From the sequence record NC_031934.1: a stretch of 64,000 nt of DNA; one strand, written 5' to 3'. This stretch comes from Escherichia phage MX01. The position numbers and the translations under genes are program-made. This document shows, piece after piece, positions 1 to 64,000 of the stretch. The notes under the pieces were generated by a model that saw nothing but the letters and a program-made list of their open reading frames with translations, made no database searches and was not told the DNA's origin. Every line of letters starts with the position of its first letter. Within the stretch, counting starts at the first letter, position 1.

Positions 1-48
1 AACTACTTTCTCTTGTTCAGATTTAGCCAGACATTTAATATTGTACAT
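1..48 (-). CDS. rIIB: rIIB, N-terminal 16 codons only (gene continues past window start)
   Basis: ATG at 46-48 preceded by TAAGGAAA SD overlapping rIIA stop; translation MYNIKCLAKSEQEKVV matches recalled T4 rIIB N-terminus. Confidence 0.6.
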   Translation of the reverse strand, partial: MYNIKCLAKSEQEKVV

Positions 49-62
49 AATATTTCCTTAGA

Positions 63-2273
63 TTAAGCCGCTTCCACGGCTTTCATGAATTTAACAATTT
101 GAGCTACAGAAGCCTCGGTAATAGATGTTCCACGACGATACATGTAGTCCGAAACTAAATGGTAATCAGATTCAAACTGTACAGTCATTTTATCATTGTT
201 GCTTGAAGCATTATCGGTTAACGTATAGAACGTCGTGTTACAAATTTTCTTGATAACAGAAAGCTTATCATCAGTGATATATCCACCGAAATTCATATAA
301 CGGAATATATCATAGAAATTACTCAGACGAGTATATGCTTCAGTTACCGGCTTGTCACTGAAATACTTGGTCATGAAATTAAGCTGAGGGAACTTAGCAA
401 TGATTTCAAGATAATACCTTGCACGGGTATTACTGCCAATATAATCATCAACATCTACCGAGTCTAAGGCTTCAGCATAAGCTTCTAATGTAGCTTCCAT
501 CAAGCATTCGCATTGGCCTAACTTTTTAATCTTTTTGGCAATCTGAGGGCGAATGATATGGAATTCGGTAGCACCAATCAAATTAGCCATACGACACATG
601 GTAGTGGTGTTGATGTCAAAGATACCATAAGCTTCATCCATTCCCATGATATCAGAACGACTGCCAAACAGAACATAACCGGTAATTTCTTCTGCTTCAG
701 CTGCGGTCAAATACATGGTCTCTGTTTGCCAACGGCCATCTTTAATGAACCAACGATAAGCACTTGGTGTTTTAGGACGAGGTTCTGATGAACGAACCGT
801 AACCGGAATCCATGGCTTAACAATTTTATTCAGCTCTGAGACTTTATAAAAATGAATAGTGTCACCTTTAAAAAGTTCTTTAACCTTTTCAAGTTGTTGC
901 ATTTGCAGCATTGAATTTGGGTCGACAAAAATAAGGTCGGTTCCGTATTTAGGAATATTGTTCTCTTTAACAATTTTCTTAGCCGAAGCACTGTTGTCCA
1001 TTGCCAAGGCCCAAAGTCCTCGAACTAGTGGCACACGACCCTTTTCATCATCATAAACAACATGGATTTCTTTCTTATTAATGCCTAATAAACTACTAAG
1101 TCCTGCCACCGAAGAAGTATTACCACTCGGCTTAATTCGTTTCAAACGTGGGTCTGAAACGATTTCGTAAACAACGCCTAAATTAAGAAGGTCGTTTTGA
1201 AGTGTATATTTTTGATACAGTTTTTCAAAGGTCAATTTTTCTGTAGTAAACAAGCTAGTTCCACCTTTTTTGGTAAGATAGTCACGAGCACTGTAACCAA
1301 GGTTAGAAAGGTCACGATAAACATGACGTGGGTTATCAGATTCAACCCATTCCTTCGTATCATTTTTAAAGACCACTGCATCAAGTGCTTCAATACGGGT
1401 TGCAATATTTTCCATCGTACGTTTATCAAGAGACAACACTTCACGAGACGGAGCAATATCCAGTGAACCCATAGGGAACTTAATATAAACTACATCATGG
1501 CGAGTACGCATCCATGTGCCTTTATTATAGGCAGAATCCAATGGATAGACAATACCACCATAAACTGCATAAAGCCCTGAACGTTCGAAGCTGCCATAAT
1601 TTGTAGTGGTTACAGGATGGTAATCGTCAAATTCAGGGAAATAATCAACTTCAACACCGTCTACATCACCAAGACCAATGAAAGGCCGCATGATATAACG
1701 AACTTCAGTTTCAAACTTACGGAAATCTTCTTCATCAACAGGAACTGTGATTTCGATACCTGTTTTATCACCTGGCTGCATAGGTTCTACGAAAGTAGGT
1801 TTAATCTGTGGCCCATCACCATCCATATATGCTACATAACCGCGAACTTCGCCATTGTGCCATGAGGTAATATTAAACGTTTCGGTATAACTGAACGGAG
1901 ATTTTGAACCAAGGCCAAAGCCGCCGATGAAATCATTAGAAGCCGTTTTGGACGACGCGAAATAAGAGTTATACAAACCTGTTTCGTTTTCATCACCACG
2001 AATTTGGAAATCGCTCATACCCGGACCGAAATCACGGCATACGAAACGAGGGTCCAGTTTACCAGGAACCTGTACTTTCCAACGTTCTTTATTACCATTC
2101 AGAATATGGGCATCAATCATGTTGGTAATTAGTTCACGTACTACAGCACGTACCTTATTACTATAAAGGTCTGATGAAAGAATTTTAAAGACCTTAGGAG
2201 AAGCCTGGATAGTAAAGCCCGTGGACTTAGCACCATTACCAATGATTTGTTCTTTTTCGGTTTCGATAATCAT
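63..2273 (-). CDS. rIIA: rIIA membrane-associated protein, N-terminal GHKL-type ATPase
   Basis: 736 aa, T4 rIIA size and position upstream of rIIB; ATG start. Confidence 0.9.
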   Translation of the reverse strand: MIIETEKEQIIGNGAKSTGFTIQASPKVFKILSSDLYSNKVRAVVRELITNMIDAHILNGNKERWKVQVPGKLDPRFVCRDFGPGMSDFQIRGDENETGLYNSYFASSKTASNDFIGGFGLGSKSPFSYTETFNITSWHNGEVRGYVAYMDGDGPQIKPTFVEPMQPGDKTGIEITVPVDEEDFRKFETEVRYIMRPFIGLGDVDGVEVDYFPEFDDYHPVTTTNYGSFERSGLYAVYGGIVYPLDSAYNKGTWMRTRHDVVYIKFPMGSLDIAPSREVLSLDKRTMENIATRIEALDAVVFKNDTKEWVESDNPRHVYRDLSNLGYSARDYLTKKGGTSLFTTEKLTFEKLYQKYTLQNDLLNLGVVYEIVSDPRLKRIKPSGNTSSVAGLSSLLGINKKEIHVVYDDEKGRVPLVRGLWALAMDNSASAKKIVKENNIPKYGTDLIFVDPNSMLQMQQLEKVKELFKGDTIHFYKVSELNKIVKPWIPVTVRSSEPRPKTPSAYRWFIKDGRWQTETMYLTAAEAEEITGYVLFGSRSDIMGMDEAYGIFDINTTTMCRMANLIGATEFHIIRPQIAKKIKKLGQCECLMEATLEAYAEALDSVDVDDYIGSNTRARYYLEIIAKFPQLNFMTKYFSDKPVTEAYTRLSNFYDIFRYMNFGGYITDDKLSVIKKICNTTFYTLTDNASSNNDKMTVQFESDYHLVSDYMYRRGTSITEASVAQIVKFMKAVEAA

Positions 2274-2280
2274 ATTTTTC

Positions 2281-2484
2281 TCAATTCAGGTTACGTTTAA
2301 AAAGGTCTGCCACTTCAAGGAGCTCGTCCTTAGTAGCGATGTCGTTAAGTATTTTATATCTGATTTCTTTAAAGCGTTCTTTAAAATCCTCAGCCGCATT
2401 GATATCAAAAAATCGTTGGATTAACCGGAATTCTTTATGGACGGCTTTATCGAACAAATCAATATTCACTTTAAAGTTTGTCAT
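2281..2484 (-). CDS. hypothetical protein, 67 aa
   Basis: Co-oriented small ORF between rIIA and gene 39; no recognisable motif. Confidence 0.45.
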   Translation of the reverse strand: MTNFKVNIDLFDKAVHKEFRLIQRFFDINAAEDFKERFKEIRYKILNDIATKDELLEVADLFKRNLN

Positions 2485-2794
2485 TTTTAACTACCTCATG
2501 TTGAACATATTCTCTGGTAGAACCTAGTTCAGCCAGAATTCTTCTCATAGAACCCATTGTACTTTTGTGCTCTCTGTGGCGATACATTATCTCTAAAACC
2601 TTTTCCTGGACTACAGGAGAGAGCGCCTGGTTATCTTTAATCTTTAAGGCAATAGATTTTACAGCCTTAAGGTATTCAAGTCCCTTACCGCTTGTAGTCA
2701 CTATTCCTTCGTCCTTACAATTTCGTATGGCCGTCTCCATGAAGGATAAAGCCAGGTTGTCTGTGTTCACTATACTGTTATCTTGCATAATCAT
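2471..2794 (-). CDS. hypothetical protein, about 107 aa
   Basis: Start moved to internal ATG (M10) preceded by AGGTGA SD and an upstream promoter. Confidence 0.5.
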   Translation of the reverse strand: MIMQDNSIVNTDNLALSFMETAIRNCKDEGIVTTSGKGLEYLKAVKSIALKIKDNQALSPVVQEKVLEIMYRHREHKSTMGSMRRILAELGSTREYVQHEVVKNDKL

Positions 2795-2811
2795 ATTCTC
2801 ACCTCTAGATA

Positions 2812-2841
2812 ATCCTATCATGACTAAGGGTCTTTGTAAAC
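2812..2841 (-). promoter_or_regulatory. early sigma70-type promoter (GTTTAC-N18-TAGGAT)
   Basis: Minus-strand -35 GTTTAC right after terminator stem; weak -10. Confidence 0.45.
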
Positions 2842-2863
2842 CCCGAAAAGGGCCTTGCGGCCC
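2841..2863 (-). terminator. rho-independent terminator (stem GGGCC-GCAA-GGCCC then TTTT)
   Basis: GC-rich hairpin with T-run on minus strand. Confidence 0.55.
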
Positions 2864-2866
2864 TTA

Positions 2867-3067
2867 TTAGTTACTTGAATCGACCTTATAGACTTGTCCG
2901 CGGGTTTGGTAAACTTCGCCGTCCCATGTCTCGACTGTAATAGTCACGTATTCTGCAAACTGAGGTCTAGTATCAGTCCAGATATAACCGTATTCGCCGG
3001 TGACGAGCGTAACCCAGTACTTTCTCATAAAGTCTCCTTTTGTATGGCACCAATTAGTACCATACAT
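2867..3067 (-). CDS. hypothetical protein, 66 aa
   Basis: ATG-initiated ORF immediately upstream of gene 39. Confidence 0.45.
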   Translation of the reverse strand: MYGTNWCHTKGDFMRKYWVTLVTGEYGYIWTDTRPQFAEYVTITVETWDGEVYQTRGQVYKVDSSN

Positions 3068-3072
3068 ATTTA

Positions 3073-4890
3073 TTACGACATCCAGGCCTTACGGAGTTGA
3101 GGGTCATTACCAAGGAGCATTTCGAACTGTTCTTTCCAATCTTCAGGTAATTGAACAACATCAAATTTAGGGTCTTGAATCATTCGACGGTATTCAGCTT
3201 TCTCAAGAGAACCTAGTCCTTTGATATAGCGAATAGAATGTTTTGGTAGAGAGTCCTTAGCTTTGGTATAACTAGGGACATCATAGAACCATTCCTGTTC
3301 TTTACCAACCTGGGCAATAATTACCGGAGTTTTACAGAAACGTACTCGGCCTTGTTCGAACAATTCAGGCCATTGACTAAAGAAGGCTAGCAATGATGGA
3401 TAAATCGAGCCAGTACCATCCACATCGGCATCAGTCATAATAGCAATATTACGATAGTTAGTTTTCTCTGCAGGTTCACCAATAACCAATCCAGTGATTG
3501 CACAGATATCAAATAGTTCCTTGTTCTTCATGATATCTGTTGCTGTCATTCCCCAGGTATTCATAACCTTACCACGTAATGGATAGCCACCTTGAAGGTC
3601 TTTATTACGAACTTCAATGAAAGGACCCATAGCGGAATCACCTTCGGTTAGGAACAGGGTTGTATCGGCATCTTTGCCGTATAAGTTAGCTTTAATATGC
3701 TTATGGACCTTGGCTTTAGAAGCTTTCTTAGCGGCTTTAGTTTCAGCTGCCTTTTCGGCTGCTAATTTACGTGCTAAAGCAGCTTCAACGATAGGCATAA
3801 TCAACCCATCGACCTTAAGAATAGCTGTGGCAATTTTCTTAGCATCAATTTGGATATGGTTACGAATCTCGCCAAATGGAGATGTTAAGCGCTCTTTAGT
3901 CTGTGAATCAAAACGCATGTTGCTCATATCACGAATGAACATCACCATCGTAAGGCATTCTTTAACTCGTGCCTTACTTACTTCGATGCCTTTATATTTC
4001 TTCTTGATGCCTGGCAAGAGATGTTCGCAGATATCATCAAACACACATTCAACATGATGACCACCATTCTTAGTATGAATATTGTTCACATAAGTTAGGT
4101 GACGGAATCCATCCGGAGAAGGAGTAAATGCCATTGAAACATTATCAGTTTCTTGGATTACAAAGTCTTCACCAAATTGCTTAGCATACTTTTTAAAGTT
4201 GCCATCTACTTTTTTACCATTAAAAGTAAATTGAATATCAGGATAAATTACGGCCAGAGTTTGCAATCGGTCTAATGTAATATCCAGATAAATTTGCGAC
4301 AGGCTATTTTCTTCGAAATGGCTAAAGTCCGGAGTGAATATAACAGAAGTACCCTTACCTTTAGATTTCTTAGTAGACCAACCTTTGTTTTCCATTCCGT
4401 TTGAACAGTTGACAGTAATCTCATTCTCACCATCAGAGGTGATGCCTGTGAACAAAACAGAGAAGATATTAGTTAAACTACTACCGACACCATTCATGCC
4501 GCCTGTCTTACGCTCAGTGTCATCTCCAAAGTTACCACCTGCCTTTGGAATAGTCCATGCAGCTACAGGACCTGGAATTTGTTCACCGTTTTGATCGATG
4601 ACCATTGCTTGTGGAATACCACGACCATTATCAGAAACTGAAACCTGGTTATTCTTAATTTGGACATCAATTTTATTTGCGAATTTAAAATTGGTACGAA
4701 TAGCTTCATCGACAGAGTTATCAATGATTTCGTCAATTAATTTAACCAGCCCAGGAACATAGTTTACCTGTGTAAAATTACCAAACAGGAATCGACCGTG
4801 AGCTTCATTAGCACTGGAGCCAATATACATCCCACTACGTTTTTTGATATGTTCAATGTCGGACAGTACTTTAATTTCATTCTTAATCAT
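3073..4890 (-). CDS. 39: DNA topoisomerase II large subunit (GyrB-like ATPase + Toprim; unsplit 39/60 form)
   Basis: 605 aa with GHKL ATPase N-terminus and Toprim region; size fits fused gp39+gp60. Confidence 0.88.
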   Translation of the reverse strand: MIKNEIKVLSDIEHIKKRSGMYIGSSANEAHGRFLFGNFTQVNYVPGLVKLIDEIIDNSVDEAIRTNFKFANKIDVQIKNNQVSVSDNGRGIPQAMVIDQNGEQIPGPVAAWTIPKAGGNFGDDTERKTGGMNGVGSSLTNIFSVLFTGITSDGENEITVNCSNGMENKGWSTKKSKGKGTSVIFTPDFSHFEENSLSQIYLDITLDRLQTLAVIYPDIQFTFNGKKVDGNFKKYAKQFGEDFVIQETDNVSMAFTPSPDGFRHLTYVNNIHTKNGGHHVECVFDDICEHLLPGIKKKYKGIEVSKARVKECLTMVMFIRDMSNMRFDSQTKERLTSPFGEIRNHIQIDAKKIATAILKVDGLIMPIVEAALARKLAAEKAAETKAAKKASKAKVHKHIKANLYGKDADTTLFLTEGDSAMGPFIEVRNKDLQGGYPLRGKVMNTWGMTATDIMKNKELFDICAITGLVIGEPAEKTNYRNIAIMTDADVDGTGSIYPSLLAFFSQWPELFEQGRVRFCKTPVIIAQVGKEQEWFYDVPSYTKAKDSLPKHSIRYIKGLGSLEKAEYRRMIQDPKFDVVQLPEDWKEQFEMLLGNDPQLRKAWMS

Positions 4891-4916
4891 GTTATTTCCT
4901 CATGTAGTAGGAGAAT

Positions 4917-4941
4917 ATTATACCACTCCACTTAAAGCAAT
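4917..4941 (-). promoter_or_regulatory. promoter for gene 39: TGGTATAAT -10 with upstream MotA-box-like ATTGCTTTA
   Basis: MotA-box-like motif 10 nt upstream of TATAAT; middle-type geometry approximate. Confidence 0.4.
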
Positions 4942-4956
4942 AAAGGGCCGAAGCCC
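4933..4956 (-). terminator. rho-independent terminator-like hairpin (GGGC-TTCG-GCCC)
   Basis: Hairpin followed by TTTATTGCTTT downstream of lipoprotein gene. Confidence 0.45.
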
Positions 4957-5217
4957 TTAATCAAATCGAATGGTCGACTTTTTAAAGAATAATCCAGAAC
5001 AAACAGTTCCTTCAACCCTTTTACCTGTCGGACCCACAGCAATAAAGCCTGTACGTTGGAAATCATCTTCAGAACAGCCAAATAGGTTGTATCCTGTGAT
5101 TTGGATTTGTTCGTAGCCATTTGCATCCAATACACGGGTAGCATTATCAGCATCAGTACATCCAACCAATGAAACCGCCAATACTAAAGCTGCAATAGAA
5201 CGATTAATATATTTCAT
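4957..5217 (-). CDS. predicted lipoprotein, 86 aa
   Basis: Signal peptide with lipobox LVGC. Confidence 0.55.
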   Translation of the reverse strand: MKYINRSIAALVLAVSLVGCTDADNATRVLDANGYEQIQITGYNLFGCSEDDFQRTGFIAVGPTGKRVEGTVCSGLFFKKSTIRFD

Positions 5218-5223
5218 AATTTC

Positions 5224-5400
5224 TCACTTAGTCAGCAGGTCGTAAAAACCGCCATTAACATGTTTAGGAGCCGAGACTAACCGAACAGCCAGCCGATGGC
5301 AATCAGGACAAACATCATTATCTCTTTCAGAGATTTTCTTGATTTTTTCGTATTCTTTTGCACAGTCTTCAGATTGGCATTTGTAATCATAAAGTGGCAT
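5224..5400 (-). CDS. zinc-ribbon protein, about 58 aa
   Basis: CxxC...CPDC pair; start moved to ATG (MPLYDYKC) preceded by AAGGAG. Confidence 0.5.
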   Translation of the reverse strand: MPLYDYKCQSEDCAKEYEKIKKISERDNDVCPDCHRLAVRLVSAPKHVNGGFYDLLTK

Positions 5401-5611
5401 TATAAGTCTCCTTCCAGAATTCAGTACCTTCAGCAGTGATTTCACGGAACACTGCATAGATAGGGGTTTTATCACCCTGATTTTCGTATACATAAACCGA
5501 CGATAAATGAGAAAACGTATCAGAATGTTCCTTTTGAACCACGATTAAATCAGGGTTGAACAGAACATCTTCAAATTCTTCACGAGTCGAGTTCATCGTA
5601 ACTTTAGCCAT
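5387..5611 (-). CDS. hypothetical protein, 74 aa
   Basis: ATG start with upstream promoter-like element at 5642-5671. Confidence 0.5.
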   Translation of the reverse strand: MAKVTMNSTREEFEDVLFNPDLIVVQKEHSDTFSHLSSVYVYENQGDKTPIYAVFREITAEGTEFWKETYNATL

Positions 5612-5641
5612 TTTATTTTCCTCTCATTTGTTGATAGGGTA

Positions 5642-5671
5642 ATCTTATCACTACCCTACCATATTGTATAC
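5642..5671 (-). promoter_or_regulatory. early promoter-like element (GTATAC-N18-TAAGAT)
   Basis: Degenerate copy of the recurring cassette. Confidence 0.35.
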
Positions 5672-5684
5672 TGTTTTTTAAACT

Positions 5685-6251
5685 TTATGCAAAATGAATA
5701 TCAGCATACTCAACGATAAAGCTCTCAGGAACAACCTTAAAGGTTCCAAGGAACACGATGTTATAGAGCTTAACGCCTTTTTCAACCCACTGGTCGGTGA
5801 TGTAACCGGACATACTAGTGGTTTCATAAGTCGGACCGTACTTGCACTTGTATTCAAACGGTTTAGGTGAAACGAAAAAGACACCTTTACCTAATTTCCA
5901 TTTGAAATCAACACCAACATGAGATTGGTCAATAGTTTCAACGTCTTGAGCTACTACGCCACGGATATCATTGCTTTCACATACATACCCATCATGGGAT
6001 TCAACTTCTTCAACTACAGGAGCGATGTATCCGGTAAATTCAGTCGATTCCAAGAATTTAGCACGCACATAAGCGAATTGAGTTTCAGTCTGGCCATTTT
6101 TAGGAATGATACGCACTTTTACTTCAGAATTTTCTTCACTGACACCTTCTTTAAGTTGGATGCTAACAACTTCAACTAAACAGCCTGCAGCTTTTGAACG
6201 AGACTTTTTGGATACACGAACAATACCGCCGATATCGGAAATAGTAATCAT
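5685..6251 (-). CDS. hypothetical protein, 188 aa (paralog of next gene by C-terminal motif)
   Basis: C-terminus GYITDQWVEKGVKLYNIVFLGTFKVVP resembles C-terminus of 6325-7080. Confidence 0.55.
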   Translation of the reverse strand: MITISDIGGIVRVSKKSRSKAAGCLVEVVSIQLKEGVSEENSEVKVRIIPKNGQTETQFAYVRAKFLESTEFTGYIAPVVEEVESHDGYVCESNDIRGVVAQDVETIDQSHVGVDFKWKLGKGVFFVSPKPFEYKCKYGPTYETTSMSGYITDQWVEKGVKLYNIVFLGTFKVVPESFIVEYADIHFA

Positions 6252-6324
6252 AATTTTTCTCTCTTGGTTAAAGGTTTATTCTCCATGAGAGCCATTATAA
6301 CATGGCCCTCGATAAAGTAAACTA

Positions 6325-7080
6325 TTAATTCAATACATTAACCACTGCACTACGAGGTACTACACTAAAATCACCTGCATGGACAACGTTCAGCAGCTCA
6401 ACACCGTCTTCAACCCACTGGTCTGTTACCCAACCACAGATAGGATTATCAAAAGGACGACGGATAGACACAGCAGCACACAGCAGGTCGGTAGGGTCTT
6501 GTTCTTCAACTTCTTGGAACAGGATTAACTCTGCTTCATAAACCAGGTTTTTCTCTATTTTGTTATTGTCTAAACGACGACCGTGGATGACGTAAGATTT
6601 GGCAAACCAGTCACTTTTAGCAAATTCTTCAACAATAAATTCGCCTTCGCCAAAAACATCAGTCAGAGTTTTATAACCAGAAATCAAGGCCTTAGTTTTA
6701 ATTTCAGGTTCAACCAGTTTGTAGGTTTTGCCGATTTCGATAGTCTGAGTAGTCATAGGTGATTCCTTAATTTCCGGTGGTTTAACAGGGCATACATAAG
6801 TGCTTAAAACATCAAAATCAATTAGCTGGCTTGCCATTGGGGCCAAACGAATAAATGAATCAATTTCTCGTTGTGACAAACGAATGGTGTGGATTTCCGG
6901 AACACCGCATTCTTGAACTGTTACGGATTTAATATTATCAAACTCGTCAGGTTCAATAGAAAGAATACGGAACTCGTTACCTTTAGTCATCTTTTTAAGG
7001 ATGTCATAAGCTTGGTTGTGGAGCTTAAGGGCTGAAAACGGCGTAACAATATATTTGGCATTCGGGTCAAAAGTGTTCAT
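6325..7080 (-). CDS. hypothetical protein, 251 aa (paralog of previous gene by C-terminal motif)
   Basis: C-terminus GWVTDQWVEDGVELLNVVHAGDFSVVP. Confidence 0.55.
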   Translation of the reverse strand: MNTFDPNAKYIVTPFSALKLHNQAYDILKKMTKGNEFRILSIEPDEFDNIKSVTVQECGVPEIHTIRLSQREIDSFIRLAPMASQLIDFDVLSTYVCPVKPPEIKESPMTTQTIEIGKTYKLVEPEIKTKALISGYKTLTDVFGEGEFIVEEFAKSDWFAKSYVIHGRRLDNNKIEKNLVYEAELILFQEVEEQDPTDLLCAAVSIRRPFDNPICGWVTDQWVEDGVELLNVVHAGDFSVVPRSAVVNVLN

Positions 7081-7586
7081 AATTTTCTCATTTCAATAAA
7101 ATCTACAAGTTCGGCATAGGATTTGCGGAACATTACTTGGCGGCCACCGATGACAACCTCATCTTCTGGTATTTCGTAAACAGCAAGATAGAATCCTTTA
7201 GAAGATAATTCTTCACGCTCTTCACGGGTGAACCAGCGCATCATATCATACTCACTGGCAAAAGCAAAATGGTAGAGATTAACAAACCAACCTGGAATAT
7301 AATCATCACAGCCTTCATAATCAGGCTGGTTCCACTTAGTTCTAATGGTTTTATTAGAATTTTCCACCAACAACTTGTCTTGACCTGGTAGCGGAATATT
7401 TTTATTATTGGTATGGTGGTGTCTAAAATTAGGTTTGTCGAAACCTACTTCTAATAACCAACCTTCGCTCCATTCATCAAACGAGCCTCTATACGGTGTT
7501 AATTGGCGGCACTGTTGGTGAGTGATTGCTATAACATCGCTGTTATCTAAGATACTGAACGATGACTCCACTCGATAAATTTTCAT
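7077..7586 (-). CDS. hypothetical protein, 169 aa
   Basis: ATG with AGGAG SD and canonical early promoter upstream. Confidence 0.6.
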   Translation of the reverse strand: MKIYRVESSFSILDNSDVIAITHQQCRQLTPYRGSFDEWSEGWLLEVGFDKPNFRHHHTNNKNIPLPGQDKLLVENSNKTIRTKWNQPDYEGCDDYIPGWFVNLYHFAFASEYDMMRWFTREEREELSSKGFYLAVYEIPEDEVVIGGRQVMFRKSYAELVDFIEMRKL

Positions 7587-7613
7587 TTTGTTCTCCTCGT
7601 GTTGATAGGGTAG

Positions 7614-7642
7614 ATAATATCATGTCATGAGGAGAAGTAAAC
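7614..7642 (-). promoter_or_regulatory. early promoter (GTTTAC-N17-TATTAT)
   Basis: Cassette followed by AGGAG SD and ATG of 169-aa gene. Confidence 0.6.
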
Positions 7643-7646
7643 ACTT

Positions 7647-8321
7647 TTATCGATTTTTTATACTTAATGGGTCAGGATTCTCAGGGACATCTTCCAAGCC
7701 CAAGGCGTACCGTTGAGCGTATTTCAGCATCAAGATATCCTTGGCACAGTCATGGATGGAGTCATGAGCAACAAAGCCATTCAATGTTCCGTTAGGCAGA
7801 GGACACATGCTCAATCCACGAGTTAGTGAATATGCTTCAATAGCTGTACGGATGTCACGTTGGTTCCAGAATTTAACCGGTTCTAATTTACTGGTATCGA
7901 TTTCATTCTCAGGAACCCCTTCAGAACGATAAGCATCACGAATAAGGTCGACTAAGATAGGAAAGTCAAAGGACATTCCACGACACCACATCTGTGATTT
8001 CCATTGGTCCACTTCGTTTTTACGGCAGTATTCCAGGAAATTACCAAGGCCAATAGAAGTGGACACATCAATTTCAGATGGAGCCAGGTTTTTACGTGCT
8101 TCAGGTCCTTGCTCTTTCCACCACTGTAACGTGCTTTTAGAAAACAGACGTTTATCACGTTGAGAAGCGAGGTCAAATTTAATACGAAGGCCACGTTGAG
8201 TAAGCTCTTCAAACGTTTCTACAACCTCAGGATTAGGGTCGTAAGCAATTACGGCTAGGTCGATAACCGCTGCATTTTGAGTAGTGGCAAAGGTTTCAAA
8301 GTCAATAATTATATCTTTCAT
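7647..8321 (-). CDS. dexA: exonuclease A (DEDD-type 3'-5' exonuclease)
   Basis: 224 aa; IIDFET motif and strong similarity to recalled T4 DexA. Confidence 0.85.
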   Translation of the reverse strand: MKDIIIDFETFATTQNAAVIDLAVIAYDPNPEVVETFEELTQRGLRIKFDLASQRDKRLFSKSTLQWWKEQGPEARKNLAPSEIDVSTSIGLGNFLEYCRKNEVDQWKSQMWCRGMSFDFPILVDLIRDAYRSEGVPENEIDTSKLEPVKFWNQRDIRTAIEAYSLTRGLSMCPLPNGTLNGFVAHDSIHDCAKDILMLKYAQRYALGLEDVPENPDPLSIKNR

Positions 8322-8557
8322 TTAACGTACCTCATAAGGTCTCGGATTTGGCCGACGGTGTAGTCTTCAATATAAACCGAAGAGATATTGTCGTCCATCA
8401 GATTTTGTACTGCAATAAAATCACTTTCAATCTCTTTAAGAGAGTTCAGGACAGTATGGGCCTTTTGCCTAATGCTGATATTATTTTGGTTGACCTTAAT
8501 AATATATTCAGTTTCAAATTTCAACTTATAAAATTGGTCTTTGGTTACTTTAATCAT
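8318..8557 (-). CDS. hypothetical protein, about 79 aa
   Basis: Start moved to internal ATG with GAGGA SD to avoid overlap with dda. Confidence 0.45.
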   Translation of the reverse strand: MIKVTKDQFYKLKFETEYIIKVNQNNISIRQKAHTVLNSLKEIESDFIAVQNLMDDNISSVYIEDYTVGQIRDLMRYVK

Positions 8558-8564
8558 ATTTTCC

Positions 8565-9896
8565 TCAAACGTAATAGGCATCAGTACGAGCACGAGTAAT
8601 ACTAACATAAGCTAGCTGTGAAGCTAAACTCACATCAGCCATATGCATACACGGGGTATAGATGAAACTGTTCTGGACTGTGAGGCCCTGCGATTTATGA
8701 ACAGTGCTCACCGGAAGAGCTCGAACCTTAGTAAACATTCTCTTAGCTTTCCAAAAATCAGCCCACTTAGGTTTCTTACCCGTTCCACGCATGGCTTTGT
8801 ATTCAGTAGCAACCTTAGCCAAGAAATAATGGAACTTCTCGACTGAAGCCTCATCGATGACCTTTAAATGCTCTACATAGTACTCGTCATCTTCATCGAT
8901 AGATTCTACTTGAAGGTCCCAGTAATTAATCATTTGACGAGTGCCTACATCCTTGGCAGACAAGAACAATGAGGTGTGGTTCACATCCAGAATACGAACC
9001 ATTTGGCCATTATTAAAAATGGTTTCAGAGAATTTCTTGCCGTCGTATTCAAGTTCCTTCATAAAAGGCTCTTGCATTACTAGGATTTCACCCTTAATAT
9101 AAGGCGCATCGGTTTCATAAAGCTTTTTACGAATAATACTATTCAGCTTTTCAACCGATTTATTTGTATAAGCAAACATCCTATTCTCAAACAGTGCATC
9201 AGCATCCTTTACGATGGAAAAATAATTCATCATAAAATCTTTTAATGCTGTTTGGGATTTAAAACCGTGGACCCCGTGGTCTTCGAATATACAATCTCTA
9301 AACCATCCACCATTACGGATTTCAGTAGCCACCTCAATGATAGGAGCATTACTACGCATCACTTCAGTCAAATGTAATTGTTTGATTTTTGGATGCGTAA
9401 AGAATGGAGACAACTGCGGACTACCATCACTTCCAGGTTCCACTGGCTGTAGCTGAGCTCTGTCGCCAATCCCTAATACAGTACACCACGGTGGCACGGA
9501 AGATTCGATAATCTTAAACAGCTTACCGTCAATCATCGAGCCTTCATCAACAACCAGCACATTACATTTGCTCAAGTCAGGAGCTTCGCGCTGTTCAAAG
9601 ATGTCCTGGTCTTCGTATGTGGTAGGGTTAATCTTTAAGATTCGATGGATTGTTGATGCTTCTTGACCTGCGAGTTTCGACAACACCTTTTTGGCCGCAT
9701 GGGTGGGTGCAGTCAAAATAACTCCGAGTTCACCGTTCTTGACTAGATGGTCAAGAATAAATTTGGTAAGGGTTGTTTTACCCGTACCAGCAGGGCCGTT
9801 CAATGTAATCCATTCGCCCTTACGTCGTTTAATAGCTTCAATGATTTCTTTAAAAGCCGTCCTCTGGCCGATGTTCAAGTCTTCAAATGTAATCAT
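8565..9896 (-). CDS. dda: Dda 5'-3' DNA helicase (SF1)
   Basis: 443 aa; Walker A GPAGTGKTT; strong similarity to recalled T4 Dda. Confidence 0.9.
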   Translation of the reverse strand: MITFEDLNIGQRTAFKEIIEAIKRRKGEWITLNGPAGTGKTTLTKFILDHLVKNGELGVILTAPTHAAKKVLSKLAGQEASTIHRILKINPTTYEDQDIFEQREAPDLSKCNVLVVDEGSMIDGKLFKIIESSVPPWCTVLGIGDRAQLQPVEPGSDGSPQLSPFFTHPKIKQLHLTEVMRSNAPIIEVATEIRNGGWFRDCIFEDHGVHGFKSQTALKDFMMNYFSIVKDADALFENRMFAYTNKSVEKLNSIIRKKLYETDAPYIKGEILVMQEPFMKELEYDGKKFSETIFNNGQMVRILDVNHTSLFLSAKDVGTRQMINYWDLQVESIDEDDEYYVEHLKVIDEASVEKFHYFLAKVATEYKAMRGTGKKPKWADFWKAKRMFTKVRALPVSTVHKSQGLTVQNSFIYTPCMHMADVSLASQLAYVSITRARTDAYYV

Positions 9897-10192
9897 GCCA
9901 ATTTTACTCGTTTAACATATAAAGTGTCTAAAACTAATTTAAGTTCTCGAGCCCGTTCTTCAGTAGGATATACGGTTTTTGTTTCCCGCTTATCAAACCA
10001 CCATTTTCTAGGTGTGTACACCGTTTCAATGCGTCCAAGCCGAAGATATCTTTTTGTCGCCATTTCATAAACGGATAGAGCGGTATCGGCTCCAATCTTT
10101 GTCGAATACAAAGTCACTTCACCAGCCTCTTCTAATGGAATTTCGTACCCGTCTTTGTCCTTGTGAACTAATACGTATGCATAGTACATCAC
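9893..10192 (-). CDS. hypothetical protein, 99 aa
   Basis: ORF overlapping dda start by 4 bp (translational coupling). Confidence 0.5.
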   Translation of the reverse strand: MMYYAYVLVHKDKDGYEIPLEEAGEVTLYSTKIGADTALSVYEMATKRYLRLGRIETVYTPRKWWFDKRETKTVYPTEERARELKLVLDTLYVKRVKLA

Positions 10193-10193
10193 G

Positions 10194-10940
10194 TTAACCT
10201 CTAATCAGTGAAAAAATTGAAGCATTCAGCGGAAGACCTTTTTTCAACTTCATTTTGTCAATAAAAGAAAGGTGTTCTAAACGCTCCAGACCTTGAATAA
10301 TTTTATCATACATATCGTAACGCGTTTCTGCTTCAGACAATTTAAACTTGACACGCCAATCAGGCCCACCAATTAAAGATTTAAGACCCTTTTCCATAGT
10401 ACCTATTGAAGCGTTAGAACCATGGATACGGGCCTTAACTGCGATGACAGAAGGGGTCTTATCAGTAGCTCCTGATTTAATAAGGTCCTTAAGACGTTTT
10501 TCACGCTTTTTAAGACCTCTTTGGGTATCTTTAATATTTTTAACGATTTTACGAATTTTATAATAATTATCGGGAGTAACTTTAAAACTATTAGGCATTT
10601 TAGAACTACCTGAAATACGGACCGCTAAACGGGTCTGGGCGCGCTTCAATTCATCTAGAGACAAATCGGCACGTAAGCTGTTGTACTTAACTTTAACCGG
10701 GATTACATTACCCTCAATATAACCAATATCATTATTAAAACGTTCAAATGAAATCTTATCATTAACTGAATTCTCATCAAAGCGCTCGCCTGAATAAGCA
10801 CACACTTTTTGTTCAAGAAGTCTACGAACATAATTACTAGACAGATTGAAGTCCTTACCACGTTTATAAGCAGAAGCTTTGGTATGTTTGCGGCGGTTGT
10901 AAACCTTTAACTCAAATTCAGTAGTCATGATATTTCTCAT
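10194..10940 (-). CDS. hypothetical basic protein, 248 aa; positional equivalent of T4 srd
   Basis: Sits between dda and the ADP-ribosyltransferase pair as srd does in T4; size about 250 aa; sequence not verified. Confidence 0.55.
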   Translation of the reverse strand: MRNIMTTEFELKVYNRRKHTKASAYKRGKDFNLSSNYVRRLLEQKVCAYSGERFDENSVNDKISFERFNNDIGYIEGNVIPVKVKYNSLRADLSLDELKRAQTRLAVRISGSSKMPNSFKVTPDNYYKIRKIVKNIKDTQRGLKKREKRLKDLIKSGATDKTPSVIAVKARIHGSNASIGTMEKGLKSLIGGPDWRVKFKLSEAETRYDMYDKIIQGLERLEHLSFIDKMKLKKGLPLNASIFSLIRG

Positions 10941-10966
10941 CTTACGGACGATTGGTTGATAGGTCT

Positions 10967-10995
10967 ATAGTATCATGTTGCTTGGTAAAGTAAAC
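10967..10995 (-). promoter_or_regulatory. early promoter (GTTTAC-N17-TGATACTAT)
   Basis: Canonical cassette upstream of srd-like gene. Confidence 0.65.
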
Positions 10996-11065
10996 AACTT
11001 TTTTGCTTTAAATTTTCGACGGTATAATGAATCAAGGACTTTGCCTTTCAATTAAACCGGGTGGT

Positions 11066-11680
11066 TCAGTAAGAAAGAACGGAAAGATTCCATAATGTAT
11101 AATCTTGCCATCCATAAACCTTCTCAATAGAGTCTACGCGCAGCGTAGTTCCCGCAGGGAACATCATCTCATCCTCATCATTCACTAGTTGTAAGTTTGA
11201 AGTTCGAGTTATTTCAGGATACGGCCCGTTGAACTCTTCGGGAGGAGCGCCACAAATCATTTTAAAGATTGCTTCCTGATAATCAAATGCAAAGGGAGCA
11301 TCGTTAATACAGAAAATATTTTTAGTTCCGTAAAAATTATATGAAGCAAAATTACGGGCAATCTTAAAATCTTTAGAGAAGCTCATTACCCGGTCAAATT
11401 CAATAGTAGCACCGACACATCCTACCGATTCAAGGTATTTCAAAGTTTTCTTAGAAATCCCACGGTACAACTTGTCAGGCACTACAGAAGTCAGATTCTT
11501 ACGGATAATTTTATTCAGAGTTTCTTGGATGCAGTCCGGTTTATTTTCCATACACTGCCAGAGGGTACTCTGTTCTAAATCAGAATACTGCTGGTCGATT
11601 TCACACTGAATGTTTTCACGGAAATCATCGCACTTAACATTGTCATAGAACTCTGATAATCTATGGTTAGGGTATAACAT
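11066..11680 (-). CDS. modA: ADP-ribosyltransferase, ModA/ModB family
   Basis: R-S-E ART motifs: LYRG, SFS, EDEMMF; modA versus modB assigned by position only. Confidence 0.75.
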   Translation of the reverse strand: MLYPNHRLSEFYDNVKCDDFRENIQCEIDQQYSDLEQSTLWQCMENKPDCIQETLNKIIRKNLTSVVPDKLYRGISKKTLKYLESVGCVGATIEFDRVMSFSKDFKIARNFASYNFYGTKNIFCINDAPFAFDYQEAIFKMICGAPPEEFNGPYPEITRTSNLQLVNDEDEMMFPAGTTLRVDSIEKVYGWQDYTLWNLSVLSY

Positions 11681-11705
11681 ATTATTCTCCTCAGTTGATA
11701 GAAAG

Positions 11706-11735
11706 ATAGTACCACAAGCTTCCTTGCCTGTAAAC
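11706..11735 (-). promoter_or_regulatory. early promoter (GTTTAC-N18-TACTAT)
   Basis: Cassette upstream of modA-like gene. Confidence 0.6.
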
Positions 11736-12304
11736 TAAAAATCCAACATTTTTAAATGAATTGTTTTGTACTCGATTTCGTACGGGTCCCTTTTGACGGT
11801 TTCGATTTCAACAATCTCAAATCTTGATAGGCTGGAGACCATGAACTCACATTCAGTTTCAACCATATCATAGAGGTCAATACGGGTTTCATCTATTTCA
11901 AGCTCATCCACATTCCCTGCAAGAACAAGGTCGATAGCATGATTGTAGTAGTCGAAAATGAACGGTGCATTCCTGAGACTTAAAATGGTTTTGGTTCCGT
12001 ATTCCCATGCCCCTGCGAACTGACGAGCCTGAGAGTATTGTGTGCTAAAAGAAGTAACCCGGCCAGGAGACCATTGACATCCTACTGAAAGGAGCTCTAA
12101 TTGTTCAAGTTCTCTGGGGGTAATCCCACGATACAACTCCACTGGAACGGCTGAAGTAACATGCTTACGAACCAGTTTGTCGAGGTCGTAATGGAAGTTA
12201 GGGTCCTTTTTAGCATCTAGACATTTTTCTAAAAGATTCTGTTCGTGTTTTGAGAATTTGGAATTGATTCGGTCTTGATAAAGACATTTTTGTTCGATGT
12301 TCAT
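11735..12304 (-). CDS. modB: ADP-ribosyltransferase, ModA/ModB family
   Basis: R-S-E ART motifs: LYRG, SFS, ECEFMV; GGAGG SD. Confidence 0.75.
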   Translation of the reverse strand: MNIEQKCLYQDRINSKFSKHEQNLLEKCLDAKKDPNFHYDLDKLVRKHVTSAVPVELYRGITPRELEQLELLSVGCQWSPGRVTSFSTQYSQARQFAGAWEYGTKTILSLRNAPFIFDYYNHAIDLVLAGNVDELEIDETRIDLYDMVETECEFMVSSLSRFEIVEIETVKRDPYEIEYKTIHLKMLDF

Positions 12305-12328
12305 ATGACCTCCAGTGATTTAGAGGTC

Positions 12329-12358
12329 ATTATAACATGAAGGGAGGAGGTGTAAAAC
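12329..12358 (-). promoter_or_regulatory. early promoter (TTTACA-like -35, TATAAT -10)
   Basis: Upstream of modB-like gene with GGAGG SD. Confidence 0.5.
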
Positions 12359-12359
12359 T

Positions 12360-12548
12360 TTATTTTACCCAAGGAGCCCAAGGTGGAGGGTCTAAGTAAT
12401 AAGAAGCAAGGTCACTAAGGACCTCTTTAGGCAACTTAAAACCGTGCTTCTGTATAATCATATCAAGTTCGTTGACAAGGTCAACAGGCGGCTCCTGGGT
12501 TGTTTCAGGCTCAGGGTCCGGAATGACAAACATATCAAATAAGTCCAT
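12360..12548 (-). CDS. hypothetical acidic protein, 62 aa
   Basis: Small co-oriented ORF. Confidence 0.4.
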   Translation of the reverse strand: MDLFDMFVIPDPEPETTQEPPVDLVNELDMIIQKHGFKLPKEVLSDLASYYLDPPPWAPWVK

Positions 12549-13039
12549 TAGTAGCCACCTATAGGACCGTACTCGTACATACGAGCTCGCACCTTAGCAT
12601 CACGAATAGCGTCTTCAGTCATGGTAAAGCGCAATCCAATATCAAAGTGTTTCCAAATCTGACGTTCGACTTCAGTAAGGTCTTCGGTAGCGGAAATCAG
12701 ATAAGTACGACCTTTAAGACGTTCATTAGACATTCTATCGGTATCTTTATAGAAAATGTCCATTGTTCCTTCGGCATATGGGTCCGCCGGATAACGATAA
12801 CCCTTGATATGTAATGCTTCAGCCAGGCTAAAAGGACAACCCTCAGCAACATCAACATTTTTATTATGATATGCCTTCATTAGAATATTTTCTGGCAGCT
12901 TAATATCTTTTAATCGTGTTTCTAACTGGGTTATAGAATTCGTACCATTATCGACAAGGATAAGACACGCCGTAGCATCATAAGGACGCGTTTGCCCGGC
13001 AGAATCACGAACAAAGAATTCTAGTTCATAAACTTTCAT
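12548..13039 (-). CDS. hypothetical protein, 163 aa
   Basis: ORF in early operon; no motif recognised. Confidence 0.55.
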
Positions 13040-13189
13040 TATGTTTTCCTCTTTTTAGTTTACCTACTAAAGGACCATCCGGAATCTTATTTCCCTGGAT
13101 GTATTTCTCATTTTCTTCCATCATTTTACTACCAATTTTAAGAAGCAAATCCAGTGCCTCTTTAGCGTGTTTTTCAGCCTCTTCAGTAG

Positions 13190-13390
13190 TCATGATTTAT
13201 CCCCATAGATGTCACGCATAATTCTAAGAGCTTCGCGTTCTAATTTCTTTTCGCGTTCTTCACGGATACCTTTAAGAATCCATTCTTCGGAGTCACGTTT
13301 CATTTCTGCATTGGCTTGGTCTAACCACCCGTCATCAAGATAATCACCAGGACGGTCCAGCCAATCTTTAAGCCATGATAAAGGTTTCAT
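13190..13390 (-). CDS. hypothetical protein, 66 aa
   Basis: Small co-oriented ORF. Confidence 0.4.
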
Positions 13391-13713
13391 TAATCACACG
13401 AGCCGGACGATGAGTCACAGCTTCCTGAGTCATAAGACGAATAAGAAGAATCACCAGTCCAAGAACTGACAGCAGCCGCAACCATAATAGGAGTAGTATC
13501 AATATGGCTTGTGCGACGAGCTTCTAGATGCTCTTTAAACTTTTTAGAATTCAAAGGAAGGGCACCCGGGCCTACATTACCGGCTTTTTCAGGTTGACGG
13601 ATAACTTCTTCCATCATACCATCGCCCACATAAACATATTCCTTCGGGCCTGAGATAGGAACCGGTCCTTCGCCAGGGGTAATCTTGAAAAAATTCTTAA
13701 GCCAACGAATCAT
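13390..13713 (-). CDS. hypothetical protein, 107 aa
   Basis: ORF, start shares a base with stop of upstream gene. Confidence 0.45.
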   Translation of the reverse strand: MIRWLKNFFKITPGEGPVPISGPKEYVYVGDGMMEEVIRQPEKAGNVGPGALPLNSKKFKEHLEARRTSHIDTTPIMVAAAVSSWTGDSSYSSYDSGSCDSSSGSCD

Positions 13714-13919
13714 AGGAAACCTCGTTTAAATTCAACTTTATCGTTATCATCAGTCTCGTGACGGATTTCAGCATTAAATTCGATAGAACCGTCTTCATGC
13801 ATCATAAATGAATGGACAATAACTTCGGTATACCAAGGAGTATAAAAGTACTTTTTCAATACGTGGTTAGCGATAATTTCATCCAAAGTTTTATTAGGTT
13901 TAATCCAACGATTTAACAT
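13710..13919 (-). CDS. hypothetical protein, about 69 aa
   Basis: Start moved to ATG preceded by AGGAG; promoter 13946-13975 upstream. Confidence 0.5.
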   Translation of the reverse strand: MLNRWIKPNKTLDEIIANHVLKKYFYTPWYTEVIVHSFMMHEDGSIEFNAEIRHETDDNDKVEFKRGFL

Positions 13920-13945
13920 AGTGTTCTCCTCTATAAGGTAAGACC

Positions 13946-13975
13946 ATCTTAACACAACCTTCCTAGAAAGTAAAC
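13946..13975 (-). promoter_or_regulatory. early promoter (GTTTAC-N18-TAAGAT) fused to soc terminator
   Basis: -35 follows terminator T-run directly. Confidence 0.5.
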
Positions 13976-13983
13976 CCTTAAAA

Positions 13984-14008
13984 CGAAAAAAGGAACCCGA
14001 AGGTTCCT
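13984..14008 (-). terminator. rho-independent terminator after soc (GGAACC-TTCG-GGTTCC then TTTTTT)
   Basis: Perfect 6-bp stem, tetraloop, T6 run. Confidence 0.65.
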
Positions 14009-14013
14009 TATAA

Positions 14014-14247
14014 TTAAACTACTGGGGTCGGCGTGAACATTGCTGCGTTCTTAGTTCGCCAATCGGCTGCATCAGTCACTACGGTTGAGTAGGCCGCAAC
14101 GGCTGAAGGGAAAGTCTGATAATGAGAGTCTGCAATACGGTGCTCGTTTGAATAAATCTCAAACGGGACCGAAACCTCAGTACCTTTAACTTCTTTGCCT
14201 TCGCCAGCTGGATGCGTGAAGGTTTTAATATTAACGAAACCACCCAT
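14014..14247 (-). CDS. soc: small outer capsid protein Soc
   Basis: 77 aa; VNIKTF...HYQTFPS..AAYSTV matches recalled T4 Soc; own late promoter and downstream terminator. Confidence 0.82.
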   Translation of the reverse strand: MGGFVNIKTFTHPAGEGKEVKGTEVSVPFEIYSNEHRIADSHYQTFPSAVAAYSTVVTDAADWRTKNAAMFTPTPVV

Positions 14248-14278
14248 AATTAACTCCTTTGTTGTTTAATTACAGGTG

Positions 14279-14286
14279 TATTTATA
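14279..14286 (-). promoter_or_regulatory. late promoter TATAAATA for soc
   Basis: Exact TATAAATA about 30 nt upstream of soc ATG, then AGGAG SD. Confidence 0.7.
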
Positions 14287-14290
14287 CTGA

Positions 14291-14806
14291 TTAATAGCCA
14301 TTGTCCTGACGTTTGAAATTTTCAATATTCTTTAGATAGTAAAGTTTGAACAATTCTTCAGAAGTCATACCAAGACCTGTAACCATGTTTAATACGAAAT
14401 GAAATATGTCCACAAGTTCAAACTTAATTTCGAGTTGGTCTTCAGGAGACATTTCTGAAATTGGTTTAGCCTGTGCTTCAGGATAACGAGCTTTCCATTT
14501 TTTCCAGACTGCAGAAGCATCTTTCTCACCTTTAGACATTTCACCAAGTGAAGTCAGAAGTTCACGGAATTCATCGTCAATGCAATCTTTCTGTTCGCGC
14601 ATCCATCCAACAACATCACCTGCAGTAGCCAGTTTATCCGGATGGTAACAATAATCACGGTCATTAGCCAGACGAACCTGTAAAGATTTCTGCATATCAA
14701 GCATAACCTGCAGAGGGTCGATACCTTTGGTAATTGAACTAACATAAGCTTCCTGAGCTTTATCAACGCCAGCAATCAAACCACTGCATTCATTAAAATG
14801 AGCCAT
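14291..14806 (-). CDS. 56: dCTP pyrophosphatase (dCTPase/dUTPase, MazG-like)
   Basis: 171 aa, same length as T4 gp56; N-terminus MAHFNEC as recalled for T4. Confidence 0.8.
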   Translation of the reverse strand: MAHFNECSGLIAGVDKAQEAYVSSITKGIDPLQVMLDMQKSLQVRLANDRDYCYHPDKLATAGDVVGWMREQKDCIDDEFRELLTSLGEMSKGEKDASAVWKKWKARYPEAQAKPISEMSPEDQLEIKFELVDIFHFVLNMVTGLGMTSEELFKLYYLKNIENFKRQDNGY

Positions 14807-14869
14807 TATATTTTTCCTTTTTCAATTCATTAATAAGTTAGATAATTATAACATTAAAATTATAAGCAA

Positions 14870-16209
<1,340 letters not shown>

Positions 16210-16236
16210 TTTTAATCTCCAGTAGTTGATAGGTCT

Positions 16237-16265
16237 ATAGTATCATATCTACCTGGGATGTAAAC
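16237..16265 (-). promoter_or_regulatory. early promoter (GTTTAC-N17-TGATACTAT)
   Basis: Canonical cassette upstream of the PD-(D/E)xK-like gene/dam. Confidence 0.65.
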
Positions 16266-16271
16266 TGATTT

Positions 16272-16279
16272 TATAAATA
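16272..16279 (+). promoter_or_regulatory. late promoter TATAAATA, plus strand
   Basis: Exact TATAAATA 22 nt upstream of plus-strand ATG at 16301. Confidence 0.5.
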
Positions 16280-16300
16280 TTAATTTAACAGGAGGATAGC

Positions 16301-16501
16301 ATGGGCAGTATTTTTTACCAAATCTGGAAATTGGCCGAAAAGAAAGACAAGAAAATGATGTTAGGTTTTCTTGCGCTAGACGTATTCCTTTGGAATCTTC
16401 TAGTAGTCCCTGTAGCCGCTAGCCAAGGGATAATTTTACCAGCGGTTACAATGGAACACGTGTTAAGCATAATTGGATTCTTTAGCGGAATTCCTGCCTA
16501 A
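16301..16501 (+). CDS. small hydrophobic (membrane) protein, 66 aa, plus strand
   Basis: Strong AGGAGG SD 5 nt before ATG; TATAAATA late promoter upstream; convergent with gene 61. Confidence 0.5.
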   Translation: MGSIFYQIWKLAEKKDKKMMLGFLALDVFLWNLLVVPVAASQGIILPAVTMEHVLSIIGFFSGIPA

Positions 16502-17526
16502 ATTTTGGAATATTTTGAAAGTCTCATTTTAGCCATTAGACCTTGGGCTATATTAGCTTTCATATATGCCAATACATCATTTATATCAGCTTTATCTTTC
16601 ATAATCATATCATTTATATCTTTAGAAGGCCATGGAGCCTTGTCCCAGAATAGAACCCTTTCGCCAGCATCAACTAATCGTTGCATACGCTTAATTGTGT
16701 CAGGATGGCGGGGTTCATTGTCCATTACCCAGGCACGTGTTTCTTTACAAGGAACCATAGCCAAGTCCAATGACCCACCAGTAATTGCTATTGCATTCGG
16801 TACGAATAATGAATCGATAGGACCTTCCATTACCCACACCAACTGACGTTCGTCAACTGTATCCATTCCATATATTTTTGTAGCTTGGTCGTGAGCTTTT
16901 ATTGTAATATATTTTTGTGGAGCATCTTTACGTAAGGCTCGACCCTGAAAACTTTCAATTTGTTTATTCTTATTGAAAATTGGAATAACCAAACGAGGCT
17001 CAGGCATTTCTTTAGAATAGGTCCCTGGATTCACAGAGTTAACTAATGCAGGCCATTCTTTAGTAAACCACAGCCGATTCCATTTGTTTTCAGGAATGCA
17101 ACGCGACGTCACATATTTGATAATAGGATGGTCCTTTGGCATTCTATCCAGACGTTCACAGAAATTAAGTTTTTCGATGACAGGCATCTTGGCTTTAATC
17201 TTTTCTGATATCTCCACCTTAGGTGCAGCTTGTCTCCCGAACGATTGCTCTTTATGTTTCTCAAGAATATATTCACGATATAAATCAGGCTCATATTCGT
17301 ATAGATACTTCTTAATTCCTGCTGAATAGTCACAGTTAAAACAGTGTAGCATTACGGACCCGTCATTAGCCGGATAGGCCCAAAAACGAGCTTTGTTCTC
17401 ATCTTTTTGGGAGTCACCACATACACGACAGCGACAGTTTAATTTAAAATCACTACCAGTTACTTGTCTGAATTTAGGTTGGTAATTCAAGGCACGTACA
17501 GCAAATTCTTTATCGACATATGACAT
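16498..17526 (-). CDS. 61: DNA primase
   Basis: 342 aa, same length as T4 gp61; N-terminal zinc ribbon CRCRVCGD...CFNCD. Confidence 0.88.
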   Translation of the reverse strand: MSYVDKEFAVRALNYQPKFRQVTGSDFKLNCRCRVCGDSQKDENKARFWAYPANDGSVMLHCFNCDYSAGIKKYLYEYEPDLYREYILEKHKEQSFGRQAAPKVEISEKIKAKMPVIEKLNFCERLDRMPKDHPIIKYVTSRCIPENKWNRLWFTKEWPALVNSVNPGTYSKEMPEPRLVIPIFNKNKQIESFQGRALRKDAPQKYITIKAHDQATKIYGMDTVDERQLVWVMEGPIDSLFVPNAIAITGGSLDLAMVPCKETRAWVMDNEPRHPDTIKRMQRLVDAGERVLFWDKAPWPSKDINDMIMKDKADINDVLAYMKANIAQGLMAKMRLSKYSKI

Positions 17527-17564
17527 TATTTTTCCTTGGGCTCTAAATTAATAGAGCCATTATA

Positions 17565-17726
17565 TCATTCGTTTTCGGATTTTTCTTTACGCTTTTTAGA
17601 TGGGATTTGTTCAGGCCCTTTATTGACGACTGCGCCTGAGGTAGTTCCGGAGGCAATAGCAGTAGGATTACCACCTGCATCGCCTGCGACCATATCTTCG
17701 TTCATAACTTCTTTAAAAGATTTCAT
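17565..17726 (-). CDS. small protein, 53 aa (not in ORF track)
   Basis: ATG with AGGAG SD directly downstream of a TATAAATA late promoter. Confidence 0.45.
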   Translation of the reverse strand: MKSFKEVMNEDMVAGDAGGNPTAIASGTTSGAVVNKGPEQIPSKKRKEKSENE

Positions 17727-17739
17727 AGGCTCCTGGCCT

Positions 17740-17747
17740 TATTTATA
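17740..17747 (-). promoter_or_regulatory. late promoter TATAAATA
   Basis: Exact TATAAATA directly upstream of AGGAG-ATG of 53-aa ORF. Confidence 0.5.
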
Positions 17748-17934
17748 TTACGAAAATAGCTTTATCACCATTTGCATCAGTGACTTCATAGGTATCTTCG
17801 TGGTAAAGTGGAATAATCCAAGTCACACCATCATCAGCAATAATATGGATAGCTTCTTGGTCTTTTGATATGATTTCATATTCTTCGAATAACTCGAATA
17901 CAGAAATCTTAGAGCCCGTACACATTGCACTCAT
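17743..17934 (-). CDS. hypothetical protein, about 63 aa
   Basis: Start moved to ATG with GAAGGG SD. Confidence 0.4.
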   Translation of the reverse strand: MSAMCTGSKISVFELFEEYEIISKDQEAIHIIADDGVTWIIPLYHEDTYEVTDANGDKAIFVI

Positions 17935-18130
17935 ATTGTTCCCTTCTTTCAATCAGTTGGCGATGGGCCTTTTTAAGTTTACGAAGCTGGCGCTTAGTCG
18001 GCCGTGCAACATAAGCTTGAGTAGTTACTCGTCCAAAAACACCGTACTTAGGTGAAGGAGAATCGATAAAGACTTCCCACTGGCAGGAGTAACCATATAC
18101 CGCTTTAGAGAATTGAGTTAAAACAAACAT
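17909..18130 (-). CDS. hypothetical basic protein, 73 aa
   Basis: ATG 1 nt after stop of upstream gene. Confidence 0.45.
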   Translation of the reverse strand: MFVLTQFSKAVYGYSCQWEVFIDSPSPKYGVFGRVTTQAYVARPTKRQLRKLKKAHRQLIERREQYECNVYGL

Positions 18131-18131
18131 A

Positions 18132-18572
18132 TTAACCTCGATTCATAAAGGCATTAAAAATCTGGTCGTCAATTGAATAAACCGGAGCTTCCAGAATTTT
18201 CAACAGACTGTTTTTGATATACTTGCTAGGGATATCCATATTAACGCGGTCGTTCAATTCGTTGTCCGGGTGGATATCTTTAAATTCAAACCCATCAAAC
18301 TCAACCTTGTCAGGAATACCATCGGCGAAAAAATAAACCAATTGGTGCATTGTATTGCATGAAAATAATTTAGACCTCACCGCAATAAGTTCTTGCCAAT
18401 GGTTTAATTCTCTGTTAAGAAGTTTATGAGCCATTGTAATTCGATCATCGCTATCAACAAGAAAATAACCTAGGTATTGGTGGTCGTCGCTCCAAAACAT
18501 CCTGTATGCTTGTGCATTTGGATTTTTACAACGAAGTTTTTTGATAACCAAATTTCTGTTAATCTTATTCAC
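18132..18572 (-). CDS. hypothetical protein, 146 aa
   Basis: ORF in insertion between genes 61 and 41. Confidence 0.55.
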   Translation of the reverse strand: MNKINRNLVIKKLRCKNPNAQAYRMFWSDDHQYLGYFLVDSDDRITMAHKLLNRELNHWQELIAVRSKLFSCNTMHQLVYFFADGIPDKVEFDGFEFKDIHPDNELNDRVNMDIPSKYIKNSLLKILEAPVYSIDDQIFNAFMNRG

Positions 18573-18858
18573 CTGTCACCTCTTTAACGATGTTTTTGTT
18601 ATCGAAATTAGCGTCACAATACAGAACATAGTTATACTGCATAACGCCGCTTGAAGCCAATTGGTCTGACACTTCTTTAACCATATCAGGGCGGTCACGT
18701 TTAGTGATGTTCATGATATCAGCATAAATCTGATGTTCGACTGATTCTTGGTCTGCAGTCATAGACCATTCACAAAGGTCTTTATCAAGTCCAGCAGTAA
18801 CTGGAGCTGTACCACATGATGCTACGGCAAGAATTGCTGCGATTAATAACTTTTTCAT
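18565..18858 (-). CDS. predicted lipoprotein, 97 aa
   Basis: Signal peptide with lipobox VASC; AGGAG SD; own early promoter. Confidence 0.55.
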   Translation of the reverse strand: MKKLLIAAILAVASCGTAPVTAGLDKDLCEWSMTADQESVEHQIYADIMNITKRDRPDMVKEVSDQLASSGVMQYNYVLYCDANFDNKNIVKEVTGE

Positions 18859-18886
18859 AATGTTCTCCTCGGTAGTTGATAGGGAT

Positions 18887-18916
18887 AATATACTGCATTA
18901 TCCCTTTGATGTAAAC
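18887..18916 (-). promoter_or_regulatory. early promoter (GTTTAC-N18-TATATT)
   Basis: Cassette upstream of lipoprotein gene. Confidence 0.55.
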
Positions 18917-18918
18917 TG

Positions 18919-19122
18919 TTATTTTTCGTTAGAACGGTAATCACACTCAAAAACTTTATTGTCATCAACAAAGGCTTTCACCAGCGCATTATTCACTTCT
19001 GCATACTGCACTGTAACCCATTCAATCATATTTTGGTCACTAACATCCAGAACGGTTTCTTTGGTAAACATATTACCATTTTCAAACCAACCAATAAACA
19101 CTACTTTCTCTAATTTAGGCAT
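18919..19122 (-). CDS. hypothetical protein, 67 aa
   Basis: Small co-oriented ORF. Confidence 0.45.
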   Translation of the reverse strand: MPKLEKVVFIGWFENGNMFTKETVLDVSDQNMIEWVTVQYAEVNNALVKAFVDDNKVFECDYRSNEK

Positions 19123-19440
19123 TTAGATTTCCTCACAGAAGGCCCATTCTGCGTGAAACACAGTAGCGCCTTTAGTATCATTTAAACAAACCACATCTAC
19201 CGGAGCAATTACACGATAAAGACGAGGTTCTCCTCCCACTGAACGAGCTGCTCGTCCAGCATAAATCTTAGCCAAACCAATATCTTCAGTAAAGAACACA
19301 CGATTTAGGTTTTTCTTACGACCAGTTTCAGACAGAACTCCTGTCTCCTCAGGAGGACAAAGCATATTACCGATATTAGCAACACTACAACTTCCGTGAT
19401 AATACACTTTATATTCTGCTTTACAGTCGATGGTTTTCAT
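19123..19440 (-). CDS. hypothetical protein, about 105 aa, with YHGS motif
   Basis: Track start is TTG; moved to ATG preceded by GGAG; early promoter 19465-19493. Confidence 0.55.
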   Translation of the reverse strand: MKTIDCKAEYKVYYHGSCSVANIGNMLCPPEETGVLSETGRKKNLNRVFFTEDIGLAKIYAGRAARSVGGEPRLYRVIAPVDVVCLNDTKGATVFHAEWAFCEEI

Positions 19441-19464
19441 TTTGTTCTCCAAGTTGATAGGTCT

Positions 19465-19493
19465 ATAGTATCATGCCTATAGGAGATGTAAAC
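19465..19493 (-). promoter_or_regulatory. early promoter (GTTTAC-N17-TGATACTAT)
   Basis: Canonical cassette directly after gene 41 terminator. Confidence 0.65.
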
Positions 19494-19500
19494 CCTTAAA

Positions 19501-19522
19501 ACAAAAAAGGAGCCGAAGCTCC
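19501..19522 (-). terminator. rho-independent terminator after gene 41 (GGAGC-TTCG-GCTCC then TTTTTT)
   Basis: Hairpin abuts gene 41 stop; T6 run. Confidence 0.65.
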
Positions 19523-20962
19523 TTAAAATTTGATAGATGCTGCTAAATCATCTAAATCACTTCTATTAACACGCGTCTGTCGATTGACCTCGGCCTGGCG
19601 ATTCATCTCACCTGTAGCCTCACGAACAGTGTTCACTGGGCCTGGGTTGGAATCGTCTTCAACTTCGTACCAACGTTGATTTCCTTTCTTAACACCAATC
19701 TTAAATTTGTTGTAGTAGCTCTTATCACCGTAACGAGATTTAAGCTGCTTAACCATCTGCATACCCATCTGAGCAAACTCTTCTGTCTCGACCACGCCTA
19801 ACATGAAGTCTGCAGTATGTGCAATACCAAAGGATTCAGCAATATCGGCCATATCGATTTCGGCTGCAACGTTCGCACCACGAGTAGTCTGGGCTGCAGT
19901 CCACAACAGTAATTTCTTCTCTACTGCAAGTCCACGTAGTTCTTCGGCAACCATCTTAATCAATCCGTAACTGTTTTCAGAGAAAACTTTCGTACGAGAT
20001 GATGCACAGATAGCCAAGTAGTCGACGATAACAACCTGTGGGACAAAGTTTTGTTTAAGCTTGTATTCGTTTAATAATGCACGGAAGGTATCGGCATTAG
20101 CACCACCGGTAGGATACTGTTTAATCTTTAAACGACCTAAAGTAGCAGTTGAACGCCATTTATCCATCTTAGCTTTGTATTCAGGCCAAGAGACATGACC
20201 ATCATCGATATCATCCAGTGATACATCCAGAAGGTTGGCATCGATACGCTTAGCACATACTTCCTCTGCCATCTCCATGGAGATATAAAGAACGTCGTAA
20301 CCAGATTGAAGGTAATCAGCAGCCAATGAACACAGACCAAGAGACTTACCTACGTTTGTTCCTGCCAACAATACGTTTTCAGTACCAAACTCAGCACCAC
20401 CCTTGGTAATCTTATTCAGAATATTAAGACGGAATGGAACCTTACGTGCTTTATCGGAATAACTTTTGAATCGTTCTTCATAGTCATCCATCCAGTCATG
20501 ACCTAATTCAGAATCGAAACAAATCGATAATGCATCACGCATGATATCTGGAATAGCACCAATACCTGGAAGTTTTCTATTTTGTTGCTCAACCGGAAGG
20601 TCGGCATTAGTTTGGATTTCAATGATTTTTGAAGTTGCATTATACATCGCTGCTTTCTGAACGTATTTCTCCGTCTCTTTAACCAACCATTCTTGGTCTT
20701 CAGGTCCAGCATTCAGTGAGCTTAAAAGCTCTTTAGCTCCTTGATGTTCGACTTCTGAAAGCGTGCTGTTATCTAATGCAATGCTCAATGCGTTCTTGGA
20801 AGGCACTGCATTATATTCATTGACGTGTTTTTTAATTTCTTTGAAAAGGGTCTTTGCTGGACCCTGGTCAAAATATGAATCATTCATATAAGGCCAAACC
20901 TTAGTGAAATAATCACTATTGCCTAGCAGTTGAGCCAAAATAGTTTCTACCACTTCCACCAC
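19523..20962 (-). CDS. 41: replicative DNA helicase (DnaB-like)
   Basis: 479 aa; Walker A GTNVGKS; T4 gp41 size and position. Confidence 0.9.
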   Translation of the reverse strand: MVEVVETILAQLLGNSDYFTKVWPYMNDSYFDQGPAKTLFKEIKKHVNEYNAVPSKNALSIALDNSTLSEVEHQGAKELLSSLNAGPEDQEWLVKETEKYVQKAAMYNATSKIIEIQTNADLPVEQQNRKLPGIGAIPDIMRDALSICFDSELGHDWMDDYEERFKSYSDKARKVPFRLNILNKITKGGAEFGTENVLLAGTNVGKSLGLCSLAADYLQSGYDVLYISMEMAEEVCAKRIDANLLDVSLDDIDDGHVSWPEYKAKMDKWRSTATLGRLKIKQYPTGGANADTFRALLNEYKLKQNFVPQVVIVDYLAICASSRTKVFSENSYGLIKMVAEELRGLAVEKKLLLWTAAQTTRGANVAAEIDMADIAESFGIAHTADFMLGVVETEEFAQMGMQMVKQLKSRYGDKSYYNKFKIGVKKGNQRWYEVEDDSNPGPVNTVREATGEMNRQAEVNRQTRVNRSDLDDLAASIKF

Positions 20963-21276
20963 CTCTTAGATTTAATTTTATCCAGTTCTTCTTGTATTTG
21001 CATTGTAACACATTTTTCTACATGAAGCGCTAGCTCTTCTTTTCGGTCTTCGGAAGGTGTTCCGAAATCAACCGACACTTTTCCATCTTTCTCAATAACA
21101 ATATTCATCACATAAACGATGTGAGCAGTGCCATCGGGTAAAGTAAGCATAATTTCCTGCTTAACAGAACCCATTGACTTACGGATTATATCTAATGATT
21201 TCTCATAATAACGAGGGTCACTAGGACCCTCTTCAGCATCTTTAACAAAATTATCTAAATCAGATAAATCAGTCAT
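20947..21276 (-). CDS. hypothetical protein, 109 aa; positional equivalent of T4 gene 40
   Basis: Located between uvsX and 41 as gene 40 is in T4; sequence not verified. Confidence 0.5.
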   Translation of the reverse strand: MTDLSDLDNFVKDAEEGPSDPRYYEKSLDIIRKSMGSVKQEIMLTLPDGTAHIVYVMNIVIEKDGKVSVDFGTPSEDRKEELALHVEKCVTMQIQEELDKIKSKRWWKW

Positions 21277-22441
21277 CTAAATCCATCTCTTCTAAATCGT
21301 TTTCGATATCAGCGGCGCTTTGGGTATTTCCGCCTAATTTAACAGCAACGTTCTTGGAGACACGAGAGTTAATAAGGTCGTTCACTGCATCGTCAACTTC
21401 TTTAATAGAATTAATTGCACCAAGCTTATACTTATTCTCGATTGCTTCACGGAACGGAGCATGTTTAAACAGTGGTCCCCAGAACTCAACACAATCGGTA
21501 GCTTTAGCACGCCATGCTTTTTCTTCTTGAACCATTTCACCTGTGGTTTCGTCAAGGAATGCACGATTATACCAACCTGCTTTAGGTTTCACGACAAAGC
21601 CGATATCAGTAGCCATTTCGAGCAATCCACTGAACGGGTCGATACCGCCTTCAAAGTTAACGGTGATAGGGAAAGTTGATTTCTCTTTAACTGTACGAGA
21701 TTTCTCTGCTTTCAGTGTGAAGTCATAACCTGTGAGCTCTGTGCCATCTTTAACTTGGCGTTTAGAGATAAAGAACACGGTAGAAGCAGAGTACAGAATA
21801 CCAGTACCACCACCCATAATCTCTTTAGGGTACATTCCACCAATTTCCATAGCCGTGTGGTTAATTGCTACACAAGGGATATCTTTGATGGTCAGATAAG
21901 GTGTTACGATACGGAACAGAGATTTCAGTGATTTAGCACGAGTCATATCACCTACAACTTTCTCGTTCAAAGCATCTTCGGTTTCTTTCTTAGAAGCAGT
22001 GTTACCGATGGAGTCGATAAAGATAATAACCTTTTCGCCACGAGTAATTTCTTCTAACTGGTTGGTCATATCAACTTTAAGCTGTTCGACTGACTGGATT
22101 GGTGTATGAACCACACGTTCCAAATCAACACCCATCGAACGGAAATAAGATTCTGAAGCACCAAACTCAGAGTCATAGAACAAACAAATTGCGTCTGGAT
22201 ATTTCTTCATATATGCCGCGACCATGGTAAGTCCAAACAACGTTTTAAAGTGTTTAGATGGAGCAGCAAAGATTGTCAAACCTGATTGTAAGCCTGCATT
22301 CAACGCACCGCCTAATGCAATATTCAGCATAGGGATACGAGTAGGAACTTCGTCACGACCATTAAACAATTTAGATTTGGTCAGGTCGGCAGTCATTTTA
22401 GAAGTAGAAGCTTTAATCAAACGGGATTTTAAATCAGACAT
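21269..22441 (-). CDS. uvsX: UvsX recombinase (RecA-like)
   Basis: 390 aa; RecA-fold ATPase; T4 UvsX size and position. Confidence 0.9.
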   Translation of the reverse strand: MSDLKSRLIKASTSKMTADLTKSKLFNGRDEVPTRIPMLNIALGGALNAGLQSGLTIFAAPSKHFKTLFGLTMVAAYMKKYPDAICLFYDSEFGASESYFRSMGVDLERVVHTPIQSVEQLKVDMTNQLEEITRGEKVIIFIDSIGNTASKKETEDALNEKVVGDMTRAKSLKSLFRIVTPYLTIKDIPCVAINHTAMEIGGMYPKEIMGGGTGILYSASTVFFISKRQVKDGTELTGYDFTLKAEKSRTVKEKSTFPITVNFEGGIDPFSGLLEMATDIGFVVKPKAGWYNRAFLDETTGEMVQEEKAWRAKATDCVEFWGPLFKHAPFREAIENKYKLGAINSIKEVDDAVNDLINSRVSKNVAVKLGGNTQSAADIENDLEEMDLDD

Positions 22442-22493
22442 TATATTTTTCCATAGGCATCATTATATTTTACTCACGTTTTAAGATAGGGTA

Positions 22494-22502
22494 ATTATAT
22501 CA
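22494..22502 (-). promoter_or_regulatory. extended -10 element TGATATAAT upstream of uvsX
   Basis: TGn-TATAAT present; no convincing -35. Confidence 0.35.
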
Positions 22503-22518
22503 CTTCACATTTACAGCG

Positions 22519-23412
22519 TTAAAGGACCACGTCCTCATAACTTGGCATTTCGTGCTCAGAATGGATGTGGGCACCGAAATAAATGAATTCAGCCAGACCA
22601 GGATGGAATACTAAACTGGGATTCTCATGATAAATGATATGAGGTCTTGATTTCAGAATCTGATAATATTCAACCTTACTCGGTTTGAATTTAATAATCT
22701 CTACATCAGGACGATGGTCTTCACGCTTAAATGAATCATTCGGATCGGTGATATAAAGGCGAGAACCTTCAGCCGCAGCTTGGTCTACAACTCTTTCGAA
22801 TTGATAGCATTTATCTGAGATACGGAATGGATGGAAAATACCATCAATTTTAATAGGCGCTAGACCTTCAGAGTAACGCTCAATTACTGCGGGATTAATT
22901 ACCTTTTGGTCTACAAAAATCTTATCAGAGGACGCACCTCGTGACACCAGGACGTCTTTCTGACATTGATTCAAGACTGTAGTATAAATCGAACGTTCAA
23001 CTGAACCCACGTCGGTATCAATAAACTCATCGATGTAATAACGAGGAACTTCAGGGTCCATTGTAATGTTAAAGTTGAATTGTACGGTATGAGCACCATC
23101 ATAACCTGTGATATCGGTTACCAATCCTGAGCAGTCATAGTATTCGATTAACGAATCAACAACGAACTCATTTTCAGACCAAAAATGTTTACGAGTTTCA
23201 TAAGCATTTTCTTTATACCAAAGAGGTACAAAATTCAGTTCAGGAAATAATTCAATGCATTCTTTGATATCGCTCGAATTTCTAGGATAAGCCAGATAAT
23301 CACCTGGGCGAGCACGGTTTAAATGGAGTTGAAAATTGCCGTCCTTAAGGACAGCATATTCACCTGTTTCGTAACTACGCATACTGAAAATAGGAACGAT
23401 AAACAAACTCAT
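22519..23412 (-). CDS. putative hmC-DNA sugar transferase, 297 aa (occupies the T4 beta-gt position)
   Basis: Last gene of the 5-gene coupled operon; ATGA overlap with upstream gene; function inferred from synteny only. Confidence 0.55.
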   Translation of the reverse strand: MSLFIVPIFSMRSYETGEYAVLKDGNFQLHLNRARPGDYLAYPRNSSDIKECIELFPELNFVPLWYKENAYETRKHFWSENEFVVDSLIEYYDCSGLVTDITGYDGAHTVQFNFNITMDPEVPRYYIDEFIDTDVGSVERSIYTTVLNQCQKDVLVSRGASSDKIFVDQKVINPAVIERYSEGLAPIKIDGIFHPFRISDKCYQFERVVDQAAAEGSRLYITDPNDSFKREDHRPDVEIIKFKPSKVEYYQILKSRPHIIYHENPSLVFHPGLAEFIYFGAHIHSEHEMPSYEDVVL

Positions 23413-24107
23413 TTCAGGAATCCTCGAACGTAGTCAAAATCACGTTCAAACACGTGTGCACTAACCATAGTATGGGAATATGTACCCAGACCAACACCAC
23501 ACTGTTCGGCAATAAAGGCCATCAGTTTACCCTGCAGATAGAAATCCAGCTGCATAACGATAGCACAGTTCTGTGAACGCATATGAGTGTGTGCATACAG
23601 ACGTCCATCACGAATATAATATGTTACCGAATCGGTACACGGATATTCTAGGGATTCGTCAGAATCAAGGAGTGCTTGGTCTTGTTCTTGGAGAATCTGG
23701 AACACAACTCTTCGCGAGTTAGGCTTTTCTTTAAGCTCTTTAAGTAGGGCTGGGAGTTGGGCCACAATTCGAGGTCCATAGAAAGTGTTGAAGTTTGCAG
23801 GCAATACGTCACTTTTCGGCTTATCAATGAACTTAGCAACATTAGGGTATTCCTTAAATGCTTCGGCTGCGTCAGTACCACCAGAAATCATAAATTTCCA
23901 GAAAGATTCGGCATAATCATAGTTGATACGATTAATACGAGGGTCGGTGAATTTATAGGTGCTTGCATCCAGTACTTCTACCGAAGCAGAACCAATTTCA
24001 TAACAACGGCCGATACGAGAATCAACTGCAAACTGTGGAGCTTCCAGGATTTCTTCGTTCATTTGTTTAAACGCGTTTTCAAAACTAACAGCGGTAATGT
24101 GTTTCAT
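23409..24107 (-). CDS. 42: thymidylate-synthase-fold pyrimidine hydroxymethylase (dCMP hydroxymethylase-like)
   Basis: 232 aa; YPCTDSVTYYIRDGRL...MRSQN resembles TS/dCMP-HMase active-site region. Confidence 0.65.
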   Translation of the reverse strand: MKHITAVSFENAFKQMNEEILEAPQFAVDSRIGRCYEIGSASVEVLDASTYKFTDPRINRINYDYAESFWKFMISGGTDAAEAFKEYPNVAKFIDKPKSDVLPANFNTFYGPRIVAQLPALLKELKEKPNSRRVVFQILQEQDQALLDSDESLEYPCTDSVTYYIRDGRLYAHTHMRSQNCAIVMQLDFYLQGKLMAFIAEQCGVGLGTYSHTMVSAHVFERDFDYVRGFLK

Positions 24108-24640
24108 TTATTCACCTTATTTTCAATATATTCATTCAGACGTTTTAATTCTACCATATCAACATTAAGCAAATTATTATGGCCGTCGTGATTTAAGATT
24201 TTAAACACGTTTTCAAAACATGTTTCATACTTCTGGATAGTTAGGTTGAACTCATCTTTGGTTAATTTAATAAGGTCATCTTCGAAGTCTTCATCTAATG
24301 GGTTACGGGTTAAAATAACCTCAATAATATTGAATTCAGATTTAAACCCTTTCCAATCTTCCAGTTCTACATAAGGGTCCATTTCACCACGAAGGAATCC
24401 TGAGTAAACAATATTACTAGGATATCCACGGTCTAAGATGTAGACAAAATTAGGGTCTAAAAACTTATATAAGGTTTCGACTAAAGCCTTATCATTATCA
24501 GTCCCTATTGAAATGCACTTACCATTAATCTTTTTAGGGAAATCGATAAGACGATATTTCTTATCAGATAAAAGTGATTCAATTAAAGTAGACTTCCCGG
24601 AATTATCCGGGCCGTCGATAACAATGATTTTTGGTTTCAC
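24104..24640 (-). CDS. P-loop kinase (nucleoside/nucleotide-kinase-like), 178 aa
   Basis: Walker A IVIDGPDNSGKST at N-terminus; ATGA-coupled on both sides. Confidence 0.65.
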   Translation of the reverse strand: MKPKIIVIDGPDNSGKSTLIESLLSDKKYRLIDFPKKINGKCISIGTDNDKALVETLYKFLDPNFVYILDRGYPSNIVYSGFLRGEMDPYVELEDWKGFKSEFNIIEVILTRNPLDEDFEDDLIKLTKDEFNLTIQKYETCFENVFKILNHDGHNNLLNVDMVELKRLNEYIENKVNK

Positions 24641-24996
24641 GGATGATATGCCTTATAGGTTTCAAGAGTTCCTTCACGAACCATTTCTTTAAAATGGTCA
24701 GGACGGATTGCTCGGTCATCGATGATAAAAGTATAACTCGGCTTATGTGTAAGCAGATTATGATATTTCAATCCAATCTTTTCAAGGTTCTTAACCAATG
24801 CAGGAACTACTTCAACCAAGATTCGACCCGGGCCACATGAAGTCATACCACGAGCAGTGAACAATGTAATCTCATGGCCTTCATCATAAAGCTTATTAAT
24901 CATGGACACCATTTCGGTGTCCGGTTTAAAGTTTTCGTAATCACGGTCGTGGTTCCAAACCGTGATTGTGTTATCGATATCAAAACACAGATGCAT
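24637..24996 (-). CDS. HAD-superfamily phosphatase, about 119 aa
   Basis: HAD motif I FDIDNT near N-terminus; start set to ATG sharing a base with upstream stop. Confidence 0.6.
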   Translation of the reverse strand: MHLCFDIDNTITVWNHDRDYENFKPDTEMVSMINKLYDEGHEITLFTARGMTSCGPGRILVEVVPALVKNLEKIGLKYHNLLTHKPSYTFIIDDRAIRPDHFKEMVREGTLETYKAYHP

Positions 24997-26669
24997 TAAA
25001 TTTTCTTCCATTGTTTGTGGAGTTCAGTAGAACCTGTAGGTTTATATTTTACACCAGTTTCTTGGTCAAGCAAAACCCACTTATCAGGACAACGAGTAAT
25101 AATTTGGGCCGTAATAGGGTCGCGAACTTCATCAACGAATTCACCTGTGATAAGCTTACGCTTACGAGGGTGCCGCTTCAGCAGCACACTCAGTTGATAT
25201 AAACCATTGTAATAAGCACCCAGAGCTTTCAGAGGGTTATTTTTAAAGTAACCTGCTAATGCCATCCAGATAACAGCAATCCAGAGCTTGTGCTTAAATG
25301 TACACATCGGAATATCATCTAAAGGCATAACCTTTTCAATATCAACGAATACACGAGTTCCGTTACGAGTTAAGCCACCCCATAGAGGGTCAGAGTTAAA
25401 TTTGTCATAACCATCGATAGAATAAAGCACCTTAGCTTCATCATAAATCGCAGGGCCTTTAGAACTATTACCAAAATAACCACGTGGGTCGATGATTTTA
25501 ATATTACCTTCGTCCGACAACATAATATTACTGTAGTGCGGGTCGCCATGAATAAGTTGGTACGGTTCTTTATGTTCAGACAGAATTTCTAAGGCGTGAC
25601 GAAGAAGTTTTTCTGGGTCGCCTACCTTGAAGTCGTTAACATGGGTAATACCCTGTGGAGCAAAGCCTTCAATCAATCCGGCAATAGAAGCATTACGAAT
25701 AAGGACCTTGTCCAATACTTCTTTCTTAACATCAGAATACCATTGCTCATCGGACGGATTATCGATAGTTCCACCGAACGAACGTAATGCACTAATAACC
25801 TTATAAACCATTAGGACTTTAGTTTCTTTAGACATAAACCGGTAGGCATCTGCCATGGTTCGACCAAAGATACGTTCCATTTTAATGAATTCACCTGGAG
25901 CAAAGTCTACAATGCTAGGAACGAATTCAGAATCAATAGAATTGTACCAATTGATTTCTTTAGATTGGATTTCTTTACCTAATTCGTTTGTAGGTACTTT
26001 AATAGCTAGATTCTCAGTGAACTCTAATTTATTAAATTCACGGTTAATTTCAGAATCTTCATGGGCCTTAGCCAGTTTCAGTTTGTCACCAACATCAACT
26101 ACAAAGTCTAACTTACGTTCAGTCAAATGGACCATTGAATCCAGGTTGTCGGCAAGGTCTTCACCGTAATTAGAACGGTCGAAACCTGCCCAATTAGCCA
26201 CCTGATACAAACCAACTACACCACCACCGGTACCAATTTCACGCAAGTACGGTTCTTCAAATGTAAAACGACAGTCGGTCCCATAGGTATAACAGTAGTC
26301 GTTATCCCACTCAACTTTATGACCCTCAGGAATGATGTCACACCAGTTAAACAAGACGTTATGCCCGATGATATCTTCAGCAATGCAATCGATGGCATGA
26401 GCTGAACCATTGGCAACATCTACGTTACGAATAATGAATTTAGGCTTATCACTATTAATCATGTTAATGGATTTAATGTAACCCTTAACGAGGTCATTAA
26501 ATTTGCTGTGAATTACCAAAATGATTTCATCTGATTGGTTACTATACAAATCATACAAATGTTTTAGTACTGTATGCTGTTTGTAGTTAACCAATACCTT
26601 CGGGATTTCGTTAGTAATTGGATACAACCGTGAGCCAAGACCTGCGCCTAAAATAACAACCTTTTTCAT
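24996..26669 (-). CDS. bifunctional sugar-1-phosphate nucleotidylyltransferase / APH-like anomeric sugar kinase
   Basis: N-terminal ILGAGLGSRL nucleotidylyltransferase motif; C-terminal HGDPHYSNIML...IIDP kinase motif; start at ATG with GAGGA SD. Confidence 0.75.
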   Translation of the reverse strand: MKKVVILGAGLGSRLYPITNEIPKVLVNYKQHTVLKHLYDLYSNQSDEIILVIHSKFNDLVKGYIKSINMINSDKPKFIIRNVDVANGSAHAIDCIAEDIIGHNVLFNWCDIIPEGHKVEWDNDYCYTYGTDCRFTFEEPYLREIGTGGGVVGLYQVANWAGFDRSNYGEDLADNLDSMVHLTERKLDFVVDVGDKLKLAKAHEDSEINREFNKLEFTENLAIKVPTNELGKEIQSKEINWYNSIDSEFVPSIVDFAPGEFIKMERIFGRTMADAYRFMSKETKVLMVYKVISALRSFGGTIDNPSDEQWYSDVKKEVLDKVLIRNASIAGLIEGFAPQGITHVNDFKVGDPEKLLRHALEILSEHKEPYQLIHGDPHYSNIMLSDEGNIKIIDPRGYFGNSSKGPAIYDEAKVLYSIDGYDKFNSDPLWGGLTRNGTRVFVDIEKVMPLDDIPMCTFKHKLWIAVIWMALAGYFKNNPLKALGAYYNGLYQLSVLLKRHPRKRKLITGEFVDEVRDPITAQIITRCPDKWVLLDQETGVKYKPTGSTELHKQWKKI

Positions 26670-26729
26670 TATCTGTTCCTCAAGTGAATGTAGGTACATT
26701 ATACACTATTTTTAATAAATTGGTATTGC

Positions 26730-27230
26730 TTAAATCTTATCTTTACCGATTTCGATGCACTGTTCTATTGCTGCAGGCACTTTGGTCTTGAGCTTATTGA
26801 TTTGTTTCTTATAATCACGGGCTTTATCGAAGCTCTCGGTTTCGAGCATTTCGTAATAACGAGCCTCGTGGATGGAAATCTGTAGATTGATATGGTTTAC
26901 GCACATCGCATACAGTTTCTGCTTTTTGTACAAATCATCTTGGCGCTTCATTTCTGCCTGGTGTTTGGCTAGTACCGCTTCACGCTTAGACTCTTGTTCA
27001 CGTTGGAATTCGATTTCCCTTTGAGCATATTTTGCACAGTTATTACCACATTGATTATTAGCTCGAGTATACACAAGTCCAGAACCTGCACGGAATTTCA
27101 TTTCGCCATCGAATTGTTTCTGTTCAGCTGCGATACGAGCTTTACCAACTTCATCGGCCGAAACTGCATCACCATATTGGACCGCGCAACCTGATAGAAG
27201 CATACTCATTGCGATAATTAACTTTTTCAT
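26730..27230 (-). CDS. predicted lipoprotein, 166 aa
   Basis: Signal peptide with lipobox LSGC. Confidence 0.6.
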   Translation of the reverse strand: MKKLIIAMSMLLSGCAVQYGDAVSADEVGKARIAAEQKQFDGEMKFRAGSGLVYTRANNQCGNNCAKYAQREIEFQREQESKREAVLAKHQAEMKRQDDLYKKQKLYAMCVNHINLQISIHEARYYEMLETESFDKARDYKKQINKLKTKVPAAIEQCIEIGKDKI

Positions 27231-27237
27231 AATATCC

Positions 27238-27375
27238 TCAATTAAAACAGTTATACTTAATTTGTGCTATAAGAATAATCCATCCGATGATTAGTGTCGG
27301 AATCATTAGCGGAATTGCCACTGCCCAATAAACGGTAAAGGCGACCATTATAAGAAATAAAATAATTATTTTCAT
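27238..27375 (-). CDS. small hydrophobic membrane peptide, about 45 aa (not in ORF track)
   Basis: ATG-initiated ORF encoding one predicted TM helix between lipoprotein and imm-like gene. Confidence 0.35.
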   Translation of the reverse strand: MKIIILFLIMVAFTVYWAVAIPLMIPTLIIGWIILIAQIKYNCFN

Positions 27376-27608
27376 TGTTTAACAATAATGATTTGTGCGT
27401 TTGATTTACGTTCAGCGACGATAGCCCAGATTAAAGCCACTACCCAACCAATCATCGTCCAACCCAACAGGAGATTAAGGAAGAAAATTCCTACATTACT
27501 ACGTGTTCCTCGCAGAAGAGCTAAAATCCATGGTAAAAAGTAACCGATGAACATAATAACCAGAGAACCGAATCCTAAAACACCAGCACTAACGATTAAA
27601 GCTTCCAT
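27372..27608 (-). CDS. imm: two-TM membrane protein, Imm-like (superinfection immunity)
   Basis: 78 aa, two hydrophobic helices; between 42-like and 43 as imm is in T4; GAGGA SD and own promoter. Confidence 0.5.
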   Translation of the reverse strand: MEALIVSAGVLGFGSLVIMFIGYFLPWILALLRGTRSNVGIFFLNLLLGWTMIGWVVALIWAIVAERKSNAQIIIVKQ

Positions 27609-27638
27609 TGTAATTTCCTCATGTAGTTGATAGGAAGG

Positions 27639-27668
27639 ATAATACCACGTTCCATGTGGTATGTAAAC
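27639..27668 (-). promoter_or_regulatory. early promoter (GTTTAC-N18-TATTAT)
   Basis: Cassette upstream of imm-like gene. Confidence 0.55.
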
Positions 27669-27670
27669 AC

Positions 27671-30382
27671 TTAAAAGTCGAACATGTCAAATAATGTTGC
27701 TTTTTTCTCGTAGTCGATTTTAGCAGACTCAGTAAAACCAGTCAGAGGCTTGATAAAGGTCTTTTGGAACAGTACGTTGTAGTCCATCCAACGGAGGACT
27801 TGGTCACGAATCTGAACCGGGAGTTCAATACCTGACGGCCATGCCATACAAGCTTCACCGAATGGGTTGCCTTCTTTAAGTGGCAGTACGTATACCTTTT
27901 CACCATCAACGATACGAGGCATAGTCAAATCACCAGCAGAAGCGCGCATGTAAGCTAAGCAACCTTTGATGTGGTATGGGCATTTAGAACCAGGGAATCC
28001 GCCTTCATTATATTTCTCGATGTTGTTAGCACTGGATACTGCTGCAATGCTTACATAGTCCAGTTCGTTAAATTCCTTATTAAACTGTTTGAAATATTCT
28101 TGCAAAGATGCCTCGCCTTCCTGAAGCATACGACGGATACATTCTTTCAGAGCTTTCTGAACCGCTTTAGGTGTACTTGATTTCTGAGTTTCGAGACCCA
28201 TGATTTTCAAGTGTGGTTCGGCATAACGAGTACCTTCCATGTCCCAAACGTTAAGTGCATAACGTTTCTTGCCTGTCCAGAATCCACCAAGACCTTTAGA
28301 ACCAAGTGGAGGACCTGCGATAGCTTCTCGGTCCATGAACATCAAGTGTTGTTTGTTGTTCATGTACTCGCACATCTCACGGAAGCCTGCATCAATAGCC
28401 GGTTCCATACGTTCACGTGCAAATTTATCTAAGAAGTCGACCCAGTGGTTAGTGTCACGGAATTTATCTTCGCCTACTTTATTGATGATTGCATCTGCCT
28501 TAACATAAATGGAGTCAGTATCACCATAGAGCACGAACTTCTGGTTTTCAGTCTTACACACGCTATTCAGATATTCGTTAACCTTACGTTCAATCCATTG
28601 GAGGGCCATTTGACCAAACAGTGTGATTGCAGTTGCGTTCCTGAGGTCATAGTAACGGAACCATACGTTACCAAGTGCACCGTAAAGGGAGTTGATAAGC
28701 AACTTACGGTTAATCTGAGCAGTGTTACCTGCAACTTCAGTGAGCTCGGCTTTCTTCAACATTTCTCTTAAAGAAGGCGCTGACAGTGCTTTAATCTGGG
28801 CTTTGATTTCGTCAGAGAAGTCAAAACGATAATCGATATCCAGTGGACTATCGACCGAGAGATTAGGATTTTCCAATGCTTCTTTAATTAACTCACCATT
28901 ACGTTGAGCTGCAAGCATGTAACCTTTATGTTCTTTACGCTGCAAGAATACCTTGGTGATTTCTGTCGGAATCACACCTTCACGGTCTTTATAGTACATC
29001 ATGCCGTTAGGAGAGCAACTGTAGGTGTCGCTAGGACGCTGAGCAGTTCCGGCAATATATTCATGTATCGGTGCGTTAGCGAATGTGCCTGCGATGGTCT
29101 CTGGGCTTATATTCACTTGTCGAATGATACTCGGATACAGAGATGTAAGGTCGAAACTCATTACATATTTGTAAGCGTTAGGAATAGGTTCTTTAACGAA
29201 AGCACCAGGATAAGGTTGGACCACGTGTGAACGAGCTTGTGGAATGACCTTGCCTTGTTCTTTAAGGCTATTAAAGATAATAGCATCCCAAGTCTTAATT
29301 GGACTGAACACTGACTGAATCTGCATCTTAGCATAATAACCCATGTCCAAACTCAGAAGAATGAACTGGCGTTTCATATCAATCTGCACTACACGATATA
29401 CGTCGATAATGTTATAGGAAATATATCGTTGGTGGTTCGTCTCACGTAACTTGGAGATTGGACCATCATATTTCAACTTACCTACTTTCAATTCATATTC
29501 AGAAACATAATCCAGAGAATAAGAAGGCTGGTTGGTAAAGCTGAATTTTTTATAAAGGTCGATATAATCCAGAACAGAGATACCGAACAATGTAATAATT
29601 TCACGAGCACCGTACATGTTCTCGATAACTTTAACACGAGTCTTACGATGCGGGCTTAATCGCTTAGCAGTGTTCTCACCGAACAGATTTTTCAGACGGT
29701 TATAAACGTACGGTACGTCAAATGATTCAACGTTCCATCCAGTCAAAATCACAGGAGTTTTCTGTTGCCAGAAATTCAGATACTCAAGCATCATTTCTTC
29801 TTCAGAATTAAATGGAAGATAAACGATTTTGTCAATGATTTCTTGTGGAACTTCGTCACCGCCTTCTTCTTGGAGTTTCTCAGCGATTTTAATTGACCAC
29901 TCTTCAACAGTACCATAAGGCGAAACTAAAAGGTCGAATACATAGAATTTATCGTCAATCGAGTCGTAGTGGGTAATGGCATCGATAGGATGTTTAGCCT
30001 GAGCTGGTTCAGGGAATCCATCAGGAGATGTTACCTCGATGTCGAAGTTAGCAATACGAATCTTAGAAGAATCATACTTGATTTCTTTACGATAGGTATC
30101 AGACAAATAGGCTAATTTATAGTCGTCCATACCCAGGGCTTCGAGACCCATATCATCCATACGTTTCATCCATTGGGAGGCATCGCGCATAGAGTCGAAT
30201 TCTTTCTTAACACAACCCTTACCATAGATATCAATGTATTTTACGGCTTGCTCTGGATTGGCATGCATAAACATTGTAGGCTTGTAAGGAACTTCACGAC
30301 TACGTTCTTTGCCATTTTTATCGATGTAACGTTCGAGAATATTATCACCGATTTGTTCGACTGTCAAATAGAATTCTTGCAT
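27671..30382 (-). CDS. 43: DNA polymerase (family B)
   Basis: Start moved to internal ATG (MQEFYLTVEQ...) giving 903 aa; exonuclease and polymerase motifs (FDIET, YGDTDS); track ORF begins at upstream TTG. Confidence 0.93.
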   Translation of the reverse strand: MQEFYLTVEQIGDNILERYIDKNGKERSREVPYKPTMFMHANPEQAVKYIDIYGKGCVKKEFDSMRDASQWMKRMDDMGLEALGMDDYKLAYLSDTYRKEIKYDSSKIRIANFDIEVTSPDGFPEPAQAKHPIDAITHYDSIDDKFYVFDLLVSPYGTVEEWSIKIAEKLQEEGGDEVPQEIIDKIVYLPFNSEEEMMLEYLNFWQQKTPVILTGWNVESFDVPYVYNRLKNLFGENTAKRLSPHRKTRVKVIENMYGAREIITLFGISVLDYIDLYKKFSFTNQPSYSLDYVSEYELKVGKLKYDGPISKLRETNHQRYISYNIIDVYRVVQIDMKRQFILLSLDMGYYAKMQIQSVFSPIKTWDAIIFNSLKEQGKVIPQARSHVVQPYPGAFVKEPIPNAYKYVMSFDLTSLYPSIIRQVNISPETIAGTFANAPIHEYIAGTAQRPSDTYSCSPNGMMYYKDREGVIPTEITKVFLQRKEHKGYMLAAQRNGELIKEALENPNLSVDSPLDIDYRFDFSDEIKAQIKALSAPSLREMLKKAELTEVAGNTAQINRKLLINSLYGALGNVWFRYYDLRNATAITLFGQMALQWIERKVNEYLNSVCKTENQKFVLYGDTDSIYVKADAIINKVGEDKFRDTNHWVDFLDKFARERMEPAIDAGFREMCEYMNNKQHLMFMDREAIAGPPLGSKGLGGFWTGKKRYALNVWDMEGTRYAEPHLKIMGLETQKSSTPKAVQKALKECIRRMLQEGEASLQEYFKQFNKEFNELDYVSIAAVSSANNIEKYNEGGFPGSKCPYHIKGCLAYMRASAGDLTMPRIVDGEKVYVLPLKEGNPFGEACMAWPSGIELPVQIRDQVLRWMDYNVLFQKTFIKPLTGFTESAKIDYEKKATLFDMFDF

Positions 30383-30440
30383 TTCATTTCCTTTATAGAC
30401 GAGTGATTGTCTTTTGTTTGTTGATGTAGCTATTATACTC

Positions 30441-30459
30441 CAAAAGGGACCGAAGTCCC
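30441..30459 (-). terminator. terminator-like hairpin after regA (GGGAC-TTCG-GTCCC then TTTT)
   Basis: Hairpin plus T4 run between regA and gene 43. Confidence 0.5.
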
Positions 30460-30470
30460 TTTGCTTAAAT

Positions 30471-30833
30471 TTAATTACCAATTGTGTACTTAGACATCAG
30501 TTCCCAGTCATTTTTCTGTTTAAAGGAAATGACACGGAAGTTATTGGTGATTTCGAACAGTTCAGATTCATCTACAATATCAATCAGTCCCCAATCCTTA
30601 AGAAGCTGAGCTATGGAATCACGTCGTTGGTAGTCTTCACCATCGATATCGACTTGTCGACCATCCATACGCAACATCTCTTTAAAGTGGACAATATAAT
30701 ATCGACCTTGCTTTTGCAAAATGTGACAGGATTGATATAGTTTCTTTTCTTTATTATTAGCGATACCCATACGAGTTAGGGTCTCTTTTACTTTCAAGAA
30801 GTCTTCAGGTTGTTTCAGAGTAATTTCAATCAT
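30471..30833 (-). CDS. regA: RegA translational repressor
   Basis: 120 aa; near-identical to recalled T4 RegA. Confidence 0.9.
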   Translation of the reverse strand: MIEITLKQPEDFLKVKETLTRMGIANNKEKKLYQSCHILQKQGRYYIVHFKEMLRMDGRQVDIDGEDYQRRDSIAQLLKDWGLIDIVDESELFEITNNFRVISFKQKNDWELMSKYTIGN

Positions 30834-30839
30834 TTTAAT

Positions 30840-31412
30840 TTACCATTCCAATGCTTTCTTTTTCAAGTCTTTTTGTTCTTTAACATTTTTGGTTACGGAT
30901 TTCAGGAACTCGTCTGTAACCAACCCTTTCATCTTCTTAAGCATTGCCGGAAGATGGCCTTTAATTTTATAAGTCTCGAGATAACGATAAGCGTCATCAT
31001 TATTAATTGAATGGTATTTCATCAATAAACGAGTAATAAAAACTACACTAACTTCATCATCATGGGCCTTAGCCCATTTACCAAATCTCTTACCCTTAGG
31101 AACGGCATGCAAAAGATAGTTGAAATGGCTTTGGTCATCAAGTTTCAGACAGTTAACCATTGCAGCTTGCATAATGCAATCTACATGTTGGCTCAAACTA
31201 TTATCAAGCCAAAATTGATTGTAGTTTTCCGACTGAGCCAAGTTACGTTGTTTCTTACCATATGTGATATCGTTCATAATGGCAAACAGTTCGTTTTCAG
31301 CCTTTTCTTTAAATGAATCGGCCAAGGCTTGAATTGCAGCGTCGTTACGTTGTTTCCAAGCAACTTCATGTTCGTTCAGTTCAACGTCATCATCAAAAAG
31401 ACTTATAGCCAT
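30840..31412 (-). CDS. 62: clamp loader small subunit
   Basis: 190 aa; between regA and 44. Confidence 0.8.
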   Translation of the reverse strand: MAISLFDDDVELNEHEVAWKQRNDAAIQALADSFKEKAENELFAIMNDITYGKKQRNLAQSENYNQFWLDNSLSQHVDCIMQAAMVNCLKLDDQSHFNYLLHAVPKGKRFGKWAKAHDDEVSVVFITRLLMKYHSINNDDAYRYLETYKIKGHLPAMLKKMKGLVTDEFLKSVTKNVKEQKDLKKKALEW

Positions 31413-32380
31413 TGGAGCTCCAGAGCAAGTTGGATGAACAGATAAGTCATGTGAATTTCTGGGTTAGCCGCAATACCGTGGTATTGGTTATTTTCACCGA
31501 CAATTTCATACATTCTAACAATGCTTGGTCCAGGCAATTTACCATAGAGTTCGTTAGCCAGTGACATAATAAAGTTGGAATAGTCATTGACATGGCGTGG
31601 AGCTAATGCACGGAGTTCTTTAAAGTTTTTATCTTTCAGTGCAGCCACTACTTCATCGATAGGAGAATTGGTATTCATTACAATACTCAGAATGCCTGTA
31701 TCGATTTTACCACTGGATGAGTAACGGTCTAGTTGGTTAACTGTTTTACGGAAGTCAGGAAAGTTTTGTTTAACTAAGGCAGCAATAACTTTAAGGTCTT
31801 CGACTTCGATATTTTCGTTTTTACAGATTGCTACAGCACGATGAATCATTTCTTTCATCATGGATGTTTGGTCGGCCGGAGTGGCTTCACCAAATTTAAT
31901 AACACGACAACGAGATTGAAGTGGACCGATAATACCATCAATATTGTTTGCTGTAATAATTACAGAACAGTTTGAGGAATAGGCCTCTAAGAACGAACGA
32001 AGGTGGCGTTGAGCTTCAGCAACACCGGCACGGTCGAATTCGTCGATAACAATTACCTTACGCTTACCTTCGATAGATTTAGAAGATGCAAAACGAGTAA
32101 GTTCATTACGAACGAAATCAATACGGCAGTCAGAACCGTTAACAAACAGCATGTCTGAATTTGTATCAGCACACAATGCTTTAGCTACGGTAGTTTTGCC
32201 TGTGCCTGGTGAAGCAGAGACTAGGATAATGTTAGGGATTAGACCCTTATTAACAATGGCTTGGAGGGTTTCTTTATCATGTGCAGGCAGAATACACTCA
32301 GATAAAGTACCTGGACGATATTTCTGTTCCCACATGAAGTCATTTTCATTAATAGTTAAACCATTTACCACTTTACTCAT
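31403..32380 (-). CDS. 44: clamp loader large subunit (AAA+)
   Basis: Walker A SPGTGKTT, SRC motif; start set to ATG with GAGGA SD (track start is TTG). Confidence 0.88.
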   Translation of the reverse strand: MSKVVNGLTINENDFMWEQKYRPGTLSECILPAHDKETLQAIVNKGLIPNIILVSASPGTGKTTVAKALCADTNSDMLFVNGSDCRIDFVRNELTRFASSKSIEGKRKVIVIDEFDRAGVAEAQRHLRSFLEAYSSNCSVIITANNIDGIIGPLQSRCRVIKFGEATPADQTSMMKEMIHRAVAICKNENIEVEDLKVIAALVKQNFPDFRKTVNQLDRYSSSGKIDTGILSIVMNTNSPIDEVVAALKDKNFKELRALAPRHVNDYSNFIMSLANELYGKLPGPSIVRMYEIVGENNQYHGIAANPEIHMTYLFIQLALELQWL

Positions 32381-32939
32381 TATTATTTTCCTCATTAAAA
32401 TGTTTAACAATTTTATTCAATTCGTTTGCAGAATAATTATATCCATAATTTTGTAAAAGCGTACTAAATCTACCCTTTTTAGGCATACCAAGTTCTATCC
32501 AAATCTTACGGAGCTCTTCATAATTCTGCCATATTTCAGAGCGTTGCCATTTAGAGCAATTAAGCTTATGGCTTTCGGAAAATGTTCTTGATTTTCCGGT
32601 CCTGGTGATAGACATCTTACGTTTAGATTCAGCACTGTGGAAATCTACACCACCTGGACCACCGGGAGCTTTATTAACACAACGTGAACCATACTTGGCA
32701 ATACCTTCTTTAACAAGGGCCTCTTCAATAAGTTTGGCTTCTTTAAATGTATCCGTTTTGTGGACAACCTCAATACTAAACTCCCAAACACCAGGAGTTA
32801 TAGCATTTTCTCGCTTGCATTTCTTAACAAATTTACCAGTACCATAATATTCTTCAGGAGTAACACGGTGCCTACCGAAATAATGGTAGACATCCTTAGT
32901 TTTGGTATTTGTTATTGTATTATGATAGCAAATGTACAT
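32373..32939 (-). CDS. GIY-YIG homing endonuclease (Seg-like)
   Basis: N-terminus YICYHNTITNTKTKDVYHYFG fits GIY...YIG module; inserted between 45 and 44; TAATG overlap with gene 45 stop. Confidence 0.65.
   Translation of the reverse strand: MYICYHNTITNTKTKDVYHYFGRHRVTPEEYYGTGKFVKKCKRENAITPGVWEFSIEVVHKTDTFKEAKLIEEALVKEGIAKYGSRCVNKAPGGPGGVDFHSAESKRKMSITRTGKSRTFSESHKLNCSKWQRSEIWQNYEELRKIWIELGMPKKGRFSTLLQNYGYNYSANELNKIVKHFNEENNNE
32373..32939 (-). mobile_element. free-standing GIY-YIG homing-endonuclease insertion between genes 45 and 44
   Basis: Endonuclease ORF precisely fills the 45-44 junction, which is contiguous in T4. Confidence 0.5.
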
Positions 32940-33637
32940 TAGAACGAGTGGCTTGAGCCTGCTTCCATAGCTAGTACGTAAGAAGCTTGTGAACCTTCAA
33001 ACTTAGCTGCGAAACGAGCATCTTGACCTTCACCGCGTGCCCATAACAATACATGGTAATCAGCCGGCATCATTTTCATATTAGTTTTGTTAATAATGAA
33101 TTTGAATTCAGGGCCATCATGGTCTGCAACCACTAAGGAATACAACGGTCGAGTCAATTCTTTATCGTCAACTTGTTTATAACCGTTGATAACGATTTTA
33201 CCATTGTCTGTAGTGATTGCAAATGTATCAATACTCAATCCAGAGGATACACGCATCAGTTGCTGGTAGTCTTCAGCTTTAAGGTCAAAAATAACTTCAG
33301 CGACCGGGAATGGAATCTTTTTGCTTGGGAATGCAATTGTGCTTGGGTCGGCAATAGGCCACTTAATAGTTGAACGTTGGTCTTTAATAATTAAAGTGGT
33401 TTGGTCTTCACTTACCGAAACTTCAGCACTTTCAGATACCAAAGACAGAATACTTAAGAAACCGTTCAGGTCATAGATTGCGGCTTCGATATCAAAGGTA
33501 TCGGATACGGTAGCTTCACCATAACTTGCACCTGTTACAGAACGAGTTAGAATAGTGTTACCAGGTTTAAGCATGATACCTGGATTAATACCGGAGAAGT
33601 TTTTCAGAATGTTCAGAGTTTCTTTAGAGAATTTCAT
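32939..33637 (-). CDS. 45: sliding clamp
   Basis: 232 aa; similarity to recalled T4 gp45 throughout. Confidence 0.9.
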   Translation of the reverse strand: MKFSKETLNILKNFSGINPGIMLKPGNTILTRSVTGASYGEATVSDTFDIEAAIYDLNGFLSILSLVSESAEVSVSEDQTTLIIKDQRSTIKWPIADPSTIAFPSKKIPFPVAEVIFDLKAEDYQQLMRVSSGLSIDTFAITTDNGKIVINGYKQVDDKELTRPLYSLVVADHDGPEFKFIINKTNMKMMPADYHVLLWARGEGQDARFAAKFEGSQASYVLAMEAGSSHSF

Positions 33638-33662
33638 AATGTTTCCTTATCAAGTCAAATTA

Positions 33663-34076
33663 TTAAGCAATAACGATCATTTGTTTACGAATGGATTCAG
33701 GCAGAGATTCAATATACTCTGGAATCTGGGAAGCAACAATAGCACCGGCTTCAAGCAGTTGTTCGTCAAAATCTACGCAATAATCATCTTCGAGACGTTC
33801 AGAACCATCACGGTCGATAACCAGTTTAGCACCTGCGGCCAGTGAATCATTATAGTGGCGACGCATAATTTCTACCCACTTATCGGATACGTCGTTATCA
33901 ATGATACCGTAGAGCATGAACTTAGTTTCTTGTGGAAGAGACTGCAGACGACGTGCAGAGTTGGTATCAATATTCAGTACCCATGATTTACGGATACGGT
34001 TTTGATTATGTGGGTTGGAATCAGTACGGATAGTTTTAACTTGGATATCTTTAACAGTAATAGCGTTAGCAAACAT
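33663..34076 (-). CDS. rpbA: RNA polymerase binding protein RpbA-like (positional)
   Basis: Between 45 and 46; start moved to internal ATG; sequence not verified. Confidence 0.5.
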   Translation of the reverse strand: MFANAITVKDIQVKTIRTDSNPHNQNRIRKSWVLNIDTNSARRLQSLPQETKFMLYGIIDNDVSDKWVEIMRRHYNDSLAAGAKLVIDRDGSERLEDDYCVDFDEQLLEAGAIVASQIPEYIESLPESIRKQMIVIA

Positions 34077-34138
34077 AATATTTTCTCTCATTTGGTTGGT
34101 AAATGTATTATAAATCAATATTTTAAAGCATTTAACGT

Positions 34139-34333
34139 TTAATCGAAGTATTCATAAACGAACCAGGCAGGGTTCCTGTTCGACATGATTCTATCATACT
34201 CTGACTTAAAAGCATTTCGGAGATAATCTTCAGTAACAAGATGTTCGTCACCAGAGAAGTTGTTGACTAAAACATACCGCTTTAGTTCAGGAACGGCCAA
34301 CAAATGCTGGCCTGTTATAAAATTGGAAGCCAT
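34139..34333 (-). CDS. hypothetical protein, 64 aa
   Basis: Small ATG-initiated ORF. Confidence 0.45.
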   Translation of the reverse strand: MASNFITGQHLLAVPELKRYVLVNNFSGDEHLVTEDYLRNAFKSEYDRIMSNRNPAWFVYEYFD

Positions 34334-34339
34334 ATAAAT
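34332..34339 (+). promoter_or_regulatory. late promoter TATAAATA for HNH endonuclease gene
   Basis: Exact TATAAATA about 40 nt upstream of HNH ATG. Confidence 0.5.
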
Positions 34340-34376
34340 ATCTTTATCGGTCGCTGTATCAAATAAGGATTTGATA

Positions 34377-35093
34377 ATGAATTATAAATCAATATACGAA
34401 AAGCTTATTCAACGAGCAGTTAATAGAAATTTAACTACCTATAAAGAACGTCATCACATTATACCACAATGCATGGGTGGAACGGACGACGCTTTAAACT
34501 TGGTAGACTTAACACCTGAAGAACATTACTTGGCTCATCAGTTGTTAGTTAAAATCCATCCAGATAATGCATCGTTAGTCTATGCGGCAAGAATGATGAC
34601 AGTTAGCTCACCAAAAGCTGATAGGTCTAAAAATAAATTATTTGGATGGCTTCGTCGTAAGAATTCAGAAGCCCAAAAGGATAAAGAATTCTCGGAAGAA
34701 ACCAGAAAGAAAATGTCAATTTCCGCTTTAAAAAAGCCTAGAGTTACCTGTCCACACTGCGGTAAAACTGGATTGGTAGGCAATATGAACAGATGGCATT
34801 TCGATAACTGCCCTAAAGGCCCTAATAAAGTAGACCGCTCTATATCTGAAGAGCAAAAATTAAAAATAAAGAAAGGCCTAGAAAACATGGTCCATAAAAT
34901 TGTGGAATGTGAATTCTGTGGCCTTTCAGGAAAATCCTGTGTTATTGCCTCTCATAAAGTTTTTTGTAAGAAAAATCCTAACGGGCGCAAAAAAACAGAA
35001 AAGAAGGTAGAATGCCCTCATTGTGGTAAACAAGGGAATTCCGGTAATATGAATCGTTGGCATTTCGATAACTGTAAAATGAAGCCTCAATAA
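34377..35093 (+). CDS. HNH homing endonuclease with C-terminal zinc-finger repeats
   Basis: HNH motif ERHHIIPQCMGGTDDALNLVDLTPEEHYLAH; two CPHCGK...NMNRWHFDNC repeats; only large plus-strand gene; AAGGA SD; TATAAATA upstream. Confidence 0.8.
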   Translation: MNYKSIYEKLIQRAVNRNLTTYKERHHIIPQCMGGTDDALNLVDLTPEEHYLAHQLLVKIHPDNASLVYAARMMTVSSPKADRSKNKLFGWLRRKNSEAQKDKEFSEETRKKMSISALKKPRVTCPHCGKTGLVGNMNRWHFDNCPKGPNKVDRSISEEQKLKIKKGLENMVHKIVECEFCGLSGKSCVIASHKVFCKKNPNGRKKTEKKVECPHCGKQGNSGNMNRWHFDNCKMKPQ

Positions 35094-35098
35094 GAGGC

Positions 35099-36781
35099 TT
35101 ATTCCATAATTGTAAATCGACCAACCTTTTTCATTTGTAAATGCTGACCATATGCTTGAGGGTCATGGTCCCTGTGGCTGATTATAAAAACATTACTGTC
35201 TTCAAGACTATTAAGAATACTTGCAATCGACTTAACAGCCTCAGCGTCAACTGCTCCATCAAAAACTTCATCCAACACTAATGTACTAATGTGGACTCCA
35301 CTGACTTTTTCAGCAATATCACGCCAGGTAAAAAGTAGTGCGATATCAATACGTGCTTTCTCACCCTGTGAAAATGAAGCATAACTAAAGTCTTCACGTC
35401 CACGTGATTTAATCGTCTCATTGAACTCTTCGTCTAGTGTAAAGACGTAGTCGGCTTCCATAATCTTCAAATAAGAATTTATCTGCTTATTAAAGATAGG
35501 AATGTATTTCTTAATAATGGAACCTTTAATACCGGTATCCTTCAACATTTCTGTCAGAATTCCACGATGGTATTTTTCCATTACCAGGGACGATTTGGTA
35601 GAGACGATTTTATCAAGCTCTGCTTGAAGCGTGGCAATCTCTTCGGCATTACTTACGAACTCAGCAGCGGCTTGGTCTATTAATACTTTAACTTTTTTAG
35701 CTTTCTCTACGGCAGTAATGGCTTGTTGCTTATGAGTAGCTATCTGAGATTTAATAGCCAGCGCTTTATTACGTTGTTCGGTTACTTGGTCCTTAATGAG
35801 CTTGAGTTCTTGGTACTGCTCATTAATCTTATCCAAAGATTTTTGAAGTTCAAAGTTCTTGTCCTTAATTTTAGTAAGGATATTTCCATGCTCTTCTAAT
35901 CCTTGCATACACGTAGGACAACTACCACCGGTTTCGTATAATTTCACGACCTTAGTAAAGGTTGCCATATCATTCTTGATTGCAAACCCTTTATTACTCA
36001 GGTCACTCATAGAGTCGCTAGGGTCATCATCGACAATGACATTGAGTAATTCATCAGTTAGTTTTTCTATATTGCCTTTCGCAGTCCTGGCTTCTTTAAC
36101 GAGCTCGTCATACATTACTTGTAGTCGTGCTGCGTTCTCGCCGGATAATTTACGTTGACGTTCTTCGTTGTCATTATAAATTTTAATCTGTTGGGTAATA
36201 GAATCCTGTTTAACGTCGATTACTTGGATTTGGCTATTAGTCTCACGAATCAAAGATTTGTTCAACTTATCCATATCCGCTAATACAGAAACCTCTAAGA
36301 GGTCTTCGACAAGTTTTCTTCTTGCAGGAGTGGATAGGCCCATAAAAGGGGTATATCCAGCTGTCCCGAGTACGACAATCTGTTTGAAGCTTGTGTAGGA
36401 CATTCCGATAAGCTGTTCAAATTCCGCTTGGAAGTCTTTACTGCTGGCAGATTCATCAAGACGTTCACCGTCACAAGAGATTTCAAAAACGTTGGGTTTT
36501 TGCCCGCGTTTGATGTAGTATTCTTTGCCATCATATTCCATCCACAGTTCGACCAAAAGGTCTTTCTTATTACTTGAGTTAATCAACTGCCCTTTCTTAA
36601 CATCGCGAAAAGGCTTACCAAACAGAGCAAATGTTACGGCTTCAAGGAATGTTGATTTCCCTGCACCATTTTTACCAGTGACTAAGGTCTTTTGGACCTT
36701 ATCAAGTTGGATTGTAATAGGTTGCTGGCCTACCGACATAATATTTTTATACGTTACTTTCTTTAACTTAAAAGTCTTCAT
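35099..36781 (-). CDS. 46: recombination endonuclease subunit (SbcC/Rad50-like)
   Basis: Walker A GKNGAGKST; coiled-coil middle; start set to ATG MKTFKL. Confidence 0.88.
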   Translation of the reverse strand: MKTFKLKKVTYKNIMSVGQQPITIQLDKVQKTLVTGKNGAGKSTFLEAVTFALFGKPFRDVKKGQLINSSNKKDLLVELWMEYDGKEYYIKRGQKPNVFEISCDGERLDESASSKDFQAEFEQLIGMSYTSFKQIVVLGTAGYTPFMGLSTPARRKLVEDLLEVSVLADMDKLNKSLIRETNSQIQVIDVKQDSITQQIKIYNDNEERQRKLSGENAARLQVMYDELVKEARTAKGNIEKLTDELLNVIVDDDPSDSMSDLSNKGFAIKNDMATFTKVVKLYETGGSCPTCMQGLEEHGNILTKIKDKNFELQKSLDKINEQYQELKLIKDQVTEQRNKALAIKSQIATHKQQAITAVEKAKKVKVLIDQAAAEFVSNAEEIATLQAELDKIVSTKSSLVMEKYHRGILTEMLKDTGIKGSIIKKYIPIFNKQINSYLKIMEADYVFTLDEEFNETIKSRGREDFSYASFSQGEKARIDIALLFTWRDIAEKVSGVHISTLVLDEVFDGAVDAEAVKSIASILNSLEDSNVFIISHRDHDPQAYGQHLQMKKVGRFTIME

Positions 36782-37031
36782 CGTTATAAGCATCCTTGAT
36801 GCATGATTCGGCCATATGAATTAATGTTTCTGGAGTATCATCTACCATTACATTAAAGCTAAATTCCACAGCCCAATCAGTAGCAACATAAACTTTAATA
36901 AGCTCGTTGGTATCACGAGTGCTCACAGCTTCAAACCAGAACTTAATTGTACTAGGTTGTCCATCGTCATCAATAACGATACAGTCGTGTTCTAGTTCAA
37001 GGCCTGATTTTTTAAATTCATCTAAAGTCAT
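36768..37031 (-). CDS. hypothetical acidic protein, 87 aa
   Basis: ORF between 47 and 46, overlapping both ends. Confidence 0.5.
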   Translation of the reverse strand: MTLDEFKKSGLELEHDCIVIDDDGQPSTIKFWFEAVSTRDTNELIKVYVATDWAVEFSFNVMVDDTPETLIHMAESCIKDAYNDEDF

Positions 37032-38050
37032 CGTGTAACCTCATTATAAAGTTGTGCAGCCATAGTCTTAAGGGCTTTAACATCGTCTTCAGTGTGGCCA
37101 TCAGGAAGGGCATCGATATAATCATACATCATATCCAAGAGGGACTTAACTTCATCTTCCTCTTCAGAATCATCGATATCAACACTGTTATCTACCTTAG
37201 ACACGATACGTAAAGAGTGGACAACCTTTTCAAGCTCTGATTCGAACTTAGTAAGACCGTCATCAATTTTATCGACTATAACACGAACTGCGATATTTGT
37301 AAAATCTTTGTAATCGATAGTCGCGTTAGGATAATGAATCTTACGGTGCCAACAGGTTTCATTGATGATGAAATCCATCTTATGAGTTTCTGTATCAAAA
37401 ATCCAGAAGCCTCGAGGGTCGTTCTCATCACCGGCAGTCAAGGTCCATGGTGTACCGATATACTTAACGTTTGCTGCATCAGAAATAGTGTGGAAGTGGC
37501 CTGACCAAACCTGCTTATACTTCTTAAGGAAATCAGGTTCTAAACCATGAGATTTCATTCCTTTATAGAAATAGAAACCATTTAATTCCCAGTGACCAAT
37601 ACAAAAATCTGCTGTGGTATTTTTGATATGCTCCATGATATCAGTCGTGTTTTCTTCACACATCCATGGAATCAAATCAATTTCGGTGCCATCAAAGTTA
37701 ACCGTAGTAGGTTTCTCAATAACCTTGATATGCTCATATTTACCCAGAACTTCAGAAGCAGCGTTCGGAGTCAAGGTATTTTTGTAGTGCATATCATGGT
37801 TACCAACAATGGTATACATGGTAATGCCATTTTCTTTAAGCAAATCTGAAATATGTCTGGCAAATTCCATGCACTTATGAGTAATTGCTTTACGAACATC
37901 AAAAATATCACCATACTGAATCCAGACAGTGATACCGTTTGCTTTAGAATAATTGATGGCGTCTTTAATGCCTGCCAATTGAATATTTTGCACCCAAGGG
38001 TCATCGTTCTTAACTCCAAGGTGCCAGTCACCTGTGTTTAGTATTTTCAT
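37028..38050 (-). CDS. 47: recombination endonuclease subunit (Mre11/SbcD-like phosphoesterase)
   Basis: Calcineurin-like motifs GDWHLG, GNHD, GHFH; start set to ATG MKILNTGDWH. Confidence 0.88.
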   Translation of the reverse strand: MKILNTGDWHLGVKNDDPWVQNIQLAGIKDAINYSKANGITVWIQYGDIFDVRKAITHKCMEFARHISDLLKENGITMYTIVGNHDMHYKNTLTPNAASEVLGKYEHIKVIEKPTTVNFDGTEIDLIPWMCEENTTDIMEHIKNTTADFCIGHWELNGFYFYKGMKSHGLEPDFLKKYKQVWSGHFHTISDAANVKYIGTPWTLTAGDENDPRGFWIFDTETHKMDFIINETCWHRKIHYPNATIDYKDFTNIAVRVIVDKIDDGLTKFESELEKVVHSLRIVSKVDNSVDIDDSEEEDEVKSLLDMMYDYIDALPDGHTEDDVKALKTMAAQLYNEVTR

Positions 38051-38190
38051 AAGCCAAGCGCCGTTATCGCAGTGCAAAATAAAATTATTGAAATGAACCC
38101 GTCAGGAGTGGAAAAGAATCCTATCCAACAAGCTCGTGTGAATGTATAGAATGCCATTAATAGCACGACATATCCTAAAAATAATTCCAT
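38047..38190 (-). CDS. small hydrophobic protein, about 47 aa (not in ORF track)
   Basis: ATG with GAGGAG SD; stop overlaps gene 47 start (ATGA). Confidence 0.4.
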   Translation of the reverse strand: MELFLGYVVLLMAFYTFTRACWIGFFSTPDGFISIILFCTAITALGL

Positions 38191-38233
38191 ATGTTCTCCT
38201 CAGTTTAGACTATTGTACTCCGATATACATAAA

Positions 38234-38256
38234 GCAAAAAAGGAGCCTAAGCTCCT
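38234..38256 (-). terminator. rho-independent terminator (GGAGC-TTAG-GCTCC then TTTTTT)
   Basis: Hairpin with T6 run upstream of the gene-47 unit. Confidence 0.55.
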
Positions 38257-38420
38257 TTACCAACTAATACACCATACAGAGGTTCACGTGAAGATTTGAA
38301 CTTAATAGGCTTATATGTAATAGTACCTTCATTTTCTGATTTAATACGAGCGGCTTCAAATTGAAGAATCATCTCGTTTTTGTCAGATTTAATCTTATCA
38401 AAATCCGTCGAATTCGTCAT
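38247..38420 (-). CDS. possible small ORF, about 57 aa
   Basis: ATG with AAGAGG SD; stop lies inside terminator stem; weak. Confidence 0.25.
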   Translation of the reverse strand: MTNSTDFDKIKSDKNEMILQFEAARIKSENEGTITYKPIKFKSSREPLYGVLVGKGA

Positions 38421-38478
38421 TCATATAACCTCTTAAACTTTTTCGTATTCGTCATTCATTAGCCTGCAGTCCATGTTA

Positions 38479-38679
38479 TCATCTCTGCCACCACTTCTTA
38501 AGTTGATGAGAATCTACCCAAACCTTGGCTACAGGCTCAATCTGAAAAATTCCATCGGAATACTGGCCGACCATTTTGTATTCGGTTTCGGACTGCTTAA
38601 TACAGATATTACCGTATGAGCGAAGTCTAAAGGCGGCTCCAATAAGAAGCCGTTTAAAGGGTTTATTTACTAGAGCCAT
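38479..38679 (-). CDS. hypothetical protein, 66 aa
   Basis: Small co-oriented ORF. Confidence 0.4.
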   Translation of the reverse strand: MALVNKPFKRLLIGAAFRLRSYGNICIKQSETEYKMVGQYSDGIFQIEPVAKVWVDSHQLKKWWQR

Positions 38680-38974
38680 TGACGATTTCCCAAATTTGTT
38701 TGCGGGTAGATTCCCACATCAATTGAACAAGTTCATCAGTAACAGGTTGACGGTAAATACCACGTAATTTAATTAAAGCGTACTTATATGCTTCAAAGTT
38801 GTTTTCAAGTACAGCGCCTTGGGCATGGAGATTTAAACGACGGATTTCACGAGCATTCTTCTTAAGAATCTTAGCCGCTTGAGAATTAGCTTCTTTAATA
38901 TTGTGCTCTTCTAAACGTTGCTGGGCTTCTTCAATTTGCTCATCAGTCAATTGAGAAATGTCATGGCTTTGCAT
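38663..38974 (-). CDS. hypothetical protein, 103 aa
   Basis: Co-oriented ORF. Confidence 0.5.
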   Translation of the reverse strand: MQSHDISQLTDEQIEEAQQRLEEHNIKEANSQAAKILKKNAREIRRLNLHAQGAVLENNFEAYKYALIKLRGIYRQPVTDELVQLMWESTRKQIWEIVNGSSK

Positions 38975-38975
38975 A

Positions 38976-39206
38976 TTAATCCTTTGGAGTCAATTCAATA
39001 GTGAAGTAGAAATTAGCGTTCTCAACATGATAACGATAATCTACGTTATTGTCAGGAGAAGTGAATTCGATATTCCTGACGTTAAGTGGGTCAATATCAA
39101 TAGGAAGGCCTTTAACATCCCGTAATATCAATTTAATAAAATAAGGGAGTGCTTCGAAGTCTTCCATTCCATCTAAAAGTGGAGTGATATTAATCTGATG
39201 TTCCAT
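38976..39206 (-). CDS. hypothetical protein, start uncertain
   Basis: Track start is GTG inside gene 55; internal ATG chosen; no clear SD. Confidence 0.35.
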
Positions 39207-39747
39207 ATAAAAAATCCAGTTCACCAACTTTAGGTTCGGCACTCTTATCAGACCCTGGTGCTTTAGTTAAAGAGGTTTCATACTGAGTCATTTTGTCGTA
39301 GATATCTTGGATAAAGGTTTCATCTGCAATACCTACCATGTCGTCATCATTACTGTCATAGACATTATGGACGAAGTAGCTATATTTCTTTGCCATTTCT
39401 TTACGTTCTTTTTTGATACGCTGAACGAAGGCATTAAAACAAGCCATAGTGATATATGCATGTGGGTTGTCGTATTTTGTTTCGTCGAAATTGTGAAGAC
39501 CTTTAATCGAAGCTTCGATTCCATCAGCTATCATTTCCTGCCGCCAAGATTGGGTATATCCTGAGAAGTTGAAACGCTTGCTGAGGCCTTCTGCTATAAG
39601 CATAATAGCCAATCCTATAGTATCATTTTGTCTAATGATTTTATTAGGGTCGGTGTTAGCATATAATTCCTGCTTCCAACTTGTAATAGCTTTAAGAAGC
39701 TCCTTGTTATTTACATAATTATTTTTAGTCAGTTTAATTTTGGTCAT
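39190..39747 (-). CDS. 55: late-transcription sigma factor
   Basis: 185 aa; near-identical to recalled T4 gp55 core (NYVNNKELL...[29 protein letters not shown]). Confidence 0.92.
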
Positions 39748-39778
39748 TGTTACCTCAGATAACTCAAATCATAGGTCT

Positions 39779-39813
39779 ATTATATCATAGTATTTGAAGA
39801 CCCTTTTAAAGCA
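39779..39813 (-). promoter_or_regulatory. promoter for gene 55: TGATATAAT with upstream MotA-box-like TGCTTTA
   Basis: Extended -10 plus TGCTTTA; spacing imperfect. Confidence 0.4.
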
Positions 39814-40077
39814 TCAACGGAGTAAGCAATAAGCCTGAAATACTGTTTCAAGGATTTGTGTGAACTCGGAATAAGAAATTGTATCAGTACACCCGTGTTC
39901 AGACATATATCCACAAAATTCTTTAAAAAGACTTGGATATTCACGATGGTTGTATTTGGAAATATGAGACTTCCATACTAAAGAAGTCTCACCACAAACA
40001 AACTCAACATCCATACAGTTATCTATTAAGAAAAATCCGAGACCTTCGTAGGCGAGGGTGGTGGATATGGGTTTCAT
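39814..40077 (-). CDS. hypothetical protein, 87 aa
   Basis: Co-oriented small ORF. Confidence 0.45.
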   Translation of the reverse strand: MKPISTTLAYEGLGFFLIDNCMDVEFVCGETSLVWKSHISKYNHREYPSLFKEFCGYMSEHGCTDTISYSEFTQILETVFQAYCLLR

Positions 40078-40340
40078 TGTAGGAATCGAGCTCCTTCCAA
40101 GGCATCATCTAGGTTATCGAACTCGTCGACGTAGTCAACACCGCCAACCTCATCTTTTGCATACAGCCAATACTGTTTAAATTCGTATTCAATAATAAAG
40201 TGGTCACCCTCAATCTGGAGAACCCCATCGCCATTAAATTGAATTGCATAACCTGTAAAGCGGACATCATTCAAGAGTTCTTCTTTCATAGCAATCATTT
40301 CCAAGTTTTTATCGTAATTAGAGAGTTTTATTTTAATCAT
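40074..40340 (-). CDS. hypothetical acidic protein, 88 aa
   Basis: ATGA-coupled small ORF. Confidence 0.45.
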   Translation of the reverse strand: MIKIKLSNYDKNLEMIAMKEELLNDVRFTGYAIQFNGDGVLQIEGDHFIIEYEFKQYWLYAKDEVGGVDYVDEFDNLDDALEGARFLQ

Positions 40341-40666
40341 TTCGCCGCCTTAACAATTTTCAGGTCAACGAATTTTTTCTTACGTTGGTTTTTCATACGA
40401 CGGATAGTTTTATCCGTGATTTCACCCGGTTGCCAAGCTTTAGATTCAACACCAAATGCAGCGACATCGAATTCATCAAGGATATATTGAACCAGGATTT
40501 CACGAATACCGTTCTTACCAATTTTCTGGTCTTTAGAGTGCATGATTGGTAACAGTTCAGCAACCCATTGGTCGAGAATTTCAGGAGTCACAAAACCTGT
40601 ATTCATCAGTTCATTTACTTTATCGAAAGCGAAAGAGTTCAGTACGTTTTTAATAGCTTGTGACAT
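40337..40666 (-). CDS. hypothetical protein, 109 aa
   Basis: ATG with GAGGAA SD; initiation region identical over 22 nt to that of 47307-48149. Confidence 0.5.
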   Translation of the reverse strand: MSQAIKNVLNSFAFDKVNELMNTGFVTPEILDQWVAELLPIMHSKDQKIGKNGIREILVQYILDEFDVAAFGVESKAWQPGEITDKTIRRMKNQRKKKFVDLKIVKAAK

Positions 40667-40733
40667 AATAATTTCCTCAGTTTTAAATTATAATCCGTAG
40701 GACCATTATACTCTGGTCCCAAGAGTTTGTAAA

Positions 40734-40934
40734 CTATTTTTGTGCTTTGGCGCCTTTCCAACCTTCATACATCATTGCTGCGGAAATTAACAAAGCACCC
40801 GAGCAACTTGAATATTTGTGATTCCAAAACCAGTTTAGAAAAACTTCGTCATCAATACCTTGGGCTATCATATTTTCAAAGAACTGACGACGAGATTCGG
40901 CAATTCGCTGTGATAATTTAGATTCAGGATTCAT
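40734..40934 (-). CDS. hypothetical protein, 66 aa
   Basis: Small ORF. Confidence 0.4.
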   Translation of the reverse strand: MNPESKLSQRIAESRRQFFENMIAQGIDDEVFLNWFWNHKYSSCSGALLISAAMMYEGWKGAKAQK

Positions 40935-40945
40935 TTAAATTTTCC

Positions 40946-41239
40946 TCAGCTGTAACGATAACACTCGTTTGATTTACGTTTTGCAACTCGATGAGAAGTA
41001 TTGTAATCAGGTTCATCGTCGTTGTAAACATCTTTTTTCAGCTTTCTCACTTCTTTACGAAGCTGGCGGTTCATTTCATTCTTAACTTCGGAATCAACGC
41101 CTCTCATACGTTTCCACTTGTCAGAACGGAAGATATTTTCTTCAACCAGTTCCTGACTTACACCGTCCGGTGCTTTACGGCGACCTGAATAATAAAAATC
41201 TTTTACAGACAATTCTTTACGACGGATAGTTTTACCCAT
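40946..41239 (-). CDS. hypothetical basic protein, 97 aa
   Basis: Lys/Arg-rich ORF. Confidence 0.45.
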   Translation of the reverse strand: MGKTIRRKELSVKDFYYSGRRKAPDGVSQELVEENIFRSDKWKRMRGVDSEVKNEMNRQLRKEVRKLKKDVYNDDEPDYNTSHRVAKRKSNECYRYS

Positions 41240-41246
41240 AGTTACC

Positions 41247-41495
41247 TCAGCAATTTACATCAATAAGATTTTTAATGTAATTAACGTCTGCAATACTCAG
41301 ATCGAGTTTAATAGCTTTCAGACGTTCATCCAGAGTAAGAAAAGTTACTCGCTTCCAATTCTTAACAGGGCAGCAATACGTTTTAGGGCCGTTAGCGATT
41401 TCAATATTTTTATCTGTGATGGTGATAAAAATCAGACGTACATAGTCAAGATTCAGGGTGATGACATTTCTCTTTGCATGTATTTTCAGGCTCAT
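41247..41495 (-). CDS. hypothetical protein, 82 aa
   Basis: Small ORF. Confidence 0.45.
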   Translation of the reverse strand: MSLKIHAKRNVITLNLDYVRLIFITITDKNIEIANGPKTYCCPVKNWKRVTFLTLDERLKAIKLDLSIADVNYIKNLIDVNC

Positions 41496-41674
41496 AATTT
41501 AATTTCCTTAGCTATCGAACAAAACACACTACGGTCACACACCATCAATGGAATATTTTTATGGTCCAGTACACGATACCATACGTCTGAATCACTAGCA
41601 GCAATTACACGAACCGCACGTCCATTTATCAAATAATACTGGTCGGCTTTAATTTCTTTATCTTGGATAGTCAT
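41492..41674 (-). CDS. hypothetical protein, 60 aa
   Basis: ATG with GAGGAG SD; early promoter 41704-41732. Confidence 0.5.
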   Translation of the reverse strand: MTIQDKEIKADQYYLINGRAVRVIAASDSDVWYRVLDHKNIPLMVCDRSVFCSIAKEIKL

Positions 41675-41703
41675 AATGGTCTCCTCATGTGTTGATAGGA
41701 TAG

Positions 41704-41732
41704 ACTATAACACGCGAGGAGAGGAAGTAAAC
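41704..41732 (-). promoter_or_regulatory. early promoter (GTTTAC-N17-TATAGT)
   Basis: Cassette followed by GAGGAG SD. Confidence 0.6.
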
Positions 41733-41733
41733 A

Positions 41734-42051
41734 CTAATCTTCAATTAAATCTCGGTCATAGCCAAGTTCAATCAAAAGTGACTTAAAGGCAGGAATATTT
41801 TCTATTTTCTTATTATCGACAAATATGACAGGGTAGCGTATCGCTAAGCTCTTGAAGCCAGCACGTTTGGCCAATGATACTATAAGAGGCTTGTCATATA
41901 CTGCGCCTGACGGCGTCTGGTTAATCACAGGATAGAAAGTATGCGGGATAGAAAGGGAATTTAGGAGCGATAGAACTGCAATGCACCCTGGACAGCGCAT
42001 GACTGTCTCAGGGATACCGTAAATCTCAATTTTAGTTAACTTTTGGCCCAC
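41734..42051 (-). CDS. glutaredoxin-like protein (NrdH-like)
   Basis: CPGC redox motif near N-terminus; about 100 aa. Confidence 0.55.
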   Translation of the reverse strand: MGQKLTKIEIYGIPETVMRCPGCIAVLSLLNSLSIPHTFYPVINQTPSGAVYDKPLIVSLAKRAGFKSLAIRYPVIFVDNKKIENIPAFKSLLIELGYDRDLIED

Positions 42052-42328
42052 AGGAAATCACTCCTTGGTAGTCCCAGGTTTTTAGAACTTCGTCATCAAC
42101 AGTTTCATAAGGAACATAAATCTGAATAAGGAACCCAGTATCATCAAAAGAGAAGTAGACAGTAGGTTTAATACCATGAATCTCTGACAGAGCATAGATG
42201 TCCTTGAGGTCGTCTTCCTTACCTTTAAAGAATTCGGGATTCAGGTCACAGTCATGGAAGTACCAATCATCACCAAACTTGTCCCAAGCACCCCAATCAG
42301 TAGCTACATATTCTTCAAAACGTTTCAT
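42032..42328 (-). CDS. hypothetical acidic protein, 98 aa
   Basis: Co-oriented ORF. Confidence 0.45.
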   Translation of the reverse strand: MKRFEEYVATDWGAWDKFGDDWYFHDCDLNPEFFKGKEDDLKDIYALSEIHGIKPTVYFSFDDTGFLIQIYVPYETVDDEVLKTWDYQGVISCGPKVN

Positions 42329-42552
42329 TCTTTCACCTTCATCATTTTAGAAATAACACCGTGGACAGACTGGATTCGTTTTTCGAACTCAGACCCTTCA
42401 AGACCTTTTTCAGTACTCAGGGCACCGATAATAACAAACAGTAATCCAAACGGGATGACCAGGATTAAAAGGCACACGATAAACAGGACAAATGTAATAT
42501 TGGCCAGGATATCAGAAACAGCATTACGAAATTTGTTCATTAAAGAACCCAC
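42325..42552 (-). CDS. small membrane protein, 75 aa
   Basis: One long hydrophobic helix. Confidence 0.45.
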   Translation of the reverse strand: MGSLMNKFRNAVSDILANITFVLFIVCLLILVIPFGLLFVIIGALSTEKGLEGSEFEKRIQSVHGVISKMMKVKE

Positions 42553-42661
42553 ATGTTAGTTACAACAAATAACCATTGAGCAGGATACTCAACACCCATA
42601 ATACGAACCGCATCGTTCAGAGATTCGGCTAAAGCATAAAATGTATAGCCATAAAAATTAA

Positions 42662-43135
42662 TCATTTAAGCGATTTCCTCAGTTGTTTTTTGAATGAATC
42701 CACCATTTGTTTCTTAGTGGCAGATTCATTATAAGACATTCCGTGTGAAAGCATTTCAGCAATCATTTCTTCCTTACCCAACCTGCTGAACTCTTTGGTT
42801 TTATCAGGAACGAAATTAGGATGAATATTGTTTTCAGTATAATCAGCTTTCAGATAGACCAGCAAATTCTCTAACCATTCGAGGTAGTCAACGTTTTGAC
42901 CTTTAAGACCAGAACGGTTGAACTTATGCTTCATTTGTCCTTCTGCAGCATTGCACAGGTTACATAGTAAACCACGAACCTTACCGGCTTTTGGCCCGTT
43001 CAATTCATGGTCGTGGTCAAGGTGGTTACTTTGAACATCAGGGTTTAATTCACGTTTACAAATCAAACACTTACCACATTGTGCATCATAAAGTTTTTGT
43101 TTTTCTTCTTTGTATAATTTGCCGGTCAACAACAT
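42662..43135 (-). CDS. 49: endonuclease VII (Holliday junction resolvase)
   Basis: 157 aa; near-identical to recalled T4 endo VII, zinc-binding CxxC pairs. Confidence 0.92.
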   Translation of the reverse strand: MLLTGKLYKEEKQKLYDAQCGKCLICKRELNPDVQSNHLDHDHELNGPKAGKVRGLLCNLCNAAEGQMKHKFNRSGLKGQNVDYLEWLENLLVYLKADYTENNIHPNFVPDKTKEFSRLGKEEMIAEMLSHGMSYNESATKKQMVDSFKKQLRKSLK

Positions 43136-43264
43136 AATAAACCCTTACCATTATTAGATAAGGGTATTTATTAATATCCTAATAGTTTAGCAGTGCAACT
43201 TAGCACTAACAACAATCCGAATAAAACAACTCCTACCCAAAATACCGTAATAAGAGCCTCCATA

Positions 43265-43441
43265 TCAGACCCCATAGAATGAACGATGCAAACGTTTAAA
43301 TTGCCGAATCATCTTTTTAGTAGGACGGGTATATAATCCTATACAGGTGGCCATAAACTGGTCAGTTGGACTTCCTTTGATAAGAAGTTTCCAGACCTTA
43401 CCGCCATTTAATTTTTCGGTATAGACTAATACAGTTTTCAT
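43265..43441 (-). CDS. possible small basic protein, about 58 aa (not in ORF track)
   Basis: ATG overlapping stop of upstream ORF (ATGA). Confidence 0.3.
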   Translation of the reverse strand: MKTVLVYTEKLNGGKVWKLLIKGSPTDQFMATCIGLYTRPTKKMIRQFKRLHRSFYGV

Positions 43442-43740
43442 GCGACCTCAAATTCATTATCATCGTTAGTCCAAAAACACCAGAATGCAGATTTAGTGCC
43501 TTCATACATTTCTTTGGTGTATTCATATACCTTACCGTTGAACTCAATAGCAGTCACACCAATGATTTCAGGATTACCCCAGGGAGAAATCTCCACCTTC
43601 AAGATTTTAACTTCAGCACCTTCACAGAGCTTACCGGATTCAAAGCCGCGATTGCCGTTTAATTCAGGCCAGTCAACATAATGGTCAACGGTTTCTTCAG
43701 TAATACGAACAGTTTTACCTTCAAATTCAAATAAATTCAT
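43438..43740 (-). CDS. hypothetical protein, 100 aa
   Basis: Co-oriented ORF. Confidence 0.5.
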   Translation of the reverse strand: MNLFEFEGKTVRITEETVDHYVDWPELNGNRGFESGKLCEGAEVKILKVEISPWGNPEIIGVTAIEFNGKVYEYTKEMYEGTKSAFWCFWTNDDNEFEVA

Positions 43741-43955
43741 CAGAATACCTCATCAGAAAAGCGAAGTTGAGATTCAAGCCAATGGATATAGTCAGCGGCA
43801 GCTTTAATCAAATCGGATTCTAGGTCAGGTAAAGAACCTGAATCCGACAACTCGTAAAGCGAATGTTCAATCAGACGGCCTTTATGACGGCCAACTTCAA
43901 TTTTGGTACTCATATCCAAACTCCATATCGATGAAATCATTGTTTGAAGGTTCAT
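43740..43955 (-). CDS. hypothetical protein, 71 aa
   Basis: Co-oriented ORF. Confidence 0.45.
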   Translation of the reverse strand: MNLQTMISSIWSLDMSTKIEVGRHKGRLIEHSLYELSDSGSLPDLESDLIKAAADYIHWLESQLRFSDEVF

Positions 43956-44029
43956 TATACTCTATTTCGGAATCGTTGTAAACCGGTTCCTCTGGCCCGG
44001 TAGTTTCCCACCGAGCGACATACCATGGC

Positions 44030-44338
44030 TTAACGGTCACACCACCAACTAGATACTTCAAAATCGGGTTCACCATCTTCCCAATACCAAGGACCAATTG
44101 GGTGCCAATCACCGTGTTCATCTTCTTCAAATTCTTCGGATTCAAGCCCAACGTATTGCCATTGGACTTCATAAGCAGTACCACCGATTACAACGGTGTT
44201 CTCACCATATGGGTGAGCTACAGCAAAGTCTATACCTTCTGCTTTAGCCAACCAAACCATATATTCATATAGTTTATATTCCAGGTCATCTTCGGTGCCA
44301 TCACCTAGAAAAATGGTTTGTTCGTTTAATTCAATCAT
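44030..44338 (-). CDS. hypothetical acidic protein, 102 aa
   Basis: Highly acidic ORF, ATGA-coupled to nrdC. Confidence 0.45.
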   Translation of the reverse strand: MIELNEQTIFLGDGTEDDLEYKLYEYMVWLAKAEGIDFAVAHPYGENTVVIGGTAYEVQWQYVGLESEEFEEDEHGDWHPIGPWYWEDGEPDFEVSSWWCDR

Positions 44339-44598
44339 TTGAAATACGCTCGCAGCTGGTCAAACCCACCAATATGACTTCCGTCTGGAGCGAATACCTG
44401 AGGCATAGTCAAACCGACCTGAGATTCGCGTCCAAGTGCAGTCAAGAGTTCAGCAATCTTCTCATCATCAAACACGCCTTTTTCCGGCATCACGTTAATG
44501 AATTCGTAAGGTTGTTTCTTAACATCAAGCAGACGTTTGGCATTATCACAGAAAACACAACGGTGAATATTTGAATCGTAACCATAAACTTTAAACAT
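44335..44598 (-). CDS. nrdC: thioredoxin NrdC
   Basis: 87 aa; near-identical to recalled T4 NrdC (MFKVYGYDSNIH.CV.CDNAKRLL). Confidence 0.9.
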   Translation of the reverse strand: MFKVYGYDSNIHRCVFCDNAKRLLDVKKQPYEFINVMPEKGVFDDEKIAELLTALGRESQVGLTMPQVFAPDGSHIGGFDQLRAYFK

Positions 44599-44599
44599 T

Positions 44600-44836
44600 T
44601 TAAATTCCTAATATTTGTTTGAATGCTTCAGAACGGTCAAGTTCTGTTCCGTATTTTTCCATGTGCTCATATTTTAAATCATACACATCAGATAGTATAT
44701 TATTATACGAGCGAGTTAAAGCAGATTTCAATACTGAATAACTGTCCGGAAATTTACCGTGCTCTTTATAATAAGCTAGAGTAAGTTCGCGGACTGCCTT
44801 ATCGGCAGCCTCTACATATTCTTTACGCTTTGCCAT
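44600..44836 (-). CDS. hypothetical protein, about 78 aa
   Basis: Start moved to internal ATG to remove overlap. Confidence 0.45.
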
Positions 44837-45161
44837 TTTCGTCTCGCTCAAATTTGTGTTTACAATGGCGGCATTTGTAACGAAGATTACTAGTCTGCCA
44901 ATGGACCAATTGGACCTGTTCTGTACCGCACTCAGGACAGTTAGGAACATTCTTAGAAGATTGTTCTCGTCGTGCGACCATAGCCATCACAGCGTCCCAA
45001 TTAACAGGGCTATAATCATCACAGCCATGAATTTTACCAACCAATTCAACTTCAACATCAGCGGCTTTAATAAATTTTAAAAGACCTTTATTAAGCCCCG
45101 CTGCGGGGGTCCATTCTGGAAATGCAGTTTCTGCAATATCTTCAGCTAAACGTTGTTTCAT
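44823..45161 (-). CDS. zinc-finger protein, 112 aa
   Basis: CPEC...CRHC cysteine pairs. Confidence 0.5.
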
Positions 45162-46168
45162 TTCAGCAGCTCCAGAGCCTGTTCAAGACGGTCTAAACGA
45201 TTGGTAGACTCTTCCCAAAGTTTCTTGGCAGCGGTATATTGCCCGGTCAGTTTTTTGTTGATATCAAGGGCATCTTTATACGCTTTTTCTAAGGCAACGA
45301 CTTCTGGTAACTTGGATTTAGTAATTGGTGTAGGGGCCATGATAGGGCTGTTCAAGTCGTTAATCAAGTCTTCTAATGTAGCAGGCTCTTTATCAGTATT
45401 CACAATTTCCTCACATTTTTCTTGGTAAATTTCAGCGTCAGTTTTTGGAACGGTACATTTGATTTCACGGACTGTTACTAAGACCTCATATCCTTTCCAG
45501 CCTAAGTGGTGTTTAACTTCTTGGGTCTCATATTTCTCTACGGTATCCATCAGAGCTAAAGCTTGTTCGATAGTATTCAAGGTATCGTAAGCAATATCTT
45601 GATACTTTACAACTTCCGCATCATCTTTAGGTTTCCTATTAGGTGACCAAATAACAGAAATAATAGCTTTTCCTTTATAACTATTTGTTTTAATCATGCA
45701 ATTAGCCATCGGGTGAATAGTACGACAATCACCGGAAACTATAGTTTTAGAGGCCGCTTTGAGAATTAATGCAGAGTTAGCCTTGAATTCGCTAACCCAA
45801 CGTTGCGGAAATAAACTATTAGGGTCCATACCTTTAATTTTGATATAACCTTTTATGGTATCACCAAACCATTTGTAGCTAACAACACGGTTGGAACCTG
45901 GATATTTCTCTTTGCCAAACTCTGAAAGGATGTCCTTATTGACCAGGCGCGAAAGCAGTCGAGAACCTTTAAATGTTTTAATGATATCATGAATGCACAA
46001 ACGGCCTGCAATCTTTTCGATTTCAGCTTTGAAACAGCGCGATAATGCATCATCAATTTGGTCGACCCATTTATTGATATTAGAAACTATTACCTCGTAT
46101 GGGGTTAACGGAGGGGTGTTGGTAGTGATATACGTAGTAAAGGCATTGATGTATTCAGTACGAGTCAT
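45158..46168 (-). CDS. hypothetical protein, about 336 aa
   Basis: Start set to ATG with GAGGAG SD downstream of promoter 46196-46225. Confidence 0.55.
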   Translation of the reverse strand: MTRTEYINAFTTYITTNTPPLTPYEVIVSNINKWVDQIDDALSRCFKAEIEKIAGRLCIHDIIKTFKGSRLLSRLVNKDILSEFGKEKYPGSNRVVSYKWFGDTIKGYIKIKGMDPNSLFPQRWVSEFKANSALILKAASKTIVSGDCRTIHPMANCMIKTNSYKGKAIISVIWSPNRKPKDDAEVVKYQDIAYDTLNTIEQALALMDTVEKYETQEVKHHLGWKGYEVLVTVREIKCTVPKTDAEIYQEKCEEIVNTDKEPATLEDLINDLNSPIMAPTPITKSKLPEVVALEKAYKDALDINKKLTGQYTAAKKLWEESTNRLDRLEQALELLK

Positions 46169-46195
46169 GATATTCTCCTCAGTAGATTTAAAAAG

Positions 46196-46225
46196 ATTAT
46201 ACTCCATCCGTCCTTGGATGTAAAC
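46196..46225 (-). promoter_or_regulatory. early promoter (GTTTAC-N18-TATAAT)
   Basis: Cassette followed by GAGGAG SD and ATG at 46168. Confidence 0.6.
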
Positions 46226-46226
46226 A

Positions 46227-47126
46227 TTATTTTAGAGCTAATACTGCCGCGCGGAGCTTGTCACGCTGGAGTTCCATGTTCTTGATGCGAATCAATACGT
46301 CTTGGATACTCTTTTTCTCATCTTCGATCTGACCGTTTAAACGGTGGATTGATTCCTGGAGGTGGTCCTCATGATACTTCTCGATAGGTTTCATCGTAGG
46401 GTTAGTAACCACCATAGAATTCTCAGGCTTGATTTTCCACTGATACTGTTTGGAATTGAATGGACTAGGCACAGCCGTGGTTTTGAATTTGTCATAGGCT
46501 GCATATTGGCCTACGCTATCACATGATACCGCAGAGGTAGAGATACGTCGTTCCATTTGTGGGTCCTTTTGTTGGGATTGATAAGGGGCGTAAGACAAAA
46601 GATATTCGCGAGTTAGTTTAATATTAAAATAAACTGCATCGGGCCGTCCGGAACAATCAGCATATTCATCTGTTGTAACCTTATATGATTCTACGGCCTT
46701 AATACGAGTCATTGCTTCTCTGAATAAGGTTTCAAATGCTCCACGAAGGGCCTTATTACCTTTTGAGGTAGGACGGAAACGAACTTGAATACCGTCAGCC
46801 AAAATATTAATGACTAGGTTACGAGCCGTAAAATTAATATTCTTGATATTGATATGAACCGTAGAAATACGTCCTGCGGTAGCCAAGAGGTCTTTGATAT
46901 TAGCTCGCAATGTTGCGCCGAACAGGTGGGCCGGGCAACGGCAATAATCGTTCAAAGAACTAATATAAGTCCCTTTACGTCCTACACCATAAGTATAATT
47001 ACCATTACAAATATGGCCAAAGTCGGCCAGACGGTCAATAGCGATACGACGTGTGGTATCAAAATCATATCGGGAATATTCTTTACGTGTTTTAATGTTC
47101 ATATTAAAGTCCAAATAATTTTTCAT
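46227..47126 (-). CDS. hypothetical protein, 299 aa
   Basis: Large ORF; no motif recognised. Confidence 0.55.
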   Translation of the reverse strand: MKNYLDFNMNIKTRKEYSRYDFDTTRRIAIDRLADFGHICNGNYTYGVGRKGTYISSLNDYCRCPAHLFGATLRANIKDLLATAGRISTVHINIKNINFTARNLVINILADGIQVRFRPTSKGNKALRGAFETLFREAMTRIKAVESYKVTTDEYADCSGRPDAVYFNIKLTREYLLSYAPYQSQQKDPQMERRISTSAVSCDSVGQYAAYDKFKTTAVPSPFNSKQYQWKIKPENSMVVTNPTMKPIEKYHEDHLQESIHRLNGQIEDEKKSIQDVLIRIKNMELQRDKLRAAVLALK

Positions 47127-47304
47127 AGAATTTAGCGATTGGCCAGGTTATAATAAAAACTATCCCAAATATAGCAAGAACTGGCCAGATAAAGGTGGCA
47201 AACACTGCTTCACCACCTGAGTTAATTTCCATATGATTACGACCAATAAGGACAGTAATGAATCCTAATGCAAGGTACAGAAGAATAAAACCTGCGATTT
47301 CCAT
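47104..47304 (-). CDS. small two-TM membrane protein, 66 aa
   Basis: Two hydrophobic segments. Confidence 0.45.
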   Translation of the reverse strand: MEIAGFILLYLALGFITVLIGRNHMEINSGGEAVFATFIWPVLAIFGIVFIITWPIAKFYEKLFGL

Positions 47305-47306
47305 AA

Positions 47307-48149
47307 TTAATCCTTAAGAAGATTTAAAATATCTGTATATTTTTGACGTTCAGCCTTAGCTTTAGCGTTCAGACCAGAGAGTCGGAAAATCTCATCGTCT
47401 TGTTGCTGAATTGTAACATTCAAGCAAGTAAGCAAATTGCTAAAATACTCGATTTGAGCTTGATGCTTCTCATTGCTGCGCACTGGTACAGGTTCCATTT
47501 TAGGAGCTTCTGAATGATTCTTAACTTCATTACCCGGCTTAACAAGTTTAATACGCCAGCCTGTACTGGTATTAACATTATCGAAGGTAAGAATACCGCT
47601 ACGTTCTAGTTCAGACAAAGCCAATCGAAGATGGAACTCCCAGTTGTCATATTGACAACCACTAAAAGTTGAAGTAAGATACTCGTTTTCGTTACCTGGT
47701 TGGTTGACAATATTAAAGATAATCCAATCACCTGAACCATTAGTCTTAAATGGCATTTGCTTATCTTTACCTAAAGCTAGACGAGCACCCAGTGCTAGTA
47801 AACGACGTTGGTTAGTACGAAGGTCTTTAACAACTTCATCAAATGACATCGCCGGGATTAAACGACCATAGAGGTCATAGCCTTTGTTATAATTTCTAAG
47901 AATAATTCTGGCGTTAGCACGAGTCAACATACCGGCCCTGTGAAGAGATTTCATGACTCGGTCTTCTAACGTAAACAAACCTTTAGTCTTGTCAAAGATT
48001 TTAGTGAATTCATCTACAGAAATACAAACTTCAAACTTTTCCCACATCATGGCCAAAACCTTTTCAACCACTTCTTTATTCAGTGGAATACGACCAAATT
48101 TAATAACTTTTTTAACTTCAGAACGAATTTGATTAATTGCCTGTGACAT
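47307..48149 (-). CDS. hypothetical protein, 280 aa
   Basis: ATG with GAGGAA SD. Confidence 0.55.
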   Translation of the reverse strand: MSQAINQIRSEVKKVIKFGRIPLNKEVVEKVLAMMWEKFEVCISVDEFTKIFDKTKGLFTLEDRVMKSLHRAGMLTRANARIILRNYNKGYDLYGRLIPAMSFDEVVKDLRTNQRRLLALGARLALGKDKQMPFKTNGSGDWIIFNIVNQPGNENEYLTSTFSGCQYDNWEFHLRLALSELERSGILTFDNVNTSTGWRIKLVKPGNEVKNHSEAPKMEPVPVRSNEKHQAQIEYFSNLLTCLNVTIQQQDDEIFRLSGLNAKAKAERQKYTDILNLLKD

Positions 48150-48212
48150 AATAATTTCCTCAGTAAGTAATTAAGAACCTAGAACCATTATACCATCCTT
48201 GGTATAAAGCGT

Positions 48213-48737
48213 TTATGCGAGAACCGTCTTTAAACGCTCTTCAAATTTCTGAAGCAGAGCTTGGCGTTCAGCTCGTTGTGATTTGTACTGCTCGATACGA
48301 CCTGAAGTGAGGGCGTACTGTTCGTTTACTGATTCCCGCATGAATTCAGGAATCTCTTTACAAGCTTTGATTTCGTCAAACTTATCAATAACAGCTTGTT
48401 GTTCAGCAATCAGATTATCGAAATAAGCGATATCAGATTTAACGTTTGCCAGGTCGGATTCGGTAGGCATTAAACGTTTGTTACGTTCAGCTTGATAAGC
48501 TTGATTGGTTTCACGACTCCAGTGAAGAGTACGTTTTTTGTTGGTGTTTTTATAGAGCTCTACAATACCAACTGAATCGATGATAACAATCCAGTTCCAA
48601 CGGCTTTTGTAAATCTCTCCTCCAGATACGGTAATCTCATTACCGCAAGCAACGTCGTTAAAGAACTTGCTTTGTTTTTCAGATTTGAAATTACCATTAT
48701 TAAAATTAATCAGTGAAAAAATATCTTTAGCGTTCAT
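48213..48737 (-). CDS. hypothetical protein, 174 aa
   Basis: ATG with GGAGG SD; canonical early promoter upstream. Confidence 0.55.
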   Translation of the reverse strand: MNAKDIFSLINFNNGNFKSEKQSKFFNDVACGNEITVSGGEIYKSRWNWIVIIDSVGIVELYKNTNKKRTLHWSRETNQAYQAERNKRLMPTESDLANVKSDIAYFDNLIAEQQAVIDKFDEIKACKEIPEFMRESVNEQYALTSGRIEQYKSQRAERQALLQKFEERLKTVLA

Positions 48738-48763
48738 GATAACCTCCAGTAGTTGATAGGTCT

Positions 48764-48792
48764 ATAGTATCATTTCTACCGGAGATGTAAAC
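48764..48792 (-). promoter_or_regulatory. early promoter (GTTTAC-N17-TGATACTAT)
   Basis: Canonical cassette followed by GGAGG SD. Confidence 0.65.
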
Positions 48793-48794
48793 AA

Positions 48795-49136
48795 CTAATA
48801 GAAACTTTTTTCACCGGCTTGACCACTAAACCATGCGGATTGAGTGTTCTCTTTCCGTTGGTGTTCAATACGAATGCGATATTCATTCCTGATGGCGCAG
48901 AGTTCATCTCGGAAGTCGCCTGCCAACTTTACCTGCTTGCGGTCTAGATTTATTAAGGCCTGGGTGTTAACGGCCAAGCGCAGTCTCCTGAAGTCTCCTC
49001 CACTACACGGATTTTTATAGAATTTCTCAGAAAACTTAGTACTACATTCATTAGTATAGTCTTCAACAGACTGTTTCATAGCTTTGGAAAAAGTCTGACC
49101 TGCGTTATAAAGATTGTAAATAAATTGTTCAAACAT
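48795..49136 (-). CDS. hypothetical protein, 113 aa
   Basis: Co-oriented ORF. Confidence 0.5.
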   Translation of the reverse strand: MFEQFIYNLYNAGQTFSKAMKQSVEDYTNECSTKFSEKFYKNPCSGGDFRRLRLAVNTQALINLDRKQVKLAGDFRDELCAIRNEYRIRIEHQRKENTQSAWFSGQAGEKSFY

Positions 49137-49145
49137 AATTCACCC

Positions 49146-50126
49146 TTATTTCAGAAGTGTAACTTCAGCGATTTCGCTCCAGTCATTTTTATCGGTGGCA
49201 ATGAAGTCCGCCAGATAAAGAGCTGTACGTAATGATACGTTACGAAGACGAGATACATTAGCCTTCATCCATGCTAAAGCTTGATAAGTCTCAGCATCAG
49301 TCAGACCTCGATTTTGCATCATATCAGTGGACAGGATAACGTCTTCAACACGAACCATAATCTCTTCGTTAGAGTGAACTCCAAGGTCTAAGTAAACTGA
49401 ACGAGATACTAAAGCCTGGAGGTGTGGAGCAAGTTTAGTTCCACGCTCTAATTCACGGTCGATATCAACGTTGGTGATGAACACGATGGTGCCTTCGTAT
49501 TCGAATTCTTTATCGATGTTTTTATCATCGAGGTAAGAACTTGAAGTGCTCCAGCACACCTTACGTTTTTCACCAGTATCCAATGCTGCTTTTAACAGGT
49601 TCAGGATATCCATATCAGAGAATACATCAACATCATCAATAAGAAGAACACTATTAGGGCCGCGGTTATTCCAAAGCTGCTCGTAAAGACCGATTCCACT
49701 AATCTTTCCGTTGATTGATTTATATTCGATAGTTTCATTTTCGTGGGCATTCTGTAATGCTTTATCCAAAGAATACGTTTTACCAATACCTGCGGCACCA
49801 GAGATGATAAGGGAACGAATTTTACCATCGATGATTCCATTAGTCATCATGTTCATTACTTTAAAACGTTTGTTAATGCGATGTTTCATTTCTTCAGCGG
49901 ATTCAGTAACCATTGCAGGAGCTCCAGCACCTTCGGTTTCGATATCACATTTGAACACCCATACACCACGTTCAACACCATCAATCTGTACGAATACCTT
50001 GCCATCACCTAGGTGAGCTTCGGATTCATGAATTTTATTAGGGAACCAGGTTTTACCTGAACTCATGAACGTACCGGAGATTACATTACCGCGATAGATA
50101 CCTTTGTTGATTTTGATAGTTAACAT
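49146..50126 (-). CDS. AAA+/P-loop ATPase, about 326 aa
   Basis: Walker A SGAAGIGKT, Walker B LLIDDVD; start set to ATG after GGAG. Confidence 0.65.
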   Translation of the reverse strand: MLTIKINKGIYRGNVISGTFMSSGKTWFPNKIHESEAHLGDGKVFVQIDGVERGVWVFKCDIETEGAGAPAMVTESAEEMKHRINKRFKVMNMMTNGIIDGKIRSLIISGAAGIGKTYSLDKALQNAHENETIEYKSINGKISGIGLYEQLWNNRGPNSVLLIDDVDVFSDMDILNLLKAALDTGEKRKVCWSTSSSYLDDKNIDKEFEYEGTIVFITNVDIDRELERGTKLAPHLQALVSRSVYLDLGVHSNEEIMVRVEDVILSTDMMQNRGLTDAETYQALAWMKANVSRLRNVSLRTALYLADFIATDKNDWSEIAEVTLLK

Positions 50127-50163
50127 TATATTCTCCATTTCACTCAGTAGATTTGATAGGTCC

Positions 50164-50192
50164 ATAATAACATGCTCTACGAGAGTGTAAAC
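50164..50192 (-). promoter_or_regulatory. early promoter (GTTTAC-N17-TATTAT)
   Basis: Cassette between terminator and AAA+ ATPase gene. Confidence 0.6.
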
Positions 50193-50212
50193 TCTTTTTT
50201 TGCACTAAACCC

Positions 50213-50234
50213 AAAAAAGGCCCGAAGGCCTTTT
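50213..50234 (-). terminator. rho-independent terminator (GGCC-TTCG-GGCC flanked by A6/T4)
   Basis: Symmetric hairpin between NTase-fold gene and next promoter. Confidence 0.6.
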
Positions 50235-50235
50235 A

Positions 50236-51246
50236 TCATTTATAATACGAGTTATGGTTTTCTAGGTATACCTCTTCGACGAACTTGTCCCAGAACTTCA
50301 TGTCTACCTTAGCAGGCATACCGTTCTTAGATGCCTGGATGGCTAGGACTTCAACCAAATCAACAGTATCTTCAAGAAGTTCTTGAACTTCTTTAAATGG
50401 TAATTCACCGGCTTTAATCAGCTTAATGATAGAGGCTTCGCGCAATGGGAACACCAGGTCGCCTGTTTGGTAGATTTCTAACAATTGATACCCTGCGCGA
50501 TAAGCATGGCTCAGAGCTTTCCAGTCAATACCTTCGTTAGCTTCAGCTTTACGGGCCCGTTCACCATATTCCGCATCGAGCTTATTCAGAGATTGCTTGA
50601 GCTCGATTAAAGATAAAGTAGTTTGGTACTTACGTCCGAGAACAGTATAGAACGTTTGAGGACCTGTTTTCTCATGGTTATGGAATACCCATTCACAGAA
50701 CTCGTTTTCAGGGAGTCGATGTTTGATATCTTCTACACGAGTACGACGTTGCTTAGTCGAACCATCTTCTTGATAATCGACCCACTGTTCAGGAATCTGG
50801 TTAACAATAGCCAGTACACCACGCAGTGCAGCTAGTCGAGAACCCTTAACACCATATTTAGAAGCTTGCTTACGGACGTACCCTAAATAGGCTTTCATGT
50901 TAGTCGTATAGAACCGAGAACGATTGTCTTGGATAAATTTCCATACATCAGGTAAATCAGATTTAACCACCATTTCAGGTGGAGTGTGGAGCATATCCAG
51001 AGCAACGGTTTCGCCATCTGCCGCCAGTTTAAAGAAATATTTCAGACTGTAAAGCTCATGGTCAACATCATCTTTAGTGTTTTTGGAAGCAGTGTTATTC
51101 GTGTTCAGGTTGGTATGGTTCATTGCCGTACCCAACAGAATATCACGCGGATGTGGAACAAAGATTTCTTTAAAATCGACATCAGATTCCGGAGTACTTG
51201 TTCCATAAAGGTGGGAGCCAAAATATCCCTTCATAACTGTTCTCAT
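50236..51246 (-). CDS. Pol-beta-superfamily nucleotidyltransferase-fold protein, 336 aa
   Basis: N-terminal GS-x(9)-SDVD minimal NTase motif (GYFGSHLYGTSTPESDVDF) plus helical C-terminal region. Confidence 0.6.
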   Translation of the reverse strand: MRTVMKGYFGSHLYGTSTPESDVDFKEIFVPHPRDILLGTAMNHTNLNTNNTASKNTKDDVDHELYSLKYFFKLAADGETVALDMLHTPPEMVVKSDLPDVWKFIQDNRSRFYTTNMKAYLGYVRKQASKYGVKGSRLAALRGVLAIVNQIPEQWVDYQEDGSTKQRRTRVEDIKHRLPENEFCEWVFHNHEKTGPQTFYTVLGRKYQTTLSLIELKQSLNKLDAEYGERARKAEANEGIDWKALSHAYRAGYQLLEIYQTGDLVFPLREASIIKLIKAGELPFKEVQELLEDTVDLVEVLAIQASKNGMPAKVDMKFWDKFVEEVYLENHNSYYK

Positions 51247-51695
51247 TCTTTGTTCTCGAAGTGGATTACCGGACAGACCTTAGATTTACGAGCTTTGATA
51301 TATTGGATGACAACGTTTTCTTTAGTTTCTCGGCCTTCACGCTCAGCTTGAATACGTTGCCATTCCTTTTCTTCTCTACGGGCATCATACCATGCGTGTA
51401 AATTCATCGCACCGAATGCCAAACCAATGGATAGCGCAATAATAAGAGCTATTGCAACCAATCCTAAAACAAACCCTAGACTCAACAGAACAGGGGTACT
51501 TAATACAAAGAAATGCTCTAATACACCAACACCTGCAACAGTTAATCCAAAAAGCGTACTACCTGCAACAACAGCACAAGCAAAACAAGCCCAAACCATT
51601 TTCCAGAAGTAAGCACACAAAGAGTGTGGACGAGAATGGCGGTCATAAAATTTATCGTGGAAACGAGCATGCCAAGAGTTTGCATTGATAATCAT
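51243..51695 (-). CDS. membrane protein, 150 aa
   Basis: Several hydrophobic helices; AAGGA SD. Confidence 0.5.
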   Translation of the reverse strand: MIINANSWHARFHDKFYDRHSRPHSLCAYFWKMVWACFACAVVAGSTLFGLTVAGVGVLEHFFVLSTPVLLSLGFVLGLVAIALIIALSIGLAFGAMNLHAWYDARREEKEWQRIQAEREGRETKENVVIQYIKARKSKVCPVIHFENKE

Positions 51696-51705
51696 AATAT
51701 TTTCC

Positions 51706-52266
51706 TTAAGAGTTCATAGTTGGGATAACAGAGTTCAGATAAGAGACTAAAACTTTTAGCTCGTCTTTAGTAAATACAACTTCACTTTCACCGTCATGTC
51801 TTTGGGTCAAGGATAGCAAATCACGGCCCTGGTGTTGATACACGGTTAATTCAGTATCATAATTCAGTTCTTCTTCATCACCTTCAAAGGTTTCACTAGA
51901 GCGAATTACAGCATCTTGACCCGGGACTTTCCATTCAACTTCCGGCTTGCATTCTTCCTGGAACAGTTTAAAAATACATTTAAAGAAATTATCGGGATTG
52001 CTAATGCTTAGGCATTCTGCATCCGTTTCCAAATTAAACCCAGCGCTGTGCTTATAAATGCGGGCGCATACATCATCGTTAATATCAAATACACCGCTAA
52101 AGCTACCACCAAGATAATCCTGTTTGTCCAAAACCTTTAAATCATAAAGCGGTTTAATATCAGCGATAGTCAGTACGATTTTATCGTCTTCTTGTGAAAG
52201 CTCAATTGCGTTATTAACTACTTCAGCGGACAGTTCGCCAAACAATTCAGTTGTTTCAATAATCAT
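51706..52266 (-). CDS. hypothetical acidic protein, 186 aa
   Basis: ATG with GAGGA SD. Confidence 0.5.
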   Translation of the reverse strand: MIIETTELFGELSAEVVNNAIELSQEDDKIVLTIADIKPLYDLKVLDKQDYLGGSFSGVFDINDDVCARIYKHSAGFNLETDAECLSISNPDNFFKCIFKLFQEECKPEVEWKVPGQDAVIRSSETFEGDEEELNYDTELTVYQHQGRDLLSLTQRHDGESEVVFTKDELKVLVSYLNSVIPTMNS

Positions 52267-52276
52267 TTTCTATTCC

Positions 52277-52474
52277 TCAACGGTTATGTTTTAAAATACT
52301 ATAAAGCTCTTCGACTTGGTCTGCATTCAGACAAATCATATCATTTTCTTGTTGGAGCGTAATTCCACCTTTTTCTTCCCAATCTTTAACAAAGACATCA
52401 TCGTCAGATTCTTCAACATCTGCCAAAAGAACAATAATACCATCTTCAGAATTACCACTAGGGTCATATAACAT
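52277..52474 (-). CDS. hypothetical acidic protein, about 65 aa
   Basis: Start moved to ATG with AGGAA SD. Confidence 0.4.
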   Translation of the reverse strand: MLYDPSGNSEDGIIVLLADVEESDDDVFVKDWEEKGGITLQQENDMICLNADQVEELYSILKHNR

Positions 52475-52594
52475 TACAGTTTCCTCGCTAACCGTGAAAA
52501 GAATAAACCAATTAAAACAGGCCCTACAACCATTGTTAACCAAGCCCAAGGTTCAAGATAGTAAATCATCTTCATGCTCCTATGCCACCAGCCA

Positions 52595-52777
52595 TTAGGC
52601 TTTCAATTCTTCTAAATAATCAACCAAAGCCTGTTTTGATTTAGCCAAATCTCGTTTACACCGTTCTATTCCGGAATATGAATAACCTTCACACATCTCA
52701 ACCGCAAGGTCGTTAGAATCTCTTTCAATTTCAATAGCCAATTTAAGAATTTTTGCACACTGTTCAGTAGTTAACAT
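52595..52777 (-). CDS. hypothetical protein, 60 aa
   Basis: Small ORF. Confidence 0.4.
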   Translation of the reverse strand: MLTTEQCAKILKLAIEIERDSNDLAVEMCEGYSYSGIERCKRDLAKSKQALVDYLEELKA

Positions 52778-52781
52778 AATA

Positions 52782-53018
52782 TCACCAGTATTTGTTGATG
52801 GTAGAAATTAATTCTTGGGCCTGGGTGGTTTTCAGTTTACACCCACAGCCCTTTAATGTGTCTTTAAGGAGCCACGGTTCCTTGAGCTCGTCCTTTTCTA
52901 GACGAATTCTGTATCCTCGATAATCAGCGAAGATACTTCGGTCGTCGAATATCTTAATCTCAAGGATACGGTCATTTATTTCATATTCTAATGAAACCGT
53001 AGTACTTGTAAGTTTCAT
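52782..53018 (-). CDS. hypothetical protein, 78 aa
   Basis: ATG with AGGAG SD; early promoter upstream. Confidence 0.5.
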   Translation of the reverse strand: MKLTSTTVSLEYEINDRILEIKIFDDRSIFADYRGYRIRLEKDELKEPWLLKDTLKGCGCKLKTTQAQELISTINKYW

Positions 53019-53046
53019 ACTGTTCTCCTCATTAGTTGATAGGTCT

Positions 53047-53075
53047 ATAGTATCATGTTCCTAGAGGATGTAAAC
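53047..53075 (-). promoter_or_regulatory. early promoter (GTTTAC-N17-TGATACTAT)
   Basis: Canonical cassette directly after a terminator. Confidence 0.65.
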
Positions 53076-53083
53076 ACTAAAAC

Positions 53084-53110
53084 GAAAAAAGGTCCCACCG
53101 AAGTGAGACC
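53084..53110 (-). terminator. terminator-like hairpin (imperfect 8-bp stem) then TTTTTT
   Basis: Hairpin with T-run directly upstream of promoter 53047-53075. Confidence 0.5.
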
Positions 53111-53115
53111 TTTGA

Positions 53116-53499
53116 TTATTCTAACGTCAGCAAATACTTAGTCTGGTAAAAGACGCCAGTGATATCGTCCAAAGTCGACTGGATGGCCTTAGGAAGGGTG
53201 TCATAGATTTTATCAGATGCTTTAAGAAGCTCGTCAAGAAAATCTACAGGGTCCTTAGGCAAGTCTGAAGCAGACGGTAATGATGCTTTATATTCTTTGC
53301 CACTGAATCCAAGATATTGCTCACTAAATTGGTCCAGAGGTCCTTGAACTTCTACATAATAGAAGTCATACGCTTTGTGTCTTGCATAGCTTTTGGTTTC
53401 TAAATGGGCTGACTTAAAATAGGCTAAAGAAACCAGTAGCCAACCAATATAAGAATCCACTTCAGACCCTCGACCGGGTACGAAATCATTGAATTTCAT
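53116..53499 (-). CDS. hypothetical protein, 127 aa
   Basis: ORF followed by stem-loop terminator. Confidence 0.5.
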   Translation of the reverse strand: MKFNDFVPGRGSEVDSYIGWLLVSLAYFKSAHLETKSYARHKAYDFYYVEVQGPLDQFSEQYLGFSGKEYKASLPSASDLPKDPVDFLDELLKASDKIYDTLPKAIQSTLDDITGVFYQTKYLLTLE

Positions 53500-53779
53500 C
53501 TTCTACCTTCATTAGTTTTACATAACGCTCTCCGATGGCCCGACCTTCAATTGAGCACGCTTCTATAGTCCGACAACTTGAAATCTTCCAGGAAGCCGTA
53601 ACATAGGCCCAATAGTCTTCGGAGGCCTTTACGCTGGGTCTACTCATTTGCGCATAAACAGGCATCGCACTACTAGCAAATGCATCCATCAATTTATCAT
53701 TGGTGTTATTTGCTAGTGAAACTGTAGGGCTTAAACATCCAGCCATAAGGATACAAGCCGCTGTACGGAAAATATCCAT
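53486..53779 (-). CDS. rI: lysis-inhibition regulator RI-like periplasmic protein
   Basis: 97 aa, same length as T4 RI; N-terminal signal/anchor; cysteine-containing C-terminal segment resembles recalled T4 RI. Confidence 0.6.
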   Translation of the reverse strand: MDIFRTAACILMAGCLSPTVSLANNTNDKLMDAFASSAMPVYAQMSRPSVKASEDYWAYVTASWKISSCRTIEACSIEGRAIGERYVKLMKVEDEIQ

Positions 53780-53868
53780 ACAAAAGTCCTTTGTTGTTTT
53801 ATACTATTTGCCTTTCGGCCTTAACCGATAGCGATTACCAAAAGCTAAAGCTCTACGGTTAGTATTAT

Positions 53869-53876
53869 TATTTATA
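53869..53876 (-). promoter_or_regulatory. possible late promoter TATAAATA upstream of rI-like gene
   Basis: Exact TATAAATA about 90 nt upstream of the ATG. Confidence 0.35.
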
Positions 53877-54150
53877 GCTTTTTAAGCTTACGACAATAAG
53901 AATAGAACACGTCGTTAAAATTATATTCAACCCAATTCCTCTGTATAGGCGAGGTAATGGAAAGCATATAATGCGCTTTAATTAAATCCATCCCATTTTT
54001 ATTAGGACACTCTTTATTATTAGCATTATACGTCGCTGCTACAACCTCTATCTCTCTTTTGTAAGCCACATCATCCATGATAGGCGAAAGAACAATATAA
54101 GAAATAGCCACAGCGAACGCTAGAATTAAAATCTTTGAATTTAGGTCCAT
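53872..54150 (-). CDS. membrane-anchored protein, 92 aa
   Basis: N-terminal hydrophobic helix. Confidence 0.45.
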   Translation of the reverse strand: MDLNSKILILAFAVAISYIVLSPIMDDVAYKREIEVVAATYNANNKECPNKNGMDLIKAHYMLSITSPIQRNWVEYNFNDVFYSYCRKLKKL

Positions 54151-54157
54151 AGCACCC

Positions 54158-54730
54158 TCAACTCGTTATTTCTATCCAGTGCTTCCTGCACAATGATACG
54201 TAAGAATCGTTGCCACCTATAGAAACTTGGGCTCCGTCCTTAATTGCGATACCATCTTGGACCCTAGCGGTCATAGTAGCTTTACGGCCACAATGGCACA
54301 CACCTTTGTACTCAACGAGTTTATCTGCTGTAGCGAGTAATTCAGCAGAGCCAGGAAACAGTTTACCCTGAAAATCAGTTCTTAGCCCATAGCACATAAC
54401 TGGAACATTATAATTGTCTACTATCTTTGCCAGTTGTTTTATCTGTGCAGGTTCTAAGAATTGCGCTTCATCCACAAACACACAGTGGATATCTTTTTGA
54501 GATTCAGCCCAACGATAGAACTCGTATAGGTCCATATCCGGAGTCACTGCATTAGCCTCTTGGCTAATCCCTATACGAGATGAAATGCTATGGCTTGATT
54601 CTCTATTGTCTATCACAGGCTTTAAAAGGAGTACGCCCATACCGCGTTCTTTGTAGTTATGAGCAGCCGTTAGCAATGAAGCAGTCTTCCCGGAATTCAT
54701 TGCCGCATAGTGAAAATAAAGTTGAGCCAT
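54158..54730 (-). CDS. tk: thymidine kinase
   Basis: 190 aa; P-loop MNSGKT and C-terminal zinc-ribbon cysteines typical of type II TK. Confidence 0.9.
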   Translation of the reverse strand: MAQLYFHYAAMNSGKTASLLTAAHNYKERGMGVLLLKPVIDNRESSHSISSRIGISQEANAVTPDMDLYEFYRWAESQKDIHCVFVDEAQFLEPAQIKQLAKIVDNYNVPVMCYGLRTDFQGKLFPGSAELLATADKLVEYKGVCHCGRKATMTARVQDGIAIKDGAQVSIGGNDSYVSLCRKHWIEITS

Positions 54731-54738
54731 ATTAAACC

Positions 54739-54924
54739 TTAAGCAATTAAGCTTTCTAAATAGTTATCTAAAGCATTATCAGCCTCAGTTAAGACCTTTA
54801 CCAATTCATAATATGTATCTGCATCGCCATATTCAGAATTAACTTCAAAACTGAGCTCTCTTTCGGCCTCCACAATATCACCGACTAAAGAGATAATTTT
54901 AAATTTCTGGTCATGAGTAATCAT
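54739..54924 (-). CDS. hypothetical acidic protein, 61 aa
   Basis: Small ORF. Confidence 0.4.
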   Translation of the reverse strand: MITHDQKFKIISLVGDIVEAERELSFEVNSEYGDADTYYELVKVLTEADNALDNYLESLIA

Positions 54925-54930
54925 ACTACC

Positions 54931-55125
54931 TCAGAGTGTATTTACATAAGCAATTAATTCATTTTCTTTTTTAGAAAACTCGTCTTCTTCGTCGCCGAGC
55001 CAGTCCCAGTCTAGAGAGTTATCAAATTCACATTCAGTATTCGCATCCAAAAGCTCATGGATAAGCTCAAACAATTTATCTTTCTGTTCTTTACTCAGAC
55101 TCATAACCATTGTACCTTTAAGCAA
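54931..55125 (-). CDS. hypothetical acidic protein, 64 aa
   Basis: Small ORF. Confidence 0.4.
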   Translation of the reverse strand: MLKGTMVMSLSKEQKDKLFELIHELLDANTECEFDNSLDWDWLGDEEDEFSKKENELIAYVNTL

Positions 55126-55313
55126 TATTCTTCTACGTGCTGTTTACGTTTATTTTTATCTATAAAAGTATATTCAACATATTCGCCAATATACCATTTA
55201 TCAGTGTTGTGTTGACTTTTTATAGGGCATTTAGTTACTCGGGTTTCGGCCCAGTGTCGAATAATTTCCGCTTTGTTTTTAGGGTCAAACGGATGTGGGT
55301 AATGGGCTTTCAT
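55101..55313 (-). CDS. hypothetical protein, 70 aa
   Basis: Small ORF. Confidence 0.4.
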   Translation of the reverse strand: MKAHYPHPFDPKNKAEIIRHWAETRVTKCPIKSQHNTDKWYIGEYVEYTFIDKNKRKQHVEEYCLKVQWL

Positions 55314-55752
55314 AATCTACCACCACTAAATTAATATCAGGAGTAAACAAATTAATCAATTGGTAAACCTTGTCCCAATCACCACCAGCAATACCACAAC
55401 CGATGCGAGGAATATAAATTCTGGGTTTAAACAAAAGACCCTTTGCGGTACGGTTTAATTCTATCATACAGTTTACTAAAGCACCGTAATCAAGATTAGG
55501 GCCCGGTTCGTATTGGGTGTATAAATTATAGCAAATTTGGCCATTATTACCTGTGGCTTGAGTAAACGTGCCAAGTTTTTCCAAATTGCCTAAATAAGTG
55601 GTTTTATCGATAGCGAGAATAGGCGGATAAGCCTTGGCCAATTGTCCGGCTACACCTGAACCCATTGTGTGGAAACAGTTGCACCCGTGTGCCACATTAT
55701 TACCTTGAAGAAACAGGGCGACAATATCGCCCTTAATATAATCAATAATCAT
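55285..55752 (-). CDS. macrodomain protein, TARG1/DarG-like (putative ADP-ribose hydrolase or binder)
   Basis: 155 aa; aligns by eye to recalled human TARG1 in N-terminal (IKGDIVALF...AHGCNCFHTMGSGVAG) and C-terminal (IPRIGCGIAGGDWD) blocks. Confidence 0.7.
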   Translation of the reverse strand: MIIDYIKGDIVALFLQGNNVAHGCNCFHTMGSGVAGQLAKAYPPILAIDKTTYLGNLEKLGTFTQATGNNGQICYNLYTQYEPGPNLDYGALVNCMIELNRTAKGLLFKPRIYIPRIGCGIAGGDWDKVYQLINLFTPDINLVVVDYESPLPTSV

Positions 55753-56105
55753 TTAGAGTTTAATCCTCGGTTGTATGAGTCAACGAGTCTGTCTACCATA
55801 GACGCGCACATTTCTTTGTACTTTTTATCAGATGGAATACATTCAGTAACGTTTAGACGTTGCTCGTATCTTTTAGAAAGAGTTTTCTCTTTCATTCGGC
55901 GATGCTCTACGTCATTCTGCCCATCTTTAAAAGCAGCTGTGATTTTTGAACTGAATTCGATAACGCATTCAGTATTACTTGGATGACAATAATCTTTTGC
56001 TGTACGGGTAGCATACTCTACAATTGAATTATTGCTATCATCAACTTGTGACGCTAATACTCCCGGAGCGATCAACATAAGCGCTATAGTCATCTGCTTA
56101 ATCAT
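55749..56105 (-). CDS. secreted protein, 118 aa
   Basis: Cleavable-type signal peptide. Confidence 0.5.
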   Translation of the reverse strand: MIKQMTIALMLIAPGVLASQVDDSNNSIVEYATRTAKDYCHPSNTECVIEFSSKITAAFKDGQNDVEHRRMKEKTLSKRYEQRLNVTECIPSDKKYKEMCASMVDRLVDSYNRGLNSK

Positions 56106-56645
56106 TTAATATACCGCCTCAAACATCTTTTTAGATTTTAGGTAATTGGCCTTTTCTAGAACTTCAGAAGCATATTTACTGCCTGCTTTGACGTTCCAGC
56201 CCGCATTATAAGAAGCAATCGCTTTTCTCAGGTCACCTTTGTGAACATCAATCCAATAAGACAGCTCAATGTAGGCCCAAGAGGCACTGTTCTGTCGTTT
56301 TTGGACCATACGAATTATTTCTTTATCAGACATCTTCCAACCTACCTGTTGAACACGACTTCTTAACGTAGGCAAGTAATTTTGGAACATGCCATAAGCA
56401 TGGTGCTTATCTTTATTTAAACCTTGATTAATTCCGGCGGATGATTCCTGCCATAGTAATCCTGCCATGATATATCCTAATCCTTTTTGATTAGGGTTTT
56501 CTTTGAACTTTCCCGACTTTTGGTATTGTTCACCGAAAGCATATGCATAATGCAAATTGTCGAGTTGCTCACTGTTGAAAGTAGGCTCTACGCTATAGGC
56601 AGACATACTAACTGTCAATAGTAAAGTGGCTAATACTTTTTTCAT
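56106..56645 (-). CDS. secreted lytic transglycosylase (SLT domain)
   Basis: Signal peptide; SLT motifs WQESS, AYGMFQ, AYNAG. Confidence 0.65.
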   Translation of the reverse strand: MKKVLATLLLTVSMSAYSVEPTFNSEQLDNLHYAYAFGEQYQKSGKFKENPNQKGLGYIMAGLLWQESSAGINQGLNKDKHHAYGMFQNYLPTLRSRVQQVGWKMSDKEIIRMVQKRQNSASWAYIELSYWIDVHKGDLRKAIASYNAGWNVKAGSKYASEVLEKANYLKSKKMFEAVY

Positions 56646-56657
56646 GAGACCTCATTA

Positions 56658-57116
56658 TTAAAGATAGATTACTTTCGTGCTGGTTTTACCTTCTAAACGT
56701 TTAGAGTTAACAAATGCCATACGACATTTTAACGAGTATCCTTTATCAGGATGTTTACGGTCTACAGTCATACCTAGCCATAAGGTTTTATCGGTAATTT
56801 CGAGACGCAATGGGCGATACACTTTACCAGGGACAATTTCGGATTCTACATCAGGCAGAGGTTCCTGGATTAAGAACTCATGGATTTCTTTAACATGGTT
56901 ATGGAGTTGCTTGAATAAAGCAAAAACGTATTTTTCGTCGATTTCACGTTGGATAGCACGGTCCAACAAATGATTAGAGTACTTAATAAAGAAGGCTGGG
57001 ACTCCGCTCTTAACGGCGGCTTTTTTGATGGACGTGTTCAGTTCACGGAATTCGGTTTCGAACTGACGACGTAATTTATTGCGGCGGATGAATACTTCTG
57101 AATTAATTTCTGTCAT
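56658..57116 (-). CDS. regB: RegB sequence-specific endoribonuclease
   Basis: 152 aa; strong similarity to recalled T4 RegB (EVFIRRNKLRR...HLLDRAIQREIDE). Confidence 0.88.
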   Translation of the reverse strand: MTEINSEVFIRRNKLRRQFETEFRELNTSIKKAAVKSGVPAFFIKYSNHLLDRAIQREIDEKYVFALFKQLHNHVKEIHEFLIQEPLPDVESEIVPGKVYRPLRLEITDKTLWLGMTVDRKHPDKGYSLKCRMAFVNSKRLEGKTSTKVIYL

Positions 57117-57144
57117 TTTGTAATCTCCTGTAGTTGATAGGTCT

Positions 57145-57173
57145 ATAGTATCACGTCTACAGGAGATGTAAAC
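57145..57173 (-). promoter_or_regulatory. early promoter (GTTTAC-N17-TGATACTAT)
   Basis: Canonical cassette upstream of regB. Confidence 0.65.
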
Positions 57174-57177
57174 TGCT

Positions 57178-57456
57178 TTAGTACTTTTCTTCCGGTTGGA
57201 ACACAGAACGACACGCCCACATGCTTGCTTCTTTCAAGCGTTCGATTGCCGTACGAATCTGGGTGATGCGTTCATGAGCCTGGTCTAGTTCTTGTTCAGA
57301 AACCTCTTCGGTGTCTAAACCCATATAATGGTTGACATGCTCTTCTTCCAGAGCTTTAAACATTAACCCAAGACGAACTTCAGCATCTTTGATAGCATTC
57401 ACTTTACCGATTTTATCGTCGGTATGCGGTTTATAACCCTTGATATCTTCAATCAT
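57178..57456 (-). CDS. hypothetical protein, 92 aa
   Basis: Co-oriented ORF. Confidence 0.45.
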   Translation of the reverse strand: MIEDIKGYKPHTDDKIGKVNAIKDAEVRLGLMFKALEEEHVNHYMGLDTEEVSEQELDQAHERITQIRTAIERLKEASMWACRSVFQPEEKY

Positions 57457-57671
57457 TTCACTTCCTCATCAGATGCAATATCATATTCAACTAAATGAAT
57501 CCCATCATATCCACCACGAACAGAGATATATGTGCTAGGATAAACGGTTTCTTTACCATTCCATTGGCCGCCGTCCCAGACTTCCAGAAAGTCTTGTTCG
57601 CCCTGTTCATGGAACCAATCAACAAACATCTTCAGAGCTTCATCAGAACCTTCAATAGTCAATTTAGACAT
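57453..57671 (-). CDS. hypothetical acidic protein, 72 aa
   Basis: ATGA-coupled small ORF. Confidence 0.45.
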   Translation of the reverse strand: MSKLTIEGSDEALKMFVDWFHEQGEQDFLEVWDGGQWNGKETVYPSTYISVRGGYDGIHLVEYDIASDEEVK

Positions 57672-57960
57672 ATTTTTTCCAGCCAGAAATCATATGAATC
57701 TCTTGGTTATAAGTTAAGAGACTGCGAGTAATAATACCCTTACAAGGCCCTGAGATGAACTCGAGAGTGAAGTAAGGAACCTGTTTCATTAATCGGATAC
57801 TAGGAGCATGACATCTAAAACGAGAGCCCTTAAAGGGCCCTGTCATGAATACATATTCCAATGGGTAGAAATAAGCATATTCGAAATTTGCAGTAAGGTC
57901 CTCTCTTCGAACCTTACGTGAGAAATAACAGAACTCAAAAAGTTCTTCATCAGTCATCAT
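57664..57960 (-). CDS. hypothetical protein, about 98 aa
   Basis: Start moved to internal ATG to limit overlap. Confidence 0.45.
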   Translation of the reverse strand: MMTDEELFEFCYFSRKVRREDLTANFEYAYFYPLEYVFMTGPFKGSRFRCHAPSIRLMKQVPYFTLEFISGPCKGIITRSLLTYNQEIHMISGWKKYV

Positions 57961-58484
57961 TGCATTCCTATCACAAAGAACAGAGGCAAAGGCTTGTCGC
58001 CTTGGCACATAAATTTATTAATCATTATCTGGTAAGCTTCGTAGAACTTATCCATCGCTGGAAGGCGCATTGGCTCTTCGATAATAATCAATAATCGAGT
58101 AACAGATAGTCCACGATACTTATGGAAATTGTCTTCATCAAGGAAACTGCGCACAGTATCATAGACAACAAAACCAGGACCTTCGACTTGGAGATGTGGG
58201 TGTGCCTTAGAAACCTGTTTTATTACATTACAAATTTCTCGCGAGCGATGCGAAGAACTCGACATAACAATCACATCATTACCCTTGGAAACCCAATCAG
58301 CGGCGAACTGAGCAAGGGCACTTGTTTTACCTGTTTGGCGTCCGCCATCAAGTCGAAGAGTACCAAACTCTTGCATTCTTGAAGCAGGTTCATACCATGT
58401 GTATTGGTCTGAGTCTAAACGTTCAATGGCGCGTTCAGCGAAGGCGTGCATTAAGGTTAGATAAATGGGAGTTAAAAATTTCAT
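57957..58484 (-). CDS. small P-loop NTPase, 175 aa
   Basis: Walker A GGRQTGKTS, Walker B LLIIIEEP. Confidence 0.5.
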   Translation of the reverse strand: MKFLTPIYLTLMHAFAERAIERLDSDQYTWYEPASRMQEFGTLRLDGGRQTGKTSALAQFAADWVSKGNDVIVMSSSSHRSREICNVIKQVSKAHPHLQVEGPGFVVYDTVRSFLDEDNFHKYRGLSVTRLLIIIEEPMRLPAMDKFYEAYQIMINKFMCQGDKPLPLFFVIGMQ

Positions 58485-58644
58485 AGTAGTCTCTTAGTGG
58501 TGGGGCCGTTCCTTGGCACATAATTCGTCCATGTATCCGTATGTAAACCCTTTACCGCACTTGGGCTCGACCTTATTACAGGTAGGGAAAGGTCCATCAC
58601 TCAGAGGACGCGACGTTCATGAGGAGAGGGCCGGCTTGCCTTTA

Positions 58645-58944
58645 TTAGAAAGAACCAGAACCTCTAATTGTGTTCTGGCGACCTTTATTTTCTAATTCAT
58701 AGTCGTCGATTTCGTAGGCTTGTGCTACACCAAAAGCCTTTTTAACTTTAGCTAAAGAGCCTTTAGACGTAACAATATTAAAAGTATTACCTTTGGTAAA
58801 ATCAACCAAATCCACTTGTACACCCTGTTTACCGAGGCTTGCTACAATAGCATCAACATATTCCTGGTCTAAATTGCCTTGAACTCCAATTTGAAATACT
58901 TTAGGAGCTTTGGCTTCTGTAATAAATTCTTGGTAAGTTTTCAT
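58645..58944 (-). CDS. ipII: internal protein with capsid-targeting leader (IPII-like)
   Basis: 99 aa; N-terminus MKTYQEFITEA; own promoter and AAGGA SD. Confidence 0.7.
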   Translation of the reverse strand: MKTYQEFITEAKAPKVFQIGVQGNLDQEYVDAIVASLGKQGVQVDLVDFTKGNTFNIVTSKGSLAKVKKAFGVAQAYEIDDYELENKGRQNTIRGSGSF

Positions 58945-58968
58945 ATTATTCCTTAAGTTGATAGAAGT

Positions 58969-58998
58969 ATTCTATCACGGATTTAATTAAGCGTAAAT
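58969..58998 (-). promoter_or_regulatory. early promoter-like element (ATTTAC-N18-TAGAAT)
   Basis: Upstream of ipII-like gene. Confidence 0.4.
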
Positions 58999-59403
58999 CG
59001 CCTTACCATAATGTTTGTACCAGGTAGGGCGCTGTGCAATTTTTTCGTCCAAACGGGCCTGTGAAATGGCGATAGAAGCTTCGTGAGGAACATAGTCACC
59101 ACGGAATTCCTGAGGAATATCACTAATGTCCCGGACCGTAGTGTCCTTGATATTAAAACCACGTTTTAAACATTCGGCTATAAGCTCGATTTGACGTTTA
59201 CGTAAAAATTCAAGCTTATCGTAAAAGAATGTAACATGACCTGTACCAAGGATAAAAGTAGGACTGATTTTGAAATCACGGACACGTTTACCATTAGCAA
59301 CATGCTTACGAACTGCACCGAAAACACGTGGTAATTCACGGTACTCAGCCATTAAGTGTTGGTCAGCCAATTCAGATACTAAGGTAAGGTTGATACGAGT
59401 CAT
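58987..59403 (-). CDS. denV: endonuclease V (pyrimidine-dimer DNA glycosylase)
   Basis: 138 aa; essentially identical to recalled T4 DenV. Confidence 0.93.
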
Positions 59404-59432
59404 TTTAGTGTTCTCCGTGTTTGTATGAGAAC

Positions 59433-59461
59433 ACTATATCACAGCTGTTGTAAAAGTAAAC
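59433..59461 (-). promoter_or_regulatory. early promoter (GTTTAC-N17-TATAGT)
   Basis: Upstream of denV with GGAGA SD. Confidence 0.55.
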
Positions 59462-59463
59462 TG

Positions 59464-59766
59464 TTATTTAGCTTTAATTGCTTTAGCTGCTTCGGTAGCC
59501 GCTTGCTGAAGGTCATCCATAGACATACCGAACTTAGAAGCAAAGTTATCAATTTTCTTTTCGACAGAATTCAAAGGCTTGGCCTGTTTACCTTCATTAG
59601 CGCCAGGGAGAGCGAGAATACGCTCTTTGTCAATATAAAGGCTTACAAGTTTCTTACGGTCTTTATCTGGCAAATCATGAAATGAATGGGCCTTTTTATT
59701 TACGGCGGCTTCTAATTTACCCGCACTTACTCGCGCTTCGGTGATAAATTCTTGATAGGTTTTCAT
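59464..59766 (-). CDS. internal protein with capsid-targeting leader, 100 aa
   Basis: N-terminus MKTYQEFITEA. Confidence 0.65.
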   Translation of the reverse strand: MKTYQEFITEARVSAGKLEAAVNKKAHSFHDLPDKDRKKLVSLYIDKERILALPGANEGKQAKPLNSVEKKIDNFASKFGMSMDDLQQAATEAAKAIKAK

Positions 59767-59807
59767 ATGGGTCCTTTAAATGTAAATAAGCCTAAGTATA
59801 GGCTTTA

Positions 59808-60404
59808 TTAATTACCACGGGCTGCATTAGCAACGGCGTAAGCGTACTGAATATTAGCGTCTTTAAACGTACCTTTAGAGGTATCTATTTCTGCCTTAAA
59901 GCCGCCTTTAGCCATAACATCAGCAAATTCTTTACGGAAAGTCATTGCATCAAGACCTTTCCATGTTGATTTGTGCTTGGCAAATTCAAGACCAGCGAAG
60001 TTGACAGCTTTAGCCAATTTATTATCAATAGTCCATTTACCTGCTTTAGGTACAAACACCGGGCCTTTCTGTTTAGAGAACAGTTTTAAATTCCAGCGAC
60101 GAAGGTCACCGTCAGCTTTAACAAAAGCTGCGTCCAAGTTACTAGCAACAACATCTTGGATATGGGCAAATTTAAGTCCATCAGCTTCAATATTTAGGTC
60201 GTTACGCCAGCGAAGTCCTTCCCAGGCGAAAGCTTTAAAGTCGGAAGCTTTTGTAGCCAAGTACCGTTCAATAGGAGCTGTTTTAGCGTCAAAACCGTTT
60301 CCTGGGTTGTCAACGCCGTTTCCTTTGTAAGTCCACTCATCTTTATTAATGCCTTGGACCTTTCCTACAGAAGCTTCGGCGATAAATTCTTTATACGTTT
60401 TCAT
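59808..60404 (-). CDS. ipIII: internal protein with capsid-targeting leader (IPIII-like by size)
   Basis: 198 aa; N-terminus MKTYKEFIAEA; own promoter and AAGGA SD. Confidence 0.65.
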   Translation of the reverse strand: MKTYKEFIAEASVGKVQGINKDEWTYKGNGVDNPGNGFDAKTAPIERYLATKASDFKAFAWEGLRWRNDLNIEADGLKFAHIQDVVASNLDAAFVKADGDLRRWNLKLFSKQKGPVFVPKAGKWTIDNKLAKAVNFAGLEFAKHKSTWKGLDAMTFRKEFADVMAKGGFKAEIDTSKGTFKDANIQYAYAVANAARGN

Positions 60405-60457
60405 ATGGGTTCCTTAAAGGTAAATATTTTAATTGGTCTGTTCAAGTAACTGTAGAT

Positions 60458-60486
60458 ATACTATCACAATTCTAGGAGATGTAAAC
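60458..60486 (-). promoter_or_regulatory. early promoter (GTTTAC-N17-TAGTAT)
   Basis: Upstream of ipIII-like gene. Confidence 0.55.
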
Positions 60487-60885
60487 TTATTTATAGGTCT
60501 TCATCCAATTCTTGAACAAAGCCGCGACGTCTTTCTCTTTAACGTTCAGTTTAAGGTCTAACATTTTACCACCGGCAGCACGTGTCTGACGAATCTTAGC
60601 AGTACCGGTTTCGCCATTCCACTCAACATAATACTGTCCAGTGTTCATTGCAATACCATCGCCGTAGTCTTCATTTTTAGAAGTTGTGAAGGCCAGCTTC
60701 ATAGTCTTAGATACACGAGCCTGCATGCCAGTCTGAAGGGCATTACGAACGCGAATAACCTGAGGAGTGGCCTGGGTCAGGTTCTCATTCAGTTCTTCAG
60801 TGAACTCTTCAGATTCAAACATCGCCAAAAGTTCTTTAGATGCAGGAATTACATTCTCTGCGATAAATTCATTATAAGTTTTCAT
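60487..60885 (-). CDS. internal protein with capsid-targeting leader, 132 aa
   Basis: N-terminus [11 protein letters not shown]; overlaps lysozyme stop by 14 bp. Confidence 0.6.
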
Positions 60886-61366
60886 ATGCTTTCCAAGTAC
60901 CTGTTTTAAATGTGGAAATCACGCGCTTAGCACGATTAGGAGTTTGTTTATACCAACGGGATTGAGCCAGGTTAACTGCTGCATCATCCCAACGTTTTTG
61001 CTGAAGCATACGCAGAGAGTTAGTGAACCCTGCTACGCCTGCTTCACCCATTTGGAAGACCATGTTAATTAAAGCACAACGACGAACTTCGTCCAGTACA
61101 TCATAAACAGGTTTCAATTTAGGATTACGCAGAATAGCTCTACGAGCATTTTCAACCGATCGGTTAAAGAGTTGCTCAGCTTCAGCCATAGTAATACGAC
61201 CGTTGCAAACTCGGCCCATAAGCTTATCGAGTTCAGCGCGAGCAACATCTTTAGATGGGTTCTTGGTAATCAACTGACCAATGCCAATAGTCCAATAACC
61301 TTCGGTGTCTTTATAAAGATTTAAATCAAGACCTTCGTCTTGACGTAACATATCAAAAATATCCAT
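60872..61366 (-). CDS. e: lysozyme (endolysin)
   Basis: 164 aa; strong similarity to recalled T4 lysozyme; TATAAATA late promoter plus AGGAGG SD. Confidence 0.93.
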
Positions 61367-61388
61367 AATACCTCCTGAGTATAGGAGG

Positions 61389-61396
61389 TATTTATA
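61389..61396 (-). promoter_or_regulatory. late promoter TATAAATA for lysozyme e
   Basis: Exact TATAAATA then AGGAGG SD and ATG. Confidence 0.7.
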
Positions 61397-61846
61397 TCAA
61401 AAGAGCGAATCTAAAACCTTAAACATCGACGGGCCCATGACATATTCCCATTGCGGACGTTTAATCAAGGCAAAAGCATCAAATTCAGGAATAGTACGAC
61501 CATCAGGGAACGTATGGTAAGCCGTACATTTGCAATCCTTGAACTGCTCGTGTTCCACAGGCACCGTATATAAGAACAGATGTAGATTCTTATTGCTTGA
61601 ATATTTGAACTCACCCAGGTCTTTCAGGAACGCAGGATCGTATGCTGTGAATCCAATCTCTTCTTCGGTTTCGCGCATTGCCGCTTGAATGGGCTCTTCG
61701 CCTGGTTCGACATGACCCTTAGGAATGTCCCATTTATGACGCATATTCTCTGGATTACGAGAGCCTGTTACACGGCCCATGACCAGTTCTTTATCAACGG
61801 TCATGAATAAAATACCGGCAGATAGTTCTTTCACTTTCTTACTCAT
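61397..61846 (-). CDS. nudE: Nudix hydrolase
   Basis: Nudix box GHVEPGEEPIQAAMRETEEEIG; start moved to internal ATG (about 149 aa). Confidence 0.7.
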   Translation of the reverse strand: MSKKVKELSAGILFMTVDKELVMGRVTGSRNPENMRHKWDIPKGHVEPGEEPIQAAMRETEEEIGFTAYDPAFLKDLGEFKYSSNKNLHLFLYTVPVEHEQFKDCKCTAYHTFPDGRTIPEFDAFALIKRPQWEYVMGPSMFKVLDSLF

Positions 61847-62075
61847 CGTCTCGTTCCCATGATTGTTTAAAAATATCTTGCATAATAATTTGAAGTCTAT
61901 TTTCTGATGATGGACTTTCACTATCAGACACTTGAAGCATATAGTCACCAATAGGACAGAACATATCCATATCGCTTTCTAAGTCTTCTTTAATTTTCTC
62001 TTCTGATGTTCCGGTATCATAGGAATACAGGTAAGAATCACATGACTCAGATTTAATATAAATTGCAATACTCAT
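61839..62075 (-). CDS. hypothetical acidic protein, 78 aa
   Basis: Co-oriented ORF. Confidence 0.45.
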   Translation of the reverse strand: MSIAIYIKSESCDSYLYSYDTGTSEEKIKEDLESDMDMFCPIGDYMLQVSDSESPSSENRLQIIMQDIFKQSWERDDE

Positions 62076-62665
62076 TTACGGCATTCCTCAATAAACTCAT
62101 TTAAATTCTGTTTGATTTTACCTTCGTCGTAAAGACGTTGTTGACGACGTAAACGCCATGGCATTTCAATAGCCAAGCACCAAATACTTAAAGCAGCGCC
62201 AGCGGCGGCAAGGTTCATTAATCCAGCGCCAATAATAGTTCGTTCTAGCGCATCATTCCAGTTGGCATCGATTAAAAATGAACTCAGCACTAACATTGGA
62301 AGTAAAGTAATAAAATACGCTACAACATATCGTCCGAACGTAAGCCATTCAGTATCAATGAGCCTGGCCTTTCCATCTTGGAGACAAATATACTTATCGT
62401 CAGTGCGAGTGATTTTCTTTACTGGTTGCCAGCCGTTTACAATATAGCCCATTTTATATTCCTCAATTAAAAGCTGTTTCATTTCGGCAGTACAACCTGA
62501 CCAATCTATTGTACTGGCTGAAATTCCTTCATCACAGTCATCGATATTTCGCCAGGACTTTTTAATAATCATATGTTCACCACTTGGGATAATAATTCCG
62601 GCATTTTCCGACCTACGGATGAAGTTTGTATCAATACCCATACATCCAGGTTCATAAAGGGCCAT
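62072..62665 (-). CDS. membrane protein, 197 aa
   Basis: C-terminal half with hydrophobic helices. Confidence 0.5.
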   Translation of the reverse strand: MALYEPGCMGIDTNFIRRSENAGIIIPSGEHMIIKKSWRNIDDCDEGISASTIDWSGCTAEMKQLLIEEYKMGYIVNGWQPVKKITRTDDKYICLQDGKARLIDTEWLTFGRYVVAYFITLLPMLVLSSFLIDANWNDALERTIIGAGLMNLAAAGAALSIWCLAIEMPWRLRRQQRLYDEGKIKQNLNEFIEECRK

Positions 62666-63354
62666 TACCAGCCCTCCATAGGAAATTCCAGATATACTTG
62701 AGCATTAACACGGATTTCATTAGTAATCTTTTTAACACGGTCTGTATTACGAGACACACGACCAAACCAGCGCCACCCATTACTTACTGCACGAGAACCT
62801 GTATGCCACGTCTGCCAATCAAACTGGAGCAACGTGCGGTCAGGAGCATCCCACTTAGTTAATTCATTAGACTCAATTTTTTCCAGAACTTCTTTATGCC
62901 ACTGGCGATAGATAAGTTCGCCTTCAGGAATCTGACTGAACTGTGCAGTTCCGGTTGCAAAATGAGTAGGACACACATCAGCGTTAACAAGACCAAGAAT
63001 ATGTTCAGAATGGTATCGAGGATTATCATAATCAGGTTGCCCTGCGGTAATAAAGTGTTGACCAACCGGAATATCCGGACGGGGTACATCATCATGGTGG
63101 AAGCCTGGAATTGCAGGGTACCAGCCAGGCATTAACATGTGTACACGGGAATCAAATACAATATCAGGGCCACATTGCCAATCTTCAGGCAGGTTTTCAA
63201 TAAAGCTACGAGTAATAGGACCGCCATGTTTATGAGCAAAATAAGCATCGCAATTAAAGAACATAGGCTCATTTTTAATCATATCATTACTGATATCTTG
63301 AGCAAAACCACCTACTGCACGAGCTTTAGAATTAAAAATTTTTGGACCGTTCAT
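62665..63354 (-). CDS. hypothetical His-rich protein, 229 aa
   Basis: Large ORF; several His/Asp clusters; fold not assigned. Confidence 0.55.
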   Translation of the reverse strand: MNGPKIFNSKARAVGGFAQDISNDMIKNEPMFFNCDAYFAHKHGGPITRSFIENLPEDWQCGPDIVFDSRVHMLMPGWYPAIPGFHHDDVPRPDIPVGQHFITAGQPDYDNPRYHSEHILGLVNADVCPTHFATGTAQFSQIPEGELIYRQWHKEVLEKIESNELTKWDAPDRTLLQFDWQTWHTGSRAVSNGWRWFGRVSRNTDRVKKITNEIRVNAQVYLEFPMEGW

Positions 63355-63368
63355 AATATTTTCCTCAC

Positions 63369-63581
63369 TTACTTTTTGTTGAAAAAGTACATTTTACCTT
63401 TAGGGGATAAAGATACACGAAGTGCGTTACCAATACCAACTGAACATTTAACCAGGTCAGCAGATTTCAATTCACCAAATGCTTGACGAAGGTCACCGTC
63501 ACGAGTGTTAACCATCAGGCATTTAGCACCAGCTGCACGAACTTCGTTTAACATGTTGATTGCTTGGTTAGAAAGTTTCAT
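63369..63581 (-). CDS. hypothetical protein, about 70 aa
   Basis: Start set to second ATG after GGAG; early promoter 63619-63647 lies inside the track ORF. Confidence 0.5.
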   Translation of the reverse strand: MKLSNQAINMLNEVRAAGAKCLMVNTRDGDLRQAFGELKSADLVKCSVGIGNALRVSLSPKGKMYFFNKK

Positions 63582-63618
63582 TTTATTCTCCATTTCACTC
63601 TGTTGTTTTGATAGGTCT

Positions 63619-63647
63619 ATAGTATCATGCCTATAGACCTTGTAAAC
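63619..63647 (-). promoter_or_regulatory. early promoter (GTTTAC-N17-TGATACTAT)
   Basis: Canonical cassette. Confidence 0.65.
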
Positions 63648-63659
63648 AATTTTATGCAA

Positions 63660-63983
63660 TTATTTTTCGAAAGGACGAATTAAATGTTGGTTACGCTTAA
63701 ACCGTTCAATGTAGTCGTTTTCACCTAAAGTCTTGTACATATTAACCACGGCTTGGTAGTTTTCCCATGCATAAGTGCGGAACCAACCTGAAGTGATTGA
63801 GGTACACACTTTCTCAAGAGCCATATAGAAACTTAATGATGGTGAAATATTGAAGTCATTAGGGACCTGTGAACGTTCTAGTGCCAGGACACAAGTTTCT
63901 TCATATACACCAGCCAGTTTAATAGCTTCAGGCAAGGCCTCGAACTTCTCACGAGAGGTCATGACTTCAGAACCTTCCTTCAT
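63660..63983 (-). CDS. hypothetical protein, 107 aa
   Basis: Co-oriented ORF. Confidence 0.45.
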   Translation of the reverse strand: MKEGSEVMTSREKFEALPEAIKLAGVYEETCVLALERSQVPNDFNISPSLSFYMALEKVCTSITSGWFRTYAWENYQAVVNMYKTLGENDYIERFKRNQHLIRPFEK

Positions 63984-64000
63984 ATAAAAGGTATATGCAG

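Follow-up and report, generated by a model that had tools for sequence, protein, structure and literature searches.

A Dhakavirus operon that likely encodes an arabinosyl-5-hydroxycytosine pathway with a phage-made sugar donor

Five overlapping genes of a Dhakavirus are likely to be the version, in this genus, of the phage arabinosyl-5-hydroxycytosine system, with a UDP-arabinose donor made by the phage. They lie on the minus strand at 22519–26669 of the window (the whole 64-kb stretch of DNA that we have analyzed), and all five products are full-length orthologues of arabinosylation-cluster proteins of phages HY126, RB69 and DLP3, with 37–79% identity to the Mosigvirus proteins. This orthology agrees with an earlier note on the same DNA, which had proposed a phage-encoded NDP-sugar route, arabinose from arabinose-5-phosphate as the sugar and a relationship to RB69. 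Its remark that the donor pathway was not defined is out of date, as the pathway of related phages was described in 2025–2026 (Mahler 2025; Lee 2026; He 2026). Dhakaviruses are among the syntenic genera named by Lee et al. (PMC13326640), and we found no chemical analysis of Dhakavirus DNA in the literature searched. The folds, the orthology and the signature residues are observed directly here, as are the order of the genes and the absence of some; the features are as follows.

22519–23412, minus strand: 297-aa glycosyltransferase with a GT-B fold; orthologous to the arabinosyltransferase that acts first, next to the base (HY126 XAN60474, RB69 gp47:46, DLP3 gp79)
23409–24107, minus strand: predicted thymidylate-synthase-fold dCMP 5-hydroxylase (5-hydroxy-dCMP synthase), 232 aa
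24104–24640, minus strand: thymidylate-kinase-like (TMK-like) P-loop kinase, probably a nucleotide kinase, 178 aa; GPDNSGKST, LDRGY; orthologue of RB69 gp45, HY126 XAN60473 and DLP3 gp78
24637–24996, minus strand: HAD phosphatase, 119 aa; FDIDNT, TARG, IIDD; orthologue of HY126 AfhF, RB69 gp51 and DLP3 gp81
24996–26669, minus strand: predicted bifunctional sugar kinase/sugar-1-phosphate nucleotidyltransferase (the fusion), 557 aa; orthologue of HY126 AfhE, RB69 gp53:52 and DLP3 gp82
26025–26669, minus strand: N-terminal nucleotidyltransferase domain of the fusion, residues 1–215; ILGAGLGSRL...IPKVLV
24999–26030, minus strand: C-terminal APH/choline-kinase-like kinase domain of the fusion, residues 214–557; HGDPHYSN, IIDPRGYFG
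14291–14806, minus strand: dCTP pyrophosphatase (T4 gp56 type), accessory and outside the five-gene block; aligns with 69.7% identity to the HY126 counterpart, over the N-terminal 122 aa of the latter

Location and organization of the operon

The window is 97% identical to phage WG01, and the block is present in 50 phage records at 94–97% nucleotide identity. Its genes are under strong purifying selection, with dN/dS values against WG01 of 0–0.16. The gene order, 43-imm-166 aa-[five genes]-uvsX, compared with 43-imm.1-imm-42-beta-gt-segA-uvsX in T4, places the block at the T4 gene 42/beta-gt locus, as had been proposed. Two further observations of the earlier note stand: gene 43 is RB69-like (83.5% identity to RB69 versus 61% to T4), and there is no alpha-gt between gp47 (37028–38077, SbcD-like) and gp55 (39190–39747, late sigma), where the sole ORF is one of 103 aa.

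In the ORF listing the block comprises 22519–23412, 23409–24107, 24104–24640 (GTG start), 24637–25011 and 24996–26699. The likely start of the last is at 26669 (MKKVV, with GAGGA 7 nt upstream), in agreement with the WG01 annotation and with the 557 aa given in the earlier note. Three junctions overlap by 4 bp, ...CTGAAATGAGT (ATGA), ...AATAAATGAAA (ATGA) and ...CATCCGTGAAA (GTGA), while the fusion and phosphatase genes share 1 bp (TAATG) if the latter starts at 24996 (MHLCFDIDNT, the WG01 annotation) or 16 bp if it begins at the upstream ATG. The tightly overlapping operon described before is thus confirmed. Overlaps of this translational-coupling type are real, yet typical for T4-like phages, and in this genome they are found in about 29% of neighbouring minus-strand ORF pairs.

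The modified base

The 232-aa enzyme has the expected thymidylate-synthase fold (Pfam Thymidylat_synt, E 4.8e-14). It is 79.2% identical to the HY126 enzyme, 78.8% to RB69 gp48 and 71% to DLP3 gp80 but 25% to T4 gp42, and it matches the PDB entries of the HY126 hydroxylase (9iqc/9iqu/9ir2) with E 1e-125. In the alignment the catalytic Cys lies within YPCTDS, and the residues at ThyA positions 169 and 177 are Asn and Asp, whereas T4 gp42 retains Asp at position 169. The change of Asp169 to Asn is the published diagnostic residue for 5-hydroxylating enzymes, and both the HY126 enzyme and RB69 gp48 have been shown to produce 5-hydroxy-dCMP (PMC13326640). Because of the Asn at this position and the low identity to T4 gp42, the modified base is most likely 5-hydroxycytosine rather than hydroxymethylcytosine (hmC).

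The earlier note had instead assumed that the enzyme is, like that of T4, a dCMP hydroxymethylase, that hmC carries a sugar other than glucose and that the donor is made by dephosphorylation of arabinose-5-phosphate, phosphorylation at C1 and nucleotidylation. The locus is indeed that of gene 42 and beta-gt, databases label the homologues dCMP hydroxymethylase, and the RB69 base was originally reported as arabinosyl-hmC (‘arabosyl-hmC’; PMC6024577). NMR, LC-MS and labelling with 18O2 have since led to a correction of that assignment (PMC13326640). Together with the residue at position 169, the 79% identity to verified 5-hydroxy-dCMP synthases and a reported donor route in which the kinase acts ahead of the phosphatase (see below), this makes the hmC proposal highly improbable.

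Synthesis of the sugar donor

The fusion had been described as an N-terminal nucleotidyltransferase followed by an APH-like kinase, and both domains are recovered by Pfam (NTP_transferase, E 6.8e-8; APH, E 9.1e-6). Over its full length it is 42.5% identical by blastp to HY126 XAN60479 (E 1e-142) and 44.5% to DLP3 gp82, and it matches phrog_4098 (E 3e-268), likewise over the whole length. The N-terminal domain aligns to RB69 gp53, has PDB matches to 6jq8 and 1jyk and resembles the N-termini of GlmU, AglF, MurU and RmlA in NCBIfam, every one below cut-off; the kinase domain aligns to RB69 gp52 (41%). The catalytic motifs of both domains are kept in a three-way alignment of the window, HY126 and DLP3 proteins, and the nucleotidyltransferase motif is identical in the other two.

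The HAD phosphatase was likewise correctly identified before. It is 63.9% identical to HY126 XAN60478 and 63.6% to the DLP3 orthologue, with matches to PDB 9iqw, an entry for the HY126 enzyme (E 5.9e-53), and, below cut-off, to the capsule biosynthesis phosphatase family TIGR01689 (E 3.5e-14). Databases mislabel this protein as ‘phosphoheptose isomerase’.

For HY126, the summary of He et al. in PMC13326640 gives a route in which the kinase domain of AfhE converts arabinose-5-phosphate to arabinose-1,5-bisphosphate, the HAD phosphatase AfhF yields arabinose-1-phosphate, and UDP-arabinofuranose is then formed. On that same summary the fusion is predicted to be an arabinose-5-phosphate 1-kinase and UDP-arabinofuranose pyrophosphorylase, and the HAD protein an arabinose-1,5-bisphosphate 5-phosphatase. 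The order proposed before, dephosphorylation first, does not fit this route.

Missing genes and the nature of the sugar

The cluster is a minimal one: we found no arabinose-5-phosphate isomerase, U32-family protein or second arabinosyltransferase within the window, nor in the Dhakavirus records of the phage collection as judged from tblastn hit counts and identity bands rather than from a scan of one complete genome. As the phage is without its own isomerase, it is predicted to depend on arabinose-5-phosphate from the host; E. coli KdsD and GutQ make this compound, for Kdo synthesis, and would most likely be the source. With no second transferase, the predicted end product is mono-arabinosyl-5-hydroxycytosine. 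Mono-arabinosylation is reported for Thanatos and LC53, two phages with one transferase each (PMC13326640).

The fusion (42–44%) and the P-loop kinase (37–39%) are the parts most divergent from HY126 and DLP3. The HY126 and DLP3 fusions are 57% identical to one another, and the two window proteins lie outside the HY126/DLP3 pair, although the phage itself is far closer to HY126. This may reflect a shift of substrate, so that Dhakaviruses would attach a sugar other than arabinose to 5-hydroxycytosine. Such a change would suit the missing isomerase, and in Rhizobium phage RL38J1 the same hydroxylase is combined with hexoses (PMC13326640). However, the phosphatase, whose substrate is the product of the kinase, shares 64% identity with each of its HY126 and DLP3 counterparts; the transferase shares 66% with that of HY126, and the catalytic and flanking motifs of the fusion are conserved. 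Thanatos, too, has no isomerase in the 18 kb surrounding its cluster, and E. coli makes arabinose-5-phosphate. We therefore consider a different sugar unlikely.

Transfer of the sugar

The 297-aa protein is 66.3% identical to its HY126 orthologue and 49.8% to DLP3 gp79. It had been supposed not to be a T4-type glucosyltransferase, and comparison with T4 beta-gt gave no similarity (E 5.9); sequence searches of Pfam, NCBIfam and PDB gave no match either. Its AlphaFold model (pLDDT 94.7) retrieved with Foldseek UDP-GlcNAc 2-epimerases and GT4 retaining transferases (MshA 3c4q, SPS 6kih, BshA) with E values of 3e-6 to 1e-4.

Rather than a sugar kinase, the P-loop protein is probably a nucleotide kinase. 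It is 37–39% identical to its orthologues over the full length (37% for HY126, 39% for DLP3) and matches phrog_761 ‘thymidylate kinase’ (E 1e-39); with its AlphaFold model (pLDDT 78.7), Foldseek retrieved YorR, TMK, dCK and PPK2 folds (E about 1e-4).

A role for such a kinase is offered by a pre-replicative scheme in which the transferase acts on 5-hydroxy-dCMP, the TMK-like kinase phosphorylates arabinosyl-5-hydroxy-dCMP and the polymerase inserts the glycosylated nucleotide. The two genes have an equal distribution (351 phage records for the transferase and 342 for the kinase, in numbers that agree genus by genus) and are neighbours in the remote contigs L007 and L008 and in RL38J1 gp214–216 (PMC13326640). 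Because the RB69 gp1-type dNMP kinase already takes 5-hydroxy-dCMP to the diphosphate, the extra kinase looks redundant. Purified DLP3 transferases, tried singly with UDP-arabinose and 5-hydroxycytosine DNA, gave no arabinosylation, and Lee et al. left the substrate level unsettled (PMC13326640). Besides, the window transferase is strongly acidic (pI 4.98, net charge −17.5) versus a pI of 9.05 for T4 beta-gt. Yet DLP3 gp77 is also acidic and acts on DNA, little weight can be put on a negative result in vitro, and all characterised phage DNA glycosylations are, to our knowledge, post-replicative, following the T4 paradigm. Attachment of the first arabinose before replication is thus possible but rather doubtful.

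The pathway that we propose has the sugar added to DNA already containing 5-hydroxycytosine. Every catalytic activity in it is predicted from the literature on homologues. The gp56-type dCTPase would provide dCMP and keep dCTP out of phage DNA, the enzyme at 23409–24107 would hydroxylate dCMP at C5 with flavin and O2, and after conversion of 5-hydroxy-dCMP to the triphosphate by kinases the phage polymerase would insert 5-hydroxycytosine instead of cytosine. In parallel, the C-terminal domain of the fusion would phosphorylate arabinose-5-phosphate at C1, the HAD phosphatase would take the 5-phosphate off the bisphosphate and the N-terminal domain would form UDP-arabinofuranose, from which the GT-B enzyme would place one arabinofuranose on the 5-hydroxyl.

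Comparison with known systems

The Mosigvirus clusters (HY126 Afh genes, RB69 gp45–gp55, Bas46/Bas47) occupy the same locus as that of the window, with gene 43 on one side and uvsX on the other, and likewise have a bifunctional fusion, a HAD phosphatase and the Asn169 signature. They differ in having the isomerase (RB69 gp55), the U32 protein (gp50) and a second arabinosyltransferase (RB69 gp3), which lies between rIIA and gene 39, where the window has a 116-aa ORF. The P-loop kinase gene is between phosphatase and hydroxylase in the window but after the transferase in Mosigviruses, and the window's fusion and kinase are unusually divergent. Acinetobacter phage DLP3 (gp76–gp83), which makes tri-arabinosyl-5-hydroxycytosine, has equivalents of all five proteins and also lacks the U32 protein; unlike the window, it has an isomerase and two more transferases, gp76 and gp77, which lengthen the chain on DNA. 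Shewanella phage Thanatos-1 and Prodigiosinella phage LC53 resemble the window in having a single transferase of the first type and a fusion, phosphatase, hydroxylase, transferase and kinase cluster that adjoins gene 43, although the kinase position differs and Thanatos retains a U32 protein (79–82% identity to the RB69 and HY126 proteins).

With the T4 system (gp42, alpha-gt, beta-gt and host UDP-glucose) the window shares the genomic slot and the plan of dCTPase, thymidylate-synthase-fold enzyme acting on dCMP and glycosyltransferase. The predicted chemistry is nevertheless hydroxylation instead of hydroxymethylation, the transferase sequences are unrelated, alpha-gt is missing and the donor would be phage-made instead of host-derived. 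A parallel for donor synthesis is the ADP-heptose pathway, in which a sugar phosphate is converted to the 1,n-bisphosphate, the sugar-1-phosphate and the NDP-sugar by a bifunctional kinase/nucleotidyltransferase (HldE) and a small HAD phosphatase (GmhB). The three-step logic is the same and homologues of the window phosphatase match GmhB-like structures, but here the kinase domain resembles APH/choline kinases rather than ribokinases, and the predicted substrate is a pentose.

The operon and its locus

The synteny from gene 43 to uvsX is as the earlier note had described it, with the operon at the site of T4 gene 42 and beta-gt. The T4 order is 43, imm.1, imm, 42, beta-gt, segA, uvsX, and that of the window is 43, imm, a 166-aa ORF, the five operon genes and uvsX. 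The polymerase (gene 43) is 83.5% identical to that of RB69 and 61% to that of T4.

Genes of the operon (all on the minus strand)
24996-26669, minus: fusion of nucleotidyltransferase and kinase, 557 aa; the ORF reaches 26699, the start with a GAGGA Shine-Dalgarno being 26669
24637-24996, minus: HAD phosphatase, 119 aa
24104-24640, minus: TMK-like P-loop kinase, 178 aa, GTG start
23409-24107, minus: thymidylate-synthase homologue, 232 aa
22519-23412, minus: GT-B transferase, 297 aa

The genes overlap by 1–4 bp, as had been noticed before, at the junctions TAATG, GTGA, ATGA and ATGA. The translational coupling is genuine, yet normal for a T4-like genome: approximately 29% of the adjacent minus-strand gene pairs in the window overlap likewise, and we have rejected the overlaps as a special operon signal. 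The window is a Dhakavirus. WG01, Bp7 and QL01 carry the 4.4-kb block at 97% identity, and it is near-complete in 50 phage records. In the comparison with WG01 the dN/dS of the five genes was 0 to 0.16, indicating that all of them are maintained by selection. A scan for promoters and terminators over 21000-31000 gave 27 sites, with 29.2 expected from shuffled sequence, i.e., no excess. A candidate TATAAT just upstream of the fusion gene (26703-26698), with neither a good -35 nor a MotA box, was not counted as part of the operon.

Two small ORFs are found between imm and the operon or nearby. The 166-aa ORF (26730-27230, minus), a member of phrog_1754, starts with a lipoprotein-type signal (MKKLIIAMSMLLSGC), and T4 and RB69 have no counterpart at the same position. 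The other (27241-27360, minus) is 57% identical to HY126 XAN60480 (47 aa), a conserved small gene of the "42-imm intercistronic region".

Orthology to a known arabinosylation system

Each of the five proteins has an orthologue, aligned over its full length, in the cluster of coliphage HY126, with identities of 42.5% (fusion), 63.9% (phosphatase), 37% (kinase), 79.2% (thymidylate-synthase homologue) and 66.3% (transferase), and the orthology extends at full length to RB69 gp45-gp53 and Acinetobacter phage DLP3 gp78-gp82. The cluster is very probably the arabinosyl-5-hydroxycytosine system described in these related phages, and the Dhakaviruses are among the genera for which Lee et al. (NAR 2026, PMC13326640) name the syntenic cluster. 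The central proposal of the earlier note, reached from the sequence by itself, is supported: the phage prepares an arabinose donor of its own, starting with arabinose-5-P, and does not glucosylate.

In family searches the fusion proves to combine the domains NTP_transferase and APH-type kinase. It is 42.5–44.5% identical to its AfhE-type relatives over the full length, and conserves both sets of catalytic motifs (GxGxxxRL and PK, HGDPxxSN and IDPRGYFG), as a bifunctional enzyme of the AfhE type. The 119-aa protein is a small AfhF-type HAD phosphatase, related to the "capsule biosynthesis phosphatase" and with the DxDxT motif, that matches the solved HY126 phosphatase (PDB 9iqw) at E 5.9e-53. 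It had been suggested that arabinose-5-P is dephosphorylated, phosphorylated again at C1 and then nucleotidylated, by a pathway thought to be undefined. The pathway has since been published and the reported order is different. According to the summary of He et al. (Nat Chem Biol 2026) in PMC13326640, HY126 AfhE converts arabinose-5-P into the 1,5-bisphosphate and, in a later step, produces UDP-arabinose, and between the two steps AfhF strips the 5-phosphate. This reported succession of kinase, phosphatase and nucleotidyltransferase resembles that of the ADP-heptose pathway (HldE/GmhB).

The modified base

The base had been taken to be hmC, and here our analysis leads to a different result. A family search gives the 232-aa protein a thymidylate-synthase fold. 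Lee et al. (PMC13326640) reported that the homologue of this enzyme makes 5-hydroxy-dCMP with flavin and O2, and that Asn at the position of E. coli ThyA Asp169 is diagnostic of this synthesis; a 5-hydroxy-dCMP synthase is recognised by this Asn together with the catalytic Cys and Asp at the position of ThyA Asn177. When aligned with T4 gp42 and E. coli ThyA, the window protein has Asn at position 169 (MRSQNC), where T4 gp42 (MRSNDV) and ThyA (QRSCDV) have Asp. It keeps the catalytic Cys (YPCTDS) and QLDF, and has Asp at the Asn177 position, as expected of a cytosine-specific enzyme, so that the whole signature of the arabinosyl-5-hydroxycytosine system is present. Besides, it is a close homologue of experimentally verified 5-hydroxy-dCMP synthases, with 79.2% identity to that of HY126, 78.8% to RB69 gp48 and 71% to DLP3 gp80, and it matches the solved HY126 structures (9iqc, 9iqu and 9ir2) at E 1e-125. 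The alternative of a gp42-type dCMP hydroxymethylase, with Asp at ThyA-169, finds little in its favor, the identity to T4 gp42 being 25% over 159 aa (E 2e-10). Judging from the sequence, the base in this phage is most likely 5-hydroxycytosine and not hmC. In the DNA of RB69 and DLP3 arabinose is bound directly at C5 via the oxygen from 5-hydroxycytosine, and the former assignment of arabinosyl-hmC to RB69 has since been corrected (PMC13326640).

The first transferase

The 297-aa protein is an orthologue of the first arabinosyltransferase by sequence (66.3% identity to HY126, 49.8% to DLP3 gp79). It had no match by sequence in Pfam, NCBIfam or PDB and was placed in the GT-B fold by its predicted structure only (AlphaFold model, pLDDT 94.7); the best Foldseek matches were UDP-GlcNAc 2-epimerases and GT4 retaining transferases (MshA, BshA, sucrose-phosphate synthase). 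In the phage collection it was found in 351 records, including 50 Dhakaviruses. An ordinary alpha- or beta-gt orthologue had been considered for this gene, and T4 beta-gt was ruled out as a relative (blastp E 5.9). Nor is there an alpha-gt between gp47 and gp55, as judged from the size of the only ORF in that interval (103 aa).

A possible mosaic origin of the cluster

In the window the kinase lies between the phosphatase and the hydroxylase, unlike the order of RB69 and HY126. The fusion (24996-26669) and the kinase (24104-24640) are outgroups to the HY126/DLP3 pair: the fusion is 42–44% identical to these two, against 57% within the pair, and the kinase 37–39%, against 46%. The identities of the hydroxylase and the transferase follow the phage phylogeny. 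This difference in relationships suggests, at the sequence level, that the Dhakavirus cluster is a mosaic. There is a small chance that the divergent fusion and kinase have an altered substrate specificity; against it, the phosphatase is 64% identical to both relatives (HY126 and DLP3). Adjacency of kinase and phosphatase is apparently common to Klebsiella and Proteus phages, according to the annotations beneath the matches, and the kinase identity together with the annotated adjacency suggests that Klebsiella phages may have the same mosaic cluster.

Missing accessory genes and the predicted product

The phage arabinose-5-P isomerase, present in RB69, HY126 and DLP3 but not universal, gave no tblastn match at E 0.1 in the whole 64-kb window. 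Among the Escherichia phages of the collection, every isomerase match was a Mosigvirus or EcS1. We regard the isomerase as accessory and not defining, because the Klebsiella phages that have the transferase do not figure among the leading genera of its matches either. Homologues of the U32-family protein (RB69 gp50) and of the second and third arabinosyltransferases (RB69 gp3, DLP3 gp76/77) were likewise absent from the whole 64-kb window. Relatives of gp3 in the collection were found only in Mosigviruses and Acinetobacter phages; in the former gp3 lies in the gap between rIIA and gene 39, whereas the gap in the window holds only a 116-aa ORF (2471-2821, minus; phrog_5382).

Given the lack of isomerase, U32 protein and second transferase, we predict a mono-arabinosyl 5-hydroxycytosine, made with arabinose-5-P from the host pool. 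The host enzymes for arabinose-5-P would be KdsD and GutQ of E. coli. Thanatos and LC53, each with a single transferase, have been reported to be mono-arabinosylated and to carry a single arabinose, respectively, which supports the prediction, and the 18 kb around the Thanatos cluster likewise contain no isomerase. No chemical analysis of any Dhakavirus DNA was found in the literature searched.

The U32-family protein, which DLP3 lacks as the Dhakaviruses do, is conserved better than any other cluster member between RB69/HY126 and Thanatos (79–82%). It belongs to Peptidase_U32 (Pfam E 7e-11), with a weak NCBIfam match to UbiU.

Peptidase_U32-family proteins in the comparison contigs
L002 (RB69), 8493-9662: gp50
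L009 (Thanatos), 9560-10696: TH1_065
L008 (remote metagenomic phage contig), 9049-10125

The gene also adjoins a transferase homologue in one contig that has no thymidylate-synthase homologue adjacent (51% identity). The U32 members UbiU/V, TrhP and RlhA hydroxylate without O2, and C5 hydroxylation of pyrimidines is among their reactions, so that the phage protein could by analogy serve an anaerobic route to 5-hydroxycytosine.

The TMK-like kinase

The 178-aa protein belongs to the phage "thymidylate kinase" family. It scored 19.3 bits with the dTMP kinase model TIGR00041 (cut-off 83.25) and had no match to Pfam Thymidylate_kin at E 0.01. The structural model is of moderate quality (pLDDT 78.7) and its Foldseek matches (YorR, TMK, dCK and PPK2; E ~1e-4, TM 0.45–0.58) are generic, so what the model supports is the general fold of a P-loop nucleoside/nucleotide kinase rather than any one substrate. 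A kinase acting on DNA hydroxyls, as in 5-hydroxymethyl-dU hypermodification, was discarded, because O-glycosylation does not require the base to carry an activated leaving group. Lee et al. (PMC13326640) assigned no role to the TMK-like kinase. The dNMP kinase of RB69 gp1 type already phosphorylates 5-hydroxy-dCMP. They found the DLP3 transferases, purified singly, inactive in arabinosylating 5-hydroxyC DNA, and state that they could not decide between the nucleotide and DNA as the acceptor of the first sugar.

A tentative and rather unlikely reading is that of a pre-replicative module, complete in itself, made up of the hydroxylase, the first transferase and the TMK-like kinase. Its transferase would join the first sugar to 5-hydroxy-dCMP and not to DNA, the kinase would phosphorylate the glycosylated nucleotide, and the polymerase would incorporate the ready-glycosylated dNTP. 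In its favor, though only as weak evidence, transferase and kinase are distributed alike in the phage collection (351 and 342 records), their homologues are adjacent in the remote metagenomic phage contigs L007 and L008, and the pI of the transferase is markedly acidic at 4.98, unlike the 9.05 of T4 beta-gt. Were this so, which we doubt, all glycosylation in a cluster without second transferase would be pre-replicative. To our knowledge, none of the characterised phage DNA glycosylations is.

The region 6426-9576 of L007 (NCBI GCA_040384225.1, a 383-kb contig of a distant T4-like jumbo phage) codes for a Flavodoxin_2 protein and a 107-aa ORF, followed by homologues of the hydroxylase (53% identity, with the RSQN signature), the transferase (37.5%) and the TMK-like kinase (36%), with no sugar-activation genes beside them. 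A gene of flavodoxin type is consistent with a hydroxylase that depends on flavin.

Implications and other observations

Arabinosyl modification guards phage DNA against restriction enzymes, the Brig1 glycosylase and type I CRISPR-Cas, and leaves it open to other host defences, which bears on the host range of Dhakaviruses and on their choice for phage therapy. These are common coliphages of poultry and sewage. Their cluster, with five genes, one transferase, no isomerase and no U32 protein, is the smallest natural arabinosylation cluster, and offers a clean system for the role of the TMK-like kinase and for the level, nucleotide or DNA, at which the first sugar is added.

The labels of the operon genes in public records are misleading and can be corrected from the present analysis. 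The phosphatase appears as "phosphoheptose isomerase", the hydroxylase as "thymidylate synthase" or "dCMP hydroxymethylase", the transferase as "hypothetical" or "RNA polymerase binding protein" and the kinase as "thymidylate kinase".

Elsewhere in the window, a DNA methyltransferase gene (14870-15649, minus; phrog_56, E 3e-63) adjoins the dCTPase gene, and therefore the phage probably also methylates its own DNA. Directly upstream of it lies a 186-aa ORF (15649-16209; phrog_8706).

Follow-up and report, generated by a model that had tools for sequence, protein, structure and literature searches.

A probable Seg-type homing endonuclease gene at the junction of the sliding-clamp and clamp-loader genes of Escherichia phage MX01

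T-even phages are rich in homing endonuclease genes, and such genes are sporadic among close relatives. In the stretch of 64,000 nucleotides from Escherichia phage MX01 that we have analysed (sequence record NC_031934.1; hereafter, the window), an open reading frame (ORF) occupies the junction between gene 45, which encodes the sliding clamp, and gene 44, which encodes the large subunit of the clamp loader. Here, we have asked what this ORF encodes, and whether it is a mobile or a resident element of its locus. Most probably, it encodes a Seg-type, free-standing homing endonuclease with SegE and SegD as its nearest kin, at the 45/44 junction of a Dhakavirus phage.

The ORF list and Pfam confirm what an earlier note on this DNA had described, i.e. 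a minus-strand ORF of 188 codons flanked by gp45 and gp44 (Table 1). An exact sequence look-up has returned an identical protein, MX01_51 of Escherichia phage MX01, with the UniRef name “Homing endonuclease”; the deposited names of these genes in MX01, SHP1, Bp7 and VR20 are “hypothetical” or “unknown”. The start of the ORF shares the sequence TAATG with the stop of gene 45, as had been noted: the ATG occupies positions 32939-32937 and the TAA positions 32941-32939, with one A in common. The same arrangement is found in Bp7, SHP1 and LQ5, while a contig from the Hadza gut has a TAA-GTG abutment instead. We have found no Shine-Dalgarno sequence upstream of the endonuclease ATG, so translation presumably depends on coupling to gene 45. 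At its other end, the ORF had been described as stopping 2 nt before the start of gene 44, which is wrong: the gene 44 ATG (32380-32378) precedes the endonuclease TAA (32375-32373), reading MSKVVNGLTINENDFMWEQKYRPG, which gives an overlap of 8 nt between the endonuclease ORF and gene 44 (ATGAGTAA).

Table 1. Features of the 45/44 junction in the window
Feature	Position	Strand	Description and basis
Probable Seg-type GIY-YIG homing endonuclease ORF	32373..32939	-	188 aa, stop codon included; ORF list; PHROG 314; family HMM
Gene 45, sliding clamp, upstream neighbour	32939..33637	-	Pfam gp45-slide_C 1.2e-34, DNA_PPF 2.3e-12; PHROG 223
Gene 44, clamp-loader large subunit, downstream neighbour	31403..32380	-	Pfam Gp44_lid 2e-36, Gp44_C 2.2e-29, AAA; PHROG 168
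TAATG, overlap of gene 45 stop and endonuclease start	32937..32941	-	sequence reading
Whole presence/absence block, 600 nt	32339..32938	-	endonuclease ORF and “long” gene 44 5' end (codons 1-14, MSKVVNGLTINEND); alignments
GIY-YIG catalytic domain, aa 1-95	32655..32939	-	conserved H24, Y31-G-T-G35, E72, N89, G93-G94
Flexible linker, aa 96-133	32541..32654	-	NUMOD3-like repeats HSAESKRKMSITRTGKS and FSESHKLN; NUMOD3, pLDDT, MobD likeness
Three-helix (helix-turn-helix-like) putative DNA-binding module, aa 134-188, C-terminal	32376..32540	-	
Gene 44 translation initiation region, last 7 endonuclease codons	32373..32393	-	GAGG 32393-32390, AAAAUAAUA, AUG 32380-32378, endonuclease TAA 32375-32373
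Speculative promoter, endonuclease 3' region	32436..32464	-	MotA-box-like GTACGCTTTT, 13-nt spacer, TATAAT; pattern scan

Standard family models do not recognise the protein: a Pfam search with the ORF alone has given no GIY-YIG match even at E <= 1, only a sub-threshold NUMOD3 match and a spurious neuraminidase; searches of NCBIfam and PADLOC have returned nothing; the PDB sequence search, with the ORF and a 61-sequence profile as queries, has returned no GIY-YIG entry; and the ten closest relatives outside the family are likewise unmatched by the Pfam GIY-YIG models. A word-indexed protein search has found only 4 relatives, and a profile search of the whole library 468, of which 61 were aligned. 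Among these 61 profile-linked relatives, 23 match PF19835 (SegE_GIY-YIG), 13 match PF01541 and 34 match NUMOD3; since the ORF itself has no match, its link to the Pfam GIY-YIG models is transitive only.

The assignment is carried by profile comparisons. The ORF matches PHROG 314, “homing endonuclease” (E 8.5e-16); an HMM built from the 5-sequence family (A2) matches residues 2-103 of T4 SegE with 33.6 bits and SegD with 20 bits; and a wider HMM (A3) matches SegE, SegD and I-TevI with 130, 125 and 16.6 bits, respectively. In hhalign, the family matches SegE with a probability of 96% (E 4e-9) and I-TevI with 83% (E 8.5e-6), while BLASTP aligns the ORF with SegE over 96 residues at 26% identity (E 1e-4), and a Foldseek search against viral models has returned Seg-like and homing endonucleases. 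The alignment to Seg proteins and I-TevI that the earlier note had proposed as a check thus recovers SegE, SegD and I-TevI, and the SegE profile matches support its reading of the ORF as a GIY-YIG homing endonuclease, for which we infer cleavage and homing.

The name-giving motifs occur on the first two strands, as ICY (residues 3-5) and YFG (residues 20-22), with a spacing of 14 residues, versus 10 in I-TevI; Y5 is present in 59, Y20 in 60 and G22 in all 61 of the aligned relatives, and E72 and N89 in 60 each. The hhalign alignment pairs Y5/Y6, Y20/Y17, G22/G19, E72/E75 and N89/N90 with I-TevI, the glutamate of this set being the metal ligand, and every near-invariant residue of the 61-relative alignment is kept in the ORF. 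For the catalytic arginine of I-TevI, R27 at the start of helix 1, neither the hhalign nor the HMM alignments contain an aligned residue; candidate counterparts are R23, R25 or K39, the last being K or R in 44/61 relatives. AlphaFold models both domains with confidence, and the compact alpha/beta fold has a three-stranded antiparallel sheet flanked by helices. The linker between the domains has a pLDDT of 56-81 and a Pfam NUMOD3 match below threshold (E 0.067). After the GIY-YIG domain come a NUMOD3-like linker and then the three helices of the putative DNA-binding module, a modular plan that would correspond to that of I-TevI and the Seg proteins.

The comparison of the 45/44 junction among related phages, also suggested in the earlier note, has revealed that the gene is far from universal. 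In Dhakavirus, about 5 of 40 records are carriers (SHP1, LQ5, Bp7, PSD2002, and vB_EcoM_005 with a truncated form, putatively fused to gene 44) and about 35 are without the gene; in Gaprivervirus, the only carrier in 34 records is VR20. The junction is also occupied in the Hadza gut contig (about 55-56% identity) and in a metagenome contig (L016), so that at least three phage lineages use this junction: two named genera, and the unclassified phage of a 169-kb contig from a gut metagenome. Every relative that we have found is located there. Across a sample spread over further T4-like genera, the junction is empty in every record that matches both probe halves, and scans of IMG/VR and of the metagenome collection have yielded, besides VR20, a single contig that resembles it. 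Public data thus contain very few members of the close family, which is not obviously an aggressive invader. A nearby MobE-like gene and the endonuclease assort independently among relatives, and our literature search has found no description of an endonuclease at 45/44 in Bp7, JS98-like phages or MX01.

Alignment of occupied and empty alleles refines the view of an insertion placed exactly between genes 45 and 44: the site is indeed the 45/44 junction, but the exactness is only approximate, since a 600-nt block replaces 88 nt of the empty allele, comprising a hairpin, a spacer and gene 44 codons 1-9. Similarly, the junction had been called contiguous in T4, which holds insofar as no gene is located there, but a spacer of ~50 nt with a hairpin is present. 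The endonuclease-free phages JS98, IME08 and ABTNLsp5 have a 61-nt spacer with a hairpin (GGGAGGAATYTCCTCCC) and a different, shorter gene 44 5' end (MLTVNNNEF), and a homologous layout of hairpin, spacer and Shine-Dalgarno sequence is common to the empty alleles of T4, JS98, SP18 and VR7. The left junctions of occupied alleles vary by lineage: the hairpin is kept in VR20 and is lacking in the window, Bp7 and the Hadza contig. Our search of the flanks for co-conversion tracts or immunity substitutions has found zero fixed differences between plus and minus phages outside the block. A strict linkage of the “long” gp44 N-terminus to the endonuclease was also considered and is rejected: in SP18, the long form occurs although the endonuclease is absent, and the Hadza contig combines the endonuclease with a short form.

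In the history that we favour, that of a mobile Seg-type gene, the endonuclease would be transcribed as part of the rpbA-45-44-62 unit, without a promoter or Shine-Dalgarno sequence of its own, and would be translated at a low level through termination-reinitiation at TAATG. During mixed infection with an endonuclease-free relative, the C-terminal module would bind the empty genome, and the enzyme would cut it near the 45-44 junction. The likeliest target would be the ~88-nt segment that is found only in the empty allele, because it is the sole place of consistent difference between plus and minus genomes. Recombination-dependent repair of the T4 type would then copy the 600-nt cassette, including the alternative gene 44 5' end, from the carrier genome.

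A different history, which we regard as quite unlikely, is that of a resident and essentially non-mobile Seg-like gene, already present in the ancestor from which Dhakavirus, Gaprivervirus and related phages descend, passed on vertically, lost many times, and kept for a benefit to the phage or through the dependence of gene 44 on it; competitor exclusion, a recombination hotspot and anti-defence amplification, the last recently reported for SegB, are benefits that may be named. Such residence would agree with an insertion site that is always identical, with the gene 44 translation initiation region inside the 3' end of the gene, and with a report (PMC13096335) that presents SegB as an aid to immune evasion. 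It would also agree with protein identities between genera: those of the endonuclease (65% to VR20, 56% to the Hadza contig) track those of gp45 (73% and 64%) and gp44 (82% and 67%). Within Dhakavirus, however, the endonuclease alleles of the window and Bp7 have a dS of 0.85, ~2-fold that of gene 45 (0.375) and 7-fold that of the adjoining gene 44 (0.12); so large an excess over gene 44 is unexpected for co-inherited neighbours, and would be an indirect sign of unidirectional gene conversion in mixed infection. The left junctions that differ between lineages and the homologous empty alleles of T4, JS98, SP18 and VR7 also speak against residence; as these four share the hairpin-spacer-Shine-Dalgarno organisation, absence looks ancestral, rather than the result of many precise deletions. 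The divergence of the endonuclease between genera, being similar to that of gp45, could also fit long vertical residence with repeated loss.

That the gene is a catalytically dead or decaying remnant, persisting only through the ribosome-binding site and start of gene 44 that it contains, we consider very improbable. The failure of Pfam GIY-YIG models to recognise it, the missing R27 equivalent, the absence of its own promoter and Shine-Dalgarno sequence, and the truncated derivative in vB_EcoM_005 would all be in keeping with decay, but the near-invariant residues of the clade, including Y5, Y20, E72 and N89, are all kept, both domains are modelled confidently, and four diverged alleles, compared over the full length of the ORF, give dN/dS values of 0.11-0.36 (0.07 relative to the near-identical SHP1). 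The gene is under purifying selection; the same dN/dS values between diverged alleles, together with its conservation in several phages, exclude a chance ORF on comparative grounds. The helix-turn-helix-like module at the C-terminus and a presumed close coupling of its translation with that of genes 45 and 44 could alternatively suggest a non-nuclease, DNA-binding regulator of the 45-44-62 replication operon with a GIY-YIG-like fold, but this is extremely unlikely: the catalytic-site residues are conserved, most close relatives replicate without the gene, and SegE, the nearest characterised homologue, is a homing endonuclease (PMC2988022).

The 3' end of the probable homing endonuclease gene carries the signals of its essential neighbour. 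The gene 44 Shine-Dalgarno sequence (GAGG) is located within the endonuclease ORF, and GAGGAAA(A/U)UAAU..AUG also occurs in JS98, SP18 and T4, whose alleles are empty; for comparison, the RegA operator of T4 gene 44 is AAAUUAUGAUU and the RB69 SELEX consensus is AAUAAUAAUAA (PMC3014915). Because this Shine-Dalgarno sequence, the RegA-operator-like AAUAAUAAU and the start codon all lie in the last codons of the endonuclease gene, its simple deletion would be disfavoured. Fold energies give no sign of an RNA structure that hides the start of either the endonuclease or gene 44, being no better than those of shuffles (z -0.06 and +0.51).

T4 is not known to have a P44. In the window, a MotA-type promoter embedded in the endonuclease 3' region is a weak and speculative candidate, drawn from a pattern scan: ACGCTT and the TATAAT at 32441-32436 are retained in 4/4 diverged alleles, by nucleotide and third-codon-position conservation, and the conserved bases double as preferred Tyr, Asn, Thr and Leu codons; the MotA box consensus and its spacing of 12 +/- 1 have been described (PMC2988021). 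We have found no late TATAAATA near the endonuclease, nor does a convincing middle promoter immediately precede gene 45 or the ORF, and a generic scan for sigma-70 promoters and terminators was uninformative in this AT-rich DNA.

These signals also allow for an extended reading, which we hold to be unlikely: that the mobile unit is not the endonuclease gene alone, but the 600-nt cassette, controlling the expression of the essential clamp-loader gene. Such a cassette may provide gene 44 with its ribosome-binding site and its RegA-operator-like stretch, gp44 with an alternative N-terminus and, possibly, the endonuclease 3' end with a new middle promoter of the MotA type. The enzyme would then be directed at the “short” gene 44 allele, either at its 5' end or at its translation initiation region, and the “long” gp44 would be an immunity allele, for which short co-conversion tracts would suffice to spread even where the endonuclease is absent; since the long allele would spread alone, phages of the SP18 type, with the long allele and no endonuclease, would be explained. 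If this were true, the cassette would be retained in an addiction-like manner.

A probable Seg-type gene at the sliding clamp/loader junction leaves the concepts of the field unchanged, being an ordinary kind of phage passenger, but would add an insertion site for the free-standing homing endonucleases of T4-like phages, and points to a SegE/SegD-like clade that the Pfam and NCBIfam models now in use do not recognise. The system lends itself to experiments, with natural plus and minus phages whose flanks are ~95-99% identical and a candidate target of ~90 nt; the truncated derivative of vB_EcoM_005 is an instance of the homing cycle at its decay stage, and an endonuclease ORF that contains the translation initiation region of an essential gene exemplifies cleanly how such elements resist deletion.

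Among known systems, T4 SegE and SegD are the closest: the catalytic domain is homologous (33.6 bits, hhalign 96%, ~26% pairwise identity to SegE), the clade signature Y..YxG(K/R)H...YxG(S/T)G...E...N..GG is in common, and in both cases a free-standing gene occupies a short junction of conserved genes and is sporadic among relatives. The site differs, being 45/44 here versus inh/uvsW for segE and 23/24 for segD (PMC2988022), and so does the beta-hairpin, which is longer here, with 14 residues between the GIY and YIG motifs; the MX01 ORF overlaps its neighbour genes at both ends, its activity is a prediction from sequence, and it is too divergent to score against the SegE Pfam family (PF19835). 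The C-terminal half is unrelated to that of SegE and resembles the C-terminus of T4 MobD: residues 76-188, i.e. the linker and the C-terminal region, are 33.6% identical to the MobD C-terminal region, and NUMOD3-type repeats are shared with MobE, whereas the catalytic domain of MobD and MobE is HNH rather than GIY-YIG. With I-TevI of the T4 td intron (catalytic domain, PDB 1LN0), the Y, Y, E and N catalytic positions align, and the order of GIY-YIG domain, flexible linker and putative C-terminal helix-turn-helix would be common to both; in contrast, I-TevI is intron-encoded, the linker here has no zinc finger, sequence identity is ~13-17%, and the Arg27 equivalent is not aligned. Lastly, T4 segG, segA and segE also hold signals of an essential downstream gene within the endonuclease coding region, and such signals, e.g. 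the gene 32 promoters inside segG, favour retention (PMC2988022); the embedded signal here is not a mapped promoter, for which there is a weak candidate, but a translation initiation region, with the Shine-Dalgarno sequence, the AUG and the A/U-rich, RegA-operator-like stretch of gene 44.

The ORF located between genes 45 and 44 overlaps both of its neighbours. At its start, as proposed in the earlier note, its ATG shares the A of the gene 45 stop codon TAA, forming TAATG; at its end, the 2-nt gap that had been reported before the gene 44 start is a misreading, as the TAA of the ORF lies 5 nt downstream of the gene 44 ATG, and therefore the ORF and gene 44 overlap in ATGAGTAA. The Shine-Dalgarno sequence of gene 44 is situated within the final codons of the ORF (...F-N-E-E-N-N-N-E*).

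Coordinates of the features discussed (window, unless another phage is named)
Feature	Position	Strand	Length or sequence
ORF	32939 to 32373	-	188 aa
ORF stop codon	32375-32373	-	TAA
Gene 45 (sliding clamp)	32939..33637	-	
Gene 44 (clamp-loader large subunit)	31403..32380	-	
Gene 44 start codon	32380-32378	-	ATG
Gene 44 Shine-Dalgarno	32393-32390	-	GAGG
Presence/absence block (cassette)	32339..32938		
Dimorphic gp44 N-terminus	32339..32380		
MotA-box-like element	32464..32436	-	GTACGCTTTT-N13-TATAAT
Middle-promoter match	34132..34107	-	AATGCTTTA-N11-TATAAT
MobE-like HNH gene	34371..35093	+	240 aa
Site without the 'orf47' block	~30470		
Truncated ORF and gene 44, vB_EcoM_005 (L002)	1504..2940		
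Corresponding part of the window	~32365..32475		
Seg-like paralogue, IME08 (L006)	2501..3112		

Searched alone, the protein has NUMOD3 as its sole Pfam match, at an E-value (0.067) short of the Pfam threshold, and no match in NCBIfam or in PDB sequence searches; PHROGs assigns it to phrog_314 'homing endonuclease' (E 8.5e-16). Only four close relatives have been found in an index of 5.8 billion sequences; the five-sequence profile of the ORF and its close relatives, run against 1.84 billion representatives, has collected 468 relatives, the majority of which align over residues 2-120. Among 61 aligned relatives, Pfam SegE_GIY-YIG is matched by 23, GIY-YIG by 13 and NUMOD3 by 34, and the ten nearest relatives, like the ORF, match none of the Pfam GIY-YIG models. 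T4 SegE is recognized by the five-sequence HMM with 33.6 bits over residues 2-103, and SegD with 20 bits; under the 61-sequence HMM the two proteins reach 130 and 125 bits, respectively, and I-TevI 16.6 bits. The GIY-YIG assignment of the earlier note is upheld by hhalign, both against SegE (96% probability, E 4e-9) and against I-TevI (83%, E 8.5e-6), where the pairs Y5/Y6, Y20/Y17, G22/G19, E72/E75 and N89/N90 are formed; the near-invariant positions of the clade (Y5, Y20, G22, H24, Y31, G33, G35, E72, N89, G93 and G94) are all retained. The ORF is a free-standing GIY-YIG endonuclease gene, SegE/SegD-like and of apparent I-TevI architecture, with a predicted nuclease function; it has the testable features of the family except for a Pfam match at threshold, and one catalytic residue, Arg27 of I-TevI, has no placed equivalent.

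The predicted structure agrees with the profile evidence: the AlphaFold model built with the 61-sequence alignment has a pLDDT of 89.8 (94-98 for residues 1-90), and lower in the ranking of its structure matches are the GIY-YIG enzyme PD-T4-3 (7.1), UvrC (5.0) and T4 EndoII (4.9), a ranking unchanged from an earlier, shallower model. The C-terminal third is modelled as a three-helix bundle that matches HTH domains of the homeodomain, Myb and transposase types; in sequence, residues 76-188 are similar to the C-terminal part of MobD, an HNH endonuclease (33.6% identity).

The window belongs to a T4-like Dhakavirus phage of the JS98 group, its nearest phage-collection records being KIT01, Bp7 and SHP1 (95-96% identity across 24 kb). 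On the - strand, between 27.6 and 36.8 kb, the gene order is 43, regA, 62, 44, ORF, 45, rpbA, 45.2, 46, with a + strand ORF between 45.2 and 46. Between the gene 43 start and regA, the window is without a 211-nt block holding a small ORF, 'orf47', which is carried by JS98, IME08, Bp7 and SHP1, is missing in ABTNLsp5 and LQ5, and is represented by 112 nt in vB_EcoM_005: a further presence/absence polymorphism of the replication gene cluster.

The endonuclease gene is not universal at the 45|44 junction, in line with the earlier note: the flanks alone are matched in about 35 other Dhakavirus records, including JS98, JS10, IME08 and ABTNLsp5. Carriers in this genus are SHP1 and LQ5 (99% amino-acid identity) and Bp7 and PSD2002 (80%), with a truncated copy in vB_EcoM_005; in Gaprivervirus, VR20 is the only carrier (1 of 34 records, 65% identity). 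A 55%-identical copy is found on a 169-kb Hadza gut contig and a VR20-like copy on one metagenome contig, and every copy found is located between 45 and 44. In other genera, probed with a chimera of the gp45 C-terminus and the gp44 N-terminus against all phage records, the matches to both halves in a spread sample (Tequatrovirus, Mosigvirus, Klebsiella, Acinetobacter and Aeromonas phages, and others) all span 614-753 nt, i.e. an empty junction.

In vB_EcoM_005, the last ~35 codons of the ORF are gone, together with the gene 44 ribosome-binding site and first 5 codons; the annotated 478-aa 'clamp loader' CDS fuses endonuclease and gp44 in frame, which reflects either decay of the element or an error in the assembly, and an in-frame ATG (MLLNGLTINENDF...) could still serve as the gp44 start. 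Separately, some ORF-free members of Dhakavirus (IME08, IME281 and IME341 among them) have a distant paralogue of the Seg-like protein (about 27% identity) at another site, next to uvsY; in IME08 it lies between uvsY and uvsY.-2 and is unannotated.

The empty junctions of T4, JS98, SP18 and VR7 share a common plan: stop codon, stable hairpin, short spacer, (A)UGAGGAAA and AUG. Comparison of SP18 with VR20 places the insert between hairpin-GGAG and AUGAGGAAAAUAAUAAUG; the window, Bp7 and the Hadza contig have lost the hairpin as well, and their ORF directly adjoins the stop codon of gene 45. Consistent differences between carriers and non-carriers in Dhakavirus are confined to the cassette, which comprises the ORF and a 'long' gene 44 5' end (MSKVVNGLTINENDF vs MLTVNNNEF). 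Dhakavirus and Gaprivervirus each have two types of gp44 N-terminus: a long form, M(S/T/A)(K/T)V(V/I)NGLT(I/V)NE(N/S)DF, that accompanies the endonuclease in the window, Bp7 and VR20, and a short form, MLTVN(N/D)(N/K)EF; strict linkage of the long allele to the ORF is ruled out, since SP18-type Gaprivervirus has the long form without the endonuclease and in the Hadza contig the ORF is paired with a short allele.

Comparisons of ORF alleles give dN/dS values of 0.07-0.36 (0.11-0.36 among diverged pairs), which shows that the protein is maintained. For the window against Bp7, a pair for which sliding identities have also been computed, dS is 0.85 in the ORF, 0.12 in gene 44 and 0.375 in gene 45; the endonuclease alleles are much older than the surrounding DNA, as expected from horizontal movement or exchange. 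From genus to genus, however, the ORF has diverged about as much as gp45 and gp44 have, and therefore its distribution may, less probably, reflect long residence with loss. The ORF assorts independently of a second homing-endonuclease gene 1.4 kb away, as seen from the distribution of the latter: SHP1 and LQ5 have the ORF without it, and Bp7 has both, with a different ORF allele. This MobE-like gene, between 45.2 and 46, encodes a protein with repeated CxxC...W-H-F-D-N-C zinc-ribbon motifs (36% identity to T4 MobE, E 2e-38; PHROG 655, E 4.9e-69); it shares about 96-100% identity with its Bp7 counterpart and is also missing from JS98, IME08, ABTNLsp5 and vB_EcoM_005.

Neither a late promoter (TATAAATA) nor a Shine-Dalgarno sequence has been found before the ORF, and the nearest good T4 middle-promoter match is upstream of rpbA, between 45.2 and rpbA; most probably, therefore, the ORF is carried along on the rpbA-45-44-62 transcript and translated by reinitiation at TAATG. 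A T4-type P45 is not evident immediately before gene 45, the rpbA-45 spacer of the window being shorter than that of T4, and no RNA structure masking either ORF junction has been found. If it acts as SegE and I-TevI do, the enzyme would bind the empty allele through its C-terminal module and cut close by with the tethered GIY-YIG domain, after which the cassette would be copied by recombination-dependent repair (reviewed in PMC2988022). The flanks contain no carrier-specific substitutions, and therefore any self-immunity must stem from the replaced segment of ~88 nt, which is thus the predicted target.

Conservation among the four alleles is unusually high over the final ~40 codons of the ORF, third positions included (third-position identity 0.77-1.0 in the last 13 codons vs about 0.3-0.6 elsewhere), in part because of the embedded gene 44 initiation region, which resembles published RegA operators (T4 gene 44 AAAUUAUGAUU; RB69 SELEX consensus AAUAAUAAUAA; PMC3014915). 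The MotA-box-like element in the same 3' region, whose ACGCTT and TATAAT are kept in all four diverged alleles, could be an embedded middle promoter of the MotA type that serves gene 44, or mere codon preference, the conserved bases being also favoured codons; in T4, P45 and P45.2 are known but no P44 (PMC2988021).

T-even phages are full of homing-endonuclease genes, and the ORF protein is identical to 'hypothetical protein MX01_51' of Escherichia phage MX01, named 'Homing endonuclease' in UniRef; both the kind of gene and this name are thus already known and will not surprise a specialist. The review of Edgell, Gibb and Belfort (PMC2988022) lists no T4 endonuclease at 45/44, and we have found no published description of one in the literature searched; the novelty lies in the insertion site and in the overlap, on both sides, with essential replication genes.

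What the first reader, a model, noticed from the sequence alone, without database searches (positions are those of the whole stretch)
34332..35093. HNH endonuclease on the opposite strand with its own late promoter
This is the only sizeable plus-strand gene. It carries a canonical HNH motif and two zinc-finger repeats (CPHCGK...NMNRWHFDNC), is preceded by an exact TATAAATA late promoter and an SD, and sits between rpbA-like/45.2 and gene 46. This is the layout of a mobile, late-expressed homing endonuclease.
Basis: partly seen in the sequence, partly recalled or inferred. Interest (0 to 1): 0.45.

Follow-up and report, generated by a model that had tools for sequence, protein, structure and literature searches.

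The report
Mob-like HNH homing endonuclease cassette
This is an intact, selfish "homing" nuclease gene of a known phage family, sitting backwards between two replication/recombination genes of a T4-like coliphage; it travels between phages together with a rewritten end of the neighbouring gene 46, which is ordinary in kind but makes its DNA target easy to test.

Summary
Window 34377-35093 (+) is an intact 238-aa ORF, between 45.2 and gene 46 of a Dhakavirus (T4-like) phage. It follows an exact TATAAATA (34333-34340) and an AAGGA Shine-Dalgarno.

Its N-terminal ~115 aa are 46-48% identical to T4 MobB and MobE (E about 1e-30). They carry the HNH residues H27, N41, H50 and H54. The C-terminal half has three predicted beta-beta-alpha C2HC zinc fingers, not two.

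The gene is a mobile cassette. A 775-bp insert (34324-35098) is present in six database records and absent from most Dhakaviruses, where the gene 46 stop and the 45.2 start overlap (ATGA).

The insert is always linked to a sharply bounded, mostly synonymous recoding of the last 71 codons of gene 46 (35099-35311). That block is 70-78% identical to endonuclease-free alleles, while the next 500 nt are 94-99% identical.

Phage IME281 shares only 34290-35425 with the window at ~99%, inside 88-92% flanks. This points to recent lateral transfer.

The same antisense layout occurs in Mosigvirus, Tequatrovirus, Pseudotevenvirus and Klebsiella phages.

Verdict: a new, uncharacterised member of the free-standing Mob HNH homing endonucleases. 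It is ordinary in kind, with a testable target prediction in the 3' end of gene 46.

The parts
34324..35098 (+). The inserted cassette proper: 775 bp, replacing 3 bp ('CAC') of the endonuclease-free site.
   Evidence: Junction alignments with IME08 (empty) and KIT01 (filled). Empty sites in IME08, ABTNLsp5, QL01, JS98 and VR5 have the gene 46 stop and the 45.2 start overlapping by 4 nt.
34333..34340 (+). TATAAATA, a T4-type late (gp55) promoter motif. The predicted transcription start is about 34346. Its first T is also the last base of the 45.2 start codon on the other strand.
   Evidence: The position of the motif at -13 to -6 is from PMC1524935. An exact motif lies 41-53 nt upstream of homologues in KIT01, G2469 and fFiEco06; Lw1 and Kiwi keep only a TAAATA core.
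34346..34376 (+). Predicted 31-nt leader with SD AAGGA (34365-34369). An 8-bp inverted repeat TATCAAAT/ATTTGATA (34357-34376) places the SD in the loop.
   Evidence: Sequence. The fold is not better than shuffles (z = 0.04), so the hairpin is unproven.
34377..35093 (+). Mob-like HNH endonuclease ORF, 238 aa (stop TAA 35091-35093).
   Evidence: phrog_655 homing endonuclease E 7.7e-69. 48% identity to T4 MobB (E 6e-30) and 46% to MobE (E 5e-31) over about 120 aa. AlphaFold2 model with mean pLDDT 93.3.
34377..34601 (+). HNH beta-beta-alpha-metal nuclease domain (residues 1-75). Candidate catalytic and metal residues are H27, N41, H50 and H54.
   Evidence: E24, H26, H27, P30, G35, N41, H50 and H54 are invariant in 54 homologues. 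The profile matches the HNH cores of McrA (E 4.3e-4), the group II intron maturase En domain (0.011) and Cas8-HNH (0.013). Strands 24-27 and 42-45 plus helix 47-60 in the model.
34749..34811 (+). Zinc finger 1, C-x2-C-x12-H-x3-C (residues 125-145).
   Evidence: Beta-beta-alpha element 122-144 in the model.
34908..34967 (+). Zinc finger 2, C-x2-C-x11-H-x3-C (residues 178-197).
   Evidence: Beta-beta-alpha element 175-196 in the model.
35013..35075 (+). Zinc finger 3, C-x2-C-x12-H-x3-C (residues 213-233). Its ligands are invariant in the family.
   Evidence: C213, C216, H229 and C233 are invariant in 54 homologues. Beta-beta-alpha element 210-232 in the model. The same finger ends the seg-like endonuclease at this site in UGJNEcP3.
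35082..35100 (.). Perfect 7-bp hairpin AAGCCTC-aataa-GAGGCTT. The endonuclease stop codon is in the loop and the 3' arm overlaps the gene 46 stop. It may act as a two-way transcription stop between the convergent genes.
   Evidence: dG -11.7 (+) and -14.2 (-) kcal/mol, z -2.7 and -3.3. Conserved in Mosigvirus G2469. Not called by the terminator scan, because no T-run follows.
35099..35311 (-). Endonuclease-linked, recoded last 71 codons of gene 46 (Walker B LVLDEVFDG and H-loop FIISHR of the Rad50/SbcC-like gp46). This is the probable co-converted and target-immune segment.
   Evidence: 97-99.7% identity among endonuclease-positive phages and 70-78% to endonuclease-negative ones, returning abruptly to 100% from about 35340. 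34 of 59 same-amino-acid codons differ here, against 9 of 125 in the preceding 130 codons.
34139..34333 (-). Gene 45.2. Its start codon and second codon (ATG GCT, 34328-34333) are supplied by the cassette.
   Evidence: Endonuclease-positive alleles in three genera all begin M-A- or (GTG)-A-.

Best explanation
The feature is a functional, free-standing homing endonuclease gene of the T4 'Mob' (HNH) family. It is carried as a cassette of about 1 kb in the 45.2/46 junction of a Dhakavirus.

Proposed mechanism:

1. Late in infection, gp55-RNA polymerase starts at about 34346 from TATAAATA. It makes a short mRNA antisense to the surrounding early genes, which is probably stopped by the hairpin at 35082-35100.
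2. The 238-aa product has an N-terminal HNH nuclease head, a helical linker with a NUMOD3-like helix (SEETRKKMS), and three C2HC beta-beta-alpha zinc fingers that bind DNA.
3. In a mixed infection with an endonuclease-free relative, the protein nicks or cuts that genome. The most likely target is the last ~215 bp of gene 46.
4. Its own genome is protected because that segment is recoded at about a quarter of its positions.
5. Recombinational repair from the endonuclease-positive genome copies the gene, the new 45.2 start and the recoded gene 46 end into the recipient.

Shown here: family membership, intactness with mostly synonymous differences between copies (suggesting purifying selection), the precise insertion polymorphism, strict linkage to the recoded gene 46 block, and a transferred 34290-35425 tract in IME281.

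Inferred: late timing, nuclease activity, nick versus double-strand break, and the position of the target.
For: Family: phrog_655 E 7.7e-69. The N-terminal region is 46-48% identical to T4 MobE and MobB. HNH residues are invariant in 54 homologues. The profile hits solved HNH cores. The AlphaFold2 model has pLDDT 93.3, with one beta-beta-alpha nuclease core and three beta-beta-alpha fingers.

Mobility:
- The 775-bp insert is present at 98% identity or more in 6 records: KIT01, Bp7 (two records), IME281 (two records) and 04086. It is absent from most Dhakaviruses.
- The gene 46 allele linked to it is found at 95% or more in exactly those 6 records, out of 1176 with a match.
- IME281 matches the window at 98.9% over 34290-35425, but at about 88% to the left and 92% to the right.

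Function retained: all six copies examined (the window and five database genomes) are intact. Differences are mostly synonymous, for example KIT01 11 nt / 1 aa and IME281 12 nt / 2 aa.

Generality:
- The same antisense position, with conserved cassette ends, is found in Mosigvirus, Tequatrovirus, Pseudotevenvirus and a Klebsiella phage.
- Tequatrovirus fFiEco06 (positive) versus T2 (negative) shows the same abrupt divergence over the last ~200 nt of gene 46.

Precedent: MobE-dependent nicking of T2 nrdB, with co-conversion and polymorphic immunity (PMC2790892).
Against: No activity or expression data exist.

The TATAAATA count in the window is at chance level.

In Mosigvirus, endonuclease-positive G2469 and endonuclease-negative RB69 differ only in the last ~12 nt of gene 46. 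The recoded block is therefore not a universal companion of the gene. The target could lie at the junction itself rather than inside gene 46.

No donor lineage for the recoded block was found; the nearest non-carrier is 79% identical.
Confidence: 0.8

Rival explanations
1. It is the same homing endonuclease, but its recognition and cleavage site is the 45.2/46 junction itself, which the insertion destroys. On this reading the recoded gene 46 block is only hitch-hiking donor DNA from an unsampled lineage, not an immunity determinant.
For: The cassette replaces the junction or spacer at the homologous position in three genera. Mosigvirus G2469 (positive) and RB69 (negative) have nearly identical gene 46 ends, apart from the last ~12 nt. 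The recoded block is at ordinary between-genus divergence, not beyond saturation.
Against: Characterised free-standing T4 endonucleases cut at a distance from their insertion site; MobE nicks within nrdB. Divergent blocks begin within ~25 nt of each other in Dhakavirus and Tequatrovirus, just upstream of the Walker B codons. On the 45.2 side there is no divergent block at all. This asymmetry is what a break on the gene 46 side would produce.
Confidence: 0.3
2. It is a resident, no longer mobile (domesticated or decaying) endonuclease gene. The present distribution would then reflect ordinary recombination between phages rather than endonuclease-driven homing.
For: Some T4 mob genes are defective: mobA and I-TevIII are annotated so. 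Nuclease activity is untested here.
Against: All six copies examined (the window and five database genomes) are full length, and their substitutions are mostly synonymous. Catalytic residues are invariant. The IME281 tract coincides with the cassette. Linkage with the gene 46 allele is perfect in the database.
Confidence: 0.1
3. It is primarily a phage-versus-phage exclusion or regulatory protein. For example, it could be a zinc-finger repressor of the 45.2/rpbA/45 or gene 46 transcripts, or its antisense RNA could be the functional product. The HNH domain would then be secondary.
For: It is antisense to gene 46 and convergent with it. The promoter overlaps the 45.2 start codon. T4 intron endonucleases also act as autorepressors (PMC2988022).
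Against: The HNH residues are invariant across distant homologues. Synonymous-biased change shows that the protein sequence, not just the RNA, is conserved. No operator-like repeat was identified.
Confidence: 0.05

Closest known systems
T4 MobE (free-standing HNH endonuclease between nrdA and nrdB)
   Same: The N-terminal HNH domain is 46% identical (E 5e-31). Both are free-standing and intergenic. MobE's target lies in the neighbouring conserved gene, and self-immunity comes from nucleotide polymorphisms with co-conversion of flanks (PMC2790892).
   Different: T4 MobE is 141 aa and has none of the three zinc fingers. It has no promoter of its own and is co-oriented with its neighbours. The gene here is antisense and has its own late-promoter motif. 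The target gene is gene 46 rather than nrdB, and that is only inferred.
T4 MobB
   Same: It is the closest T4 paralogue over the first ~120 aa (48% identity, E 6e-30). Per the review it has its own upstream promoter.
   Different: MobB has a different C-terminal domain with no C2HC fingers. It sits at another locus (the a-gt region) and is co-oriented with its neighbours.
T4 SegD
   Same: SegD is the only T4 homing endonuclease gene oriented against its neighbours (PMC2988022).
   Different: SegD is a GIY-YIG enzyme, has no identifiable promoter and is thought to be barely expressed. The gene here has an exact, conserved late-promoter motif.
Intronless homing by SegG/gene 32, SegF/gene 56 and SegB (T4)
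   Same: These are free-standing endonucleases that cut a neighbouring conserved gene in a related phage and drag flanking sequence along (reviewed in PMC2988022; SegB in PMC2330249).
   Different: They have GIY-YIG catalytic domains. The present case is supported only by comparative sequence patterns.
I-HmuI and I-TevIII (intron-encoded HNH endonucleases)
   Same: Two-part design: an HNH head plus an extended DNA-binding region. I-HmuI nicks one strand. That I-TevIII carries zinc fingers is my own recollection and was not checked here.
   Different: Those are intron-encoded. No significant sequence or fold match to I-HmuI was obtained.
Seg-like GIY-YIG endonuclease at the same site in UGJNEcP3, UGJNEcP4 and UP19
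   Same: It occupies the same 45.2/46 junction. It is linked to its own diverged gene 46 3' allele. It ends with the same C2HC finger: 46% identity to the window's finger 3 and 67% to FB's.
   Different: The catalytic domain is different: TIGR01453 E 1.3e-8, phrog_314 E 2.7e-50, with sub-threshold GIY-YIG Pfam hits. It is on the same strand as its neighbours and has one finger, not three.

Membership tests
HNH (beta-beta-alpha-metal) nuclease superfamily | The His ... Asn ... His motif on a beta-hairpin followed by a helix. | tested here: met
   The motif ERHHIIPQCMGGTDDALNLVDLTPEEHYLAH is present. H26, H27, N41, H50 and H54 are invariant in 54 homologues. The profile aligns to the HNH core of McrA (E 4.3e-4), the group II maturase En domain (0.011) and Cas8-HNH (0.013). 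The model has strands 24-27 and 42-45 and helix 47-60. The Pfam HNH models are below threshold.
HNH (beta-beta-alpha-metal) nuclease superfamily | Fold match to a solved HNH nuclease. | tested here: inconclusive
T4 Mob family of free-standing HNH endonucleases | A conserved N-terminal Mob-type HNH domain (MNY..IY...HHIIP..GG.DD..NLV.LT..EH..AH) with a protein-specific C-terminal domain. | tested here: met
   Alignment with T4 MobB, C, D and E gives 29-44% overall identity to the window protein across these four, with 24 invariant columns in the full eight-sequence alignment (which also holds three cross-genus homologues), all in the first 70 residues. BLASTP E 6e-30 to MobB and 5e-31 to MobE. 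The C-terminal domain differs from all four. The definition is from PMC2790892.
Free-standing homing endonuclease gene (functional class) | It lies between genes that are adjacent in relatives, with presence/absence polymorphism at a precise site. | tested here: met
   a 775-bp insert against an ATGA-overlapped 46/45.2 junction.
Free-standing homing endonuclease gene (functional class) | Evidence of lateral spread with co-conversion of flanking DNA. | tested here: met
   IME281 shares a tract at 34290-35425 at 98.9%, within 88-92% flanks. A recoded gene 46 block is strictly linked to the gene. The same pattern is seen in Tequatrovirus.
Free-standing homing endonuclease gene (functional class) | Site-specific nicking or cleavage of the endonuclease-free allele, and super-Mendelian inheritance. 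| not testable with these tools
   This needs phage crosses and break mapping.
T4-type late (gp55) promoter | TATAAATA at -13 to -6, upstream of the gene. | tested here: met
   An exact motif at 34333-34340, 36 nt before the ATG. An exact motif is kept in Mosigvirus and Tequatrovirus homologues, and a TAAATA core in Lw1 and Kiwi. The consensus is from PMC1524935. The abundance of the 8-mer is at chance level.
T4-type late (gp55) promoter | Late, gp55/gp33/gp45-dependent transcription start. | not testable with these tools
   No transcript data are available.
Classical-type beta-beta-alpha zinc finger (C2HC ligand set) | C-x2-C on a beta-hairpin and H-x3-C at the end of a helix, with a spacing of 11-12 residues. 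| tested here: met
   There are three units, with strands and helix at 122-144, 175-196 and 210-232. The best Foldseek hits are zinc-finger arrays (TRAF6, CTCF), but they are not significant. Zinc binding and DNA reading are untested.

The most novel reading that the evidence does not exclude
The 45.2/46 junction of T4-like phages may be a multi-allelic battleground. At least four endonuclease states occur there:
- the HNH type in this window;
- the chimeric HNH of phage FB;
- a third HNH type in DK-13, P479 and PSD2001;
- a GIY-YIG seg-like gene on the other strand in UGJNEcP3.

Each of the three states examined here (the DK-13/P479/PSD2001 allele was not examined) is tied to its own recoded version of the Walker B / H-loop coding end of gene 46. 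That gene encodes the Rad50-like nuclease subunit needed for the very repair that homing exploits.

On this reading the enzymes are natural 'zinc-finger nucleases'. Interchangeable HNH or GIY-YIG heads would be fused to classical-type C2HC fingers that read gene 46 DNA. The recoded block would be the immunity determinant that travels with each endonuclease.
Probability: 0.3. Interest if true: 0.5.

Novelty: new member of a known kind. Interest (0 to 1): 0.33.

Why it matters
Free-standing endonucleases shape which markers survive when T4-like phages co-infect a cell, and they are thought to set the boundaries of genetic exchange between phages. Very few Mob enzymes have a known target. MobE is the only one with a mapped nick, and it could not be purified.

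This lineage offers an unusually clean natural experiment:
- several intact variants;
- a sharply bounded recoded block of 213 nt that narrows the target search to one small piece of an essential gene;
- matched endonuclease-free relatives such as JS98 and IME08 that are available for crosses.

The three-finger C2HC array fused to an HNH head would also be of interest as a natural modular DNA-targeting nuclease, if the fingers turn out to read sequence. For annotation, it shows that the real mobile unit includes the start of 45.2 and the end of gene 46, not just the ORF.

Tried and rejected
1. Single-sequence search of PDB sequences found nothing relevant. Only the family profile reached HNH cores.

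3. A Nei-Gojobori-style estimate gave pS of about 0.9 for the recoded gene 46 block, which would have implied divergence beyond saturation. A direct count of differing codons among identical amino acids gave 0.58. That is the same as ordinary between-genus comparisons (0.42-0.59). The 'hyper-recoding' idea is therefore rejected as an artefact.

4. The 5' leader hairpin that puts the SD in its loop is no more stable than shuffled sequence. I make no claim of translational control.

5. A search for MotA-type middle promoters, or sigma-70-like promoters, inside the cassette that could drive 45.2/rpbA/45 found none.

6. A search for a donor of the recoded gene 46 block found no record above 79% identity apart from the carriers.

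7. A terminase-associated HNH role was considered and rejected. The gene sits in the replication/recombination cluster and belongs to the Mob family.

8. My recollection that RB49-type late promoters read CTAAATA could not be confirmed. The paper found assigns CTAAATA to Aeh1, and says only that the -13 T is poorly conserved in RB49.
Full report
**1. What is in the sequence**

The window is an early-gene region of a T4-like phage, read on the strand opposite to its genes. On the minus strand, reading along the plus strand, lie genes 62, 44, 45, rpbA, 45.2, 46, 46.2 and 47.

The closest database genomes are Dhakaviruses: KIT01, Bp7 and 04086 at 97.5-97.7% over 33600-35900.

On the plus strand, the ORF listing gives an ORF at 34371-35093. 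The likely start is ATG 34377, which gives 238 aa. It is preceded by AAGGA at 34365-34369 and by an exact TATAAATA at 34333-34340.

**2. Is it more than chance?**

The 8-mer TATAAATA occurs 7 times in the window against 6.6 expected. Its mere presence therefore proves nothing.

Two further observations do count:

- Five of the seven copies lie 20-45 nt upstream of a Shine-Dalgarno plus ATG.
- An exact TATAAATA is kept 41-53 nt upstream of the homologous gene in Mosigvirus G2469 and Tequatrovirus fFiEco06. The leaders there are only 64-84% identical to the window's.
- The Pseudotevenvirus Lw1 and the Klebsiella phage Kiwi keep a TAAATA core at the same place.

T4 late promoters are TATAAATA at -13 to -6 (PMC1524935). 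That predicts a start near 34346 and a 31-nt leader.

Among ORFs of at least 110 aa, this is the only plus-strand ORF that is not inside a longer minus-strand ORF or without support. A 66-aa plus-strand gene at 16301-16501 also has a TATAAATA and a strong SD, and it matches phrog_2024.

**3. The protein**

Family assignment:

- PHROG 655 ('homing endonuclease') matches at E 7.7e-69.
- Pfam and NCBIfam give nothing above threshold.
- Direct comparison with T4 proteins settles the family. The first ~120 residues are 48% identical to MobB (E 6e-30) and 46% identical to MobE (E 5e-31).
- In the eight-sequence alignment (T4 MobB, C, D, E and three cross-genus homologues), all 24 invariant columns lie in the first 70 residues, including H26, H27, N41, H50 and H54.

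HNH support:

- Across 54 database homologues, E24, H26, H27, P30, G35, N41, H50 and H54 are invariant.
- A profile of these sequences aligns to the HNH cores of McrA (E 4.3e-4), the group II intron maturase (0.011) and Cas8-HNH (0.013).

Predicted structure:

- The AlphaFold2 model is confident (mean pLDDT 93.3).
- It shows a beta-beta-alpha nuclease core at 24-60.
- It shows a helical linker that includes the NUMOD3-like SEETRKKMS.
- It shows three beta-beta-alpha units at 122-144, 175-196 and 210-232.
- Each unit carries C-x2-C on the hairpin and H-x3-C at the helix end.
- T4 MobB-E lack these fingers.

**4. It is an insertion with a precise empty site**

In IME08, ABTNLsp5, QL01, JS98 and VR5, the gene 46 stop and the 45.2 start overlap by 4 nt (ATGA).

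Junction alignments show that window 34324-35098 (775 bp) replaces 3 bp of that site.

The insert brings four things:

- a new start and second codon for 45.2 (ATG GCT);
- the promoter, which overlaps that start codon;
- the ORF;
- a perfect 7-bp hairpin at 35082-35100, whose loop holds the endonuclease stop and whose 3' arm overlaps the gene 46 stop.

The hairpin folds better than shuffled sequence on both strands (z -2.7 and -3.3). It is conserved in G2469.

The insert is found at 98% identity or more in six records and is missing from most other Dhakavirus records.

**5. The mobile unit is larger than the ORF**

A MAFFT alignment of window 30600-38900 with eleven Dhakavirus loci gives the following identities for gene 46:

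| Segment of gene 46 | Endonuclease-positive phages | Endonuclease-free phages |
|---|---|---|
| Last ~300 nt | 97-99.7% | 76-79% |
| Next 500 nt | 94-98% | 94-99% |

The divergent run is 35099-35311, with identity back at 100% from about 35340. It is mostly synonymous:

- 34 of 59 codons for identical amino acids differ in this block.
- Only 9 of 125 differ in the preceding 130 codons.
- There are 10 amino-acid changes in the block.

This is ordinary between-genus divergence. It is not 'beyond saturation', as an initial estimate had suggested.

The block encodes the Walker B and H-loop motifs of the Rad50/SbcC-like gp46.

The allele is found at 95% identity or more only in the six records that carry the endonuclease, out of 1176 records with a match.

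On the 45.2 side there is no such block. The endonuclease-free ABTNLsp5 is 98.4% identical there.

**6. Evidence of recent transfer and of function**

IME281 differs from the window at 83 positions in 33600-34289 (about 88% identity) and at 62 positions in 35426-36200 (about 92%). It differs at only 13 positions in 34290-35425 (98.9%). The shared tract coincides with the cassette plus the recoded gene 46 end.

All six copies examined (the window and five database genomes) are intact. Their differences from the window are mostly synonymous:

| Phage | nt differences | aa differences |
|---|---|---|
| KIT01 | 11 | 1 |
| IME281 | 12 | 2 |
| 04086 | 15 | 4 |
| Bp7 | 9 | 4 |

This suggests purifying selection on the protein.

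**7. The same design elsewhere, and a crowded site**

Full-length homologues lie in the same place and orientation. They are antisense, between 45.2 and 46, and convergent with 46:

| Phage | Genus or host | Amino-acid identity |
|---|---|---|
| G2469 | Mosigvirus | 68% |
| fFiEco06 | Tequatrovirus | 64% |
| Lw1 | Pseudotevenvirus | 47% |
| Kiwi | Klebsiella phage | 46% |

Lw1's copy is annotated 'putative MobE-like endonuclease'.

In each genus the cassette replaces the 45.2-46 spacer, and 45.2 then begins M-A.

Comparison of carriers and non-carriers within a genus:

- fFiEco06 versus T2 is 98-100% identical through gene 46 until ~200 nt before the stop. It then falls to 62-72%. That boundary is within ~25 nt of the Dhakavirus boundary.
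- G2469 versus RB69 differs only in the last ~12 nt.

Other variants within Dhakavirus:

- Phage FB carries a chimera. The first 152 codons are type A (17 nt and 4 aa differences). Fingers 2-3 (62% nt identity) and the gene 46 end (72%) are of another type, with the breakpoint near 34832.
- DK-13, P479 and PSD2001 carry yet another variant.
- UGJNEcP3, UGJNEcP4 and UP19 carry a seg-like endonuclease on the minus strand at the same junction. It matches TIGR01453 (E 1.3e-8) and phrog_314 (E 2.7e-50), and has a significant NUMOD3 hit. It is linked to a gene 46 end related to FB's.
- That seg-like protein ends in the same C2HC finger: 67% identical to FB's finger 3 and 46% to the window's.

Full-length relatives with fingers also sit at other loci, such as beside nrdA or the head-tail adaptor gene. 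The finger may therefore be a generic DNA-binding module rather than a reader specific to this locus.

**8. Mechanism**

The best-supported account is intronless homing, as shown for T4 MobE. There, an HNH-dependent strand-specific nick in T2 nrdB is followed by co-conversion of flanks, and polymorphisms protect the carrier genome (PMC2790892).

Applied here:

1. The protein is expressed late from its own promoter.
2. It binds DNA through its fingers.
3. It nicks or cuts endonuclease-free genomes.
4. Recombinational repair from the carrier genome copies the cassette.

Two observations favour a break site within the last ~215 bp of gene 46. The divergence is asymmetric, present on the gene 46 side only. 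And the block boundary falls at a similar place in two genera.

The Mosigvirus pair keeps open the alternative that the junction itself is the target. I put this at about 55:30, with the remainder for non-mobile or other roles.

Expression timing, nuclease activity, nick versus double-strand break, and the target position are all inferences.

**9. Comparison with what is known, and novelty**

By the tests above the gene is a member of the Mob family of free-standing HNH endonucleases. Relatives are already annotated as such.

It differs from the T4 paradigm in three ways:

- In T4, all homing endonuclease genes except segD are co-oriented with their neighbours. segD has no promoter, and most mob genes have none of their own (PMC2988022). 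This lineage is antisense and has a conserved late-promoter motif.
- It has a three-finger C2HC array that T4 MobB-E lack.
- It comes with a well-defined recoded block of an essential neighbouring gene.

I found no paper describing this lineage or its target.

It is therefore a new, uncharacterised member of a known kind. It is interesting mainly because it makes the target and immunity question directly testable. It would not surprise a specialist.

Noticed in passing
window 32373-32939 (-): A second endonuclease-like ORF (188 aa) lies between genes 44 and 45. It matches phrog_314 'homing endonuclease' (E 8.5e-16) and has a weak NUMOD3 hit. It is distantly similar to the seg-like gene of UGJNEcP3 (E 2e-4), and its N-terminus looks like a degenerate GIY-YIG. 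It is 98% identical in LQ5 and SHP1, which both lack the HNH cassette, and 82% in Bp7 and PSD2002. It is absent from KIT01, IME281 and JS98. The two insertions therefore assort independently, and the window phage is a mosaic not present in the database.
   Followed up: partly
window 16272-16501 (+): This is the only other plus-strand TATAAATA (16272-16279). It is followed by AGGAGG and a 66-aa ORF (16301-16501) that matches phrog_2024, of unknown function (E 4.8e-28). It is a small, probably late, antisense gene within the early region.
   Followed up: partly
L010 (UGJNEcP3) 3724-4407 (-); also UGJNEcP4 and UP19: A GIY-YIG/seg-like endonuclease occupies the same 45.2/46 junction on the other strand. 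It ends with the same C2HC finger (KCPYCDKIGSNNIMKRWHFDNCKLK) as the HNH proteins. This suggests that nuclease heads have been swapped on a shared DNA-binding module.
   Followed up: partly
L009 (vB_EcoM_FB) 3779-4880: A chimeric endonuclease. The first 152 codons are of the window's type (17 nt and 4 aa differences; HEG-N 96.5% nt identity). Fingers 2-3 and the adjacent ~280 nt of gene 46 are of another type (62% and 72% identity). The breakpoint is near window 34832, between fingers 1 and 2.
   Followed up: partly
L007 (Bp7) 4678-6178, equivalent to window 35257-35261 and 35295: Gene 46 of Bp7 is annotated in two pieces. The alignment shows 1-2 nt gaps inside the recoded block. These are probably sequencing errors in that record. 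The window's gene 46 is intact at 564 aa.
   Followed up: no
window 34328-34333 and the empty sites in L012-L016: In endonuclease-free Dhakaviruses, the gene 46 stop and the 45.2 start overlap (ATGA), which suggests translational coupling. The cassette breaks this and gives 45.2 a new ATG GCT start. In this lineage the upstream SD is only weak (AAAGA), whereas the Mosigvirus and Tequatrovirus cassettes keep GGAG or GGAGG. How 45.2/rpbA are expressed downstream of the antisense insert is unclear; no internal promoter was found.
   Followed up: partly
window 33600-35900 and 32300-33000: About 135 Klebsiella phage records match some short part of these queries at 95-99% identity or more. These are presumably short, highly conserved stretches of genes 44, 45 or 46. 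Their position and length were not examined.
   Followed up: no
window 37028-38900: Mosaicism continues to the right. Gene 47 is only 85% identical to KIT01 and Bp7 but 92-94% identical to other Dhakaviruses. The region beyond 38078 aligns poorly with KIT01, QL01 and IME08, at about 50% over partial lengths.
   Followed up: no
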